Below are positions 1 through 64,000 of a DNA stretch of 64,000 bases, piece after piece. The notes below the pieces were generated by a model. It worked only from the letters and a program-made list of their open reading frames with translations. It did not search any database and was not told where the DNA came from. The translations under genes and the position numbers were made by a program. Each line of letters begins with the position of its first letter. Position 1 is the first letter of the stretch. The stretch covers positions 63,674,001 to 63,738,000 of the forward strand of contig NC_086376.1 of NCBI RefSeq assembly GCF_036588685.1, given 5' to 3'. Source of the stretch: Mytilus trossulus (lineage: Eukaryota).

Positions 1-1626
1 ACGTATATCACGTGGCTCTGTACTTACACATCCCTTCATTGTGTTACTAGTATTCAATAATTGGACTATGGTAAATTTGTGTATTCTTTGTCTTCAATTT
101 TTGCTAATATGATTGGTATATATGTGACACTATAATACAATAAATGTATCTCTTATCTCTTAATCTATATGCTATATTGTGCTTCTTTGTTACATATTTG
201 TTTGTTTTTTAGTTACCAAGATTATAAGACAATGTGACTACTGTATCCCTATCCGACATATTTACCTATTATGTCTAATTGTTAGGTTCATTCATTGTTA
301 TTGTTGTCTATATAATGTAATTTGATGCGACTGTCATACAATCGAGAGGTTTAGCTAGCTATAAAAACAGGTTAAATCAACCATTTTCTATACAAGAAAA
401 TGCAAGAACCAATTCAGAAACATGACAGTTGTTATCCATTCGTTTGATGTGTTTGAGCTTTTGATTTTGAAAACTGATAAGGTACTTGGCGTTTTGAATT
501 TGTGTAACAAGTTTTTGTAAATAGTATTTTTTTTATGAAATTTTGATACAAAATGATTGTTTACTGTATATTTATCTGATTAAAAAAAAATCATCGGTGA
601 TTAATTCATAAATATCGATTCGAAAAGTTTTCAATCATAATACAGCCAAAAGTCATTTAAAAAAGAGGAGTCCATGAATTAGTTTCCAAGCTCATAATTA
701 AAATCATTCAATAAATGCCTCTTTTCCCAATATGTTATAATAAACCGAAATAAATAACGTTCGACGCAATTATCTCCACTGTAAATGTATTGTATGCCCT
801 TTGATGTCATAACCAAAATTCAAAATCTGCTTGAAGAAATAAAAACCTAAAATATGCACCTAACTTTAACTAAAACATTTTAATAAACATGTTTAAATTC
901 ATAGTGATAAATATTTTGTACATAAAGGTTAAATCTTTTGTTAGGACTATTGAGATTTATGAAATCTATAAGAAAAAATGTAGTCCCCGTTTACGGTTTC
1001 GGATAACCTGCCTCTTTTTTTAAAACATGTCAAATATCATGTTTATCTCGCTTAACTGGTCTTTGTACGGTTTGTTAAAATATGGTTACAGCCATGACAT
1101 TGATAAAGAAATCAAATGAAATTATTTGATATGCAACACTTTAATCAAGTACTATACATAGTGATAGGCTAGTTAGCACTACCGGTCAATATTATCTCGT
1201 GACAGCAGTTTTTACCTTAACACGCATGCATTACAATGAAACAGACCTTTACAAAGAAAACTTCAACCCTTTAAATTACTTCGTGAATACAAGCTCACCT
1301 CGGGTGGTAGAGGTTAAACCGAAGAAAGTTTATTTTTGCGCTTTCCTCCAAGAAAGTTGCAATTATTGATAGGCGATGAGCAAAGCCTTGGCTGAAATGA
1401 CAAATTATGAAAAAGAATATTTATGCGTGGAATGAAAGTCGTTTTGTCTATTCTTTTACCCTTTAAGGCCATGTCAAACTTTTTATCAGAAACATGCGAT
1501 AACTTTTCACAGATAATTACTGAATAGTGTGTTTGATGTTACTTTATATGTGCTAGCTCTTCAACTTCGTGTGTGAGTTTCACTTCCAACTAAATTGAAA
1601 TCCTATATAGTTTGACGAGTAGTTAA

Positions 1627-2189
1627 AGTCATATGAAACGAGTGAGTGGTGAAAAATAATGTTTGTCTTATTCTTGAACCAATGCACATATATAAATCAT
1701 AAACTTATTCCTCTGTGCACGATTTTTTCATTATTTTCGCAAATATATCATATAATCGTCATTTTTTTCTTCTCTCTGTTTGTTATGATTTAACAAATAT
1801 GGCTGCTCATTAATGCCGCGTTTTAAAGCCGAGTTTTACCGATTGTCACCTTGTAGTAAACAAATCACAAAAAGCATGGGTATTGAGCACGTGTTTAACA
1901 TGTATAATCAGAAATTTGTTTAATTCAATGACAGTTCCATGCGTATTGTGGTCACCGGATTTTCACGAGGAGGGTAACGCTAGGGTCACTATGCATACGG
2001 AAAATGTGTCGGCGAATTGCTTCCAGGAAGCAAGCAATTAAAAATAAGTAAACTTCTCCTAAATGTTAACATATTAAAGAATTTTCCTCAGGAAAAATGT
2101 ATATGTACATAAGTTGTACAATGAAAACTATCAATTTAGTTATAAAAAGTATATGCATATTTTTTTTTAATTTGAGGTTTCTTATGACT
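1627..2189 (+). mobile_element. Non-autonomous TIR element with TTAA TSD (Kolobok-like), copy 1
   Basis: TTAA|AGTCATATGAAAC ... GTTTCTTATGACT|TTAA; RR..YY termini; homologous copy at 51458-52026. Confidence 0.85.
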
Positions 2190-2324
2190 TTAAATGTTTT
2201 CTTCTACTGATGATCAGCACCTTTGAATCTACTATACAGAAACATATCTGTCGAACTATGATTCAATTGCTAAATTGGTCTTTGAAAACAATTTTCGTAA
2301 AGATAAGCAAATCAGAAATTTGAT

Positions 2325-4850
2325 GATACAATGGTGGCAATGTTTAAAGACGAATCGGCACCAATTTAAAAATACCCGAAATATTAATAAGTATGAAGCA
2401 GCTCTGCCAGGTGTAATTTTACTATGTTCTGATACTAAGGAAAAGTCAAATGGGACAAGTCATCAAAATGAGGATGCATTCGAATGGATTGAAAAGCTCA
2501 TGATAGGTTTCAGTCAGGTCGTCAAAAAAAGGACAGATACAATGGCAGTAAAACAAAAATAGTGGTGACTGGTAACTCATAGTCAAAAGAAAAAGACAGC
2601 AAACAAACATAGCATTAAAATACAGGATGTAGAGAACAAAAAAGCTCGATTGAACAGGAATTCCTCCAAAGAAATGATAGAATAATTCCCTAAAAAGTAT
2701 AAGTTCGGCCATTCGTTTGATGTATTTGAGCTTTTGATTTTGTATTTTATTAGGGACTTTCTATTTTGAAATTTGCTCAGAGTTAAGTATTTTTATGATT
2801 TTACATTTTCTTTTCAGCGAATGGGTTTAAAGTTTAGCATTTGTTCTTTGCTATTATGTGATACTAGTAGTGGGCTAAATGTGTCTAATTACTACATTCA
2901 AAATTATAACATCAAAAATACCAAACTCTAAGGTAAATTAAGAAAACGACCATAAATCCGATCAAGACCAAACATTTGACTATATCAATAAACCATCATT
3001 GGAGCACATGGAAACAACTGTCAAATTCCTGTCTTTGTAAGAAAAATTCTTTTAGTTAATTAGAAGCCATTGCCTGTCTGTGAGTCTGACTGTCCCTCTG
3101 GTATCTTTCGTCCCTCTTTTAGAAAATTTATTATCCTCACCTATGGATGAATAATACTATCGTTATTTCTATATGACATCATTTCAACCTTCTATAAAAT
3201 CATAATCTTATCTTTAGCAACAGAATCTAGTTTACATCGTTTCAAGTTTAACTTAATCTTGTAACAGTATTGCATATCATTTTTGATGTGCATTCAATTT
3301 CCAATTAATAATATTGTGTTGTACTATAAAGCAGATCGTATTGGTCACGTTTATGCATTTTTCTTAATACACGTGCTGTGTTCATGCATGTCTGAAGCAT
3401 TTTTGTCTTAATATTCCACTATTTCACTGTATGAGCGTACGAATTCCACTGTTTGAAATGAAGGGTAATTAAAATAAGTTCAATTAAAACATCCAGCGCA
3501 AAATGAATGACAGAAAATGAAAATAAATGTGATGAAACAATGGTGGCAATGCTTGAAGATGAATCGGCACCAAATTGAAAACACGTCAAACATCAAAGGT
3601 ATGAAGCAGCTCTGTCAGGTCTGATTTTACTATGTTCAGTTACTTAGAGAAAGTCAAATGGGAAAAGTTATCAGAATGAGAATACATGCCAATGGATTTA
3701 ATAGCTCATGATTGGCCTCAGTCATGTCTTCCAAAAAAAGGGCCAGATACAATGGCAGTAAAACAAAAATAGTGGTGGTAACGCACAAAAACAAATATAA
3801 AAGACAGCAAACAAAAATAGCATTAAAAATCCACGATGAAGAGAACAAAAAAAAACCTCAATTGAACAGGAATTCCTCCTAAAATTGATAGAATAATTCG
3901 TTGAGGTTTCCAAATTTCCTTTAGATTGACCTTTCAAGTACACAAGACATATAAGGCAATCAACTTAGGAGTTTTGTGATTTAATTGAAGGGTACAATAT
4001 ATTTTTTGTTTTATTGATGAACAACCGCAGTGTTTATATTTACAATATCAATTCTGAAACACATTGAAACATTTTTTTGGAATTATTCCGAAGGGCATGC
4101 AGATTTTTATAGATTCGTCGAAAAATAATGATAGTTATGGATACCAAGCTCCGTTGGACCATGGTCATGTTACCTTATGATTTCAATTCTAAAACAGACC
4201 AATAATGTACTAGTATCACACATAATGTACTAGTATCACACATAATGTACTAGTATCACACATAATGCACAAGCATTAAACATGACGGTTTTCAAGGTTT
4301 TTATCATGAAAAGTGGTGAAGTTAGAAAATTTAGTAATATCACCTATTGAAGAATAATAATACCGTTATCCCTATATGACATCATTTCAACCTACTGCCA
4401 TATTGTATATTTACAGATGAATAACGGGTTAAACGTTTATAGTAGATCAAGATAAAACTGATGTAATATATACCTAATAATCGTGTCTTCAGCAACATCA
4501 TCTTGTTTACATCGTTTCAAATTTTAATTAATCTTGTTTACAGTATTGCATATTACGAGGCATAGGCTTAGTAACTAGAAACAACTGAAACATGATTACT
4601 TCATATCATTTATGATGTGCATTCAATTTCCAATTAATAATATTGTGTGGTACTTTATAGCAGATCGTATTGTTCACGTTTATGCATTTTTCTAAATACA
4701 CGTGCCGCGTTAATGGATGTCTAATGCATTATTGTCTTATTATTCCACTATTTCACTGCATGAGCTATGCAAATCTTTACTGTTTAAAATGTAGGTTAAT
4801 TAAATAAGTTCAATTAAAACATCAAGCGCAAAATGAATTACAGAAAATGA
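2325..4850. repeat. Old, diverged tandem duplication with a period of about 1.2 kb
   Basis: 2325-2690 matches 3533-3900 (acaatggtggcaatg...gatagaataattc); 3130-3520 matches 4335-4850. Confidence 0.85.
4202..4267. repeat. 20-bp tandem repeat x3
   Basis: (cataatgtactagtatcaca)n. Confidence 0.95.
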
Positions 4851-4927
4851 CATTTGCAATCGAGTGAGAAACATTTATTACGACATAAGTTAACTCATCA
4901 TAGATACCAGGACTAAATTTAGTATAT

Positions 4928-4971
4928 ACGCCAGACGCGCGTTTCATCTACAAAAGACTCATCAGTGACGC
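4928..4971 (-). ncRNA. Minimal type I hammerhead ribozyme, core intact
   Basis: Reverse complement reads gcgtca-CTGATGA-gtc ttttgta gat-GAAA-cgcgcg-TC-tggcgt. Confidence 0.8.
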
Positions 4972-7900
4972 TAGAATCCAAAAATGTTAAAAAGCAACCT
5001 AAATATGGTCTATTTCATAAAATTCCTATTTGTTCTTCATATTTGAAGAATGATAAGCATTATTGAATCATATCTTTATCTTTTAGAAAAAACTAGTATG
5101 AGCAAAACATGTTGTAGAAGAGCCATCTTAGATTTAACTTGATCCTTATCAATAAAACTATAAAAACCAAATCGATCTTATATCAGTCCTAGAGTAAGAT
5201 AAATCCCTATTTTTTTAACCAAACTACCTAAGGTTAAATAAGTTTACATCAAGGTTAGACCAGTTCTACTCAAAGTCAAGATAAATGTACCTTGACAATC
5301 AAAATGTAGAAAAACTGTGACCTTTAAGATGTAAGATGATACGATCAGTCCTTAAAAGGCATAACAAAAGAAGCAAATCCAGTTTTAAAAAAAATATTCA
5401 CTGAACCTTAAATAAAAAAAAATCAATCATTGAAAAAAAATATTTGAGTTGTAAAGTTTTGTAATGTTTTGATAGTATAAAGATGTATATGAGTTTATCA
5501 AAGGGTATAATGACAAATAAAGGTTTGGATAACCTGCCACCTGAATTATAGACCCGTCATATGTCATTTTCCCCCGCACTTAAAAGCGTATTTTAGAAGG
5601 GTTGATAAAACATGATAGTGTAGGTCATGACAATAATAAAAAGACCCATAGAAACCATCTTTAATGGGAAAATGTTATAAATTAAAATACATCTCTGCAA
5701 GGTTCTATTCATTTAAATTGTGCTCAAGAAGAAGTTTGAATAAGAAAAAAAAAATCGGATGACAGGTGACAAAGGAAGAAAAACTATCACCATGTGCATG
5801 TGAAAGGTCGACTTAAAAAGGGGTAAATGAAATAAAGACACTTATACAACATTAACCAAGGAAAGACTTAAAATATCACGACCGAACCCAAGAACAATTT
5901 CACGTGATGTTAAAAATGTTACAAAAAAAACAAAACAGTAGGAAAACGTCTGATAACTACCACAAAACTTATTAATTTGATTGTCGGTGTATAATGGCGT
6001 TCACATAATGACAAAGAATCCTTATATGTATGAAACGATTTAAACAAACTGATTTAGAGGTTTACTTCTGTAAGTTACCATTTTGTGAAAATGATACAAA
6101 TGTTTAAAAATTAATTTACTCTCTATAAATTTGTCAAAGAAAAATAATGGTAATAAGTGGCAAAGGCTTCTTTTATTTCAGAAATCATTCCAATCAGTTA
6201 TTATTGCGATTTCTGCTTGATAGATAAATACACGAGAATAATAATTGCCATTACAGGAAGGAAAATCTGCATACAAAAATATGAAGATAAGTTCTAATAT
6301 TTACAATACTCACGTATGTACCCAATCGAATTATACCCAATAATAAAAACCTTAAAATATTTTCTGAATTTAAAGTTGACGATAATTCAACGACCCCTGC
6401 TGATATATGTTTAATCTTTAGATAAGTAATTATATGAATTACGTGTTTTACGTATATAAAGATCATAAAATCGTGACACACCACAACAAAACTTTGAATC
6501 TTAAGCAAGTTGAAAATCTGAATAACGTGTCAGACTAAGAGTAGAATGCGCAATAGTTAATCTGATTATGTTTGATAATCTAAGATAAGTAAGAAAAGCG
6601 AATGAATTCACGTTTTGGTCGTTAATCCATTGAAATGGTAAATTTAGGTTGTAATACATGTAAATTATGAAATGCTTAATATGGATCTATATAAGATATC
6701 ATGTTATGAATACTTATGATGATACAACAAAAGTAAACTACGCTTCAATTTTAAAACTTACATAGTCACACTGCTGGTGTGCTCCCTCGTTAATTCATGT
6801 GTGTGAACATTCAATATGAAAATAAAGAGATGGTGTATGATCGGAGATAAGACAACTATACACCAAATTTCAAACTTAGTGAGTGTAGGCAATTTAAAGT
6901 AGCTTTACTGCCGTCAACAATGAGAAACCATTTTATGGTTCAATCTGCTATAAAATGTTCCCACATGAAACAAATCAACTGCGACAATTAAAGGATAAAA
7001 TGTATAACGAAAAACAAAAATGACAGACATGAACCAACGACAAATTCTAAAATACTGGATCCGTTCACATAGAATGCTGTTGGGTTACACATATATGAAA
7101 TCGCCAACCTTTCACACACAGACATGTTGTATTAGTCATTTTTGTAATAGAGATGATATTAAAATTCAGTCCTCCTTAATATTACAAAACCCTGCATGAG
7201 GTTTAGTTGCATAAGGAAGGTTGACCTAGACGAAGACATGGTAAAATGTATCTTAAAATCCTGTCATAAATAAACTCATCAAAGATACCAGGACTAAATT
7301 GAGTATATACGACAGACGCGCGTTCCGTCTAAAACATACTCATCAGTGACACTCGAATCCAAAAAAGTTAAAAAGCAACCATATATATGGTCTTTTTCAT
7401 AAAATTCCTATTTGTGCCTCAAATTTGAAGAATGATAAGCATTATTGAATTATATCTTTATCTTTTAGAAAAAGCAAGTATGAGCAAAACATGTTGTAGA
7501 AGAGCCATCTTGGATTTAACATGATCCTTATCAATAAAAAACCATAAAAACCAAATCGATCTTATATCAGTCCTAGGGTAAAATAAATCCCTATTTTTTT
7601 AACCAAACTACCTAAGGTTAAATAAGTTTACATCAAGGTTAGACCAGTTCTACTCAAAGTCAAGATAAACGTACCTTGACAATATCAAAATGTAGAAAAA
7701 CTGTGACCTTTAAGATGTAAGATGATACGATCAGTCCTTAAAAGGCATAACAAAAGAAGCAAATCCAGTTTTAAAAAAAATATTCACTGAACCTTAAATA
7801 AAATAAAATCAATCATTGAAAAAAAATATTTGAGTTGTAAAGTTTTGTAATGTTTTGATAGTATAAAGATGTATATGAGTGTAAAAAAGGGTATAATCAC

Positions 7901-9186
7901 CAATAAAGGTTTGGATAACCTGCCACCTGAATTATAGATCCGTCATATGTCATTTTCCCCCGCACTTAAAAGCGTATTTTAGAAGGGTTGATAAAACATG
8001 ATAGTGTAGGTCATGACAATAATAAAAAGACCCATAGAAACCATCTTTAATGGAAAAATGTTATAAATTAAAATACATCTCTGCAAGGTTCTGTTCATTT
8101 AAATTGTGCTCAAGAAGAAGTTTGAATAAGAAAAAAACAAAACGGATGACAGGTGACAAAGGATGAAAAACTATCATCATGTGCATGTGAAAGGTCGACT
8201 TAAAAAGGGGTAAATGAAATAAAGACACTTATACAACATTAACCAAGGAAAGACTTAAAATATCACGACCGAACCCAAGAACAATATCACGTGATGTTAA
8301 AAATGCTACCAAATAAAACAGTAGGAAAACGTCTGATAACTACCACAAAATTTATTAATTTGATTGTCGGTGTATAATGGCGTTCACATAATGACAAAGA
8401 ATCCTTATATGTATGAAACGGTCTAAACAAACTGATTTAGAGGTTTACTTCTGTAAGTTACCATTTTGAGAAATGATCCAAATGTTTTAAAATACTCTCT
8501 ATAAATTTGTCAAAGAAAAATAATGGTAATAAGTGGCAAAGGCTTCTGTTATTTCAGAAATCATTCCAATCAGTTATTATTGCGATTTCTGCTTGATAGA
8601 TAAATACACGAGAATAATAATTGCCATTACAGGAAGGAAAATCTGCATACAAAAATATAAAAATAGTTCTAATATTTACAATACTCACGTATGTAACCAA
8701 TCGAATAATACACAATAATAAAAACCTTAAAATATTTTCTGAATTTAAAGTTGACGACAATTCAACGAGCCCTACTAATATATGTTTAATCTTCAGATAA
8801 GTAATTATATGAATAACGTGTTTTACGTATATAAAAGATCATAAAATCGTGTCAGACCACAACAGAACTTTGAATCTTAAGCAAGTTGAAAGTGTGGATA
8901 ATGTGCCAGATTAAGGAATCTGAGAGTAAAATGCGTAATAGTAAATCTGATTATATATGTTTGATAATCTAAGATAAGTAAGAAAAGCGAAAAAAAAAAT
9001 CACGTTTTGGTCGTTAATCCATTGAAATGGTAAATTTAGGTTGTAATACATGTAAATTATGAAATACTTAATATGGATCTATATAAGATATCATGTTATG
9101 AATACTTGTGATGATACAACAAAAGTAAACTACGCTTCAATTATAAAGCTTACATAGCCACACTGTTTGTGTGCTCTCTGATTAAT

Positions 9187-9359
9187 AAAGGCAACAGTAG
9201 TATACCGCTGTTCAAAACTCGTAAATCTATGGACAAAAAACAAAATTGGGGTAACAAACTAAAACTGAGGGCAACGCATTGAATATAAGAGTAGAACAAC
9301 GACACAACATTAAAATGTAACACACACAGAAACGGACTAAGCATTAGACAATAACAAAT
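9187..9359. mobile_element. Short insertion present only in the second duplicate unit
   Basis: Absent at the equivalent site (~6790) in unit 1; flanked by ATTAAT direct repeats (9181-9186, 9360-9365). Confidence 0.75.
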
Positions 9360-11599
9360 ATTAATTCATTTGTGTGAACATTCAATATAAAAATAAAGAC
9401 AGGGTGTATGATTGGAGATAAGACAACTATAAACCAAATTTCAAATTTAGTGAGTGTAAGCAATTATAAGTAGCCGTTCTGCCGCCAACAATGAGAAACC
9501 ATTGAATAGTTCAATCTGCTATAAACTGTCCCTACTTGAAACGAATCAACTGCGACAATAAAAGGATAAAATTTTATAACGAAAAACAAAAATGACAGAC
9601 ATGAACCAACGACAAATTCGAAAATACTGGCTTCGTTCACATAGAATGCTGTTGGGTTACACATATATGAAATCGCTAACCTTCCACACACAGACATGTT
9701 GTATTAGTAATTTTTGTAATAGAGATGATATTAAAATTCAGTCCTGCTTAATGTTACAAAACCCTGCATGAGGTTTAGTTGCATAAGGCAGGTTAACCTA
9801 GACGAAGACATGGTAAAATGTATCTTAAAATCCTGTCATAAATAAACTCATCAAAGATACCAGGACTAAATTTAGTATATACGCCAGACGCGCTTTTCGT
9901 CTACAAAAGCCTCATCGGTGACGCTCGAATCCCAAAAAATTAATAATGCCAAATAAGTACGAAGTTGAAGAGCATTGAGAACCAAAATTCCTAAAAGTTT
10001 TGCCAAATACGGTTTTGTTAGGGCTATAAAGTTATATTAGCTCTTTAATAAACACAAGATGTATAAACACCATCAACAATTTCGGATAACATGCCTTCTT
10101 GGTTACAAACGCGTCAAAAGTCATGTTTCCCCACCACTTCAAGTAGCTGTGTGGACCGTAAAACAAATATTTTTATGTGCAAGTCAGCGCAGTGATAGAG
10201 AGACAAGCGAGAATTATCTGAAATGCACCGCTTTTAATCGGGGCATCTAGCATTCTTGTTGGTCAGTCTTTGGTTTTCTTTGATTTGTTTTGTGTACTTA
10301 TCTTTTTAGTTTTTAGCCACAATGTTGTTATTTTATTATCAACTTAGAAGTTTGGGTTCCTTTGGTGTCTTTCGTCTCCCTCTTATCAAGTACAATACGG
10401 TAAATAAAAATGCCATATAGGACTTCCAGTTAATATTTTTCGGTAAAAAAATTAATATTTTACCTTAATATATTGCTAAATTCAGTAGTTTACTAAACTA
10501 TTTTAGCTCTAATGTGGAAGCAAGTTTTCCTCGAGCTGTAGAGGTACGATTATCTTAATATCATCATCTTACTTTCCTCCAAGCACGTGGCAAATACTGC
10601 AGACGGTTCAACCTGGTCCTTTAAGAATAACCTATCCGCTTACGATGACATGTCTTTCTGACCATTATTTAAACTGTTAACACCGAACAATTTTTTCAAA
10701 AAGTTGTTTTAGATAATTGCTGCAAACGTTGTTTTCACTCTACTGCATCCGTTTGCTGTCCAAATTGTAATCAATGTCATTTCTCGTCTCATACGTTATA
10801 GATAAAGGCAAGTATTTAAAAAAGCTATATAAAACGTAACCAGTTATTTCGGAATAGAAAGTTGATGTTCCAGTTATGTCAAAGAACATCGGGTCCTTAA
10901 AGGCTTTTTAGATAAAAAGGTCACTCTTAAATCTAGCTGATAGACATCCCGTATCCACTTCACAAACAGTACACAATGGTCTTGAAGTATATATTCTAGG
11001 TGAAGTGTTTGTTTGTCATCTTGATTAATCTTATTGTGTTCATTGTATTTGGTGTCGTACAACTATATTTTTAACTTTAACTTTTTTTAAATTTTGGTAA
11101 TATTCTATTGGCGTGGGCGGGTATTTATACACTCTGACATTGTGTTTTTGTGCTAGGGTCATTTGTTTTGTAGTCTTCTTTTTTTTTTCTGCCTAAATGT
11201 AGGTGTTTGGTCTATTTAGTTTGTATATGCAATATTATTTTACTTTTTGTCTTCATATGGATAAAGATTGTAACATAATGTTCATTTTTTTCCTTTTTAA
11301 TGTCTGTTTGTTTTGTTCACATATAATATCATTATAATGATTTTTAATTTTGCGACTCTAATAAAATGATAGCTTTTGCTAGCTGTAAAACCAGAGTTTA
11401 TGTTCCATTTTCTACATAAGGAACTAAAGATTAAACAAGAATTGCAACAAAAAATACAATAGATTGTTTAAAATCTGAAAGCTTCCTCAAACATTCTGTA
11501 CAGTGTGGTCAAGACAAAATGACAAATATATTTCTTAGCAAGCAGATTATTGAACAAAGGGTCTTAAAGCTTACGTTTAAACTAAACCTTTACCGATTA

Positions 11600-11850
11600 T
11601 GTCTGTTTGTTTTGTTCACAAATCGTTGTAATTATAAAAGAATTTGATACGACTGTCAGACAAGTGAAGTTACCGAGCAATACATTCAGGTTGTATCCAC
11701 TATTTTCTACATAAAATAATGTCTGTACCAAGTCAGTAATATGACAGTTGTTATCCATTCGTTTGATTTGTTGGAGCATGTAATTCTGCATTTTGATTAC
11801 GGACTTTCCGTTTAAAGTTTAAGAGCTCGGTATTTTTGTTATTTTACTTT
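11600..11850. mobile_element. Dispersed repeat family C (atgacagttgttatccattcgtttgat...)
   Basis: Copies at ~270-510, 2710-2810, and inverted at 27840-28010 and ~2910-3035. Confidence 0.75.
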
Positions 11851-12980
11851 TCTTTAGTTGCCATTATATGATAATAAGCCAAAGTCTTCAAAGTTAAATT
11901 AATCCCGCCAAAATTGTCACATCACAATGATGTTAATATGTGATAAAGGTATATGATAATTCAACTAACTGTACTAATTAGATTTAGATAAGTATACTAA
12001 ATAGTGTTTGTGAATAAAAGATCAAGTTAGAATAAGTGTTATAAATACTCCTACTGGTCGAATCCTCCCCAGCATATTTTATTTAGAATGAAATAAGTTA
12101 ACAGTATCAATAACTATTCATTGTTTCAAATACACGTTTATCTTTTAAGACTGAATAGTAGGCTAATTAATTAGTAAAACGGTAGCAGGATTACTTCATA
12201 TCAACTATGGCGAGTATTCAAATTTCCAATTGACTTATTATGAAAGTGTCTTCACGTGATATCATATTTTCACGTGATATATTATAGTAAACAGTATTGA
12301 TGACGTTAGTGTATTTTTCTGTTTATTTGACAATTACATAAATATGTTCTTTGAAATTTTCTTATTATATTTGCCCTTTCTTTGAGCTGTTCAAATTTAT
12401 AGAGCTTATACAGCTAAATAGTTACCTCAACCTCTTGCCATTTCAGTAATTAATACACATACTAGTATTGACAAAAGTATGTGAAACATAATGAAAATAC
12501 CTTATGGTTTAATTTTAATGTAAAGAAGAAGATGTGGAATGAATACCGATGTGACACAATTCCACAAGATACTAAATGACACAGACATTAACAGCTATTG
12601 GTCACCATACGGTCTTTAACATTAAGGAAAGCCCATACTGCATTGTCAGTTATAAAATCCCTAAAATCACAAATGTAAAACAATACATACCAGAAAACCA
12701 GAAACTAACGGCCTAATTAATGAAAAAAATCTTATCGTTTAGAGAATAAACATTTTTACTCTGCCACAAATTCTTTATGTGCCTGTCCCAATCAAAGAAC
12801 CAGAAAATCAGTTGTTGTCGTTGGTTACTGTTTCTTTTGACTGTTTCACACATTGTCATGATTTGGTGTTTTTTTTAGTTCACTTCATGTATTTTTTCAC
12901 ATTACGGAAGACTGTAAAGTGACCAATATTTGTTAAAATCTTAGTCATTTGGTCTCTGTTACTAGTCCCAATGGCAAACA

Positions 12981-13263
12981 TGCCTGTCCTAAGTAAGGAA
13001 TCTGATGTACAGTAGTTGTCGTTTGTTTATGTAATATATACGTGTTTCTCGTTTCTCATTTTGTTTATATAGATTAGACCGTTGGTTTTCCCGTTTGAAT
13101 GGTTTTACACTAGTAATTTTGGGGCCCTTTATAGCTTGTTGTTCGGTTTAAGCTAAGGCTCCGTGTTGAAGGCCGTACTTTAACCTATAATGGTTTACTT
13201 TTTAAATTGTTATTTGGATGGATAGTTGTCTCATTGACACTCACACCACATCTTCCTATATCT
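12981..13263 (+). mobile_element. Family A repeat, truncated copy
   Basis: Near identical to ~53608-53883. Confidence 0.85.
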
Positions 13264-14435
13264 ACTTATCTCCTCATCTGTATTCTTTCGAACAAATAGT
13301 TTCTCAATATCGAAAAGGATCAATGAAAATGTCGTTAAAGTTTAGGAATTTTTCAATAATGAAATTACTTGTATATAAATGGTCAGTTTGGGATGCATAA
13401 TAGTGCAATTAAAATTTCATGTAATATTTATAGGATTGGTTTACATACTTAGCTTCGTGGGCAAACACTCTTAAAATCCATAAATATGTTGCTTTACACT
13501 GACGGTGAAGAAACGAAAATAGTTTAATATATAATAATAACAATATTGATAATTATCAGGAAAAATTTACTGCACTAGATGCTCAATTCGACAATTCATG
13601 TCTCTTTGTTTGGAGCCTATTTTAAAATCCCTGAGCTAAAACAATTAAGAGCATATTAACCAAAAAAGATCCCAAGTATGAACAAAAACTTGGAAGGAAT
13701 TAGAGCTTGAATTTCTTGATCTAAAATAGCTTAGAAAAGTGTGTACGAACAAATTTTGATATCACAATATTAGTGCTTTTAACTTGGCTGGTAAAACATT
13801 TCCAGTCCGCCAACAAAACAAAATGATCGGCCTAGTAGAAGTAGTATAAATACATAGTATTCGGTCATGTTAAGCCTTATTGTCTCTTTTTTCTTTATTA
13901 TGTACAGTAAATTATAAGAATGAGTCTTTTTATTTCTATATGATTGTAGTTTTATCTTTATTTTTCGAATGGCTAATTTATTAATTTGATAATACTTTCC
14001 AATAATACATATATTCATATAATTTTAAAAATATAACTTAAACACGCTAATTGTTACATTAAACAGTTCTATTAAAATATAAATAAATATATTTCGCTAG
14101 ACACAATCTAGGCTCATCAGGCGTATGCATTTATCAAAGTAAAATTGGATGCATGACAAAAAAATATGTTTGTAGCTTAAACTATATACAGTTGAAATCA
14201 AAGTTTAACATATTTATTGATATTCTATAAATATATACATAAACAACAACAACATGTACCGCTTCAAGACAAACAGTTACTTAAGATCGTCAGAATAATT
14301 GGTGCTACTCCTAGCAATCCATAAAGGGTATTGATCATTAAAATTATTTGATAATTAGATGACATGACATTATACGCAAATTTTATTTGTTGAATCTAAT
14401 TTGTTTAAAGATTATCATATAATGATATATTCACC

Positions 14436-14441
14436 TATAAA
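14436..14441 (+). promoter_or_regulatory. Possible TATA box upstream of the APGWamide gene
   Basis: ccTATAAAg about 480 bp upstream of the ATG; in AT-rich DNA this could be chance. Confidence 0.2.
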
Positions 14442-14917
14442 GAAAGCCTAATTATCGATAGAGTCGGAGGAGTATCGATTGTAACTTTTTAATTCAACTT
14501 GTCATTACCAGAAATTATGAATTAACCGAGAACCGGACACATAAATTCAGGCCAAACAACTATTCCTGTCATTACGCGACCAAAACTCTTCCATCAGATT
14601 TTGCAATTTTTCAAGATTGTGAACCCAAGGAATAAAAACAATAAAAATTTTATGTTCTTTTTCTTAACTTTTCTAGCATATTAATTTTGATTTTATCAGA
14701 CATTAATTGAAATGTTGCGAAGATATGATCTGCTGAATCTAGAGTATTGATCAAACAACGCCTACAGTACATAGATAATTTTACAAGCCTCATCATTGGT
14801 CTTTGCAACCTTAGCAAATTATGGCTATTGAAATGACGTGTGATCTTCCTAAACAATAAATACAAGCCAGGTTTAGTATTCTGTCACTTTTGTTTGCTTT
14901 CAAGGAAACGGGGAACT

Positions 14918-15466
14918 ATGGAAACTTTAAATATTTTTCTTGTTATTTTTTCATTATTAGGAACAATTATAATAGCTTCATCTTCAGATGAGTCGAGTGA
15001 AAGAAAGAAAAGAGATTTAGATACTATAGATGACACGAACAATGACTTTTTAACTGCTGATAAAAGACGACCGGGTTGGGGGAAAAGAAGTTTTGACGAT
15101 GATCTTTTAAATAATTTAGATAAACGCCGACCTGGCTGGGGAAAAAGAAGTGATATGTTGTTCGATTCCGAAGAAATTGAAAAACGTGCCCCAGGTTGGG
15201 GCAAAAGGTCCAGTTCATTATATGATGTAGAAAAACGAAAACCTGGTTGGGGCAAAAGAAGCTCAGCTCTTCTTGACGATCTTAGTTTATACAACTCTAT
15301 AGTTAAACGGCGACCTGGATGGGGAAAACGATCTGACACTTTTAAAGTTGATATTCGACGACCCGGATGGGGCAAACGAACGCCAGGATGGGGAAAGCGC
15401 TCAGGACCAAATATGTGCATGGATTTGCAAGATGAAATTCTACAGTTATACAAATTACTAAACGAG
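14918..15466 (+). CDS. APGWamide: APGWamide-family neuropeptide precursor, main coding exon (183 codons)
   Basis: ATG at 14918 starts a hydrophobic signal peptide (METLNIFLVIFSLLGTIIIA). Seven X-PGW-G-KR units (RPGW x4, APGW, KPGW, TPGW) with basic cleavage sites and Gly amide donors. Acceptor ttgctttcaAG at 14903-14904; phase-0 donor GAG|GTAACT at 15467. Confidence 0.96.
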
Positions 15467-18400
15467 GTAACTATTCTTAGAATCTTGTATTGAATTGATT
15501 TATTTTATAACAAAATCAAATGTGCACGCATTTATATTTTTTAATTTCACATTTTGTTATTATTATTTTTATGATTTTCTTATGACTTTGGAGAATTAAT
15601 TCTAAGAAATATTAGAAATCTTAATCAAACAAAATTTGTTTGTGTGTTGGCTTTTTCATCATCGGATTCCTTAAGCATAATGGCAGCTAATATAGGCTAT
15701 TGACCTCTATAACTTAGGGACTGACCTTTATGTCTTGTTGTGTCGTGACATAGACAACATGCTTTGTTGAGTTAACAGTGATATTAATTCGTCGTGACGT
15801 ATGACGCTGTTTTGTTATGTACCAATTCTTAGTCTATAAATGTTCATATTAAGATTCCTTCTTAATTTAAAAAGTATTTTTCAAATGTTTCAAGGGTGTT
15901 TCCAAAATTGCAAAACACAACTTTGTATTCATTCCAAATCAACCAATCTGTGTAAAGCACTTGCTTGCATATCTTTTGCGTCCTTGAGGGGGATGCTTTT
16001 ATGTTTTTGTATGCATACAAAGTTGGAACTATTCTCTTTTAACCTACAGAAACATTTTTGCAATTTTCTTCTTAAAATTCGATGTAAAAAGATATATACA
16101 AAATATTTGTGTGGTTTTGGTAATATGCGTTCGGTTTCGCCTGCTTTATTTTCAACTGTAATATGATTTTAAACTTGGATTTCCAACTGTTCAAGTACTC
16201 CTTTATTAACTTTACTTTCTCCATTACCAAATGTCAGTTTCTTTGGGTACAAAAATACTGACTAAGCTCCGTAATAAGATAAGCCGAACGCTTCTATATT
16301 TTCGTATAGCTGTATTGTACGAGAGGTTACTATTGTATTATTCATGTAGTTTAATATTTAATAAACCAAGACAAATACACTCGCCATCAGACAGCGAATG
16401 TATAAAGACAATTTAAAAGGTTTTTTCACGTACATTGTATAATAGCCGTTAATAATTTACTTTGTCATTTGCTGTTTCATCAGGATAACAAGCCTTACAT
16501 GCTTGAAGAAGTATATTGTCTTATAAAAATGTCACTTTTAATTATCGTAATTATATAGAACATTCTACAAATGTATTCGAAAGGTCCGAAAGATTGTATA
16601 ACTGACTGTATTTGAAATATGTTATAACAAATATAGATAGCTCTTGTCCAAAATATATTGAATATACTTTATATATGATATCAAGTAAATGCCCCCACAA
16701 TAAAAATGCATAGAGATTAAACATTGTTTTGTTTTGTTTCCATAATGTAAAAAAATATATTGTGTAATCTCACACAATCTCAGCTATCATAAATATATCA
16801 TTGCAATATATAATCAATATTTTTAATATTCGTTTATTCTTATAAGCTATGTTAAAGTCGGCTCTATGTAATAGCAATAGAAATAGAATTTCTTATACCT
16901 ACTCTAGTTAATATTCGTCATATTTTAATACCAGTATATCTTGATCAATACTTACACTAATAGAACCATCCAAAGCCAAAATAAACCCAGCTACTCTTAC
17001 TTTTTGTCGAAATATAATTAAGAAGATGTGATATAAATGTCAATGAAACAACTCTCCAACCGAGCCCAACTATCGTAGAAGTTAGCAGCTATAGGTCACC
17101 GTGTGGCATTCGTTGAAGAGCAAAATCCACACCACACAACAAGCTATAACAGGCACAGATATCACAAACGTAAAAAACATTTAAACGGTAAAAGCTGGCA
17201 GCCTTATTTATGTGCTAAACAATGTACATATGTATTTGTAAATTTGTCTGATAGTCCGTCCTGTTATCTTTGTAAAACTGATATTAATTAATTTGAAATC
17301 ATTCCTTATACGAAATACCAACACAAAGTTAACAAAGTTCATAGCTCATGATTAGGATTATACGGATGTTCTTCATCTCAAGTCTAAGTAAGCTGTACAC
17401 TCGAAACAATACCGGTTTGAGCAGAATTATTCTTTTAAACGTCCATACCGCGTTTTATGTGCATTGAGAATTAAGTTTATTTTTAAAATTATTCCTAAAC
17501 TATAAGCATGATGAAGGAAAGTCAACACCGAATTGATAATATTGACCCTACAACTGCTTTTTGTAAATAAGATTCATAATCACTATCAATTCTACAAGAC
17601 AAATCGTAGCGTTGTAAACTTTAGACATTAATAGCCATATTAGGAAATTTGAACATCATTTGAATTAAGGCATACATTCTCCTTGGTATCTCTTTTATAA
17701 AAAGCATCAAGAGAATGATTTCTGGGTGTACATTTGTGTACTATTGTTTGACTAATTTTCATTTTTAGTCATGGCGTTGTCAGTTTGTTTTAGATTTATG
17801 AGTTTGACTGTCCCTTTGGTATCTTTCGTCCCTCTTTTAAGAGTAGTTCTAAATATCACATTTCTAAAAACATTTTAGTCGACACATCACATTGCACACA
17901 ACGTTTCAGTTGCATAATTTAAATCAAGGTTGTTGTTATTTTACAAATCATTATCATCAATAGTTGTTATTTTACAAATGATGAGTATTGATGGGTGATA
18001 ATAATTGAATAGTTATTTTGTTTTTATCACTTACTGATAATGATATTGTAACAATTATTGATGAGTACCGTATAATTCTGGTAAAAGTTTTATCTATCAT
18101 TTGATCTCAAATCCCATTAATATGTTTATATTATAGGACTTTCTTCACATTACTAACATTAAACATCAGTCGCGAGCCACTATGTGAACCATTGTGGCGA
18201 ATGAAGTCGGGAAAGAGCCAAACAAAGGTTTTACATTGTGTAGAGCGACAGTTAATATCATCACAAACTTTAATCTATAAATCAGAATAATGAGCATGTT
18301 CTGTTTATTAGATTTTCATAACACTTTGCTAAATCAACACAGGAGTCTCATAGATAAAATATATGATTTTAATTGCTGTTCATCATCTGAAAGACGCATT

Positions 18401-20727
18401 ACGGCACCCAAAATTGAGCAAAAGCAATCAAGTCACTGCAAGGTCAGTACAACCGTAGAACCGAGCCGAATCATTCTCTGTACAAACAAGTTGCTATAAG
18501 CAACACCACGGAACCCTATAATGGAACAGGACTCCCTTTTGCCGTGTGATCATTCATTTCTGGTAATATTCAAATTTCTCAGTCTTTAATTTTAAGACCA
18601 AATTTTTTACAATATATATATCAATCAGGAGATGAATGACGATTTAAAATCAACCCTGAATTCAAGAAAAAGACAATAAACAAAAAAAAGAGACACGAAA
18701 ACCGCTAACGAGATGCAATCTACATACAACTATAAATGTGTGAGGTAAAAGCGGTTAAGTTTTAAATATTCAAAAAGATAGTTGTAAACACTTGGTTAAT
18801 TCTGCTTCAGTCATTTGAAACCTTAACAATTGTTACAATTGTTTACGTATAAATATATATTGGTTGATTACCTTAGATTCAAATACAAAGCAATGGTCTC
18901 ATCTCGAATTACTAACATAGATTATATTGAATGCTTACGAAATAAACAGCATTTTATGGAACTGTTCATCCACCAATACAATCCCGATACTGTAAATTTA
19001 GAAATTTAGAAATTTTAGAAACCAATGCTTGCATTTATTACTGTGAATCAATGATAAGTGGCAAGAATGGCAGATGTAATTATAACAATAGAAATAATAT
19101 GTGAAAGAAAATCACCAATGAAATTACCAATGCCAGTTATTTATATTGAGAACATGCTACCGTCGGACTTTTCTCATTTATAAATGAAAACATCGCAAAC
19201 ATTTCTACATATAGCGATGTTTGTTTTGACTAAGTTTTTTGGTAGTGTTGTGTAAACTGTCAGTGTTCTGTTCCTTTGGTCAAGTGTTGTCAGTCTTTCC
19301 TTTCTTTATACTAAAATAATATTATTCAAAGAAACATAATTTCACCGAAACAATGTTGAAGATTGTTTTACAAGATTCATAACAGTGATTGCTATTAAGA
19401 ATTAGATTGTACGATGCTCAACATATGATCTGTACTGAATAACAGTATTCATTAGTCTTGTCTTGTGATAACACCTGCGTCAGAGGAAAAATGACCAAAC
19501 ACACCATAATTAAGGCTGTCGATATTTGTAAACAAATACAAATCTATCGTGAAACAAATTTTTATTTTGGTCCATGTACTTACCATTATAATTAAATTGA
19601 CATATTGAAGTAAAACTTGTAAAATTACTAGGACGTTCTCATTAAATATACAACATAAAAATTACGAACCGTTTACTTTATTGTCTCACAACATGAGAAA
19701 TAATGAACCACTCTCAAACTTAGGTTGCCAAATGTGTAAACTTAACTATTCGAAATGTAATCCAGGTATCGCTGTCGGTGAATTCAATCTCTTTGGTACC
19801 ATCCTACGTGTGCGACTCTAGTCTCCGTAAGCCAGTATTTCTGTACTGCGATTGTTCATTTTATATAAATAGGCAAACATAATGCCCCTTCAGTTTCAAA
19901 TTTTTCGGCAGTTTTTGATACTATATTTTGTAAAGGAAAGTTCTCAACCTACTAAGATTATTTGATAAGATGTTAAATCCCATATTTTATTTTTTTCATT
20001 TAGAACAAAATATACCCAAGTTTAATTAGATTAGCCAAAACACGTTAGTTTTGAATAAGAAGGAATGGATGTAAATATCTGAAGTAACTTTCATTGTGTA
20101 CAACACTAAATATATTGCATCGCCATGGTTTCGAGTCTGGTAGTATATCTACTTGAATACTGTTTCAAGACTATTACGATAAATGTGTCACCACAGCCTG
20201 TCTAATTAGCTGACAATTATAGGTTCCGATTGCTACAATTAAATTTCCTTTTAATTCTTTATAGAACTAGCTTGATTGATCGAATTCGTTATTGTAAATA
20301 CTTGAGATGACTTTGTAACAGTTCAACAAAAGGTACCAGTATTGGTAGACAACTTTACTCCTACATTTTGTTTATTTTAGAATAGGTTTTGTACATCCTT
20401 TCTTCGTATATATATAGACAAATTATTGTTCAGTTCTTCTCCTAATATTATAGAACAAAAAATATAAAAGACAACAATTAATCCTAATTGCTTACAAGAT
20501 TTCCGGTTAAGGATGATAAATATTAAAGAATATTTAAAAAGTCTGTCTTGATTGCCGTAAAAGGTGATTTAAAAGAGAAAAATTTGACGAACATACATCG
20601 TTGACCCTTCTGTAATTTAAACACGTTTCAATATGCACCTTACAATCGTTTTTTTGAACGCAGATTTATTAAGATTATGCAAACATAGACTTGCTCAAAT
20701 TCATGAAACTTTTCAATTTGCTTATAG

Positions 20728-20915
20728 ATATAGGAAGATGTGGTGTGAGTGCCAATGAGACAACTCTCCATCCAAATAACAATTTAAAAATTAAACCATT
20801 ATAGGTTAAAGTACGGCCTTCAACACGGAGCCTTCGCTCACACCGAACAACAAGCTATAAAGGGCCCCAAAATTACTAGTGTAAAACCATTCAAACGGGA
20901 AAACCAACGGTCTAT
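20728..20915 (-). mobile_element. Family A repeat in the APGWamide intron
   Basis: Reverse complement of the fixed end of 53088-53883. Confidence 0.85.
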
Positions 20916-22780
20916 TCTATGTTTGTTTGTTTATCTCATTTTTTTTTAAATTTACGAATCCTAGTCTTATTTAAGATGATAAGTGCAATTTTAAATCATC
21001 ATTATAATCAGTATAACTAAAATAGCATTTCTATAGTATCATGTATATTCACGCCAAGTTTTCTGTAAAGAGTCACATGTGTGTTTCACAAACTTTGATT
21101 TGATTTTTCTTCTCGCAGTGCGAAAAGTATATTGTTCTTTACACTAACCACGATTGTAATAAATTTTAAAGGCAGAATAAATCAACGCATTCAACAATTT
21201 TCTTCCATTTACCACCTTCTTTGTACCTCTCCAAGTATTTTGTCTTTTTCGTAGTTTTGATATATTGTTGAATTCTATTATTTCAAACTCCAAATCTTGA
21301 GGCACGCACTCACATTTAAATAATTAAAGTGTGTAAACATTAATTTTGACACAGCTTATTTAGCTAATGCGTAGTGAAAATTAAAACAAAATCTCCAAAG
21401 CCATTTTCATTTTGACGAAAGGATAATATTTATCTTCATTATCATCTACAAGTTCATTTCGCCTTTAATGTAATCCTAAACAACATGAAAGGATAAAATA
21501 TTCATCAATACAAGGAAACAACACCAGCAGGTGAATAGTGGGAAGGTTAAACTTTTAGTTTATGAAAAAAATCTTGACTCTATCACATCATAGATAATTG
21601 ACTCTGTTCAATTCTTTGCTTGCAATCTGCAATGAATTAATATCTATCAGTGAGTTTTTAGCTATTATATAATGCATGTCAAAAGGCATGAAAAGAGTCT
21701 TTCCCTGCTTGATAAATTAGTTTATCATCCTTTGCATATTGAATATGTTCTTCCCTATCATGATGAATGGAAACGATGACTGCTTTCAAACGTGTCAAAC
21801 ATTTGTATAATCATAAATTTCTTTGATTCTCACAGATTTCTGCAATCTTTGACACCGTATTTTCAATTTTACTTAGAGGAGTTTAGGCTTTTCCCCCATG
21901 AACTGTCAATCAATCTGGTAACTAGACACTAAGATATCCTCCGTGGACCGCGCCATTAGTGACTTGATATATCTAATTTTAAAAGAAATTGACGCGCGTT
22001 AATAAAGATAAGAATAGGACTTAACAGTACCGGTCTATAATTGTTTCTTAGTAATTACTCTTTGTTACAATACATGCCTTATTAATTGTCATTCATTTGA
22101 TTTCTCAGTCAATTTGATGTCAATATGTTCCATCACATCCTTGAATCATCGGAATATAAAATGTAATGTGGGATAACAAGCTATCAATGTTTTCCTTATT
22201 AAATTTGCATTAATGTTCTTATGCATAGCGAAACATACTAGTCGGTCGTCTTTTAGCATGTTATACGATAAATAAAATTTACAAGTTCTATTTCCAGAAA
22301 ATTTGCTGAAATATCAAAAATGGTAATTGTATCAAAGGACAGTTAAAAAGAGAAAATATATAAAATAAACTAAAAGTGTGTCGTGAAAGATTGTAAAAAC
22401 TGATTTTCAAGGATAACAAAATTAATCAAGAATTTATTCCGTTATAAATGTATCATTACCATATACGATATATTTACTTAAAAGAGTTATCCATTGTATT
22501 TTTAATATTTTCGAAAATGATTTGAATTATGCGGATACATTTTCTGTGGTTTATTAAATGTCTATTGTAATATAACGTTTTTAAATGAAATTCCATATCA
22601 AAAGACTTATAGATTTTACGGCTAACTATGCGGTACATCTTTTACTCATCGTTGAAGTCCAAAAGGTTACCCCTAGTTGTGTGACCACTCAAAGATTGTC
22701 CATAGCGTATACCGCATTCAAGACAATAAAATGTTCAGTTGTTTTGCGCAAGCATTAACTATTTTGTATTTTTATTTCAG

Positions 22781-22822
22781 GCTGAGAAATTACATAGTGA
22801 ATGTGAAGCCCTCAATATATGA
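22781..22822 (+). CDS. APGWamide: APGWamide precursor, last coding exon (AEKLHSECEALNI*)
   Basis: Strong acceptor ttttgtatttttatttcAG at 22779-22780. Phase 0 matches the 15466 donor. Supplies the second Cys of the C-terminal peptide and gives a 196-aa precursor. Followed by a possible donor AAG|GTTGGT at 22831. Confidence 0.85.
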   Translation, partial: AEKLHSECEALNI

Positions 22823-24475
22823 TGTTAAAGGTTGGTATTTTACAAATAAAAAATATAAAGGTGATAAACTCCTGGCTTCTGCTTCATTATTATCAAAACG
22901 CATTTTGTTTATAAGAAGGAGAACTATGCAGAAAGAAAAGCAAAACAAAACAGAAAGACACAATTACTGCACACTTCTTTAGTGTTGCTGTCTAATTGAT
23001 ATTTATCTCTTTTGCCCTGTTATTCATATGCAGACTCGAGTTGCTTCCTTGCTGGAACAGTCTCTCTTCCGGTCTAAGATTTGGAAAATATTTTTAATTA
23101 TATATTATGCAACGAATATAATTTCCATATCAGATGTAAAGTTTAATTTAGTAAAATAACCAAGAGTAGGAAATATAAGTGGACGAGATAATAATCTATA
23201 TTGTGAGAAGCTGATACTTGTATTGAATGGGTACCAAAATTATGAGCTAATAACATCTCGTAGTGTGTAGATACACGTGAATGAAATAAACTGCACCATT
23301 ATCAACCCATTCATTTATACTAATAATTAATATGTTTACACTGTTAATTTGGGAGAAAACAATAGTGATAACGATAAAAATTGACATTGAATAATTCTTT
23401 CGTTGGCGTTTACAAAATATCAAAAACAAAAACAACATATGTCAGTTAATTTGATATGATGACTGGACGACAGACATATTGAAGAATTATTAATCTAATT
23501 TATAAGTACAATATGCATGCCCACTTCTTAAAGTTCTTTTGAATCTTTCACTAACAAATATCTTATCTTTGTACTGATGTCATCTTTGCATTCAGACAGA
23601 TTATTTCTCTTATGAATGTGTGGTATTTAAAGAAATTAATGTATAAGCTGACATAGTAACATAGTCGAAAACCAGGAAAAAAACAGTAATATCTTCCATC
23701 TGAAAGAATAAAATAGATATCAATACACAAATGGGATGTTATACAATAATAAAGCTAGAAACCTCCACCGCTAATTGTGAACAAACCTAACGGAAGATAT
23801 TCATCATCACCATAGGAATAATATGTCAAATGAATGTAACATTTTCATCTGAACTTCAGAGTAAGAGGACAAACACATGATTGATTTAGGCAAATATTTT
23901 ATTGTTACGTGATGGCAATATTAATGCTCATTTCACTAAAATTTGCAAATATAATCTCGACTTGAATTGAACAGAGAACAATTGTGAGTTATAACGGACT
24001 AAAGATAAAACGATAGGCATAAAGTTAAGGACACTTAGTCTGGGGAAATACATATTAAATAATAAAATTGGAAAATTTAATTTCAGTTTCTTTCCTGACT
24101 ATTTATAACAAAGGAATACGCTAATTCTACTTGTATTGTATTTTTTCCTGTTTTCTCGTTCTACAAGTATTTATGTAAACTCAAAGGTAGGATAGTCATC
24201 CATAAAAATCCCACTTTAAGCTTTTTAATTTGATCTAATATGTTAATATAACGAAAAGATACAGAATGTATCGACGCTGCACACTAAATAGGGAAAAAAA
24301 GGCTGAGAGTGCATTTAATACTTGAATTAGATATATGAATAATGCCATGGTTAGATTTTTGCGTAAAAATATGCATTGCAGTTAATCAAATTTCGACTTG
24401 GTGTGTTTCACAGTAAAAGTATGAAGACCAATATTTCAATGTTATATGATTTTATTTTTCCATTTTTTATTTCAG

Positions 24476-24745
24476 ACATTCACCAAAAGGGAACATCTTC
24501 GTACGATCACAGTCATGGATATTCATCATTTACACCATTGAAATCAACATTCCACAGTTTTATTGCCATGATCATTTCTAAGTTGCCACTGTTGACAATA
24601 ATAAACATAACCTGAGAGGGTAAATAATACCAAAATTTGGTCCAACTATTGTTAGACGGTTTGGATTGACTGCTACCTGTTTTATGTAATGATGTACTTT
24701 CAAAAAGTACAACTCAAAAATAAAATGTTCTATATTATAAAAAGT
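24476..24745 (+). other. Candidate non-coding terminal (3' UTR) exon of the APGWamide gene
   Basis: Long pyrimidine tract plus ttcAG at 24474-24475; AATAAA at about 24719-24724 followed by GT/T-rich sequence; would pair with the donor at 22831. Confidence 0.45.
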
Positions 24746-25900
24746 CTGTTGTTTTTATGTTTGGAGATCGTATATTCTGTATATGTTTTTGTACTTCTGG
24801 TACAATTTCAGTGTCATACAATGCCAACGATTGGCGTTGTCGTCCGTCGAATACTATCAACAACTTTTACTCTTGAAACACAACGGATAAATATTTTGAA
24901 ACTTAGCAGCAATGGTATATGGTATTTCTTAGAATAACTATCCTCATTATGATTTTAATGGATTCGTTTGTCTCGTGTTTCAAAACTTCTAAGCAGTTCG
25001 AGCAAAACTGAAAAAAGGAAATTTCTGTATATTCCTGGTGGTTTTTTTATTGACAACCTTTTCGTCCCTTGAATGCCAGTTTTTAGAACAGTTTTACAAT
25101 TATTTATCATTATCTTGAAACTATAAATCAAAATGGCTGAAATCGTCTATCGACTCCTAATTATTGATATAACGTTGAAAACTTGTACTATGAATATAAA
25201 GTTTCATTTCACCTATTATGCATTTTTGGCAAAAGCAGTATGAAGTCGTTGCAGAAAGCTGTAAAGAGATAAAACGATTAGCAAGACCATAATTGTCTTT
25301 TTAATATTCTCCAAGTGAATTTGAATTAAACACAGCTACACAAATAATGCAGGATGGTTTTGAAGTATAGATTCCAGGAACACGTCTGTACCGAGTAAGA
25401 AATAAGACAGTTAATATGCATTTGGTTTTTTTTTCTGTTTGGGCTTTGGCCTTGCAATTGTATCAGGGCTGTCCGTTTTAAATTTTCCTTTCATTTTTTT
25501 TTTTTAATTATACTTTTTACAATCTGATTTCCTCAGTGTGTGAAATATTGCTGTCACGTTTGTTTATTATTCTAATATGACGTTCTTATTACGCTTTGTT
25601 AACAACGCCGTGTTCTAATAAGCACACAAAATATGTTTGACAAATGCGCACGGACTTACTGTTTATATTAACGTTATTTCCATCGTTATCCTTTTAAATA
25701 TTTACATTTAAGCAGCTAACATAAACTTTTATTATATATTTTTATCAAACAACATATATTTGCCCTGCTTTTTAGACTTATCAAATATGAAATGTAATAT
25801 ACAGACTCCTCAGGGAGGACACGAGAACAGCCAAACATTCTTACGGTATTTTCGTACGCTTCGATCTATAAATATATTGTATTTGTCATATTAGAATCGC

Positions 25901-26058
25901 AATAATTCCTTCATGTCATGCTCTATGCTCATTTAACCATGGGTAGGCATTATTTTTGACCACATTTTACACCTCGCTAACGCTCAGTGTAAAATATCGA
26001 CAAATATAATACCTACCCATGTTAAAATGAGCATAGAGCATGACATGAAGAAATTATT
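25901..26058. mobile_element. Fold-back (palindromic) MITE
   Basis: aataattccttcatgtcatgctctatgctcattt...aaatgagcatagagcatgacatgaagaaattatt; inverted arms of about 70 bp. Confidence 0.85.
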
Positions 26059-26282
26059 TCTTAATTTTGATGGTTCAAATGTTTACCAGGTGATCGAATC
26101 AGGACCCAAGTAGCCTCTGGTCCTTTCCCTATTCATTTGAAGGTCATCATATTCAATTAGAAGTTTACTTCTATAATTCATTATTTAAATCGGGGTTTTT
26201 TTTTTTTTCGTTCAAACTTCATGGCACTTATTTTGTAGTTTGATAAGTTTTAAAAAAAAATTGTGTACTTTTATGTGTCTTT

Positions 26283-26532
26283 AAAAGAGGGACGAAAGAT
26301 ACCAAAGGGACAGTCAAACTCGTAAATCTAAAACAATGGACAGTCAAACTCAGAAATCTAAACTAAACTGACAACGCCATGGCTAAAAATGAAAAAGACA
26401 AACAGACAAACATTAGTACACATGACACAACACAGAAAACTAAATATTAACAACACGAACTCCACAAAAAGCTAGGGGTGATCTCAGGTGCTCCGGAAGG
26501 GTAATCAGATCCTGCTCCACATGTGGTACCCG
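26283..26532. mobile_element. Dispersed repeat family B (aaaagagggacgaaagataccaaagggacagtcaaactc...)
   Basis: Inverted copies at 17735-17838, 43230-43341, 3084-3120; diverged copies at ~10260-10383 and ~57040-57132. Confidence 0.8.
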
Positions 26533-27033
26533 TTCTTTGTTTTCCCCGTAGCATTGTTAATTTGTTATATCTGATAAGTTTGTATATCCCAACTAGTATC
26601 TTTTGTCTTTCTCTTTTGTAGCGTTACGTTTGATTATGACATGCAATATAATTTCAAGGATTATATAACGAAATAAGAGTTTTATTGAAAATCGGTATCC
26701 ACTTATTACTATCTTCATTTTCATTAAAAAAAATGTGCACCTTACTTTTTTGCTATTGTTCCTTTTCGTTGGTCTTGATTTTTACATAGTTATCTTCTGA
26801 TGACCCCGGTATGGACATTTTCAAAATTAAAATCGATTGTTTTCAATGATACCCATAATTGACAAGTGCATACACATTTGCGACTACTGGTCCGCTAATA
26901 TTTGTCATATATGTTAATCATTTTAGTTTCCTGATAAAAAAAAATCCTATTTATATTATGCTTTCTTATTCTAAAATTTGTAACCCTTCTGTAGTTTATG
27001 CAAAAAAATACAGTCAAGCCTCATTAGCCAATA

Positions 27034-27200
27034 CACCTTATCGCTATTTATCCGCCATTACTGGACATCACACAAGTTCCCGTAAAATTTTGACGTCATA
27101 AAAGAGATATCTGACGCCACAATGGAAAAGAGATTGTTGTATGACGTCGAAAGTTCAAGCGGGACAGATTCTCGGGTCAAGCGGGAATAGCGATAAGGTG
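27034..27200. mobile_element. TA-flanked MITE with TIR CACCTTATCGCTATT
   Basis: TA|CACCTTATCGCTATT ... AATAGCGATAAGGTG|TA. Confidence 0.88.
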
Positions 27201-27273
27201 TATAGTTTTTATCCTAATAAAAGTTTATCCTTTCTGCATTCAGCAAACACAAGAATTGATATTATAGATTATC

Positions 27274-27328
27274 GTAGCTGCATGTAGCTGCATGTACCTG
27301 CATGTAGCCGCATCTAGCTGCATTTAGC
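27274..27328. repeat. 10-bp tandem repeat x~5
   Basis: (gtagctgcat)n. Confidence 0.9.
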
Positions 27329-28864
27329 AACAGAAAGAAAAGTCTTTATACAATTTATTTTAACAAATGAGATGAGTTATGGTGTCAAAGATACCAAATG
27401 TGTCTCTCACTGGCATTTACTTCTTTTTTTGACAGTAATTCCCGTTTTAGAAATTTAAGTTCAGTACCTTGTTATTCTTTTTTAATCAGCAAAAATATTT
27501 ACTTGAAGACAACAGAAGTATGAATTAAAGAACTCTGGTATTTGTTTTCTTCTTAATACTGGTTCATAGAAATAAAGTTAACCATTCATACAGGAACAAT
27601 GTGTTTTCATTCCTTACATAAGTACAAATCGTCAGCTGAAAAACCTGTTCACCAACCTAAACGTAGACGTTACGTATAATTTCAATGATTAACAAATAGT
27701 AGGAATTCTTTTCATATGAAACGTTTTCCGTTGAAAAGTATGGCTTTGGGGATCTGCCTTAAGACCATTAAAACAAGTTTCTTAGACAGTCGATGTTCTT
27801 TTCATGAACATTTGAAAAGCAAACTTAATGTTAAACAAAGAAAAATGTAATATAACAAAAATCCCGAACTCCCTGTAAATTCTAAAAGAAAATTCTTTAA
27901 TCAAATGGCAAAACAAAAAGTTCAAACACATCAAACGAATGGAAAATAACTGTCACACTCTTAACTTGGAAAAGGCTTTAAATTGTGTATAAAAGGTGGA
28001 TTAAACCTGTCTTAGCTTATTTACCTTTCACATGAACAGCATATGCAAAAACAGAAAAGTTGGCATATTAATCATAAAAGAGGATGTTCAACATTTTAAT
28101 TGTGTTTAGTCGTCTTATATTTCTTTATAACAGAGTTGATATTTAAGTCTGAATTTGCAGTTACTTAGGATTCTATTTGGCTTAAACGTTCCTTGCATAA
28201 TTCTGGATAGATACGAACTCAAATACCATTTCCTTTTCAGGCATTTTTCACTATAATGTTAATTGATAAAAAAAATGAGCAGTGCTTTACTGCATTCCAT
28301 TTAGAGAACTTGAATTGTCTAAAAAAAAAATAATAATTTTTACCATTCCTATATAAAAGTATATTTATATGGATATCATTATGCCAGATATACAACTATT
28401 GAAAATAAAACAAAACACAAAATAAGAAACTTTGCTATGATAGAATAGTGTTTGATAGCGTATTAATATCATATCTAAACGAGAAAAGGAGGCGTTTAAT
28501 GTATTGAGGGAGTAAGTAACAAATCATAAAGAGAAGAAAATATAAGTAGACGTTATGACACTTTGGTATTATAATTGGATCAACAGACAAATAATGAAGG
28601 ATTTTGTGATCCAAACACATTAATATTTTTTTTATTTTTTTTTAGGGAATGATTACATGGCTTTCATAATGGAAATAAAACCAGAATTTATTAGTTTGAC
28701 ATATAACTTAGCAAATTTATAGATATTATACGTGTCTAATGATAGTATTGTTTTCAAAAAGGTTGGGTAAAAATAAACTCGAACAAACATATTCCACTTC
28801 ATGTCTGTGAAAGAAATAAGCCGTATCTGTAACTGTCTCAATTATCGGCATGTTACTATGTTAT

Positions 28865-30258
28865 GTTCGGCAGAATTAATTTCTGTCTACCCGTGCGAGA
28901 TGGACACAGATTAGACTCATAAGCGAAAGCTGAAAAAAAGTTAAAGGAAGAGAAATGACATGGTCTGCGAAAGCGCAAATTAGTCCACAGACATAAACTA
29001 TCATACATACCATGATTGAACTTTTTTATTTGCGCCCAACGCGCGTTTCGTCTACAAAATATTCATCAGTGAAAGTCGAATGAAAATATGTTAAAAAGGC
29101 AAAAGTGCTGACTACTGGGCTGGTGAGATACCCTCCATCAGCAGTAGCATCAACATAGTGGTTGTAAATAAACTCATGATACTATATTCTGTTCGGTTGA
29201 ATTAGTTTCTGTCTTCCTCGTGCGAGATGGACACAGATTTGACTTATAAGCGAAAGCTGAAAAATAGTTAAACGAAGAGAAATTACCTGGTCTGCGAAAG
29301 CACAAGTTAATCCTCAGATATAAACTTTCATACATACCATGATTGAATTTTTTAAGGTGCACCTAACGCGCGTTTTGTCTATAAAGACTCATCAGTGAAG
29401 GTAGAATTAAAAAATGTAAAAAAAAAAACAGAAAAAAAGTACGATGTTGAAAATATAATAAAGAAGATGTGGTATGATTGCCAATGAGGCAACTGTCCAC
29501 AAGAGACTTAAATGGCACAGACATTAACTATAGATCACCGTACGGCCTTCAACAATGAGCTAAGCCCATACCGCATAGTCAGCTATAAAAGGCCCCGATT
29601 AGACAATGTAAAACAATTCAAACGAGAAAACTAACGGTCTAATTTATATAAAACAATGAAGCATTGAGTAACAAAAACATTTTGGACGAATACAGCTAAG
29701 GTTATCCAATCATGAAGTAGAAAAACCGTAGTACTTAAAAAATTCAAAGTTTAAATTATATTTGATTCGGTACTTTGTAAACAGTTAGTTTATAATTATG
29801 AACATACGCATAATAAATTAAGTCAGCAAAGAAGTGCAGACTACTAGGCTGGTGCTACCCTCGCGGAATTAAAACTCCATCAGCAGTTGCATCAACCTAG
29901 TGGTTTTAATTAAATCATCATAGATACCGGAATTGAAATTTTATATTAGCGCCAGATGCGCGTTCCGTCTACAAAATACTCAACATTGATGCCATTATCA
30001 AAAAATGTTAAAAAGTCCAAATCAAGTACGAAGTATAAGAGCATTGAGGATCAAAAATTGCTTAAAGCTTTGCCAAATACATCTTAGGTAATCTAACCCT
30101 GAGGTATACACACTTAAGTATTCCATAAAGTTTAAGTAATATTCGATTCGGTATTTTGTAAACATTTAACTTATAATTGTAAACATATCAATGATAACTC
30201 AAGTCAACACAGAAGTGCTGACTACTGGGCTGGTGATACCCTCGCGAAATAAAACTCC
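28865..30258 (-). mobile_element. Degenerate tandem array of hammerhead-repeat monomers, interrupted by a dispersed repeat at 29461-29655
   Basis: Three degenerate hammerhead cores (~29030-29075, 29357-29400, 29950-29992) and three gtgctgactactgggctggtg-like blocks (~29105, 29834, 30214). Confidence 0.8.
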
Positions 30259-31629
30259 AATAACATCTATTTTGTTATTAGTTGAATGACAGGAACTTTG
30301 GAGTTCCGGTTCACTGTCGTTCTATCAACTTCAACCAATACAACGTCCAACAAATGAAATGTGTGCCCACTTACTTCATTAAATGGTTCCTGTTTTTGTC
30401 GTTTTACTGAAATGCTCCTTACCGTTTTTGCTGACCAAAATATGATTTCGAACCTACCAAATGGCGGTTATCCCAGTAACACAGATATACGCACGGAACG
30501 CATATTATTATATATGATTTTACTTTTATATTTTTTTACAAAAGTTAACGGACGAAATTTGGGTGTTTTGACTTGGTTTGTTTTGACTTGGTTTGTTTTG
30601 ACCAAATACGTTAACAAATTCGCAAAATACAGGATCGGATAATACTAACACCATATGTTTTTATAAAAGAGAGGGAGGCAGAAAATAGCTTGGGGATATT
30701 TACACTGATGTTACCATCTGCAATGATAATACAACAGGATACCAAATGCCGTTGACTTTCATTGGTTAAATCAATTGAAACTGACCTAAAACCAAACTTT
30801 ATCATGCAATAAATAAAAAAAATTCAAAAGTTATGCACCATAATGAGGGGGCGTGACAATATGTTACAGATATTATTAGAAGTACATATGCTCATTCAAC
30901 TGTATATCAAATATCATTGAATTACCATCAGTGTATTATTATATACTGACCTTATTACCCAACTTAACATGTAAACTATGCAAAAGTTTCAAAGTTAATA
31001 GACCATAACTTGAGGGTGAATCAATTAATATATAGGTATAGGAAGATGTGGTGTGAGTGCCAATGAGACAACTCTCCATCCAAACAACAATTCAAAAATT
31101 ATACCATTATAGGTTAAAGTACGGAATATGTATGGAAAAAAGATGACATATTAAAAAAGTAAAATAGCAAAAATACCTTTAGTAATATCAAAGTACGTAA
31201 TTCAAATTCACGACAACTCAGGAACGTATTCGTGATTGCAAAAATCAGACCAATGATAATAAAAAAGCTAATTGTTGGATATTACTATTTTTAGAGCGGA
31301 AGTAAAAAAGACAACAGATAGTCCCTTAATAACCCGTAATTCATACAGAGTCTGATTGACGCAGCTGCAGTAAATTAGATTCATTACACAATGAAGATGT
31401 ATGTATAAGTTTTCTTCTGTAACCATCTTTTCTCTTATTTGAGTTATCACATAAAATGACAGTTATTTCTTTGTATAATATGATAGCGAGTGACCTAGTA
31501 TTAAAACGGTAAAAATGAAATAATTTACAAAGCAAATCAAACTGAAATAAATATACAACAGTTTGTACACTTCCGGTTGTTTCTGTTAACCAAATTGAAA
31601 AAAAAGTTATATCTAGTGCAGCGACATTT

Positions 31630-31731
31630 AATTGACGTTGCACTAGATATCACTTTGTTATTCAAATTGACGTTGCACCAGATATCACTTTGTTATTCAA
31701 ATTGACGTTGCACCAGATATCACTTGTATTC
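31630..31731. repeat. 35-bp tandem repeat x3
   Basis: (aattgacgttgcaccagatatcactttgttattca)n. Confidence 0.92.
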
Positions 31732-33708
31732 ACAATATTGGGCATGTTTATAAATGTTTTATACGTGTATTGACAGTTTTATAGTTTTAATTGTAGCCAT
31801 CGTTAGGTGTAGTATAAACGTTATTCAGAAAAATATCATAATCAATTCTCTTGTATTCGACACGAAAGCGTTATAAGCTTCTTCATTCCCCAGTTTCTAA
31901 GCCTCATACAAAAACAGTGATGTTTTGTCTGACATTGACTTAATTATGTATAATTATTCATTTTTTCAAGGAGTTTTTTTTACTGCTGTTATTAATCTAA
32001 CTATTAGTGGGTTGTCTTTTTGATGAACTTTTGAAGTCTCAATTTAAAAACGAAATTATGACATTGCCCTTGAATTGAGGTAGCGGTTGTCTCTTACATT
32101 CACGTTTGAATTGTTAAACATTGTCATTTCGGGGTCTTTTATAACTAACTATGTTGTACGGGTATGGAATTTGCTCATTGTTGAAGGCCGTAAGGCTACC
32201 TATATTTTTGTGTCATTTTTGTCTCTTGTGTAGAGTTGTCTCATTAGCAAGCATACCACATCTTCCTTTTTATGGTGATAGTTCACAGGGGGTATAAAAA
32301 GTTCCCAGGGGGCGCACCTTTATTCATTTACTAGTATTCCTTAACCGACAACAAAACATCGTTTGACCATTATTTATTCGGATAATCCTTGACACAATTC
32401 GACTCGGGCAAAGAGTGTTGCTTGCTCATTACATTAACTCCACATCTCGATGAAACTTGCTTCAGAAAAAGGGTTCGCAATGAACGAAACCGGTAATATA
32501 CAGTTGTATTATGATTAAATACATTTTGATTTTTAGTGGTTTTATCATATTAAATGTCAACCAAAGATTAAAGTGTCCCATCAAGAGATAGCTTCAAGCT
32601 AAAATCGAAATTTAATAATTATTTATATAAATTAACCCAAAAGTATCAAGTGTTAAAGGATGTTAGTCAATATTAACAGAAAAAATCTATGTTCTGGAGG
32701 ACGGTTGGGAGTCATTTTCAACAGATAATATCTATTTTTAATATCACAAAATGACTGTTGGGAATCATTAACCATAATTACCTGTGTCAATCTACCCTTA
32801 ATTCAAGAAATCGATGCGAGGTCGAAATTGTGTTTATTTCATTGTTTCACTTTTGATGTCCCTTTATATAGGATTTATAATGATTGCAAATGGTAATAAG
32901 GTACTTTAACCCAAAGTATGTGTTATGTGGTTAGTAAACCATCTCCTGGGTTTGTTATATTAATTGCGTTCTATTTGTGTAGTTTCAGCTTCAAGCAATG
33001 TAGTCTTATCATTTTTGTGTGTAAAGCCTTTCACATAACAAACAATAACAATCAAACCCAAGGAGTAAACAAAGACTGACAAAACCAGAGGACATTTACA
33101 TCAACAGTCATAAATAATAATTCAGAATTCCCCATTAAAAAATTAAAAAAATTAAAACCATTATAAGATTAGATACTATTATAAAATATATTAAATAGGA
33201 TTATAAATCTCTAATGATATATAAAATTTCTATATGAGTAAAGACATTTCCAATGACATAGAACATCTTTGTATTGGTATAAAAAAAAAAAGAAATCTGC
33301 AATGCTATGCTATATGACATGTATGTATTGGCATCAAAGAATATGCCATGTCTTCTAGTGTTGATAAATGCAAAGAGGGCAATAATTCTTAATCATTCGT
33401 AAGCGAAAGATAGACAAAACCATAATCTGAAAACATCATCGTAAAGACTAGAAAAAGTTGAAAAAAACCCAGATCGAGCTTCAAGTATCGTACAAAGACA
33501 CATGAAAGATGCAGAAGAAATTCAAGGTATATGGTGAGGTAAAATGCACCCATAGTGATACCCTGCGTGTTATTTCTGACATATAAAAAGCAGTTCTGCT
33601 CCACCAATGATACCTGCTTCTAGTATATTAGTCCTGACATGTCAAAAACAGTACTGGTCTACTCATGGTACCAAGTAGTTATCAAATGTATCAGGATTAT
33701 AATTTAGT

Positions 33709-33752
33709 ACACCAGACACGCGTTTCGTCTACATAAGACTCATCAGTGACGC
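33709..33752 (-). ncRNA. Minimal type I hammerhead ribozyme, core intact
   Basis: Reverse complement reads gcgtca-CTGATGA-gtc ttatgta gac-GAAA-cgcgtg-TC-tggtgt; lies in repeat ~33680-33912. Confidence 0.8.
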
Positions 33753-34129
33753 TCAATATTTATAAAGCAAAACAAGTACAAAGTTGAAGAGCATTGAGGA
33801 TCCAAAATTCCAAAAAGTTGTTTCAAATACGGCTAAGGAAATATATACCTGGGATAAGAAAATCCTTAGTTTTTCGAAAATTCAAAGTTTTGTAAACAGG
33901 AAATTTATAAAACCGTGTTATTCCTACTATGTACAAAACTTTACTGTCAAATCTGAACTTTTAATCTGAAGCTATAAAAAAATCTAATCTGTAATGGAAA
34001 AAAAACTTTTTTTCAATTTTCAACACATCATGCACATTTAAGGGTTAAACATAGATTGGCCTGTACATGTGTCGTATCATTAATTAATATCTGCCAACAT
34101 TTGACTCCTCGTTTCATGGGGTTCGACAG

Positions 34130-35400
34130 ATCTGATAGCATGCATTGCCCTATTTAACAGGTTTGCTATCATCGGCCTTTTATTTTTAAAGGTCTGCTAT
34201 CGTGAGCTTTGTGAATTATCAAGATCTGTATCAAGTAGAGTCTCGTTGAAAAGATCTGCTATCACGTGAATTCTTGTTAGTTTGAAAAGATATGTGCCTT
34301 CTCATTTCAAACATTCTGCTTTCATGTACTGTATTGTCATTGCCAAGTTTTTAAGATCTGCTTGCATATGAATTTTTTTTAATTCTGCTATCGTGTCCTT
34401 TCTTATTTTGAAAGTTTTTCTATCATGTGCGGTTTTCCTTCAAAAGTTCATCTATCAGGACGGGACTTTGCATCTTAAATAATAAGCTACCAACAAAAAT
34501 TTCACAAAAAGTAAAAATCTTATACACAGACAAAATCAAAGGCAAACACTGATATTGGTATTATATCAGTAATGACACAAATTTTATGCCACATGATATA
34601 AGGACAACATTATTTCTTATGACATTCTTCTAACCCTTCCGGAGTGGAGTTCGTGTGTTTCTTATCTATTATTTGTAACTGTTGATGTAAATGTCTTTTG
34701 GTTTTATCAGTTTTTGTTTACTCCTTGGTTTTGATATTGTTATATTTATAAATTAACTGTTTACCAAATTTTGAATTGTTTGAAATACTTTTCTACCTCA
34801 TGCATAGATTACCTTAGCTGTATTTGGAAACTCTTTTAGGAATTTTGAATCTCAATGCTCTTCAACTTCGTATTTTTTTTTTTTTGCTTTTTTAACACTT
34901 TTGGATTCGAGCGTCACTGATGAGTCTCTTGTAGACGAAACGCGCGTCTGGTGTATATATAGAATTTAGTCCTGGTATCTATGATGAGTTTATTTGATTG
35001 TTATTGTCTATTAACTAGTATAATAATTTGACCAATTGTTCTCTCAATTTCAAAATATGATTGTGACATAAAATCAGTTCTATCCTTAGATGTTAAATTA
35101 ACATGTGATATGGATTATCGACCTTTTGTCTCGTTATCATTGCGTATTATATCTTTATTTCTCCTGATGGAGATAAAATAGTGAGTAAATGATAAATAAA
35201 TCATTACATATGGATGTATGTGCATCAAATATTTGACGCAATCACTAGCTTATGTAGTAGGTTAGTGAAAGCTTTAGTTGATTAATAAATTAATCTCTCA
35301 AATATCAACCAGTATCTCAAACATGTTTTAGTAAAGAATGCATAAAATCGTAATGAAATAATATCTTCGACGTCATCTAAATGACCCCCGATGACTGTCG
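34130..35400. repeat. Old duplication shared with ~40465-41330, including a degenerate ~32-bp tandem repeat
   Basis: Repeated gatctgctatcatgtg motif at 34130-34460 and 40465-40910; atccttagatg...tatcgacct...tatatcttta at 35080-35157 and 40983-41058. Confidence 0.65.
34911..34954 (+). ncRNA. Minimal type I hammerhead ribozyme, core intact
   Basis: gcgtca-CTGATGA-gtc tcttgta gac-GAAA-cgcgcg-TC-tggtgt; predicted cleavage after C34948; lies in repeat ~34740-34995. Confidence 0.85.
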
Positions 35401-35939
35401 ATCGTAATGCGCTTCGATATAAACACCAATTTAAATACGTCAAATAGAAACACAAACACGCTCAACATAGAATAATGACGATTTTATGTATAATGTTGTG
35501 ACCAAGTTTTTGAAAGAAGTGTTCAAACTCACATATTAACATGTATAGGAAACATTTTTGTGGTCTAATCAACGAAATTGTTCGTCCTGGTAACTCTATT
35601 GTGTTACTTTTCAACTTTTTCTCATAACTGAACTCGCTGGGCACATAAACAAACCACCTATAACTGCGGGGTCAAATTAAACATTGCATTTAGAAGGAAT
35701 TAAATGGGGTCGAATTATTGTCTAGCAAGACGATAATATATTATATGAGCGATGCTGTAATGTTTATTTTTTTACATAAACTGTTATCACAGAGATATGT
35801 CTAGACTTTTTGTAATTTTGATTATGCAAATGTTGAAATCAAAATAGCAATTTTATACCTTAACATCTTACACAATTTATGCAAACGTTGAAATCAAAAT
35901 ATCAAATAATACCTTAACATCTAACACACGTTATGCAAA

Positions 35940-37941
35940 CATTCAAAGTCAATGAACCATGACTGAGTTACATGGCTAAACAATCTCCATGTAAATGAGA
36001 TGTGAAAATGCTAGTATAACTGCATTCCAAAAAGCATTAACTTATTATAAGTTGTTCCCAAATCTATATACAAAAATTAACTTGTAAACGATGTAAAAGT
36101 TTAATTTTCAATGAAGCACAAAGAGGGGGTAGGGCTGTACAATCTCCATGGAAACAATACTTGCAAATTTGCACACCAAATATCATTGATTTCACATCAG
36201 CAGTTCATCTTAAATTGATCTAATCAAAAACTAATACATGTTAACTAAGATAAGTTTCAAAGTCATTGGACTGTGACTGAGGGGCGAGGCCAAATATTCG
36301 CCATAGAAATGAGATGTGCCAATGCTTATACAACTGAATACCAATTAACATTGACTTACCACTAATGGTTCCCCTTGAACTGACCTAATCACAAACTAAT
36401 ACATGATAACTTACAAAACTTTTCAAAGTCAATAGGCCATGACTACAATGGAAATGAGATGTGCTAACGCTCATACAACTGTATGTCAAATATCATTGAC
36501 CTTCCACTTGTGGGGCCCCATAAACTGACCTAATCACAAACTAAAACATGTAAAATTAGGTCTTTCCACCAAAAACATTGTATTTAAATATGAAAGTTGT
36601 AAAATTTAGTTTAAATTGTCATTTCAATCGTCAAATGATAGCTTATTGTACGCTGATTCCAAAAATATATGGGTTTTAATCAATATTTTTTATATAAGGG
36701 AGTAATTTGTTACTTCCGGTTTGAAAAATGTTACTCCCGATAATATTTGAATATCAATTTTACACTGATTCCAAAATTTAAAAAAAATAGCTACTTCCGG
36801 TTTACACAGGCTCACTTCCGGTTGTTTTTTCAAGGTTAAAGGGTTTGATACCTTTTGCCGAAAGTCTCATGGCTTTATCATGTATACATATGAGGTAAAA
36901 GTAAAGGTCAAAATCTAGAACATCAAATTAAGCTATGACCTTGACATCAAATTCAAGGTCATTAACCAAGAACCTCTAATCCAAAGACCATAGGTCTTAA
37001 TTATATTTGGTTAATGAGTTATATAACGATACGCATATTTTTAAATACAAAAGGGGAGAAAACTCCCTTCTACGTTCAACGTACCCTTGCGATAAAAATT
37101 TATGTGTTACGACATGTGGCAACTAACAATTTAGTAAAAATAATTTGTGGATATCTTATACAGTTTTTGGAAGTGAGTGAAAATAAGCCAAATTCAAAAT
37201 TTAGAATATGACCTTGACCTTTGACCTTGACCTGATTTTCATTTTTTTGGACCAAGGACCTCAAATCAAAACATCCTAGGTCTCTATCACTGATGGTTTA
37301 CAAGATAGAAATGTATATCACTTATATCAAATGCATAAGGGGAAATAACTATCATATGGAACGTTGATATTACTTTGGTCAAAATAGACAAATCATGCGA
37401 AGGATATAACGAGCAATTTTATATAATAAATTTGTCGTTATCTTTTACGGTTGCGAAGGAGTAGTGGACACAAGGAAAACTGTGTTTGGGGAGAAAACTC
37501 CTACAAAGAAAAGAATATTGGTTACACAGGGTAAATTTGAAAAGCGCATAATCTGTTTGATATCATATACCAAATATCTTAGCGAAATATTGGGAAACAA
37601 ATATTTATCGCAAGAACAAAATTAGGCGGAAGAAAAAAAAAGTAATCAGAAGAAAACAATAGGTCTTTCCACAAAAAGTGGAAAGACGTAATAATCAAAA
37701 GTTTCGAAGTCAGTCAATAGTCCATGACTGAGGGAGCAGGGCAAAATAATATCCATGGAAATGAAATGTGCCAATGCTTATACAACTGCATACCAAATAT
37801 GATTGACTTACACCTTTTGGTTCACCATAAACTAGACCTAATCACAAACTAATACATTGTTGACGCCATCGACACCGACGTAGACGCCGGAAACAGCATA
37901 CCTATGTCTCGCCTTTTAACTCCGTCAAGGCGAGACAAAAA
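35940..37941. mobile_element. Helentron/Helitron-like non-autonomous element with an internal ~160-bp tandem repeat, split by a second element at ~36556-37692
   Basis: Repeat units caaagtca...ggaaatgagatgtg...tgacctaatcacaaactaatacatg; terminal hairpin tgtctcgcctt...aaggcgagaca+aaaa (~37904-37941); the inner element has taggtctttccac near both ends and the hairpin gtctttccac-aaaaa-gtggaaagac. Confidence 0.6.
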
Positions 37942-38442
37942 TTAAACCTCGTGAATGTTCAATAGCAAATGATTATTTCGTTAACAGTATTATTTGTGTT
38001 ATTCGTGTTTAGTGTCTTTCTAAAAGACATTAGCTATCAAAACTTACCCTTTTATAATGATAGAATGATCAAAAACCATACTTGTCAACTTGAAAGCCAT
38101 TTCGGTTTACTTTGTAAGGGTCACCTCACATGATATTAATCAAAACCGTCTTCCACCAACCTTACTATTATTTAGATTCATTTTAATAAAAAAATAATTA
38201 AAAACTAGATCTTCTGTCAATAGCTCCATCAATCATGATAAACGCAGTTATTTAGAGAAACATTTTCATTTAAGGGGTTCTTAATTTTTTTTAAGGAAAA
38301 TAAACAAGTATTATTATTTCTAAATGTTCACCTGTATATAGGTGTTACAACTCGTTGTTTGATACCATCCCGATATATACTTTAGAGAGATATCTGTGAA
38401 GAGACATTTTGACCAATATTTATCATGAGTTGCACAACATAT

Positions 38443-38851
38443 AATAGGGGTAAATTTAGTAAAAAATCTCCCTTTGACTTTAATGTTTATCTTTGTCTTA
38501 AATTAAGTTTATACCTGATTTACCTTTAGAAATTAAAATCTTTCATATATCATTCATGAAAGTACAAATGTAGCCCAATCTTTTCAAACAATACAAACAT
38601 AGGGTCATGCGGCATTTTAGGGCATTCACATGGCCTTGTTTACAAACACTGTAGATTCTCACTTAATTCCTTTACTGACAACCATTACTCTTTTTTTTTT
38701 ATTTTATCATAAACTCCATCTATCCAAAAATATTATTACAAACATTATCAACCAATCAGAAGAGCACAGGACTTCAGTTTTATACAGAAAGCTTTCTCCT
38801 AAATGGGCGGTCCCTGATGACGTATAGTTATTTACTGAATTCACCCCAATA
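38443..38851. mobile_element. Degenerate MITE
   Basis: Imperfect TIRs: ataggggtaaatttagtaaa and tttactgaattcaccccaat. Confidence 0.55.
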
Positions 38852-39563
38852 GGTTTCCTCTCCTTTACTGTTATCCTGCATCTATATAAATCTTACTTAA
38901 ATCACCCAAGCCAGTAACAAAAGTTACCATTAAGAAATCTTTTTTTCCCAAACATTCCGTTTTGTGATAAGGACATGTAACAGTGACCTGAACTCTTATC
39001 CAATTAAACATTAAAATATATTGGGTTCTTTCTTTCTTCTTTCTCTTCCATCTATATGCGTTTCATTTCAACTAAGCAAGAAAACATCATAGTACCATTC
39101 TCAATCATTTACAAAATATAGTACCAGTGACCTCAACATTTGACCCATGTACCATTAAAACCAAAAGACTTCGTTTTTTTGGCTTACAGAAAGACGGAGG
39201 GATGGACAAAAACAATTTCTATATATCAACGACATTCTATTCTCTTCAGGAGATTTAGTATAATTGCACATGAGACAAACTAACAAAATATATATAACAA
39301 AAGATCTTGAACCCCAAGGCAAATTCAAAATGGGGAACTCCATAAAAACTTACAAAACAAAATGCTATCAGCTAACGGAACAAGTGAAAAACCACTTCCA
39401 TATTATATTTTTTAACGCTAGGATATAGATTTATTGCACTAAAGCTGTTAACCATGACCTAACAGCTACAGCTTAAACTAACATGCATATATACCGAAGA
39501 AAATATTGGGTTAAACCTGGTTTTATAGATAGATACATCTTCTTATTGTATGATAGTTGTTTA

Positions 39564-39955
39564 GGTATATATGATGAGTTTGTTTACAACCACTGGGTCG
39601 ATGCCACTGCTGGTGGAGATTTATTTCGCCGAGGGTATCACAAGCCCAGTAGTCAGCACTTTTTGTGCTGACAGGAATTGTCATTGATATGGTTATATTT
39701 ATAAATGCACTGTTTAAAAATTGTAGAATTTTTTGAAATACTAAGGCTTTTTTACCTCAGGCATAGATAACCTTAGCTGTATCTGGTATAACTTTAAGGA
39801 ATTTTGGTCCTCTATGCTCTTCAACTTCGTACTTTATTTGTCCTTTTTATCTTTTTTGGACTCGAGCGTCACTGATGAGTCTTTTGTAGACGAAACGCGC
39901 GTCTGGCGTATATATTAAATTTAGTCCTGGTATCTATGATGAGTTTATTATACAA
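39564..39955 (+). mobile_element. Full ~365-bp monomer of the hammerhead-bearing repeat (PLE pLTR / retrozyme-like)
   Basis: Terminally redundant: ggtatatatgatgagtttgtttacaa at the start and ggtatctatgatgagtttattatacaa at the end; contains the hammerhead. Confidence 0.85.
39866..39909 (+). ncRNA. Minimal type I hammerhead ribozyme, best copy
   Basis: gcgtca-CTGATGA-gtc ttttgta gac-GAAA-cgcgcg-TC-tggcgt; predicted cleavage after C39903. Confidence 0.88.
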
Positions 39956-42744
39956 GGTACTTATATTGATAAAATTTAGTGAACAACCAAAACAGATATA
40001 ATAGGTTGATGTGACAATAATGCGGATCCAAATCCTTGTAAACATTGATGACAAATAAATACCAAACAAATACAAAAACAAAATGCTTTAAACAATCGAG
40101 CAAACATACATATCAATCTAACAAGGATGCCAGCCAAAAAAGGTATAGTTGATAAAAAAAAAACGTCATAATAGATTTCATGATTAAATTTTGTTAAGCC
40201 AGAAGCGCGTTGCATCTCTACAGTAAATTCATTACAAAGGTCAACACCATGAACACCTGTTAAACAATTATTTGATAGAAAGTTTTTAGTTAGAGTTTAT
40301 ACATAAAATCAAAAATTGATCAAATGTAAAGCTATGTTTCCTCATTTGACGAAAATAGCGAAAAGAACATCCTGACGAAGTATCCAGTTTTGTCACAAAA
40401 CAGTCTTTAACTTCGTATTGATAAATGATACATTTTGGCAATAATAGAAACAGAAGTTTACAAGTCTGTATCATGTGCCGTCTCATTTCAAATATTTTAC
40501 TATCATGTGTTGTCTTATTTTAAAGGATCTGCTATCATAGATATAAGAAGATGTTGTATTAGTGCTAATTAGACAGCTCTCCATCAAAGTCAAAATTTAT
40601 AAAAGACAATTATAAGTCAAAGTACGGTCTTCAACACGGAGAGAACAGCAAGCTAAACAGGTGTCCAAAAATGCCGACTCATCTCTACGTTAGGAGATCT
40701 TCTATCATGTGTCATTCAATTCTTTAAATGATATGCTATCATGCGTTTTCTCATTTTAAAGTCTTACATTCATGCGCATTATCATTTCAAAAGAGCTGTC
40801 ATGTGACTTTTCGTTTTTAAGATCAGCAGCATATGCTGTCTCGTTTGAAAAGGTGTGATATCATGATTGTGACGGCTTATCTTCAAAATTCTAATACCAT
40901 GTGCGGTCTAATAAGTATAGTAGTTATTAATTGTTCTGCAAATTTCAAAATATTATTGCTATTTAAGCTCATATAATACCTTCATCCTTAGATGATAATT
41001 AACATTTTGTTTGTATATCGACCTGTTGCTTCGTTATCAGTTTTGAATTATATCTTTATAAATGTTTAATATATTATTACGTATGAAGACTTGTGCAACG
41101 AACATCTGTATAAGGCTTATGTTTGTGCAGTGAGATTAATAAGGCATTAACTACCAAATGGATTATCATCGAATTAAAACCGGATTAAGTTAATTAGAAG
41201 ATTATGTTCTTAAATACCAACAAGCATGGTAAAATCACCGTTTTCATATAAACAAAGCCTGAAATCGTGATAAAGTATCAGCATGTCGTGCGTATTTAAG
41301 AACTTGTCGTCATCAAGATGACTTCCGACAAGCACATATCAGAAAATGAAAGACAAAACCAAAAAAGTTATACAATAGCACAATAACGGGATGTGAAAGC
41401 ACCGTGACACGCTATATGTATCAAAGAAACAATAAAAGGCATATAGAAAAAGCACACCAGAAAAATGAAAGACAAAAATACGAGAATATCATTAAGAATA
41501 ATGACTGGATGTACAAGTACCACAAGTATCTTAATCACAATAAAAACAAACAAACATTTAACAAAGAAGCACATATCAAATTAAACAACGTTAATCATTG
41601 CTTTCTTATTGTGTTGAATTTTGAATGGTTAGATTAACATTGACTATAACGTAGAATTGCGCGTTTGACGTCAGAATGTAGACGTCGCATATGTAGAGAT
41701 CGATATAAAAGAGTTTTATCGTTCAAAGTATGAAAATAAATTAGTCTATAGTGTTTTAGGCATAGCCTATTACCTTCCCTTTTTGTCGCTTGTCTATATG
41801 CGTATTGTGTATTTCTATTGAAAAAAGGGCCAAGTCATTATGTATAAAAGTAGCCCAAAAGGGCATATAGGCAAAGCATCATCAATATGAAAGACCAGAA
41901 TACAAAACATTATAGTAGAATAACACAATAGCGGGATGTATAAGTCCAGAGATATTAATATATTCCATTTTAATGTAGTTTTATTATTAATATTATTATT
42001 ATTATTCACCTGAATGATCGCAAAGATCCAACATGGCTGAATAAAAAATATGTTAACTTATATATTAACCTGTATAGGAATGATATGTTGTTTGTCTTGT
42101 AAGTCTATCGTACTACTACGGGTGTCTTATATAAGAATTCAGATTTGAGCACTCATGTAATCCGAATTACAACAACACATCATCTGACAATGATGACATT
42201 TTTTTCCGAAGTTTTTCGTGGCTTCAGTAAACATAAAATAATCATTCAATTCTGGTATATTTGATGCGTTTACCTTAAACAGCAAATGGAAGGGCATATC
42301 TGATTCTATTTGATACTTAAGTTTCACTAAATTCCGTGTAACGTAAATCAACGGTATATTGCTGGACCATCTGCAAGTTCTACAAAGGAATTGTCTATTA
42401 GATTGACATAAATTCTGTTTGCAGTGACAGAAGGTATCCCGAAATACAATGAAAATGTTTACCCTCGTACATAGTACTAGTGGTATACTAGTTATCAATT
42501 GTGTATTCTAAAAACTAAAAAAAACAGATCTGGATTATCTTATTTCACTCTGGAAAAATCCTATCGACTCTTCCCCACCATTCCCCGTGTCAAATTGGAA
42601 AAGAAATAATACAACATGCTATCAATATAAAAATGGTAGCATGCACTTTATGTTAATTGATTTTTGGCATTTCATACATATTGTGTTAATAGTGAACATA
42701 AAGGTTGAATGTTTTACATCAATAAGGACTGGTTTTTAGTGATC

Positions 42745-42850
42745 ATTATGCTTGGGTTTCTTATTGAAAAAATATCGGTTTAATTTGGAGGTATACCTTT
42801 TTAACAAATTGTTTGCCTTCGTATGGGAACGAACTGTGTGTCTCTCCTTA
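42745..42850 (+). pseudogene. Highly decayed Penelope-type RT fragment
   Basis: Translates, with shifts, to MLGFLIE..V.FGG..F.QIV.LRMGTNCVSLL, paralleling MLDF.IDNIFV..GIPMGTNCAPLL at 47090-47165. Confidence 0.6.
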
Positions 42851-44791
42851 TTTCTTTATTTTCTTAAGTGTTGGAGTTCTATTAGGCATTTGTCAAAACA
42901 GGGTATTTTTTTAGTGCTGTCGTAAGCTCATCTGATCAAATTCATATATAATTTCACTTTTTACTAACCATCATGTAGTATCTACCCTTTATGTGATCTT
43001 TATTGTTCCAAAAAAAATCAGACAGATTTGGCTAATACATTTTCATGTGGTTCCCAGTTATATTTCGATATGTACAAAGGGATTAAATTGTTAAGAGGGT
43101 ACACAGGCAAAATTTGTTGTGAAATTTTTCACATGAATTTCACATAAACTTTTACAAAAAAAAAGTTCGTACTTTTCATGATTTTAATCAGAATTAAAAA
43201 TTTAATGTTATTTGCATTATGTTATTTTGTCATGTGTACTATTGTTTGTCTGTTTGTCTTTTCATTTTTAGCCATGGCGTTGTTAGTTTATTTTCGATTT
43301 ATGAGTTTGACTGTCCCTTTGGTATCTTTCGTCCCTCTTTTATAACCACTGGGTCGATGTCTCTGCTGGTGGACATTTTGTCCCCGAGGACATCATCCGC
43401 CATGTAGCAAAACTGCAATTGCATGAATTTATGAAGATCAAACAGGAAACTGGCTCGGACGTCGCCCAGGATAAAAAGGTCTGAAACAGACGTCACCATA
43501 GACACGGTGTCGTCTGATACGGCAGGTGTCCCCGCATCACCAGAAATGACAATTATCTCAAACATGACTCATTCAGATCATCGTCCTAGTGACAATAGCA
43601 ATATTACACATAAACAGCCATGTTCGGTTCTCCTTAAAGACATTTTGGTTTTTGATGACACAGTACAATACTGTCGCATTTCGAAATGTGAGACCGAAGG
43701 CTGCAAAACTTCTGAAATTTTAATTACAGATGCGGAATTCACAAGCAATTTGACCAATTAGTCATATTTTATCAGAAGTTACGGTGATATGTATTGTAAA
43801 TCGATAAATGTCGTCTACGGATTAGAGCACAACCTTTGCGGATTAGTATACGTCGGTTAAACGAGAGGAAGGCTAAACAAACGTATGTGTGGTCAAAGAT
43901 CAGATTAATCTCAATGCTAACGACATTCTATACCATCATTTCAATCAGCCGATCATTCCATCGTTTCTATGACAGTTCGCATTATCGAAAAGATATACCA
44001 TAGCTCCTATCTTTCAACGACCCTCCGTAGACAAAAAGAGGACTACTGGAATAGACAATCGGGAACGGCGACATCTTATGTTTGCAATGACAATATTGAC
44101 GGTATAGGTATTATATCCAGTCCTTCGTGTAACTCGGTGAATGTGATGAATATTTTCAACTCGACTCTTCGACGTTGACGCAGTCATGGTCATCGTCTTT
44201 ATACATCACCTTATCTGCATGATGTCTTAATTAATGACATGCTGCCATTTATACAAAAGTCGGTAGGTATTCATCACATTCGCACGAAACTTTATTCATT
44301 ACCCCTTTAAAACTTCATTCTCTGTTCAATTTAGGTTAAGAATCCACTGTAACAAACCCTCATTCAAACCAATACAAATTTGAAGCTATAATTTCGGATA
44401 TTGCCAGTCACAGACTTTTCATGCCAGTATGCATTGGAAAAGATGAAAAAGAGAAAATATATTTCCTTAATCTTTCCTTTGCCAACAAAGGTCTCTATGG
44501 CGTCAACTAAGCCAATATCCTTCATCATAAATTGGTTCAATCGAAAATACCAGACCGTACCAATCATTTATTTTACCTATACCAAACCTTTAATTTCAAC
44601 TAAAATTTTTAATTACAAACACGTTTTGCAGGATCTCGATATTGACGACTTCAAGTCTAAACCTCCTGATTGAACTTGTGCTAGTTCATTGTTAATAACA
44701 CTTCTCTAAGAAATGTGTTATCGAAAGGTCCGAAATATCGTGAGCCTAAATCCATTAATTGAGAATACAACTTTGAAATGTTGTTGGATTC

Positions 44792-45642
44792 CAGGGTTTC
44801 CGCTGGCGGTCGCCATTTTCGCAATTTGCGAAAAAATAACAATTGTGGCGATTAAAATTTGTCATTGGTGAAAGAATTTGGCGAAAGAAATATATAACTC
44901 TGACTTTACCGATCAGACAATACTCGGAATTCACCTTGAACTCGTTAAGATTTTGACCGAAAATCAATAAGCGGCTGATTGCATTCATAGCTATCGACAT
45001 CAAAGGACTAATTAATAAAGGTGTTGATTGTATGATATGACAAAATGATATAGTTAAATGGCTTCTGTCATATGTCACAAAAAGGTTTCTTAACCACTTT
45101 GCGACGCACGTGTTTAAAGCAAATTTTTTACGCTTCCTCTCCTTCTTTTGTATGATAGTCCAGAAAAGAAAATTGCTGTTATGATGAAAAATGTTCAAAA
45201 GCAAGAAAGGTCTCTGATTTAAAACTTTATCATTTAACTTTCATATATATTATTGATTTGAGTAAGTACTTCAAAGTCATTTCGGTGATACACGTGTTTC
45301 AAGCATATACTTTAACTTATTTCCGATGGTCTAGAAAAGAAAACTGTCGTTATGAAGAAATCTATTCAAAAGGTTGGCACGAGAGTAACCCTTCGATGTA
45401 ATGACTACACCTTACACGAGGTATCAATTCCAAGTGATAAGATGCTTCGTTTTGTTGTAAAAACCACTTCTTACTTAGTGTGCGTGTGCGGGGGGGGGGG
45501 GGGGGGGGGGGCTGAAAAAAAGGAAAATTTTAAAAGAAAAATATATTTGTATTACTTAGCGAAAAAATAATAAAGTGGCGAAAAATATATTGTTTTGACG
45601 AAAGAAGTGGCGAAAAAAATAATTGAACCAGGGGAAACCCTG
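44792..45642. mobile_element. hAT-like MITE nested in the PLE
   Basis: TIRs CAGGGTTTCCGCTGG / CCAGGGGAAACCCTG; 8-bp TSD TTGGATTC (44784-44791, 45643-45650); internal G run at ~45490-45511. Confidence 0.92.
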
Positions 45643-45869
45643 TTGGATTCAGTCGAGGATTATGCTAGACAATGGGCTAAGCGCGAGAAGGAAGACGTAT
45701 AAGCTCTTTCCGAATGGATTAGAGCAGTGAGGTAGGTCGTTGATACAAATCAGAATTAAGAATCTGAATGGGTCTATCAATGCCCATGCTACGTCAATCT
45801 TTAAAGACCCAAATGTTGCAAAAAAATTATCCTACCTCCATGACAAGTATGTCCCCGCAGATACATTAA

Positions 45870-46488
45870 GGGCATACGATACAGTTACAGGGGAGGTAAT
45901 GACGTTGCTAACGTAAAATGTTATTTTCGCGACGTCAAACTGTGACATATCAAGAAAAGATGCATTTTTCGACTGATTTTTATCATTCAAACTGATTTAA
46001 TTTGAAAACGAGTTCATGGACCCCTATTTTTCAAAACAGCAATTTGTTTCATTTTGCAGGGAGATTATGTGACCCAAATTTTATAAAACTGTAAATAGAG
46101 GATTTTTTTTAATTTTGATAAACATGCAGCAAAAAATGACGTATTTTCCTTAATTCATGAGCATTTGATAAATACGAGTTATTTCTGAATAAAAAATGCA
46201 TAATGTTTTATGATACTTATAAAATACAGAAATTACCGATTATTTAACAAAGAACAATTTGTGTTTATCTTTTATAACAAAAAAGTTATGTCTTTTTTTC
46301 AAAAAAGAAATTACGGCCACAAATCTGAATTTTGAGCAAATATACAAAATTTCGACCTCATTTTGCTCAAAAAGTAGCACATGAAGGTATATTTTTTATT
46401 ACATATTTGATTTAATCAGGTAAAAACTAGCCTATATGCAAATTTTTACGAACTTGTAAATACTGGATCGAAACTGTATCGTATGCCC
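45870..46488. mobile_element. Kolobok-like MITE nested in the PLE
   Basis: TTAA|GGGCATACGATACAGTT ... AACTGTATCGTATGCCC|TTAA; removing it restores the reading YINCLINELG. Confidence 0.9.
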
Positions 46489-49233
46489 TTAACTGCTTGA
46501 TAAACGAATTAGGTATTGACAATTCACTTGGAAACTCAACATATACCCTCACGACACTCACCAAAGAGGAAATCCTGGATAACGATAGGTCTGTTCTATG
46601 TTCCTTTGGAATTTCAACCAAAAATGAAGAACTGGATCTTCCATCACTGCATTGGATACCTAAACTACATAAGTGTCCTTACAAACAACGGTATATTGCT
46701 GGGTCTTCCAAGTACTCCACGAAACCTCTTTCTAAATTATTTACATCTATTTTATCAGCAATCAAAGACGGGCTTCAGAGTTATTGTGAAACTGTCTATT
46801 CTAGAGGTGGCGTGAATCAGATGTAGATCCAAATATCTTTTAGAGTACATTCAATCTAACTCTCTTTCATTTTGTAACAGTATTAAAACATTTGACCTTT
46901 CTACTCTTTACACAAGAATTCCACATTCCAAACTTAAAGACGAATTGAAAGAGTTGGTATTGATTTGCTTCATAAAAAAGAATGGCCAACGTAGATATAA
47001 GTATCTTGTTGTAGGGAGGGATAAATCCTACTTTGCAAAGGATCACTCTGAATCAAACAGAAAATTCTCTGAAACTGATATTATCAAGATGCTTGATTTC
47101 TCGATTGACAACATATTTGTTACTGTCGGCATTCCAATGGGAACAAATTGTGCCCCTCTACTTGCCGACTTGTTTCTTTATTATCATGAGGCTTACTTTA
47201 TGCATGAACTTCTAAGGAAGAAAGATAAGAAGTTAGCGATATCCGTTAACTCTACTTTCCGCTATATAGATGATGCTCTTTCACTGAATAAATCAAAATT
47301 TGACTATGTGGAACGCATCTATCCCATCGATCTAGGGATAAAGGATACTACAGACACATTTAAGTCGGCCTCATATCTTGACTTACATCTAGAAATTGAC
47401 AATGAGGGTCGGTTGAAAACAAAACTTTACGACAAAAAAGATGATTTCAGCTTTCCAATTGTGAACTTCCATTTCTTAGTAGCAACATTCCAGCAGTCTC
47501 ACATGAACTGATTTCACATGAGTTTCAAGTATAAGCTCGTTTTAGGTGAATTTACGTGAATTTTACGTGAGATTCACATGAATTTTAATTCAAGTGAAAT
47601 TGATGTGAACGAAATTTGCCTGTGTATAAGAAGATGTGATATGAGTGCAAATGAGACAAATCTCCATCCAATTCACTTTTAAAAAAAGTCAATCATTATA
47701 GGTCAAAATACGATCTTCATCACGGAGCCAAAAGCATTAGTCATGGTCATTAAATTTATAAGCAGAATTCATTTTATGTGATTCAAATTGCTTCTTGACC
47801 ATGAAAGGTGAATAATTTATTATCATAATTAACAAAACCATCATTTCAGGACTTTGAAAATATCTAGAGGATTTCTTGGAAATCTCGAGATATTATATTA
47901 AAGATGAACAGTGTTCACCCTGAGTGATTGCTGGTCACTTCTCACTAGTGGTACGTCCACTCAAGATATAGAGAAAATACAATGCAAGAAATCTATGTGC
48001 AGAGAATTTAAAAAAGTTTCCAATTTTTTATAATCTTTTATTGCTGATTTAACTTCCTAGAGTATTTGCTAAAACAAGAACATGTTTATTATGTATGTTG
48101 TTTCCAATTTCAACCAATTTACTTTAATGTTCGAAATAATTGTCAAAACACAAATTGGAAAGGGATTAATATAAGCTGCAAAACTTGTTTCCCAATCCAC
48201 TATCAACAAATATGTTTAAACTAACACAAAGTATACTAAAAAGTCATCATTTCAGAGCAATAACTCCTTTATCCGTCATCCAATTGTCTAATAGTTTTGG
48301 GTTAATTTTTTTTTTATAGATCTTGTATGGCTGATCAATTCTGCTGTCCATACTTTCTACCTAGCTACCTATCATACCTTTTTCTATAATATCATACCTT
48401 TCCCTGTACATTCAATTAGCAAAAAACATTGTTTTTTTCAAAACATATTCATTTTGGGGCTATCAGTTATCTAGGTTTCATCTAAAAGTAGATAATATTA
48501 GTAATTTTGTAGATTTTGACCATGTTTGCTGTTCACGGTTTTTACCTGCTTTGAATATGAAAAAAAATTGTTATTTTCTAGTAATTCTTGACATGTGTGT
48601 TGACAAACCATAAACCATGGCAGTTAAGTTGTTTGATTGACCAGAGTTAAAAACACAAACTTAATACCATGATGATAAAGTCTGATACTAGTTTAGTTGT
48701 TTTAGAGAAAGATTTTAAAAATAAGCGTCTGTAACAAAAATCGTCCTCTAAGTCATAAATGGGTCAGCCAATTGTTTAGATTGTATAAGAATGTTTGTAA
48801 ATCTTGCATTTCTGGTCATTTTCTGTCTTAACAGTTTTTCTTCTTCATTTGATCTCTGGAAGAGTATTCTCACCTTCACTCATTCCACGTCCTCTGATCT
48901 TTTAAATATACCTTTCAGATAAATTTTTTGTGATGAAAAGCAAAGACTTGAACATTTACCAAAATACACAATTGAAAGGCAACAACTATGCTGGAGTATG
49001 ACCAGATTATGTTGGTGAGAATATCCATTTCAAAGCATATTTGCCTAATTCAATACAAATCTGACAAGAGGAACACCATTAGATGTACATCAGCTATTAA
49101 AATGACATTTCATTTTTACTAATATTGCATTCCCCGAAATTATATATAAGCTATTTATTATATTACTATCCACAACAACAAGTTTATTTGAGTGTGTTTA
49201 ATACAGTATCTTATCATTATAAAATCACAAAAG

Positions 49234-49281
49234 TCATTCTCCTTTTAGGGTGGTTTCTAAATCTCCTGATTCTTTTAATTC
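49234..49281 (-). CDS. GLRX3: GLRX3 last coding exon (ELKESGDLETTLKGE*)
   Basis: tttgcAG acceptor; GLRX3-like C-terminus; TGA at 49236-49234; minus-strand AATAAA at 49183-49188 and 49154-49159. Confidence 0.92.
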   Translation of the reverse strand, partial: ELKESGDLETTLKGE

Positions 49282-49936
49282 CTGCAAATAAATAAAATAT
49301 TTTATTATAACAATAATATTCTGCAGAAAAAACAATCTCCTTGGAGGATGAATTTATCTTAGGTAAATCTGATATTATGTTGTTGAACTGATGTTTATCC
49401 ATGGTTATTATAGTAGATTATACTAGGTATATAGATAAGACACATGGTTTTACACATGGTTTTTTTTTTTTGGCCCTTTATATCTTCCTATTTGGTGTGA
49501 GCCAATGCGCTGTGTTGAAGTCTGTACTTTGACCTATAATGGTTTACTTTTATAAATTATTACTTGGATGGAGAGTTGTCTCATTGGCACTCATACCACA
49601 TCATCCTGTATCTATGTTTAATAAGGTATTTTATTCAGTTGATATAAGAACCCTACATAACAGACCAAAATTCATCTTTTATTTCGTATCTGAATGTTCC
49701 AAATTCGAATAAAAATCTTGCATCAGTGTGATTTCTATCAGAAGCAGCTGCCAGATGAAGACTTTGTCCTGGTGAGAGATGTCATTTTCACATGAATTAG
49801 TTTGTTTGACTGTTTGAAACTTTTCTTTGGTTTTTGAGAACTATTTTATCAGATCAGTTAACTCAGTGTGGAAATCGTTAATTCCAATCTAATTTTATAC
49901 ACATCTCTATTTTGTTTTTATATGAAATCAACATAC

Positions 49937-50069
49937 TTTAATAATATCTAATCCACCAATCAGCTCTCCCTTTACATAGATTTGTGGATATGTTGGCCAG
50001 TTAGAGAATTTCTTCAGACCTTGACGAACATCTTCATCAGATAAAATATCAAATGTATCATATGGCACT
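49937..50069 (-). CDS. GLRX3: GLRX3 exon ([44 protein letters not shown])
   Basis: Second WPTYPQ/GGLD block; tttttgtAG acceptor and GTATGT donor; phase 2-0. Confidence 0.96.
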
Positions 50070-50872
50070 CTACAAAAATAAATACACAACTTTATTCACT
50101 CTGCAAAAATAGATACACAACTTTATTCACTCTATAAAAATAGATACACAACTTTATTACACTACAAAAATAGATATACAACTTTATTCACTCTATAAAA
50201 ATAGATACACAACTTTATTCACTCTACAAAAATAGATCACAACTTTATTTACTCTACAAAAATAGATACACAACTTTATTCACTCTATAAAAATAGATAC
50301 ACAACTTTATTCACTCTACAAAAATAGATACACAACTTTATTTACTCTGCAAAAATAGATACACAACTTTATTCACTCTACAAAAATAGATCACAACTTT
50401 ATTTACTCTACAAAAATAGATACACAACTTTATTCACTCTATAAAAATAGATACACAACTTTATTCACTCTACAAAAATAGATCACAACTTTATTCACTC
50501 TACAAAAATAGATACACAACTTTATTTACTCTGCAAAAATAGATACACAACTTTATTCACTCTATAAAAATAGATACACAACTTTATTTACTCTGCAAAA
50601 ATAGATACACAACTTTATTCACTCTATAAAAATAGATACACAACTTTATTACACTACAAAAATAGATCACAACTGTATTTACTCTACAAAAATAGATACA
50701 CAACTTTATTCACTCTACAAAAATAGATCACAACTGTATTTACTCTACAAAAATAGATACACAACTTTATTCACTTTACAAAAATAGAAACACAACTTTA
50801 TTCAATCTATAAAAATAGATTCACAACTTTATTCAGTCTACAAAAACAGATACACAACTTTATTCACTCTGC
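50066..50872 (-). repeat. 31-bp minisatellite (~26 units) made of the GLRX3 splice acceptor
   Basis: The + strand unit cactctacaaaaatagatacacaactttatt reads AATAAAGTTGTGTATCTATTTTTGTAG|AGTG on the sense strand; the last unit is the real acceptor of exon 49937-50069. Confidence 0.95.
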
Positions 50873-51457
50873 CAAAAAAAATAACATAACATTGTTCATT
50901 ATACAAAAAAAGAAACATAACATTTTTCAACAAGAATGTGTCCATAGTACAAGAATGCCCCACTCGCACTATCCTTTTCTACGATCAGTGGTCCTTGATA
51001 TTGGAATCAAAACTCTAATTTGGCATTAAAAATAGAAATATCATATCATAGGGAATGTGTACTAAGTTTCAAGTTGATTGGACTTCAACTTTATCAAAAA
51101 CAACCTTGACCAAAAACTTAAACCTGAAGCAGGACAGACGTATGAACGAATGAACACACAAACCAAAAAAAGTTAATGACCTTAAGACAAAAAATGTAAG
51201 AGGGGAATAAAAATAGACACATAACATTATTCACTCTGCAAAATTTATAATACATATATTCAATACATTATTGTAAATTACATGTGCTTATTTATATTTC
51301 TTATAATTCTACATAGGACCTGAAATAACTGTAGTTTACCCATAAATATTTTGTTAATTCTACAAGGTATTTTTGTTAAAACCTATCAAGTTACTGCTGT
51401 AACATTCATAATCATTTGAACTTATCCATTAAAAAACCTTTGACCAAAACAGCTTAA

Positions 51458-52026
51458 AGGCATATGAAACCTCAAATTAAATAAAATTATGCATATGGTT
51501 TTTTTTAAATGGATAGCTTTCATTATACAACTTATGTACATGTACATATACTTTTTTCTGAGGAAAATTCTTTTATTTGTCCACATTTAGAAGAAGTTTA
51601 CTTATTCTTAATTGCTTCCTTCCAGGAAGTAATTCACTGACATATTTTCTGTATGCATAGTGACCTTAGTGTGACCCTCCTCGTAAAAATACGGTGATCA
51701 CAATAAGCATGGATCTGTCATTAAAATAAACAATTATCTGATCATTGTATAGAATAAACATGTGCTCAATATCCATGCTTTTTGTTGATTGTTTACTATT
51801 AGGTGACAATCGGTAAACTTCGGTTTCAAAATACGGCATATAATGAGCAGCCATATTTGTTGAATAATAACAGACAGAGAGAGAACAAAATTGACGATTA
51901 TACGATATATTTGTGTAAAAAATTATAAAATTGTGCACAGAGGGCTAAGTTTATGAAATATACATGCATTGGTTCAAGAATTGGATAAACATTATTTTTT
52001 TCACCAGTCACTCGTTTCATATGACT
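51458..52026 (-). mobile_element. Kolobok-like MITE, copy 2 (inverted, in a GLRX3 intron)
   Basis: TTAA|AGGCATATGAAAC ... GTTTCATATGACT|TTAA; interior is the reverse complement of 1627-2189. Confidence 0.85.
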
Positions 52027-52403
52027 TTAATATTTATTGGTATATCATTTCAGATTAAAAAGGGCAATGAGTAATATCATTGTTCATAACGTCAGGCTCC
52101 AAAATAAAAATAATATCACACTAATATTTGAATATCTATTGATCAGGGTATTCTTAATCAATTACAAGGTGTTGGGTATGTTTCCAAAAAAATAACCAAA
52201 ATGATTCACATTCTGAAATGGTTATTGTTCTACATAACTTCTTACTTATCTATAGATATCCATTCAACACTAGTTAAGCATACAAATATTTTTCCTTAAT
52301 ATTTCATTTCCCATGTTTCCAACTAATATTTCCCATTGTTGATACAACTTATTCAACGATGACTGTCTTTTGTCACTTAATTTCTTAATCTTTAAAAAGA
52401 ATA

Positions 52404-52757
52404 CACCTTATCGCTATTTAGTCCATTCCGGGAAAAACAGTCATTTACACAACTTCCTGTTTGGGTCACCGACCGAAAAATAGAGGTCATCAGTAGTGAG
52501 CTGAGGGAGAAAAAACTTTAGAAAGTGATCATCAAGAAACTTTGATATAGTATGATCCACTTTTTTCGAAATTAAAATTGAAGTAAAAACATATTTTGTT
52601 TGAAGTATTTACGGTAGTTTAAACAGGTCTCATTAAAAAGTATCATGCATTTTGAATTGTTTATACAGGGTCCCAGATAGCTTCGAATTCAACTGGATGA
52701 AAAAGTTGTGTAATTTTAGAACTTATCCGGAATGGAATATAAAATAGCGATTAGGTG
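52404..52757. mobile_element. TA-flanked MITE with the same TIR as 27034-27200
   Basis: TA|CACCTTATCGCTATTT ... AAATAGCGATTAGGTG|TA, with a different interior. Confidence 0.85.
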
Positions 52758-52879
52758 TATACTTCTGTCTTCCATTTAACTGTAATATCTGTTTTAGATA
52801 TAAATTTTGCAATGTATCTCAAAGACATGTTGTCATTACCCTTCATTTCAAAATTATATGAGAATTGTGCAACTCTGAG

Positions 52880-54235
52880 TTTAAATGGGGTCATAGTAAT
52901 GTATCTCTGTTATTATATGGGGTCATGGTCATGTAATGTGTTAAGATGGGGGCTTAGTAAATGTATCTCTGTTATTATATGGGGGCTTAGTAAATGTATC
53001 TCTGTTATTATATGGGGTCATGGTAATGTGTTTATCTCTCTTATTATATAGGGTCATGGTCCTGTAATGTGTTTAGATGGGGTCATAACTGTGAGTACTC
53101 TCAAATCGTATTTTCTTGTAAATTCGACCTGTTGATTCTGTTGATAATGCTTTTTTGTTATTTTTTATTTATATGGATCTTGTCTGTACACTAGCATGAC
53201 TAGCTTTGATTATTTGTAATATCTTCAATTTTTCACTTATTCTTACTACATTTGTATAAACTTCAAGATTATAATTGTTTTTTTAAAACCGGTATTTTTC
53301 TAAAGTGAATATTGATTGGTTAAATATTTCTCAGTCATGTCCTGCCATGGCTTTGTTTGAATTTGTTTGTTAGCTTTTTGGTCATGAATGTTTGTCTTTA
53401 ATATTTAATTAAGTGTGCATTTGTATTCAGATATCGCAGATCAAATTTATTCGTTCATTGTGTAATCATACGTTTTTTGATTGAGTTAAGTCTGCCAATT
53501 GATATTTTATCGTGTGTTTTTCTATGTTGTGATGTTATGCTATTGTTTCAGAAAAAGGGAGAAGGTTTGGATCCATTAAAACGTTAAATCCTGCTGCAAA
53601 TGTTTGCACCTGTCCTAAGTCAGGAATCTGATGTACAGTAGTTGTCGTTTGTTTATGTTATATATACGTGTTTCTCGTTTTGTTTATATAGATTAGACCG
53701 TTGGTTTTCCCTTTAGAATGGTTTTACACTAGTAATTTTGGGGCCCTTTATAGCTTGTTGTTCGGTGTGAGCCAAGGCTCTGGGTTGAAGGCCATACTTT
53801 AACCTATAATGGTTTACTTTTTAAATTGTTATTTGGATGGAGAGTTGTCTCATTGGCACTCACACCACATCTTCCTATATCTATCATAGTAATGTATCTC
53901 TGTTATTATATGGGATCATGGTCATGTAATGTGTTTATCTCTGTTATTAAATGGGGTCATGGTCATGTAATTAGATGGGGGCTTAGTAAATGTATCTCTG
54001 TTATTAATACTTATTATATGGGGTCATGGTCATGTAATTTGTTTAGATGGGGTCATAGTAATGTATCTCTGTTATTAAATGGGGTCATGGTCATGTAATG
54101 TGTTTAGATGGGGGCTTAGTAAATGTATCTCTGTTATTAATACTTATTATATGGGGTCATGGCCATGTAATGTGTTTAGATGGGGTCATATTAATGTATC
54201 TCTGTTATTGAATGGGGTTATGGTCATGTAATGTG
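52880..54235. repeat. Intronic satellite (atggggtcatggtcatgtaatgtg / atgtatctctgttatta), split by the family A insertion
   Basis: Repeats at 52880-53087 and 53884-54235. Confidence 0.9.
53088..53883 (+). mobile_element. Dispersed repeat family A, longest copy, inserted into a satellite
   Basis: TCATA direct repeats (53083-53087, 53884-53888); fixed end ...cattggcactcacaccacatcttcctatatcta. Other copies at 12981-13263, 20728-20915 (inverted), 31036-31123, 40541-40668, 47627-47730, 49471-49614. Confidence 0.8.
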
Positions 54236-54586
54236 TCCTGAAGTAAGGTCATATATGTTTAATTGATTTCTAACATAGTCATTTAAGCTTTTTTTACATT
54301 CATAGGCATTTGCACATTTCTTCTCTATTGAATATCATGTAGGTTAGGGATAATATTCACAGGCATTTTTACACATTTATTCTTTTTTGAATATCATGTA
54401 GGTTAGGGAAGAAGACAAACCAATTAAATATGCTGATTGAAAAGTATGCAAGCAGTGTTAATTAAAGATCAGCTTAAATTGTTTGGAGTGGGCATTCAGA
54501 TTGAAACTGTCATATAAAAACTTAATCATAACAATATTATCTAACTCAAAGTTAAATCATTTTTTTTATTTTTTCTATTATCATAC

Positions 54587-54697
54587 CCAATTTCAGATAG
54601 TATTCCAATTGTCTGTTTACTAAAACCACATCTAGGTGTCTCAGGATCTCCTTTCATAAACAACATCACATTAGACCTTTTTATAAGTTTCTTAAGT
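54587..54697 (-). CDS. GLRX3: GLRX3 exon, Grx domain 2 ([37 protein letters not shown])
   Basis: Second CGFS motif; cAG/GTATGA boundaries; phase 2-2. Confidence 0.95.
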
Positions 54698-55928
54698 CTG
54701 CAAAGAGAAGAAAATGTTTTATGATATACATGATAAAAAAAAATATAGTGCTATGCCTACAAAATGAAGAAAAGATTAAAAACTTCCCCAAACCCAAGTC
54801 AACGTTCATAAGTTCATACATGCCTATAGCTATGGGTACAAAATATGAAAATATTACAAGGGCAAAACAATAGAATAATTAGAACACACTCAGACTATTG
54901 AAAAACAAGACAGAGTACTAAAATCAAATAATACACCATGAACTCAAATATTATGTTCACAAAATTGTGTCCATTTGGGTATATATGTTAGTTTCAATAA
55001 TGAAGACATTAAGGTGCATTCACTTTATTATTACATCAATATATAATTGATTTTAGAAGTCCAATAAATTATTTTTGAAAATAAAGTTATCATTTAAACT
55101 ATATGTGTAATTATGCTCTGCAAAGGAAAAAAAGGCTGTAGGAGTACAAAATTAAGAGTAAGAGGTATTTAAATAGGGGATCCCTTGAATTTAAAATTAA
55201 ATTCTACATCATTCAACCATTACATGCATGATGAAATGTACAAGCCAAGTAATTTATTATGTACATGTATGAATAATATGTTTAAATTCCATGAGAAACA
55301 ATCAAAATCTCTTCCAAATTCTAAAATCAAATTCACAAGGGGGCATTTCAATTGAATTACAAACTATTAGAAGCATTACTCACTAAATAGTTAATGTAGA
55401 AACTGACCAAATTTCTTTTAATAATATGAATCAATTACTATAAAAACAGGGTCAAATGAGGTGTCTCTTGTCTGATGACCATACAAACCTAATATAAACC
55501 TAATAAAAACAATTGATGTAGGCTATATTTAATAACTTATTTAATCAAAATACTCCCTCTGAATAATCCAGATTTATCAAAATATACTTATAAAATTCCT
55601 TCAGCTGAAAAACTCTTACTAAATTTAGTGATATTTGTTATTTTTAGCTTGATATTGTAATTATCTATGGATATCTATATACATATGTGCCTCATTATAA
55701 AAGAGAAAACAGTTCTTGACATTTTTAACTCCTCTTAAGGTGTTAGCATTTATTATTGGTATAATACAAATTGTTTGTAGTGGAAATTCAGATTTCAATT
55801 TATAGACCATATTATAGTCTCACTGTGACTCTGTATTAAAGAACAGAAATTGTTTGTGAAGATTTTGGCTTTGGTGATTGATGTTTGTTATATTCTGATG
55901 ATTCCTGTTATTAACCTCTATATGAAAA

Positions 55929-56115
55929 AGAAGATGTGGTATGATTGCCAATGAGACAACTATCCACAAAAGACCAAAATGACACAGACATTACCAACTA
56001 TAGATCTCCATACGGCCTTCAACAATGAGCAAATCTCATACAGCATAGTCAGCTATAAAAGGCCCCGATAAGACATTGTAAAACAATTCAAACGAGAAAA
56101 CTAATGCCTACTTTA
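55929..56115 (-). mobile_element. Family A-related subfamily (aagaagatgtggtatgattgccaatgagacaac...)
   Basis: Near identical to 29461-29655; more diverged copies at 12525-12720, 17020-17210, 32110-32270 (inverted). Confidence 0.8.
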
Positions 56116-56151
56116 TATATTATTAACAATAAACTTTGTCTATAGTTGTAC

Positions 56152-56296
56152 CTGTCTTCTAATTTTTCTTGTTGAGGAAGTTGTGATTCTAATTCTCCAG
56201 TCTCGACCAATTCTTTAACGATATCCAACCCTCCAAGTAACTCTCCATTAGCATATAACTGGGGATATGTAGGCCAATTAGAAAACTTCTTTAAAC
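56152..56296 (-). CDS. GLRX3: GLRX3 exon ([48 protein letters not shown])
   Basis: WPTYPQLY and GGLD motifs (inside ORF 56088..56324); phase 1-2. Confidence 0.96.
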
Positions 56297-57197
56297 CTGA
56301 ATTTTTAAAACAAAATTTCATCATATAAATGTGTCAGTACAAAACCAATAGCCTTGACTCTATCTTTTTTTAGTTAAGGCACATATCCTGCATATAGCAT
56401 CAATCTGAAATACAGATCCATTCATAACAGAAAGTAGAAGGAAGCTAGTGTTGTCAGGTCCTTGTATGCTAAGCATGGACACAGGATATGTATTTGAATC
56501 GGATTGAGGTAGAATAATTTATAATTCACTCTGTATTGTAATAACAATATTAATTGTAACTTGCTCATTTTGTCACTTTATCGAACTAACTTTTTATAAT
56601 CTGATTTTTTTTTTACATCAGTTTTTAGGTTAGACATATTTATCTATAGTGGATTGGGAAACTTTTGCAACTTATATTAACCCCTTTTCACTTTGTTGGT
56701 TGAGAGTGCTGCCTTTGGTTAGTTTTTAAACATATTTATTTATAGTGGATTGGGAAACAAGTTTTGCAACTTATATTAATCCCTTTCCACTTTGTGGGTG
56801 CGAGTGCTGTCTTGAACCTGTAAGAAATATGTCTTTCTCTAAATCTACAAGCCTTAGGGTGTCTTTAACCTGTAAGAAATATGTCTCTCTCTAAACACTG
56901 TCAGCCATTTGTTGTAACTTCCGATGGACTATCAAGGTTTCCTTAAGACCATACTCCCAAATGGTGTGAAGGGAGAGCCGAAAATTGAGTTCCAAAATTT
57001 TCATCCCTATGGTTGCGTTCATGTTGCTCATTCCTTAGTTTTTCTTGTTGTTGTTTTGTATGCTGTTTATTTTTTGCTTTAATTTTGGGCTTATGATTTG
57101 AATGTCCCTTTGGTACCTTTTGCTTCTCTTTTAAATCATTTTTTCACTTATCCCTGCTGTGTAATTTACTTATGGTAGAAGTTAGTATTGACCATAC

Positions 57198-57287
57198 CTT
57201 GTCTGACTTCTTCATCTTGTAATATATCAAATGTACTGTACTTGATACCTCGGTCATTCAAAATCTGTGTTATAGTACGACTAAAAC
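57198..57287 (-). CDS. GLRX3: GLRX3 exon ([30 protein letters not shown])
   Basis: Completes the CGFS motif; FDIL.DEEVRQG; cAG/GTATGG boundaries; phase 1-1. Confidence 0.95.
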
Positions 57288-58721
57288 CTGTAACAATATA
57301 GTATTTTCATCTTTCAGAAGGTAAATTAATCAATTAGCAATGGATATCTCTTAAATTTGAATATCTAAGTGAATAAACTACACAGAGAACAAACGCTATT
57401 GTATTTATTCAATGGGACAATGGGAAGTACTGCCAAAAATTTAAATAGATTGACACAGGGCCTAATCTAAGATTTTTGAGAGGGAGAAGTGATTTCTCCT
57501 TCCATGAGAGTTGGGGGAAGTGGTCAATTTCTTGGAGAAGTGAAATTCCATTACCGTTCCGTTTGAATAGTGTTTTCGTGAACATCTTTAAGGGAAAATT
57601 GTTTTATTTGTTCAATAAAAATAATACTTGCAGTGTTTTATATTTTTATGATATTGTATATATGAAATATATGAGATTGAATTATTTGAATACTCTTAAT
57701 AAAAAGGTTTAGACAATGTAGTTGTTATTTATTCATTCAACCTTTTGTGCTGTCAACTTGAAATTATGATTGTTGCTAGCCTAGTGGTATAATCATGCAT
57801 TAATCATATGTGCATCTGCTTCATTTTTTTTTTATGAAGTCCAGAAAAAATATGAATCCCATTGTATGTAATGACTTTCTAATGACTGGTCAATTTAATG
57901 TTTATCATCATGATCATCACATGTCATAATTTTGTAAACTGTTGACTGTCCAGGACATCATAGCAGCTGTAATTTGAGAATCATGTGAAAGATTGTAAGC
58001 CTATATATAAATGAAAATATTTATCAATCACTTTGTAGTTAATCGATAAAGAGCTAATATTTATCATTTTGTTATAAAGATATCTCCTTCATATTAACAA
58101 ATTGGTTGTGAAAAACCCACTTCTTATCACAAGCTGGCCATGTGTTGTACGTTTGCAATAAATTTATCCATTAGATGTCTTTCTACCTTTTATATTTCAA
58201 TGTTTAATCAAAGAATATAAAACATCTTCCGTTCATTCCTACCCTTTATCTATCGAATAGTAAAATTGATTGCCTTGTGATAAATAAAAAGAAAACAAAT
58301 CAGCTGAGTGATTACGCAACATCCTCAGACGCTCTATTTCGCATTTCAATAGTTTTGAATGTTAAATCCAAGGATGTTCAAAGTCGCCATTGTATTTATA
58401 TCATTTAAAAGTTGACAGTATAAGTCCTGGGTCGTTTCAAAAATTCCGATTTACCTTGTCATCCACCATTTTTGTTTACCTGTGAAAATTAAGTTGTTTC
58501 CCTTTTACAAATTTGACTTCGCCATGAAGTCAGTCAGCCGACGAGTTTTAGCAATTTTCAAAATTCTTTGGCAACTTAAATTGTCATTTCGCCGCCAAGA
58601 TTATGGCCTGGATTGACCAAAAGTAGATGAATCTGTGGAAAAGTTTTCATTTTTTTTTGCAACAAAAGGTCCAAAATTTACAGTAAGAATGAACCAGAGT
58701 TCCTTTTTTGAAGTCACTTAC

Positions 58722-58806
58722 CACATTTTGGTTCGTCAGGCGATCCTTTCATAAACAATAGAACAGGAGCAGAGTTCAGCAAATTCTTTAGCCTGGTGTC
58801 AAGATC
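58722..58806 (-). CDS. GLRX3: GLRX3 exon, Grx domain 1 start ([29 protein letters not shown])
   Basis: LFMKG.P.EPKCG motif; tAG/GTAAGT boundaries; phase 0-1. Confidence 0.95.
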
Positions 58807-59406
58807 CTAAAATTAATATATAAAAAATGTTTAAAACAAATTTATAAATACACTTCAATAAGCAAGCTTAGGCATAATAATTACAGTACAATCAAGGATT
58901 TAAAAGAAATTTTAAAACAGTTTGACTACAGCACTGAATTCTTATATGTTTGAAACTGTCACTTTGAAATCTGTCAAAAAAAAAGAAAGAGAACAAAATA
59001 TTCCAAGATGAATAAAGTCAGAAAATAAAATTGAGAAAGGAAATGGGGAAGGTGTCAAAACGCAACAACTCGGCCATAGAGCAGACAACAGACGAAGGCC
59101 ACCAATGCATGTGTCTTCAATGAAGTGAGAAACTCCTGCACCCAGAGGCATCCTTCAGCTGGCCCCTAAATGTTTGTAATTATAAAAACTGTGTAATTAA
59201 AGCAATTACAAATGTACACAAAATTGATAATAAATTAATAAAAGTTAAAAAAAGAAAAAATTAAGACAAGATAGCATGAATTACTTATTAGTAACGCAAA
59301 ATAGTCAATATAAGATTTTGTAATTAACTGGAATCCCAACATGTATAAAAGAAATTTAGGGCATTGTATCGTGAAATGAGATAAACACATAGGGCATTTC
59401 TATTAC

Positions 59407-59529
59407 CTGTTTTGGAGGTGCTGCTGTTTGTTGCGTAATGACACCAGCTGTTGGTGATGACAATAGTTTGACTTTCTTTGTTAGTTCTGCAGCATTGGCA
59501 CCATCTATCCTGTCTACCACTTGCTTCTT
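59407..59529 (-). CDS. GLRX3: GLRX3 exon (KKQVVDRIDGANAAELTKKVKLLSSPTAGVITQQTAAPPKQ)
   Basis: DRIDGA..AELTKKV motif plus linker; cAG/GTAAT boundaries; phase 0-0. Confidence 0.94.
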
Positions 59530-60271
59530 CTGTAAACAAATAGAGTACTGCTTTTTTTACAATTTAAAAACATATAAACATATATTACATTGTATTTAGG
59601 CACATTTTAAATTTTTTTTAAAAGAATAGTTTGATTCAAAATTTTTGACAAGAGAGTCATACTTGTTACAAGGAAAGTGAAGAAATTAATTGTCTCAGTT
59701 TGAATTTTGTAACAAAACAAAAGCAAAATGAATCTTATTCATGTTTAGGAAGAAATCCATCCACCCTTTCTAAAGGATGACTGGTTAGTGGCTTATACAT
59801 GTAATCTACAATGGACCAAAAATACATCATAAACTTTTCAACGACACATAAAAACATCCTTTTTCAAAATATAAATATTATGTACCTATTCCAGTCTAAT
59901 TTAGGAGTTATGATGTAAGTACATGGCATGTGGGCAGAAAATATCTTCTCGAATATCAAGTTCTTGCAGGTGGACTAAATTTTTTAGGTTAATTTTTTAT
60001 CTTACCTTACAAGTTTTTTACATATAAATTTTTAATGGTATGCTTTTTTTTCAGTTTTGTTGAAAAAGGTGTAGCAGTATTGACTAAATAACATTTTATG
60101 TAATGAATTTAGCCTTGTGTGTAGCCTGTTATTGCTGCATCCAGTGTTTAAGTGCAAATGCTGCGACTTCCAAACATTTAGTCCAGTTTCAAAATGTAAC
60201 TATCTTGAGTGGATACTTTTTTATTAATGACACCAGACAATAGGATGTATCTATATATGGTAAAGACCTAC

Positions 60272-60346
60272 CTTAAGAAAAATAAATGTTGGCACTGCTG
60301 CTATCTGATATTTCTCTGACAATTCTGGGATATCCTCTGCTTCCAC
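60272..60346 (-). CDS. GLRX3: GLRX3 exon (VEAEDIPELSEKYQIAAVPTFIFLK)
   Basis: Trx-fold cis-Pro motif VPTF; cAG/GTAGG boundaries; phase 0-0. Confidence 0.95.
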
Positions 60347-61651
60347 CTGAAAGAAAAAAAATAGGATATCACAAAACATACAACTTATATGTTCTGTTAA
60401 CTGCAGTGAAAGCTGATAATCATGGTCATTTTACTCATTCATAGATCAGTTGAATGATTTATGTTAATAGTAAAAAGAATAGTCAAAACGTTTTATCCTT
60501 TCAAACCATATGAGTTCATTTAGTTATTTGTACAGTCCATGTCACTTAATATACAAATGATATACTAGCTGTTGTTAAATGTACAAATATATAGAGCAAA
60601 AGCATTGCCTAAAATAATTGATTGTCAGTAACTACAAAATATACTCAAATATTTTAAGGCAATAGTTATACTTTACATATGTATATATGATTATTATTTC
60701 CAAGCATGTACAAGTCAAATAGTCAAGATTTTGCATATGTTTGCAATTTTAAAGAATTTCATTACTGTTTGACTGATCATGAAAAAGGTTTGTATATATT
60801 TTAACCATATTAGCATTAATTGTTTAGTACATACATTGTATATTCAACATTTAAATCAGAAAATCTGACAGTATACAAAACGTATGATTTTAGGCCTAAA
60901 TTGGTTAAAAAAATCTTTGAACTTATAAAAAATAAAGATATGGTGTGATTAACAATGAGACAACCAGACATTCCAGAGATAAAAAGACGTACAGGCAGCA
61001 AGCAATAATGAACATACATTTTTTTTTGTAACCTATTCATCTATTTTCATTCCTTTTGGCAAATATTGGAACTAACCAACTAATGGCTCCCACTGAGTAC
61101 CTTACTTGGCACCATTCAGAAAATGAGAAACCATATATATGTCCTTGAAAAAGAAATAACTGTAAACCAGTCAGAACATTATTTCGTACATTGTTGGGTT
61201 TTTTTCACATTTCACTTTACCATGTTTACATGTGCAATAAGAATTGTTTTAAAAATGTGTTTCAAGAGCAATAACTCTAATCAGACAAATTCAACAAAAT
61301 GAAGACTAAGTTCATGTAGATAAAAAATCTGAATCTAGATAATTTTAGCAATTTATAATAATATAACACTTATAACAAGTAACTCCAAAGACAATTGTGG
61401 CCAAGTTTGGTTCAAATTGGCTCAGTAGTTTTATAGAAGATTTTTGTTAAAGTTTAAAAGGCGAACAACAGATGATGGACACCAAGTAATTCGAATAGCT
61501 TATAGGGTACAGTATTTGACATGTTTTAGGGGGAAAAAATCCAATTCACCAAAGTTAAAATTGACATCTATCATTGTCTATAACATGTATTTTTTATGGC
61601 AAACAACTATCAAATTAAACATGATGTTAACAAATAAATTAAGTGATGTAC

Positions 61652-61766
61652 CTTCAAAAACACAACATTGACAAATTCTGTTTCTTTGCAGAGTTCCTCT
61701 AGAACCTCATTCATCTGTTTACACTGTGGAGCCCATAGAGCTGAGAAATGAACAACAACCAGCTGG
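61652..61766 (-). CDS. GLRX3: Glutaredoxin-3 (PICOT) exon, Trx-like domain ([38 protein letters not shown])
   Basis: WAPQC motif typical of GLRX3; tAG acceptor and GTAC donor; 115 nt. The upstream first exon was not found in the window. Confidence 0.93.
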
Positions 61767-62629
61767 CTACAACGTTTAAAGAAAATTCATATCATGTATG
61801 GAGTCTATTTATAAAGTATCATGAATACTAAAATATAAAATAAGTCCAAAGTTACATTTTGAACATGATGGAGAGAATTTCTACAGCTTTTCTGGCAGAA
61901 CAGCTGGAGGATGTCAGAGTAATCTCAGACCATGTACCCCCATGTTCTATTTATAGCCATGTTGGCCATCTTGGTTGGCAGTCAGGTCCATTGGACACAT
62001 TTTTAAAACAATATAATCAGTTCATGTACATGTAGCCCAATGATAAAGGAAGTAATAGTGTCCAAGATTGGATACATTTGGCAAAAAGGCAAACAGTTTC
62101 AGACAAATATCAGAGGAGAAGAATTTAACAGACAATTACATGGATGACAAAGGAAGATGGGCGGCAAGTGATGAGCATACATTGTAGCTATTAAACTTTA
62201 GCCTTTGGTAGATGTTGGTCCCAGTGACTCAAAAGGCTTTTTTCTGAAATTTAAAGCAAATCATTAGTAGGGAGGTTGCGAATGCAATTATAGTAACATA
62301 ATGATTCTTGTGACGGCAAAAATAAAAGGTTTTATCCAACTTCAGTTTGAAATATATTGTAGTTTTCTTAAATTATATTGATATTCCAAAGGGGGGGGGA
62401 TCCATATAAGAGCCTCATTGCAATTATGCAGATAGATTGCTTGCAGTTCTTAACCCTTTTGATATATTTGGCCTGAAATTGACAAATAGCCCAAAAGGCA
62501 AAATATGATATCTACATGATCTAAGCGGTCATGACTTTTGGACTACTTGACCGATTTCAAAAATTTGAGCACTAATTAATTTCTTTTTTTTTGTGCTCAT
62601 CAGAATAATGCAATTTTATCCACTTTCAC

Positions 62630-62810
62630 TATAGAGGGGGGATAGGACCTTTATCGGGACTCCGGGATTGGGTGTTTTTAAGCTCGGGATTTACCCCTTC
62701 GGGATCCAGGAATTCTTTTTATACAAATATCGAAATCTGGGATTTTTATTTATTTAAATTTGGGACCTCGGGATTTCGGGATCATGACCCCCTCCTATCC
62801 CCCATCACTA
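62630..62810. mobile_element. Small GC-rich MITE with internal CGGGAT repeats
   Basis: Imperfect inverted ends gggggatagga / tcctatccccc. Confidence 0.55.
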
Positions 62811-64000
62811 TACTTCATATTTTGGCTGAGCCTGACCTCCCTATCAATGTATCATAATTTATTAGTCCATTAGACAGCAGTGTATTTAATATTTCTTTCA
62901 TTATGAAATTCTTCTGTTTCATTAATATACTTCTGAATGTGTCAGATCACAATTCATAAGTGTACCTGTCTGAATTATCGAGTATATCATTAAATTCTTT
63001 GACTGAAGATGTTTCCCGAACTTTTGCCATTTTTCCTCTGTAATAATGATCTGGTACCCTGATATAATGATATGATTTTGAGTAAGCAGTGTAGAAATAT
63101 TTATTACTGGGAACAAGGACATATAAAGGGAAGTAACAATTTAAATCTAGTAAATTACCAAATGTTACTTAAAAAAAAGACATCAATTAAAGAACACTAA
63201 ATAAATTACTTCCAGTCTGCACTTATCATAATTATATTAGAAATCATATTACAATTTGGATTAATCTTATAAACAAATTAAATTCGTCAATTTAAAAAAA
63301 AGAAAAACAGTAATGCTTCTTTTTAACTCCTGCCACATATCATCGGATATATATCTATCATCAAGATAAAAGGCATGAATTTGATAGATACAAGACATAC
63401 CGGTACAAGACATTATGACACAGATATATCATTAGACATAGGTTAAAGACAATAAATGATTTACATGTTTACTAAAAATTATAATTCAAAAAATAAAATT
63501 AAAAAACTTGACAAATTTCTCAAATTCAACATATCACACTCTTTCTGTGATGTAACTGTTTAATTACTTATATTCAAACTACATACTTCCGAGTTTATAT
63601 ACTCTTCCTATGTTACATGTTTTAGGTTGAATATAATACATGTATCTGATTTTCTTCAATTTCACTGCTGTTGAAGTCAGATTTTGCAGTTTTACATGAT
63701 CTTTGAACACGACCTCTAAGTTTACAAAACTTTTAGAGATCTTCAGAATTCAAGGTTTAGAAATCTTAAAATAAGATACTAGTAAAAAGTTAGTCTCTCT
63801 GCTGATTGTCTATCAAAATATTTACTGACATCCACGCTCTTTTCTTTGTTATTCACAAACTTCGTTAAGAGGGGCAACACTGTTAAAATATCCATAAAAA
63901 TATGTCTTGCTAGTTCTTAATGAATAGGGATTATAGACGCTGCCCTAACGAAAAGCTGTTAGCTAGTACTACAACAGGATGGTAAAGTTGTTCAGGGGTT

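Follow-up and report, generated by a model that had tools for sequence, protein, structure and literature searches.

A Naiad-type stem-loop block just beyond the fixed 3' ends of hammerhead retrozymes in Mytilus trossulus

The enzyme that copies animal retrozyme circles into DNA, and the site at which it starts, are open in the literature, where Penelope-like elements (PLEs) are mere candidates; the study of the mussel retrozyme itself names PLEs as a candidate helper only (PMC7229834). The same question is raised by a hammerhead-bearing repeat in a 64,000-nucleotide stretch of the Mytilus trossulus genome (NC_086376.1, positions 63,674,001 to 63,738,000), here called the window. Three points are addressed below: what the repeat is, where its copies end, and which element could supply the enzyme.

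The repeat and its hammerhead ribozyme

The copy under study is a retrozyme subfamily B insertion at 39564..39949 (+), made of one 365-nt unit plus a terminal repeat of ~20 nt. It is 5'-truncated, has a fixed 3' end near 39949 and is without a target-site duplication. RNA reads connect 39947 to 39583, giving a unit of 365 nt and bearing out the terminally redundant unit of ~365 nt in the preliminary description; the end placed there at 39955 is corrected to a real 3' terminus at ~39949. In the 1.30-Gb genome the exact hammerhead core was matched 18,635 times and a control pattern 0 times, and the unit is non-coding, as expected of the very high-copy, non-autonomous hammerhead element that had been proposed. 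These exact cores often stand in arrays with a period of 354-355 nt (subfamily A), near relatives of the copy form arrays with a period of 360-366, and subfamily C, with a period of 350 and different stems, adds a further 5,288 exact cores. Units of the three subfamilies (A, B and C; 350-366 nt) occur both in tandem and dispersed, with a GC content of 37-38%. In a random sample of sixty 10-kb stretches, 40 retrozyme segments made up 1.43% of the DNA.

Divergence within arrays was mostly 0.1-3%, with a few up to 9%, against 5.5-6% between arrays. Shared variants recur with a period of 3 or 4 in several arrays, a sign of DNA-level expansion or of multimeric templates. Whole-circle folding was weak, subfamilies A and C lying within ~1 sd of base-shuffled controls and B at ~2.5 sd. 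Near the start of contig C1 (C1:158000-167900), a 1,054-bp higher-order repeat with a retrozyme piece adjoins TTAGGG-like repeats.

The hammerhead lies at 39866..39909 (+), where the Rfam model Hammerhead_1 matched with 32.5 bits (E 3.4e-4), under the 34-bit gathering score, in agreement with the placement of a hammerhead at 39866 in the earlier reading. Further Hammerhead_1 matches in the window are at 34911-34954 (+) and 33709-33752 (-). The motif consists of a 6-bp stem I, CUGAUGA at 39872-39878, a 4-bp stem II (GUCU/AGAC, 5-nt loop) where 3 bp had been counted, GAAA, and a 2-bp stem III with a GCGC loop, the palindrome ACGCGCGT being present in the stem III region as described. The core CUGANGA / GAAA / NUH is present with helix I open, and cleavage is predicted after C39903. 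The label "minimal" did not hold, since a minimal hammerhead is one without helix III (Cervera and de la Pena 2014, PMC4209133) and helices of 6, 4 and 2 bp are the canonical size set of that paper, in which a canonical metazoan type I motif has a helix I of 6 bp, a helix II of 4 bp, a helix III of 1-2 bp and a palindromic loop. The marks of minimal PLE/Terminon ribozymes (no helix III, a helix II of 7-8 bp, a helix I of 4-5 bp, and a place in the pLTR of an RT-coding element) were absent from this non-coding unit. Judged by its sequence, the ribozyme is canonical metazoan type I and not the minimal PLE type.

Compensatory changes across copies were compared in eight rows, one mis-addressed row being left out. 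Four pairs were changed on both sides between subfamilies A/B and C (one in stem I, two in stem II and one in stem III), and the palindrome was kept between them. The helices of the three subfamilies are thus maintained by double changes, so that hammerhead cleavage has apparently been selected for. Only subfamily B folds a distal extension of stem I, and published mussel hammerhead motifs are without most loop I / loop II contact nucleotides (PMC7229834). The unconstrained MFE of isolated motifs differs from the hammerhead fold. A short-stem-III variant, with a 6-nt palindrome giving one base pair and a tetraloop, has 178 exact copies genome-wide and fills whole arrays (loci L075, L076, L079, L087 and L097); by analogy it looks dimer-dependent, resembling the amphibian type. 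An isolated hammerhead-like word at 14092-14120 (-), with a long stem II and no stem I, had no further copy among the loci compared.

The copy was matched by 3,072-7,549 reads per run in all four raw RNA runs (85% likeness), equivalent to ~240-1,030 in every million records; of these reads, a few percent come from a flanking repeat. Sense reads were in ~3-11x excess over the stem-loop block described below in the three runs that look stranded, and in those runs they also predominate along the body of the unit. In three runs, 431-611 reads per run depart from the copy at 39949 and continue into flanks of various kinds; molecule ends did not accumulate over the copy in the four runs. The suggestion that the element produces RNA is therefore upheld by sense transcription and by head-to-tail RNA, whose joints are common in the reads and fit circles or tandem transcripts alike.

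In M. galloprovincialis, type I hammerheads lie in low-GC repeats of 350-390 bp, retrozyme circRNA is abundant in gonad and mantle, circles are the main retrozyme RNA form in mussel tissues, and northern blots show RNAs of 350-400 nt (PMC7229834). The present element is similar in its mussel host, repeat size, low GC, high expression and ribozyme families without the usual loop-loop contacts, and the 353-nt clone reported there compares with the 354-355 nt of subfamily A. It differs in number (at least 18,635 + 5,288 exact cores, against ~5,000 in a draft assembly there), in its three subfamilies and in its lack of target-site duplications. The features by which non-LTR retrozymes are defined were found, namely a type I hammerhead, tandem repeats of 150-450 bp, GC <45%, non-coding sequence and abundant transcription (4/4 runs); target-site duplications of >4 bp, which the definition treats as optional ("when present"), were not. 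Repeat and ribozyme are almost certainly the known mussel retrozyme, matched by sizes and anatomy, not base by base. Both are ordinary for a mussel, and the Naiad hairpin link is the new part.

A profile of the copy at 39866 found all nine copies of the preliminary description in the window (nhmmer), plus a tenth, faint match at 40185..40231 (-; E 0.062), a heavily decayed hammerhead remnant. The nine are not independent: those at 4928, 7309 and 9881 are tied by a local segmental duplication with common flanks, and those at 29030, 29357 and 29950 form one array, leaving ~5 independent insertions; at the random-genome density of 40 segments in 600 kb, 4.3 would be expected. The copy density of the window is therefore near average after discounting local duplications. 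Besides the copy under study, the window holds a 5'-truncated subfamily B copy at 34731..34995 (+), with an intact hammerhead at 34911-34954 and a fixed 3' end, and a 5'-truncated subfamily A copy at 33673..33912 (-), with its hammerhead at 33709-33752 and also a fixed 3' end. A decayed array at 28993..30259 (-), with three mutated cores at ~29950, 29357 and 29030, is partly duplicated and interrupted by an unrelated 200-bp repeat. Three 5'-truncated B copies within 4886..10012 (-), at 4886-5005, 7267-7376 and 9839-10012, all stop at the fixed 3' point. Among the cores given as intact, those at 39866 and 34911 stand; the core at 4928 has GAT for GAC, so that the basal pair of stem II, conserved as G-C, becomes G-U, and the copy at 33709 has a non-palindromic GCGU loop III with its base pairs kept.

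Several other features of the window were recorded. The segmental duplication (4884-9946) is tandem, with a period of ~2.4-2.6 kb and 92-94% identity, and its boundaries coincide with retrozyme 3' ends. The unrelated dispersed repeat of ~200 bp has about a dozen window copies (12517-13264, 20724-20920, 29453-29655, 31024-31124, 40537-40641, 47625-47729, 49444-49615, 53688-53884 and 55920-56119 among them), of which one splits the decayed retrozyme array and one adjoins a minisatellite. An exon at 14837-15493 (+) encodes a neuropeptide precursor in which units of RPGW, KPGW, APGW and TPGW recur ahead of GKR, which we take to be of the APGWamide type. A glutaredoxin-3-like gene spans at least 49937-61750 (-) in at least seven exons, whose translations appear to form a thioredoxin domain and three glutaredoxin domains, and one of its introns holds, next to an exon, a tandem repeat of ~61 bp (50066-50929). 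The absence of retrozymes from introns, read earlier as a hint of selection, carries no statistical weight: 0.8 segments are expected in this one mapped gene and P(0) is ~0.45, so that intron depletion is unsupported.

A stem-loop block shared with Naiad, and the insertion ends

Self-comparison of the window matched 39583-39640 to 43339-43395, the start of a decayed, interrupted PLE at 43225..47496 (+) that lies 3.4 kb from the retrozyme copy and is 87-90% identical to intact copies elsewhere. It contains a pLTR piece (43225-43343), a stem-loop block (43345-43407), a GIY-YIG region near 43800 and an RT (46431-47511), the endonuclease preceding the RT. Intact relatives have a unit of 3,370 bp and 1,000-aa ORFs that are 0.5-2.7% apart. 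In this single ORF, GIY-YIG (135-172, weak, E 0.034) is N-terminal to the RT (RVT_1, 645-854, E 1.8e-4), both under the Pfam cut-offs, with a CxC motif (CTC) at 431 and DKA at 558. A protein search with the ORF returned 87 relatives, nearly all unnamed, and no PDB match. The family shows partial pLTR tandems and 5' truncation, and a pattern search of the 3,370-bp unit found no CUGANGA..GAAA hammerhead core.

Published Naiads are characterized by an N-terminal GIY-YIG, CxC, DKA, RT, pLTR tandems and 5' truncation (Craig et al. 2021, PMC8557442) and are without canonical hammerheads (PMC8557442); the clade reportedly predominates in bivalve genomes. From the order of the domains, the motifs and the 5' block in common, we infer that 43225..47496 and its intact relatives are a Naiad family and the likely helper. 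Both ends of the published Naiad_Mgal consensus are present in the genome, and the 3,370-bp family, which is nearest to the retrozyme block, differs from the 4,116-bp Naiad_Mgal. A second Naiad family matches the published Naiad_Mgal/Mcor ends (loci L179-L195); its block has an extra side hairpin, and some of its ORFs exceed 900 aa.

The retrozyme block at 39589..39652 (+), a putative RT-binding or start signal, comprises a 7-bp outer stem (39592-39598/39644-39650), a 1x4 internal loop, a 6-bp stem and a conserved bulged core. This 62-nt block is the only sequence common to the retrozyme and the 3,370-bp Naiad (84-86%, E ~1e-14), on which ground a derivation of the retrozyme from the Naiad pLTR was rejected. 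It lies at the 5' start of the hammerhead-less Naiad and once in each retrozyme unit. The block folds as a bulged hairpin, with z of -2.8 to -3.4 in three of the four copies folded and -1.9 in the decayed window Naiad. Fold energy picks no strand: in 3/4 blocks the reverse complement has an equally good or better fold. Across 12 genome rows, 98% of cells were paired (38-54% in slid controls) and 2/23 pairs were changed on both sides; these doubly changed pairs within the genome do not beat the control, 230/500 shuffles reaching the count. Neither the block nor the Naiad unit had an Rfam match to E 5, and the block was accordingly discarded as a known RNA family.

The exact core word stands at or near the 5' start of 11/54 published Naiad consensi, those of oysters, ark shell, mussels, two hemichordates and toadfish, and is missing from 43/54; looser versions of the block open Naiad_Olur, Mphi and Amil. 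Between species the outer stems differ with pairing kept, as read by eye and unscored, which would be stronger evidence than the within-genome counts. The combination of hammerhead and block was not found in a second species among the 11 metagenome pattern matches examined, and generalisation to other animals was dropped, as 10/11 were judged chance and the remaining one was of the same type as subfamily C. Hammerhead-free tandem mini-Naiads of 131, 140 and 228 bp, each a block plus a short pLTR tail, form arrays at L177 3284-4200 (G000:C12:27544284), L178 and L183; the 131- and 228-bp arrays end at the same point as retrozymes.

Retrozyme segments have a fixed 3' end, immediately ahead of the block and ~40-48 nt downstream from the hammerhead cut. 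In the random sample, 29/40 segments end within -12..+6 of the block, where 2.1 are expected; the proportion was 133/168 for distinct non-edge segments in a pool that includes loci chosen for carrying copies. The median offset from the block was -3 in each of the three subfamilies (A, B and C; n = 39, 42 and 13) and -2 and -3 for the two Naiad families (n = 43 and 41). The offsets spread over ~10 nt, and chance matches to T/A-rich targets blur those of all five families alike. As a pattern, the association of the hairpin with fixed ends at matching offsets has good support. At a few loci (L032, L035 and L103) Naiad 3' ends run straight into sense retrozyme; such junctions made up 4/82 flanks, two of them in loci chosen for retrozymes, and would reflect insertion into copies or a switch of template, in numbers too small for a choice between the two.

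Retrozyme 5' ends scatter over the unit, with no pile-up at the hammerhead cleavage site when the subfamily A pattern was extended genome-wide. Extension across and then beyond the site reduced the exact matches from 13,843 to 11,672 to 10,578. Copying does not stall at the cleavage site, because the loss per added base was 3.4% across it and 3.2% further on. Likewise, 27/29 fixed-end segments run past the cleavage site. Target-site duplications of at least 9 nt were found in 0/84 young fixed-end segments (control mean 0.9), which excludes such duplications above control level in this set.

A proposed route of copying and its alternatives

The hairpin shared with Naiad probably recruits the Naiad RT and fixes the start of copying a few bases upstream. 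In the proposed route, transcription of arrays and copies, predominantly in the sense direction, comes first and was observed here; the hammerhead would then cut the tandem RNA to monomers that are ligated to circles, as published for the Mytilus family. As the fixed ends suggest, Naiad protein would bind the hairpin and nick AT-rich DNA, with cDNA primed ~3 nt 5' of the block and ~45 nt downstream of the cleavage site. The RT would then copy through an intact cleavage junction, on a circle (the preferred template) or an uncleaved tandem. Random stops would account for the 5'-truncated pieces, short-repeat monomers and homogeneous arrays, and the observed lack of target-site duplications would follow from the same process.

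The start lies ~45 nt behind the cut and nearly all fixed-end segments pass the cut, so the template should be a circle, an uncleaved tandem or re-entered RNA; of a cleaved linear monomer, the 46-nt tail from the cleavage site to the fixed 3' terminus (39904..39949, +) would be the sole part upstream of the RT start. A circle is preferred because the hammerhead appears to be under selection, circles dominate in tissue and arrays are more uniform within than between. A ribozyme-made circle is unneeded for arrays, because mini-Naiad arrays form without a hammerhead; these mini-arrays, like the shared variants that recur periodically, show that arrays can also arise by other routes.

Those other routes are the ground for a rather unlikely alternative, in which Naiad acts through the block on an uncleaved tandem, or on linear RNA with template jumping, while arrays grow in DNA and the hammerhead and circles are passengers. 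It would accommodate the hammerhead-free mini-Naiad arrays, the variants with a period of 3 or 4 and the tandems that Naiad forms without a CUGANGA..GAAA core, and hammerhead mutants leave Poseidon insertion in vitro unaffected (PMC11167929). It is harder to reconcile with helices kept by double changes across three subfamilies, which argue that cleavage is selected, or with circles as the main RNA form in mussel tissues (PMC7229834). Array units are also mostly 0.1-3% apart, against 5.5-6% between arrays, and a linear n-mer would yield at most n-1 blocks, so that arrays could not grow in this manner alone.

Two further readings assign the block another function, and both are improbable. According to the first, the block is an unrecognised self-cleaving ribozyme or processing signal, cut just 5' of the block; the cut would make the RNA 3' end for ordinary TPRT, replacing the hammerhead missing from Naiads. 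The block does lie at the very 5' end of Naiads, the place of ribozymes in other retrotransposons (PMC7761336), its bulged core is invariant while its stems vary, and Naiads are without canonical hammerheads (PMC8557442). Against a cut stand the Rfam search of the Naiad unit, negative to E 5, the spread of end offsets over ~10 nt and the RNA reads, which cross the site and whose ends do not pile up; cleavage at a further site 45 nt away from the hammerhead would moreover destroy the 350-400-nt RNAs seen on northern blots (PMC7229834). According to the second reading, the block works in DNA, as an internal promoter or as an endonuclease recognition or resolution site, with DNA cutting setting the ends. 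This would suit a fold energy that is not strand-specific, the position of PLE promoters at the pLTR/5' UTR boundary (PMC8557442) and the need for the Penelope tail in endonuclease recognition (cited in PMC11167929), but the stems change and still pair, with the G-U/G-C and U-G/U-A interchange typical of RNA, and they tolerate an inserted side hairpin.

The original reading, a minimal, dimer-dependent PLE-pLTR hammerhead excluded from introns by selection, is highly improbable: the palindromic stem III could form a double hammerhead, tandem arrays abound, the 178-copy short-stem-III variant exists, and canonical motifs with a weak helix III are said to prefer dimers (PMC4209133), but a minimal or dimer-dependent ribozyme was rejected on the canonical helix sizes and on the cloned mussel monomer, which cleaves itself at ~0.1/min (PMC7229834), the unit is not the pLTR of either Naiad family, having only the block in common with the 3,370-bp one, and the intron absence has a P of ~0.45.

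Relation to other elements and significance

In SINE-LINE tail sharing, the RT-recognition structure of the helper is taken over by its non-autonomous partner. The retrozyme differs in that its signal stands beyond the insertion end on the 3' side and would be copied on a second pass only, which again implies a circular, tandem or re-entered template. A precedent is the PLE Poseidon, whose RT initiates within its RNA and depends on the stretch that follows the initiation point on the 3' side (Frangieh et al. 2024, PMC11167929). The Poseidon_Ac RT needs ~55-60 nt 3' of the start, uses an AC-rich start region and inserts into AT-rich targets; it belongs to another PLE clade and has two start sites and a 30-40-bp tail (PMC11167929), whereas one end cluster and a defined cross-phylum hairpin are found here, the two systems being likened by description and not by sequence comparison. 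By this analogy, we infer that the block is the Naiad counterpart of the Poseidon internal-start signal, borrowed by the retrozyme.

Xenopus retrozymes have been linked to the pLTRs of hammerhead-bearing PLEs and show mild intron depletion (bioRxiv 10.64898/2026.07.22.740005). That preprint likewise argues that retrozymes are non-autonomous PLE partners, on the basis of pLTR homology and with no mollusc sampled; the partner proposed here is hammerhead-less, and the shared piece is a hairpin just beyond the 3' terminus, not a pLTR. The published Naiads (PMC8557442) agree with the present family in domain order and lack of a hammerhead, and consensi among them open with the same block; the Naiad passages of that paper describe no conserved 5' RNA structure and cite a retrozyme link as a general hypothesis only. 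The main text of PMC7229834 describes no fixed 3' end and no shared hairpin. Literature searches on Naiad in connection with retrozymes, stem-loops or RNA structure gave only the Xenopus preprint and Craig 2021 as relevant, and the retrozyme-Naiad hairpin link was not found in print, although subscription journals, Repbase reports and supplements may hold it.

The shared hairpin and the matching end offsets single out one helper, whose ORFs are intact in the same genome, and the hairpin points to an undescribed cis-element of Naiads. The block is a short, mutable signal suited to direct in vitro test. Tentatively, and with somewhat more doubt than confidence, mussel retrozymes may be seen as circular-RNA parasites of Naiads, carrying a captured hairpin ~45 nt behind the cut so that only circularised RNA would be a complete template. 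If that is true, the hammerhead would have a direct role in transposition, and a portable signal of ~65 nt would turn any RNA circle into a substrate for a telomerase-like RT, in a rolling-circle form of target-primed integration.

Follow-up and report, generated by a model that had tools for sequence, protein, structure and literature searches.

A hairpin shared by mussel retrozymes and hammerhead-free Naiad elements, a candidate signal for internal initiation of reverse transcription

The 64,000-nt stretch of the Mytilus trossulus genome analyzed here (hereafter the window) contains a repeat with a hammerhead ribozyme and a Penelope element (PLE) of the Naiad type that resemble each other over a short stretch, which raises the question of how the two are related and whether the PLE supplies the enzyme by which the repeat is spread. 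For animal retrozymes, the identity of the mobilizing enzyme and the way in which an endless circle is recognized are stated to be open questions (PMC7229834; bioRxiv 10.64898/2026.07.22.740005). An earlier note on this DNA took the hammerhead repeats either for solo or tandem pLTRs of the Naiad or for retrozymes mobilized by its GIY-YIG/RT family. The shared stretch is neither a hammerhead nor a pLTR but a bulged hairpin of ~65 nt with compensatory changes. The features directly concerned are as follows.

39564..39949, plus strand: retrozyme copy of ~1.06 monomers, its 3' end 2-5 nt before the expected start of the next hairpin
39589..39652, plus strand: hairpin in the retrozyme monomer (family R1), counterpart of the Naiad-A start hairpin
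39866..39909, plus strand: type I hammerhead with a predicted cut 3' of 39903; in the R1 unit this is 48 nt ahead of where the hairpin sits
43225..43344, plus strand: upstream pLTR, the last 120 nt of the Naiad-A 3' UTR, without a hammerhead
43345..43408, plus strand: ~65-nt bulged hairpin at the Naiad-A 5' start, the 3' strand of its outer stem worn in this copy

Comparison of the window with itself (blastn) aligns 43339-43395 with 39583-39640 at 84.5% identity over 58 nt (E 1e-11), which confirms the likeness claimed between the PLE 5' end (43342..43392) and positions 39586-39634 of the monomer, both stretches lying where they had been placed. The shared stretch also precedes the EN-RT coding region as claimed, 78 nt 5' of the ATG at 43423, after which the EN-RT frame follows, broken in this copy. 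The link to a "hammerhead repeat" holds insofar as the match is with the hammerhead-bearing monomer, but the matching piece is ~280 nt away from the hammerhead and includes none of it. Between an intact Naiad-A unit and the retrozyme monomers, the sole strong match is about the first 63-71 nt of the unit, the identity of Naiad A to each monomer being 0.82-0.85 in the first 65 nt and 0.42-0.49 in the 65 nt on either side. The hairpin outlasts the retrozyme body as well: R1 and R3 are 0.83 identical in the former and 0.60 in the latter, and R2 and R3, 0.88 and 0.62. It matches no Rfam family in a scan of the window at E up to 5.

The coding partner, family A, has a unit of 3370 bp that is often tandem (20 of the 40 best copies inspected, with flanks). 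Six complete EN-RT frames of 1000 aa are found in 5 of the 20 inspected loci, full copies are 97-100% identical, and young, intact copies are present. The single ORF places a GIY-YIG endonuclease N-terminal to the RT (motifs at 136 and 844), with Pfam matches, both below the curated cut-offs, to GIY-YIG at 130-167 (E 0.033) and to RVT_1 at 640-849 (E 1.8e-4); the protein (P0001) further contains a Zn-finger-like CxxC at 89, a KR block at 259, CxC at 431, GxKF/Y at 466 and DKA at 557. The family displays partial tandems, a pLTR and 5' truncation, and its 3370-bp body compares with ~3.4-4.4 kb in Naiads. The marks described for Naiad PLEs are an N-terminal GIY-YIG, CxC, GxKY/F, DKA, partial tandems with a pLTR, 5' truncation and the absence of a canonical hammerhead (Craig et al., 2021; PMC8557442); the same marks characterize family A. 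Judged by domain order, motifs and identity to family C (see below), element A is a Naiad PLE. Two exact-word probes of the published Naiad consensus file (PMC8557442) did not match it. The copies and pieces of family A in the window, in addition to the pLTR and hairpin above, are these.

43423..44791, plus strand: 5' part of the Naiad-A ORF with the Zn-finger-like motif, GIY-YIG and KR block; stops, frameshifts and deletions
44792..45642, no strand assigned: insertion interrupting the ORF, flanked by an 8-bp target duplication and bearing short inverted ends
45643..45865, plus strand: middle piece of the Naiad-A ORF
45870..46488, no strand assigned: insertion with inverted ends between two TTAA
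46489..47496, plus strand: RT core of Naiad A, with YIDD; this copy lacks the element's 3' end
3082..3121, plus strand: short solo Naiad-A 3' end, stops at -2
10253..10386, plus strand: older solo Naiad-A-like 3' end, stops at -1
17735..17839, plus strand: solo Naiad-A 3' end, stops at -2
26282..26533, minus strand: solo Naiad-A 3' end, stops at -2

The Naiad ORF of the window is thus interrupted by two DNA-transposon-like insertions (44792-45642 and 45870-46488), the first of which we take to be hAT-like and the second of which is presumably Kolobok-like. A satellite of ~60 bp at L140:4367-5284 derives from the Naiad-A 3' UTR, and at L040:6369-6431 and L130:9198-9458 pieces of Naiad A and retrozyme are directly joined, possibly by template switching or nested insertion. 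Two further Naiad families, B and C, were found in random DNA of this genome. Family C shares 55.6% aa identity with A over 1009 columns and, by eye, matches Naiad_Mgal/Mcor in the protein start and 5' DNA. Family B is 38% identical to A at the aa level and contains in-frame TGA codons; a young frame at L159:3962-6628 (minus strand; also L153-L162) is open but for 5 in-frame TGA in this copy, a trait that resembles the selenoprotein Naiads of clams, and the 5' start of B is different and lacks the hairpin. Solo 3' ends of Naiads C and B occupy positions 236-469, 2709-2809, 11287-11851, 27839-28009 and 59022-59170 of the window.

The comparison proposed in the earlier note, namely whether hammerhead-bearing pLTRs flank the full-length ORF, was run on family A. 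All 21 starts lie directly after the element's own 3' end (the pLTR), and a pattern search finds the pLTR ahead of 11 of 12 A-type loci; a hammerhead is present within 500 nt of none of the 21, so that full-length family members lack the hammerhead repeat at these ends, and the CTGAnGA..GAAA core is absent from both strands of two intact Naiad units (A and C). Identity between the pLTR and the monomer is 0.45-0.49 versus shuffled means of 0.43-0.45, that is, the two are unrelated. Hence a derivation of the hammerhead repeats from this Naiad, as its solo or tandem pLTRs, is very improbable, even though vertebrate retrozymes resemble PLE pLTRs (bioRxiv 10.64898/2026.07.22.740005) and both the retrozyme and Naiad A build head-to-tail arrays: homology does not extend beyond the 65-nt hairpin, the hairpin lies outside the Naiad 3' repeat, and for A and C this derivation is refuted. 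The retrozyme body may have originated from an extinct or unsampled hammerhead-bearing PLE.

The non-coding partner falls into three families, R1, R2 and R3, with units of 363, 354 and 352 nt, respectively; tandem arrays of R1 and R2 are present and none was seen for R3, and no ORF of 100 aa spans the retrozyme monomer. In the window, Rfam yields three hammerheads at E up to 5 and no match at gathering scores, the hammerhead at 39866-39909 reaching 32.5 bits with RF00163, slightly under the gathering score of 34. Exact counts over the whole 1.3-Gb genome amount to 16,593 hammerhead words and 11,895 retrozyme-type hairpin words (controls 0); for family A, 6,411 exact 3'-end words compare with at most 225 Naiad-type hairpin words (controls 0), and of 30 of these 225 that were inspected, 14 were Naiads and the remainder mutated retrozymes. 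Further retrozyme pieces in the window are listed here.

4886..4994, minus strand: 5'-truncated R1 copy, ends at -2
7267..7375, minus strand: 5'-truncated R1 copy, ends at -2
9839..10010, minus strand: 5'-truncated R1 copy, ends at -2
28993..30259, minus strand: cluster of old rearranged retrozyme pieces, the hairpin worn in some
33673..33912, minus strand: 5'-truncated R2 copy with hammerhead, ends at -2
34731..34995, plus strand: 5'-truncated R1 copy with hammerhead, ends at -3

The third family, R3 (L373:1483-1835, L084:3191-3529 and window positions 13571-13708, minus strand), has a diverged hammerhead in which the changes in stems II and III preserve pairing, and a hairpin as in R1 and R2. 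Long R2 arrays with dozens of 354-355-bp units are located near the start of contig C1 (G000:C1:113122-143424 and 269555-291170).

The hairpin opens two Naiad families of this genome (A and C) and is present in all three retrozyme families, whereas the family B start lacks the motif. The same fold is predicted for each of the five families alone (z -2.5 to -3.75), and the hairpin is predicted to form within circular R1 and R2 monomers with pair probabilities of 0.99-1.0; the folded R3 copy has a mutated outer stem. Within a 400-nt Naiad-A context the pair probability is just 0.56-0.62, without the hairpin being the single best fold. Because the reverse strand folds equally well or better, folding energy alone leaves the strand unfixed. 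In an alignment of 12 rows, a small and related set, 96% of 275 cells are paired versus 38-51% in slid controls, and 6 of 23 pairs are changed on both sides, a value reached in 1 of 500 shuffles. Given that related rows can beat shuffles by the tool's own warning, and that the double changes in the outer stem all come from one family, this covariation is support rather than proof; the inner fold is not proven by it because the invariant core pairs never vary. Family C has the outer stem ACCAAG/CTTGGT in place of ACTGGG/CCCAGT, plus an extra hairpin. Among published Naiad 5' ends the outer stems vary yet, by eye, remain complementary, e.g., ACCGAAC/GTTCGGT in the Pacific oyster (PMC8557442).

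The antisense strand deserves mention because one R2 copy (L045) contains CTGATGA..GAAAC on the minus strand over the shared stretch. That the stretch is an opposite-strand hammerhead is nevertheless scarcely conceivable: the first four bases of the core vary by family, with no CUGA in A, C, R1, R3 or typical R2, and Rfam finds nothing at this place. An HDV-like ribozyme was also considered and rejected, the strand order being unfit (by eye, against the topology of that ribozyme).

In 1 Mb of unselected DNA (100 stretches of 10 kb), ends were mapped with the first base of the hairpin segment as reference, counting matches with at least 40 nt upstream that are not cut by the end of a stretch (R1/R2, 60 of 65; R3, 5 of 7; A, 70 of 71; C, 52 of 54) and excluding from the 3'-end counts six R1/R2 matches that read through the hairpin. 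Within -20..+10 of the hairpin, mostly at -5..-1, lie the 3' ends of 45/54 R1/R2, 3/5 R3, 41/70 A and 38/52 C matches (rough binomial p of 4e-26, 9e-15 and 1e-18 for R1/R2, A and C, respectively), whereas only 2/54, 1/70 and 0/52 of the R1/R2, A and C ends fall inside +11..+139. Of the 29 Naiad-A 3' ends (of 70) that are off the peak, 28 are upstream of it, these being old or broken pieces and one satellite. Exact R2 ends without the hairpin number 3,247 across the genome; inspection by eye of the 100 listed shows 99 that stop before it. By comparison, 5' ends are scattered, with at most 11/49, 16/49 and 12/42 in any 31-nt interval.

The hairpin thus occupies the same offset from the 3' insertion end in retrozymes and in Naiads A and C. 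A fixed 3' end as such is generic, since the hairpin-free family B also has one (43/50, before B's own different start), so the link rests on the shared hairpin together with the shared offset. No common target signature of retrozymes and Naiads was found in the A+T content of the 20-nt flanks, the one flank property compared (R, 0.71; A, 0.68; C, 0.70; B, 0.68; background, 0.67).

The hammerhead cut lies at -48, -44 and -36 relative to the hairpin in the three retrozyme families and, being 36-48 nt before the hairpin, does not set the 3' end. Nor do 5' ends pile up at the cut among the short R2 copies listed (by eye), and a run-off origin from hammerhead-cut linear RNA was rejected: only ~5 of the 100 short R2 copies listed (of 409 genome-wide) begin, by eye, at the cut, the others having 5' ends spread on both sides of it or indels. 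In the 1-Mb sample, 7/49 5' ends fall at -50..-41. Because most retrozyme copies reach back through the hammerhead site, the template would be a circle or an uncut multimer. Self-cleavage and circular RNA have been demonstrated for the mussel retrozyme, and its RNA is mainly circular (PMC7229834).

Three raw RNA runs and one contig set, chosen by species label and derived from other animals, were aligned to the monomer. Reads cross the joint between the end and the start of the monomer, as expected for circles and for tandem read-through alike, and these joint-crossing reads are strand-biased in two runs (e.g., 116 vs 38 and 162 vs 13). The repeat is exited at 39949 into unlike flanks (agreement 0.41-0.42) by 431, 611 and 493 reads, so that the fixed 3' end is repeated in independent data; no site over the monomer shows many molecule starts or ends in the RNA reads.

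These observations are probably best accounted for by a hairpin that recruits the Naiad RT for internal initiation and that was captured by retrozyme circles, an interpretation drawn from sequence comparison. The Naiad EN-RT protein would bind the hairpin, nick genomic DNA and prime reverse transcription within the RNA, a few bases 5' of the hairpin; the first hairpin would never be copied, and the insert would stop just before it. Tandem Naiad RNA and retrozyme circles would both serve as templates, and longer runs, round the circle or along the tandem RNA, would give rise to partial tandems, pLTRs and retrozyme arrays in which the hairpin occurs only at inner joints. Internal initiation predicts just such copies, which end immediately before a motif that they contain at inner joints only. 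There is a precedent in Poseidon, with internal initiation and a protein-binding region 3' of the start (PMC11167929). The retrozyme would be chimeric, a hammerhead circle that has taken up a Naiad hairpin, with the enzyme supplied in trans by Naiad family A or C; the donor was most likely the family-A line, which has the same outer stem and no inserted hairpin.

As regards the earlier proposal that the repeats are retrozymes mobilized by this GIY-YIG/RT family, the support is indirect, through the shared covarying hairpin at a common 3'-end offset, and it does not single out the family because family C (and many Naiads) carry the same hairpin. The suggestion that element and probable mobilizer are visible in one window also needs amendment: a retrozyme and a Naiad copy are both present, but the latter is dead and is therefore not itself the mobilizer.

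Two other roles of the hairpin have to be weighed. It could be a cleavage or processing signal (a new ribozyme or a nuclease site) cutting just 5' of itself and thereby producing an RNA 3' end for target-primed reverse transcription, with the Naiad RT still the mobilizer. Such a signal would yield the same fixed 3' ends, the invariant core would fit a catalytic role, Naiads are described without hammerheads (PMC8557442), and the hairpin occupies the position of the Poseidon hammerhead (PMC11167929). We consider this improbable, given that no Rfam family matches the hairpin at E up to 5 and that the joint is read through in 21/21 Naiad starts, in long retrozyme arrays and in RNA reads without a pile-up of molecule ends; a second active cut would moreover open the circles, yet mussel retrozyme RNA is mostly circular (PMC7229834).

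The hairpin could instead serve expression, as an internal promoter or in translation or RNA stability, and have been captured by the retrozyme for that purpose, the retrozyme being copied by another enzyme and the common offset being a relic of descent from a Naiad junction. The location 78 nt before the ATG, the good representation of the retrozyme in RNA runs and the location of PLE promoters in or near the pLTR (PMC11167929) are compatible with such a role. It is unlikely all the same, as retrozymes have no translatable frame yet keep the fold better than the body, and compensatory changes point to an RNA structure rather than a DNA motif. Furthermore, the last 65 nt of the retrozymes match the 3' ends of Naiads A, B and C no better than shuffles do, which means that the position of the end was retained while the upstream sequence was not. 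If internal initiation is correct, the hairpin probably marks the place at which the Naiad enzyme takes hold of the RNA and begins copying, and thus likely names the enzyme that spreads the repeat.

Two arrangements around the start site are of additional interest. Naiads A and C and retrozymes R1-R3 all have a GGT(A) word 22-28 nt upstream of the hairpin (43320-43348 and 39925-39950 in the window); it could pair with the junction bases and close the start site in a ~20-nt loop, which is predicted for A and not for R2. At G000:C5:60421476-60422433 (minus strand), eleven head-to-tail copies of a 78-bp Naiad-A hairpin unit directly precede the start of a Naiad ORF, so that the proposed signal forms a minimal tandem by itself.

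The motif extends beyond mussels. Exact-word searches read by eye, in which line breaks may conceal more cases, show that 16 of the 54 published Naiad consensi, from corals to fish, begin with the hairpin core (PMC8557442). It is complete in 13 of them (nine bivalves, three hemichordate families and one fish), and the three coral consensi have the inner core only. A metagenome scan gave at least 120 matches; among the matches listed, two score well (L291, retrozyme-like, and L323, Naiad-like, to which no family closer than A was found in this genome) and the others are chance-like. The hairpin core has no matches in viral contigs. It is conceivable, as a tentative generalization in which we place somewhat less than even confidence, that in a large Naiad clade, from corals to fish, the hairpin is a telomerase-like boundary and recruitment element that makes the RT start inside the RNA, that mussel retrozymes are hammerhead circles with this captured module, and that the hairpin alone would suffice to get any circular RNA copied into the genome by a Naiad EN-RT.

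How these findings relate to known systems can be stated briefly. The non-LTR retrozyme of Mytilus galloprovincialis was described by Cervera and de la Pena (2020), who named PLEs strong candidate mobilizers (PMC7229834). It resembles the present one in its type I hammerhead, in unit length (~350-390-nt tandem units vs 352-363 nt here), in its thousands of copies and in being transcribed, a likeness in description; the portions of that paper available to us report two ribozyme families (R3 being a third here) and do not describe a fixed insertion end, a Naiad link or a shared hairpin. Part of the published Naiad consensi carry the conserved 5' hairpin, which the accessible text does not describe, and the 30-40-bp tail associated with Naiads ends few copies in this genome (PMC8557442). 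The retrozyme, the Naiads and the proposal of PLEs as mobilizers are in print already. In the open literature we found no report of a hairpin shared with hammerhead-free Naiads or of a common end offset, on which the supplementary material to PMC7229834 and to the bioRxiv preprint cited below could bear.

Vertebrate retrozymes share sequence with PLE termini and have been proposed to hijack PLE enzymes (Li, Clavereau and Pollet, bioRxiv 10.64898/2026.07.22.740005). What is shared in that case is the pLTR of Xenopus PLEs, with its hammerhead, whereas here it is a 5' hairpin outside the pLTR and the partner has no hammerhead; molluscs are outside the sample of that study, and its authors leave the mechanism open. 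In Poseidon_Ac, reverse transcription begins inside the RNA near the junction of pLTR and ORF, at sites that agree with the genomic ends (Frangieh et al., 2024; PMC11167929). That element differs in belonging to another PLE clade, with a C-terminal EN and a hammerhead; its initiation sites are in an AC-rich stem-loop, 111-118 nt into the ORF, and that study tested no non-autonomous partner (PMC11167929). As the start site predicted here is defined to within a few bases, the question of the retrozyme mobilizer becomes directly testable with the Poseidon assay (PMC11167929).

The hairpin link points to an enzyme clade that can be named and has young, intact copies, offers a candidate signal of 65 nt with natural compensatory variants and, if true, would explain how hammerhead-free Naiads fix their ends and form pLTRs. 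In SINE-LINE pairs, a non-coding element borrows an RT via a shared structured RNA motif, and SINEs share and copy the LINE 3' tail. In the mussel, by contrast, the insert stops short of the shared motif, which is copied at inner joints alone, so that parasite and host would be linked through a motif outside the copied 3' end.

What the first reader, a model, noticed from the sequence alone, without database searches (positions are those of the whole stretch)
50066..50872. Minisatellite of ~26 copies of GLRX3's own 3' splice site, nearly all with AATAAA and most with an in-frame stop
Seen: on the sense strand the 31-nt unit after each AG reads A GTG AAT AAA GTT GTG TAT CTA TTT TTG TAG. It holds a T-tract plus YAG acceptor, the first 4 nt of the exon and a canonical poly(A) hexamer. 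In the phase-2 frame the next unit's TAG is a stop. Variants GTAG/GCAG/ATAG keep YAG. The productive acceptor is the last of the array and has TTTATTTTT where the others have TCTATTTTT. Inference: the spliceosome must skip about 25 decoys. Using one would create an alternative last exon (acceptor, stop, poly(A) signal) ending ...[12 protein letters not shown], truncating the second CGFS Grx domain, or would trigger NMD. Repeat-length variation could then tune this Fe-S chaperone. A stray unit at ~51205-51245, beyond an insertion, suggests the array is not recent.
Basis: partly seen in the sequence, partly recalled or inferred. Interest (0 to 1): 0.8.

Follow-up and report, generated by a model that had tools for sequence, protein, structure and literature searches.

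The report
Splice-acceptor "mirage" minisatellite in GLRX3 intron
A mollusc glutaredoxin-3 gene has its own intron-exon edge copied 26 times in tandem inside the intron, a repeat type already described, and the assembled RNA is spliced only at the genuine last copy.

Summary
On the minus strand, 26 head-to-tail units of 30-31 nt (window 50070-50871) end exactly at the 3' splice site of a glutaredoxin exon (49936-50069). 25 units end in YAG and 24 carry AATAAA. All 25 decoy AGs lead to a stop within 10-33 codons. The periodicity runs 4 nt into the exon. The unit occurs nowhere else in the 1.30-Gb assembly. Two degenerate units (50872-50929) and one more beyond a high-copy transposon insertion (51207-51243) show an older array core.

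The functional reading is not supported. In three RNA runs from three studies, the one contig across this intron joins 54587 to 50069. No RNA contig lies on 50178-50833. These are assembled contigs, so rare decoy use or intronic polyadenylation cannot be excluded.

The structure is a known kind. "Mirage" minisatellites duplicate intron-exon boundaries in amphioxus, including an acceptor-side case. Human F7, CBS, IFI6, LMNB2 and PDGF are the donor-side mirror. In the cases studied, splicing stays at or next to the authentic site. Earlier notes of this scan report many such arrays in other genes of this same genome. Verdict: a new member of a known kind, most likely a tolerated by-product of tandem duplication. 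Repeat-length polymorphism and orthologous loci stayed untested.

The parts
50070..50871 (-). Young block of the minisatellite: 26 units of 30-31 nt. Each unit is a copy of the last 27 nt of the intron plus the first 4 nt of the exon (AGTG AATAAA GTTGTGTATCTATTTTT GYAG). There are 25 decoy YAG sites, and the genuine acceptor is the last copy (AG at 50071-50070).
   Evidence: Units differ from the consensus at 0-3 positions. All 19 hits of the unit pattern at 3 or fewer mismatches in the 1.30-Gb assembly fall here, against a control of 0.
50872..50929 (-). Two degenerate, older units. They match the consensus at 22 and 23 of 31 positions. They share the AATG/TTATG states with the isolated unit beyond the insertion.
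50930..51170 (.). Insertion of a high-copy interspersed repeat that splits the old part of the array. It is not part of the repeat. The 36 nt at 51171-51206 are neither array-like nor matched by the 40 scored copies.
   Evidence: 5520 first-look candidates. 40 were scored, one being the query's own place at 100%; the other 39 are 85-91% identical and all end at query position 275 (= 50930); word depth up to millions in the DNA run over 50834-51161, with loose ends at 50929.
51207..51243 (-). Isolated old unit, preceded by ..TTGCAG, on the far side of the insertion.
   Evidence: 89% over 37 nt, E 4.6e-4. (25 of 31 matches to the consensus).
49936..50069 (-). Exon encoding the C-terminal half of the second glutaredoxin domain (VPYDTFDIL...GGLDIIK). 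It is not the last exon, because the RNA contigs run on 7-13 letters past 49936.
   Evidence: (Pfam Glutaredoxin, E 2.5e-11). (contigs lie on 49936-50069).
54587..54700 (-). Upstream exon with the CGFS active site (..[22 protein letters not shown]). It ends in phase 2 at 54587, and the donor GT is at 54586-54585. By sequence the 5' edge is probably 54697 (cag|a); the RNA contigs lie up to 54700.
   Evidence: joint 50069/54587, skipped ends CT..AC on the + strand.

Best explanation
This is a locus-specific 'mirage' (junction-spanning) minisatellite.

Origin (inferred). A 31-bp piece of DNA covering the last 27 nt of the intron and the first 4 nt of the exon was duplicated in tandem. Slippage or unequal exchange between the two AGTG microhomologies would do this. 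The piece was then amplified in at least two phases. An old phase left three degenerate units, later split by a transposon. A young phase produced 26 near-identical units through duplications of several units at a time.

Consequence (shown). Every unit carries the full acceptor signal: a U-tract, a YAG, and a possible UGA-type branch site 26 nt upstream.

Outcome (shown at the level of assembled contigs). The mRNA is made by splicing the donor at 54587 to the exon-edge copy at 50069.

Why that copy is chosen (inferred). It is the only copy followed by real exon sequence and by the exon's own 5' splice site 134 nt downstream. Exon definition, or preference for the copy proximal to the exon, therefore selects it. 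This mirrors the donor-side F7 array, where only the exon-proximal copy is used although the others are functional. The -12 C-to-T change in the last unit may help slightly.

Fate of decoy use (inferred). Any use of a decoy puts a stop within 10-33 codons in a non-terminal exon, so such products would be unproductive and probably degraded.

The AATAAA hexamers are passengers of the copied unit. The array is most likely a tolerated by-product of DNA duplication and not a regulatory device.
For: Array anatomy and the 4-nt overlap with the exon.

Unique to this locus in the assembly: the 401-nt BLAST hits only this place. 19 of 19 pattern hits fall here with a control of 0. The exon plus its flank is single-copy.

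Old core: degenerate units lie on both sides of a transposon copy that is 85-91% identical to the 39 other copies scored, out of 5520 candidates.

Canonical splicing: the joint 50069/54587 (skips 4517, GT..AG on the minus strand) is seen in 1 contig in each of 3 RNA runs from 3 studies, with sides of 114, 114 and 63 letters. Depth is zero on 50178-50833 in all three. In X12 and X19 the depth of bins 49850-50013 and 50014-50177 equals what the single spliced contig gives (my arithmetic).

Stops after every decoy.

Known class with the same behaviour, from passages read:
- PMC3087553: amphioxus mirages, including BflGb6 built from the 3' end of an intron plus the 5' part of exon 2; regular splicing is not disturbed.
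- PMC3902484: Adh, TnC and PGBD5 mirages yield no aberrant mRNAs.
- PMC1557585: in the F7 37-bp VNTR only the exon-proximal copy is used; two extra sites are used in CBS and IFI6.
Against: All RNA evidence is from Logan contigs, which drop rare variants and cannot show RNA ends. 281 further joints were not listed. A 31-nt repeat is hard to assemble with short words. The DNA run X9 also shows almost no depth on the array, so a hole proves little.

The duplication mechanism, the role of exon definition and the NMD fate are inferences. No raw read, 3'-end data, genotype or orthologous locus was available.

Why junction arrays are so frequent in this genome (earlier scan notes, untested here) is not explained by plain slippage.
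Confidence: 0.8

Rival explanations
1. One reading: the array is a working decoy or termination device. On this view the spliceosome uses decoy acceptors or the AATAAA signals to make a truncated alternative last exon or NMD substrates, and repeat length tunes GLRX3 output.
For: Each unit has a U-tract, a YAG, and an AATAAA followed by GU/U-rich sequence. There are 24 hexamers in 0.8 kb, against 6 in the other 3715 nt of the intron and about 1.5 per kb expected. All decoys give early stops. Two extra repeat sites are used in human CBS and IFI6 (PMC1557585, Introduction passage).
Against: 3 of 3 RNA runs show only the 54587-to-50069 joint. None has contig letters on 50178-50833. A terminal exon made from one unit would be only about 30 nt long. 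The exon is not terminal. In described mirages and in F7, splicing is normal. There are no data on length variation.
Confidence: 0.07
2. Splicing noise: decoys next to the exon are used at a low but measurable rate (about 1% or more). This would give PTC transcripts cleared by NMD, which is a small cost and has no function.
For: Four decoy units are identical to the genuine site from -31 to +4 except at -12. Pseudo-sites in F7 are functional when the authentic one is mutated, and in CBS and IFI6 the two nearest are used (PMC1557585).
Against: It was not seen in the contigs, but contigs cannot show rare forms. It is therefore untested, not contradicted.
Confidence: 0.3
3. The array is part of a dispersed satellite or transposon, and the exon merely borrowed its end as an acceptor.
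For: The intron holds several high-copy repeats (depth).
Against: 19 of 19 pattern hits and all 5 BLAST matches in the 1.30-Gb assembly lie in this array. The unit includes 4 nt of coding sequence. An ORF from another organism reads ..CRV.Y.TFDIL at the same point, which fits a YAG|AGT acceptor at a conserved intron position (P0006; weak evidence, from the protein only).
Confidence: 0.02
4. Assembly artefact: the array is over-expanded or mis-assembled.
For: Short-read contigs of the DNA run X9 barely cover it. An amphioxus mirage was reported as mis-assembled in a draft genome (PMC3087553, legend of Additional file 4).
Against: The units have 14 distinct sequences in a structured order with 30/31-nt variants. 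That is unlike a collapsed or stuttered artefact. Both flanks are continuous and single-copy. X9 has some depth on the variant units at 50670-50833.
Confidence: 0.03

Closest known systems
Amphioxus 'mirage' minisatellites (Adh3, globin BflGb6/BflGb9, TnC, PGBD5)
   Same: They are tandem, minisatellite-like duplications of an intron-exon boundary. BflGb6 copies the 3' end of an intron with its acceptor plus the start of exon 2. Many units keep AG/GT signals, and regular splicing is not disturbed. Adh3 units are 10-72 bp. Edge copies are excluded from homogenisation. (PMC3087553 and PMC3902484, passages read.)
   Different: The host here is a mollusc, not a cephalochordate. The unit is short (31 nt) with only 4 exonic nt, against 150-160 bp in BflGb6. 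The copy number is higher (26 plus 3 old units, against 3-6). Length or somatic instability, shown for Adh3 and BflGb6, was not tested here. The founding paper (Canestro 2002, PMC117041) is not held, and its content is known only through citing papers.
Human F7 intron 7 37-bp VNTR
   Same: Its monomer is 4 bp of exon plus 33 bp of intron, so the splice site is reiterated. Only the exon-proximal copy is used physiologically, although the others are functional. (PMC1557585: abstract and passages of the Introduction, Results and Discussion read.)
   Different: It is on the donor side (5' splice sites), has 5-9 copies, is a human gene, and was dissected with 50 constructs. Nothing experimental exists here.
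Human CBS 31-bp VNTR, IFI6 (6-16) minisatellite, LMNB2 100-bp and PDGF 81-bp intron repeats
   Same: These are minisatellites whose first monomer spans an exon-intron boundary, with 10-26 copies. In LMNB2 and PDGF only the authentic site is used. (All as listed in the Introduction of PMC1557585; the original papers were not read.)
   Different: All are on the donor side. In CBS and IFI6 the two nearest pseudo-sites are also used, which was not seen here at contig level.

Membership tests
Mirage / junction-spanning minisatellite | Head-to-tail tandem array of minisatellite-sized units | tested here: met
   TRF gives period 31, 28.1 copies, 89% matches. 26 parsed units.
Mirage / junction-spanning minisatellite | The unit spans an exon-intron boundary and so reiterates the splice signal plus some exon letters | tested here: met
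   The unit is 27 intron nt including YAG plus AGTG, the first 4 nt of the exon. The chance of the 4-nt continuation is about 0.003. The junction position is fixed by RNA contigs.
Mirage / junction-spanning minisatellite | The genuine junction is the edge copy of the array | tested here: met
   The joint 54587/50069 uses the last unit's AG. The array ends at 50070.
Mirage / junction-spanning minisatellite | Regular splicing of the host mRNA is retained | tested here: met
   One spliced contig in each of 3 RNA runs, and none on the array. This is contig level only, so rare forms are not excluded.
Mirage / junction-spanning minisatellite | Length polymorphism or instability between alleles | not tested
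The assembly holds one copy of the locus.
GLRX3 / PICOT (Trx-like domain plus monothiol CGFS glutaredoxin domains) | N-terminal thioredoxin-like domain of the GLRX3 type | tested here: met
   The exon peptide 61646-61786 holds WAPQC. Its best solved relatives are 2diy 'Thioredoxin-like protein 2' and 2wz9 'Glutaredoxin-3', E 3-5e-9. The Pfam Thioredoxin hit on a second exon is below the cut-off (E 0.003).
GLRX3 / PICOT (Trx-like domain plus monothiol CGFS glutaredoxin domains) | Two CGFS-type glutaredoxin domains | tested here: inconclusive
   One CGFS motif was found (54544-54750). Two exons carry the C-terminal Grx half: 49937-50068 at E 2.5e-11, and 56091-56324 at E 8e-4, below the cut-off. 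The first domain's active-site exon was not located. The joined protein was deliberately not built.
Alternative last exon / intronic polyadenylation site | Transcripts that end with poly(A) inside the intron, downstream of a used acceptor | tested here: not met
   No RNA contig letters lie on 50178-50833 in 3 runs, and table 6 lists no begin/end places. Contigs cannot show RNA ends, so this is weak negative evidence.

The most novel reading that the evidence does not exclude
The array may not be neutral. On this reading, 25 complete acceptor-plus-AAUAAA modules ahead of the genuine site act as a kinetic sink. They would divert a length-dependent fraction of GLRX3 pre-mRNA into NMD or premature termination.

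More broadly, this mussel genome may have a specific mutational process tied to splice junctions that keeps generating such arrays. The exon-edge copy, kept intact by selection, would serve as the template that re-seeds them. The two-phase history seen here would fit that: an old core split by a transposon, then a young burst matching the exon-edge copy to within 1 nt.
Probability: 0.07. Interest if true: 0.6.

Novelty: new member of a known kind. Interest (0 to 1): 0.25.

Why it matters
The array is a clean natural test of 3' splice-site choice. There are 26 nearly identical acceptor modules in a row, four of them identical to the genuine one from -31 to +4 except at one base. The assembled mRNA still uses only the copy that touches the exon. 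The well-studied cases (F7, CBS, IFI6) are on the donor side, and acceptor-side arrays of this size are little studied. Together with the earlier notes of this scan, it adds to the picture that junction minisatellites are common in this mollusc genome, and the origin of that abundance is an open question. For GLRX3 itself nothing suggests a functional consequence.

Tried and rejected
- Dispersed satellite or transposon origin: rejected.
A metagenome scan with the 53-aa exon ORF gave 80 loci. None of the 80 holds anything within 9 mismatches of the unit. The one I read (L027) runs on without an intron there, like a cDNA, and the rest were not read, so no comparative dating was possible. The exon-ORF protein search (547 hits, 120 listed, all 120 with PF00462) confirmed only the domain.
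- A hint that the relative 'organism C' may have a different or shorter array: X9 contig 23 aligns only to 50110 and has 105 further unaligned letters. This could not be followed up.
- RNA structure that would hide the decoys. The last 291 nt fold at -53.4 kcal/mol with z -2.29, and 3 of 200 shuffles fold as well. These are weak AU helices from the CTAT..ATAG palindrome, so I do not think this is a mechanism.
- Rfam on 49800-54800: 0 matches at gathering score.
- Recursive splicing. After a decoy AG the sequence reads A|GTGAAT, so re-splicing would leave an extra A each round and shift the frame. Rejected by reading the sequence.
- NAGNAG use of the second AG (TAGAG|). The joint lies at 50069, not 50067.
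- A script test of array self-identity at shifts of 25-519 nt printed no shift above 80%, because 30- and 31-nt units drift out of register. The multi-unit duplications rest (95% identity at an offset of 246 nt, 90% at 492 nt) and on the order of unit types.
- Literature. No paper holds 'minisatellite', 'Mytilus' and 'splice site' together (0 papers). Searches found no other acceptor-side case beyond amphioxus. Additional files 4-6 of PMC3087553 (the BflGb6 mirage alignment and trees) could bear on the comparison and were not seen. The Lang and Spritz duplication experiments are known to me only through the Discussion passage of PMC1557585.

Full report
**What is there.**
Read on the minus strand, window 50871-50070 is a head-to-tail array that ends exactly at the AG of a 3' splice site. 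TRF gives 50066-50929, period 31, 28.1 copies, 89% matches and score 1362. It is by far the strongest array among the 13 TRF rows of the whole window; the next scores 532.

Parsing unit by unit gives 26 units:
- 19 are 31 nt and 7 are 30 nt, in 14 distinct sequences.
- The consensus is AGTGAATAAAGTTGTGTATCTATTTTTGTAG.
- 25 of 26 end in YAG, and one ends TAA.
- 24 of 26 hold AATAAA.
- The units differ from the consensus at 0-3 positions.
- The last unit is the only one reading TATTTATTTTT instead of TATCTATTTTT, a C-to-T change at -12 from the junction.

The window contains no N.

**The gene.**
- The exon that follows (49936-50069) encodes [44 protein letters not shown]. It hits Pfam Glutaredoxin at E 2.5e-11.
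- The upstream exon ends ..[17 protein letters not shown] with ATT GG|GTATGA at 54587, which is phase 2.
- Further upstream lie a second Grx C-terminal half (56091-56324, E 8e-4, below the cut-off) and thioredoxin-like exons.
- One of these holds WAPQC. Its best solved relatives are human 'Thioredoxin-like protein 2' (2diy) and 'Glutaredoxin-3' (2wz9), at E 3-5e-9.

The label GLRX3/PICOT is therefore reasonable. I did not locate the first domain's active-site exon. I searched the model exon by exon and left the joined step out.

**The unit spans the junction.**
The periodicity continues 4 nt into the exon: AGTG, then the exon reads CCAT where a unit would read AATA. The chance of that continuation from base composition is about 0.003. 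Each unit is therefore a copy of 27 intron nt plus 4 exon nt. This is the shape expected from a tandem duplication between two AGTG microhomologies 31 nt apart (inference).

**Locus-specific.**
- In the 1.30-Gb assembly, all 19 matches of the unit at 3 or fewer mismatches lie in this array. The reversed-pattern control gives 0.
- A 401-nt BLAST finds only this place.
- The exon with its flank is single-copy; the other 40 matches cover only an interspersed repeat in the downstream intron.

It is not a dispersed satellite or a transposon-borne repeat.

**History.**
- Upstream of the 26 units lie two degenerate units (50872-50929), matching the consensus at 22 and 23 of 31 positions.
- Next comes a 241-nt member of a high-copy repeat family (50930-51170). 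It has 5520 first-look candidates. 40 were scored, one being the query's own place; the other 39 are 85-91% identical. Its depth reaches millions in the DNA run.
- Beyond it lies one more unit (51207-51243), matching at 25 of 31 positions.
- The three old units share two states (AATG for AAAG, and TTATG for TTGTG) that none of the 26 young units has.

So an older array was split by a transposon that has itself aged. A younger burst then produced the 26 units. That burst involved blocks of several units. The array matches itself at 95% identity when offset by 246 nt, and at 90% when offset by 492 nt. Runs of unit types also recur. The genuine acceptor unit belongs to the young type, with 1 difference.

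**Coding and poly(A) consequences.**
Reading from the phase-2 donor into each of the 25 decoy AGs gives a stop within 10-33 codons, and 14 of the 25 stop at the next TAG. None reaches the genuine exon in frame.

AATAAA occurs 24 times in the array. It occurs 6 times in the other 3715 nt of the intron, which is 1.6 per kb. About 1.5 per kb is expected, and the window outside the array has 1.4 per kb. The hexamers are copies of one ancestral hexamer, not independent signals.

**RNA evidence.**
All 24 runs offered were Logan contigs, and none was raw reads. I laid three RNA runs from three studies (X12, whose RNA label is a guess, plus X19 and X21) and one DNA run of a relative (X9) on 49850-54750 at 90% likeness.

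- Each RNA run has one contig joining 50069 to 54587. It skips 4517 letters with CT..AC ends on the + strand, i.e. GT..AG on the gene strand, and the sides are 114, 114 and 63 letters.
- The contigs run on 7-13 letters past 49936, so the exon is not terminal.
- All three RNA runs have zero depth on 50178-50833.
- In X12 and X19, the depth of the two bins over the exon equals exactly what the single spliced contig contributes (my arithmetic). No RNA contig letters therefore lie on the first decoy units either.
- No begin/end places were listed.

Against reading too much into this:
- Contigs drop rare variants and cannot show RNA ends.
- 281 further joints were not listed.
- The DNA run X9 is also nearly blank on the array (6.44 on 50670-50833 only). 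A 31-nt repeat is evidently poorly represented in these contigs.
- X9 contig 23 aligns only up to 50110 and has 105 further letters that do not fit. This hints that the relative's array differs, and I could not follow it up.

**How it most likely works.**
- Shown: the copies carry the acceptor signal, and the assembled mRNA uses the exon-edge copy.
- Inferred, why that copy: each unit could in principle provide a branch site (UGA, 26 nt upstream of its AG), a U-tract and an AG. Only the last copy is followed by exon sequence and by the exon's 5' splice site 134 nt downstream, so exon definition selects it. The -12 C-to-T change may add a little.
- Inferred, the fate of errors: occasional decoy use would give products with premature stops.

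This mirrors the F7 intron-7 array. There the pseudo-sites are functional but only the exon-proximal copy is used (PMC1557585; abstract and passages read).

**Comparison with what is known.**
- Minisatellites whose edge monomer spans an exon-intron boundary are described for human F7 (37 bp, made of 4 exon bp plus 33 intron bp), IFI6, CBS (31 bp), LMNB2 and PDGF. All of these are on the donor side (PMC1557585, Introduction).
- In amphioxus the same thing is called a 'mirage'. Examples are Adh3 (units of 10-72 bp), TnC, PGBD5 and the globins.
- BflGb6 copies the 3' end of an intron with its acceptor plus the start of exon 2.
- The founding paper (PMC117041) is not held.

The present array meets the four defining features I could test. 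Length polymorphism was not tested.

I found no paper combining minisatellite, Mytilus and splice site. After I had found the term in the literature, the scan's own notes showed that the same class has been reported in many other genes of this same genome. One of those reports is a 57-copy acceptor array in a kinase gene. Those are unchecked AI notes. They agree with my reading, and they add that the type is frequent here.

**Verdict.**
This is a new member of a known kind. It is of modest interest as a natural 26-fold acceptor competition. The main open question is why this genome makes so many such arrays.

Noticed in passing
window 50930-51170: A member of a very abundant interspersed repeat. 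It has 5520 first-look candidates in the assembly, and the 39 other copies scored are 85-91% identical. It is also deep in the RNA-run contigs. It is inserted into the old part of the array. The 36 nt next to it (51171-51206) match neither the array nor the 40 scored copies.
   Followed up: partly
window 53458-53949 (and 51490-52145, 52310-52800): Other stretches of the same intron have word depths up to millions in the DNA run, with many rearranged joints. They are therefore high-copy repeats. 53936-54236 and 52881-53057 are tandem arrays with related units (TTAGATGGGGTCATAGTAA..). Rfam finds no family in 49800-54800 at gathering score.
   Followed up: partly
window 46497-47511 (+): ORFs of 109 and 188 aa have reverse-transcriptase-like wording (..FRYIDDALSL..), suggesting a decayed retroelement just downstream of the GLRX3 exon. 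They were not searched.
   Followed up: no
window 49445-49640 (about 430-626 nt downstream of the acceptor, minus strand): Another interspersed repeat in the downstream intron. It has 3540 first-look candidates, and the 40 other copies scored are 82-89% identical.
   Followed up: no
window 49881-50110 (DNA run X9, contig record 23): A relative's 1005-nt contig matches the exon and only the first 41 nt of the array. It then continues for 105 letters that do not fit the window. The array may be different or shorter in that species.
   Followed up: no
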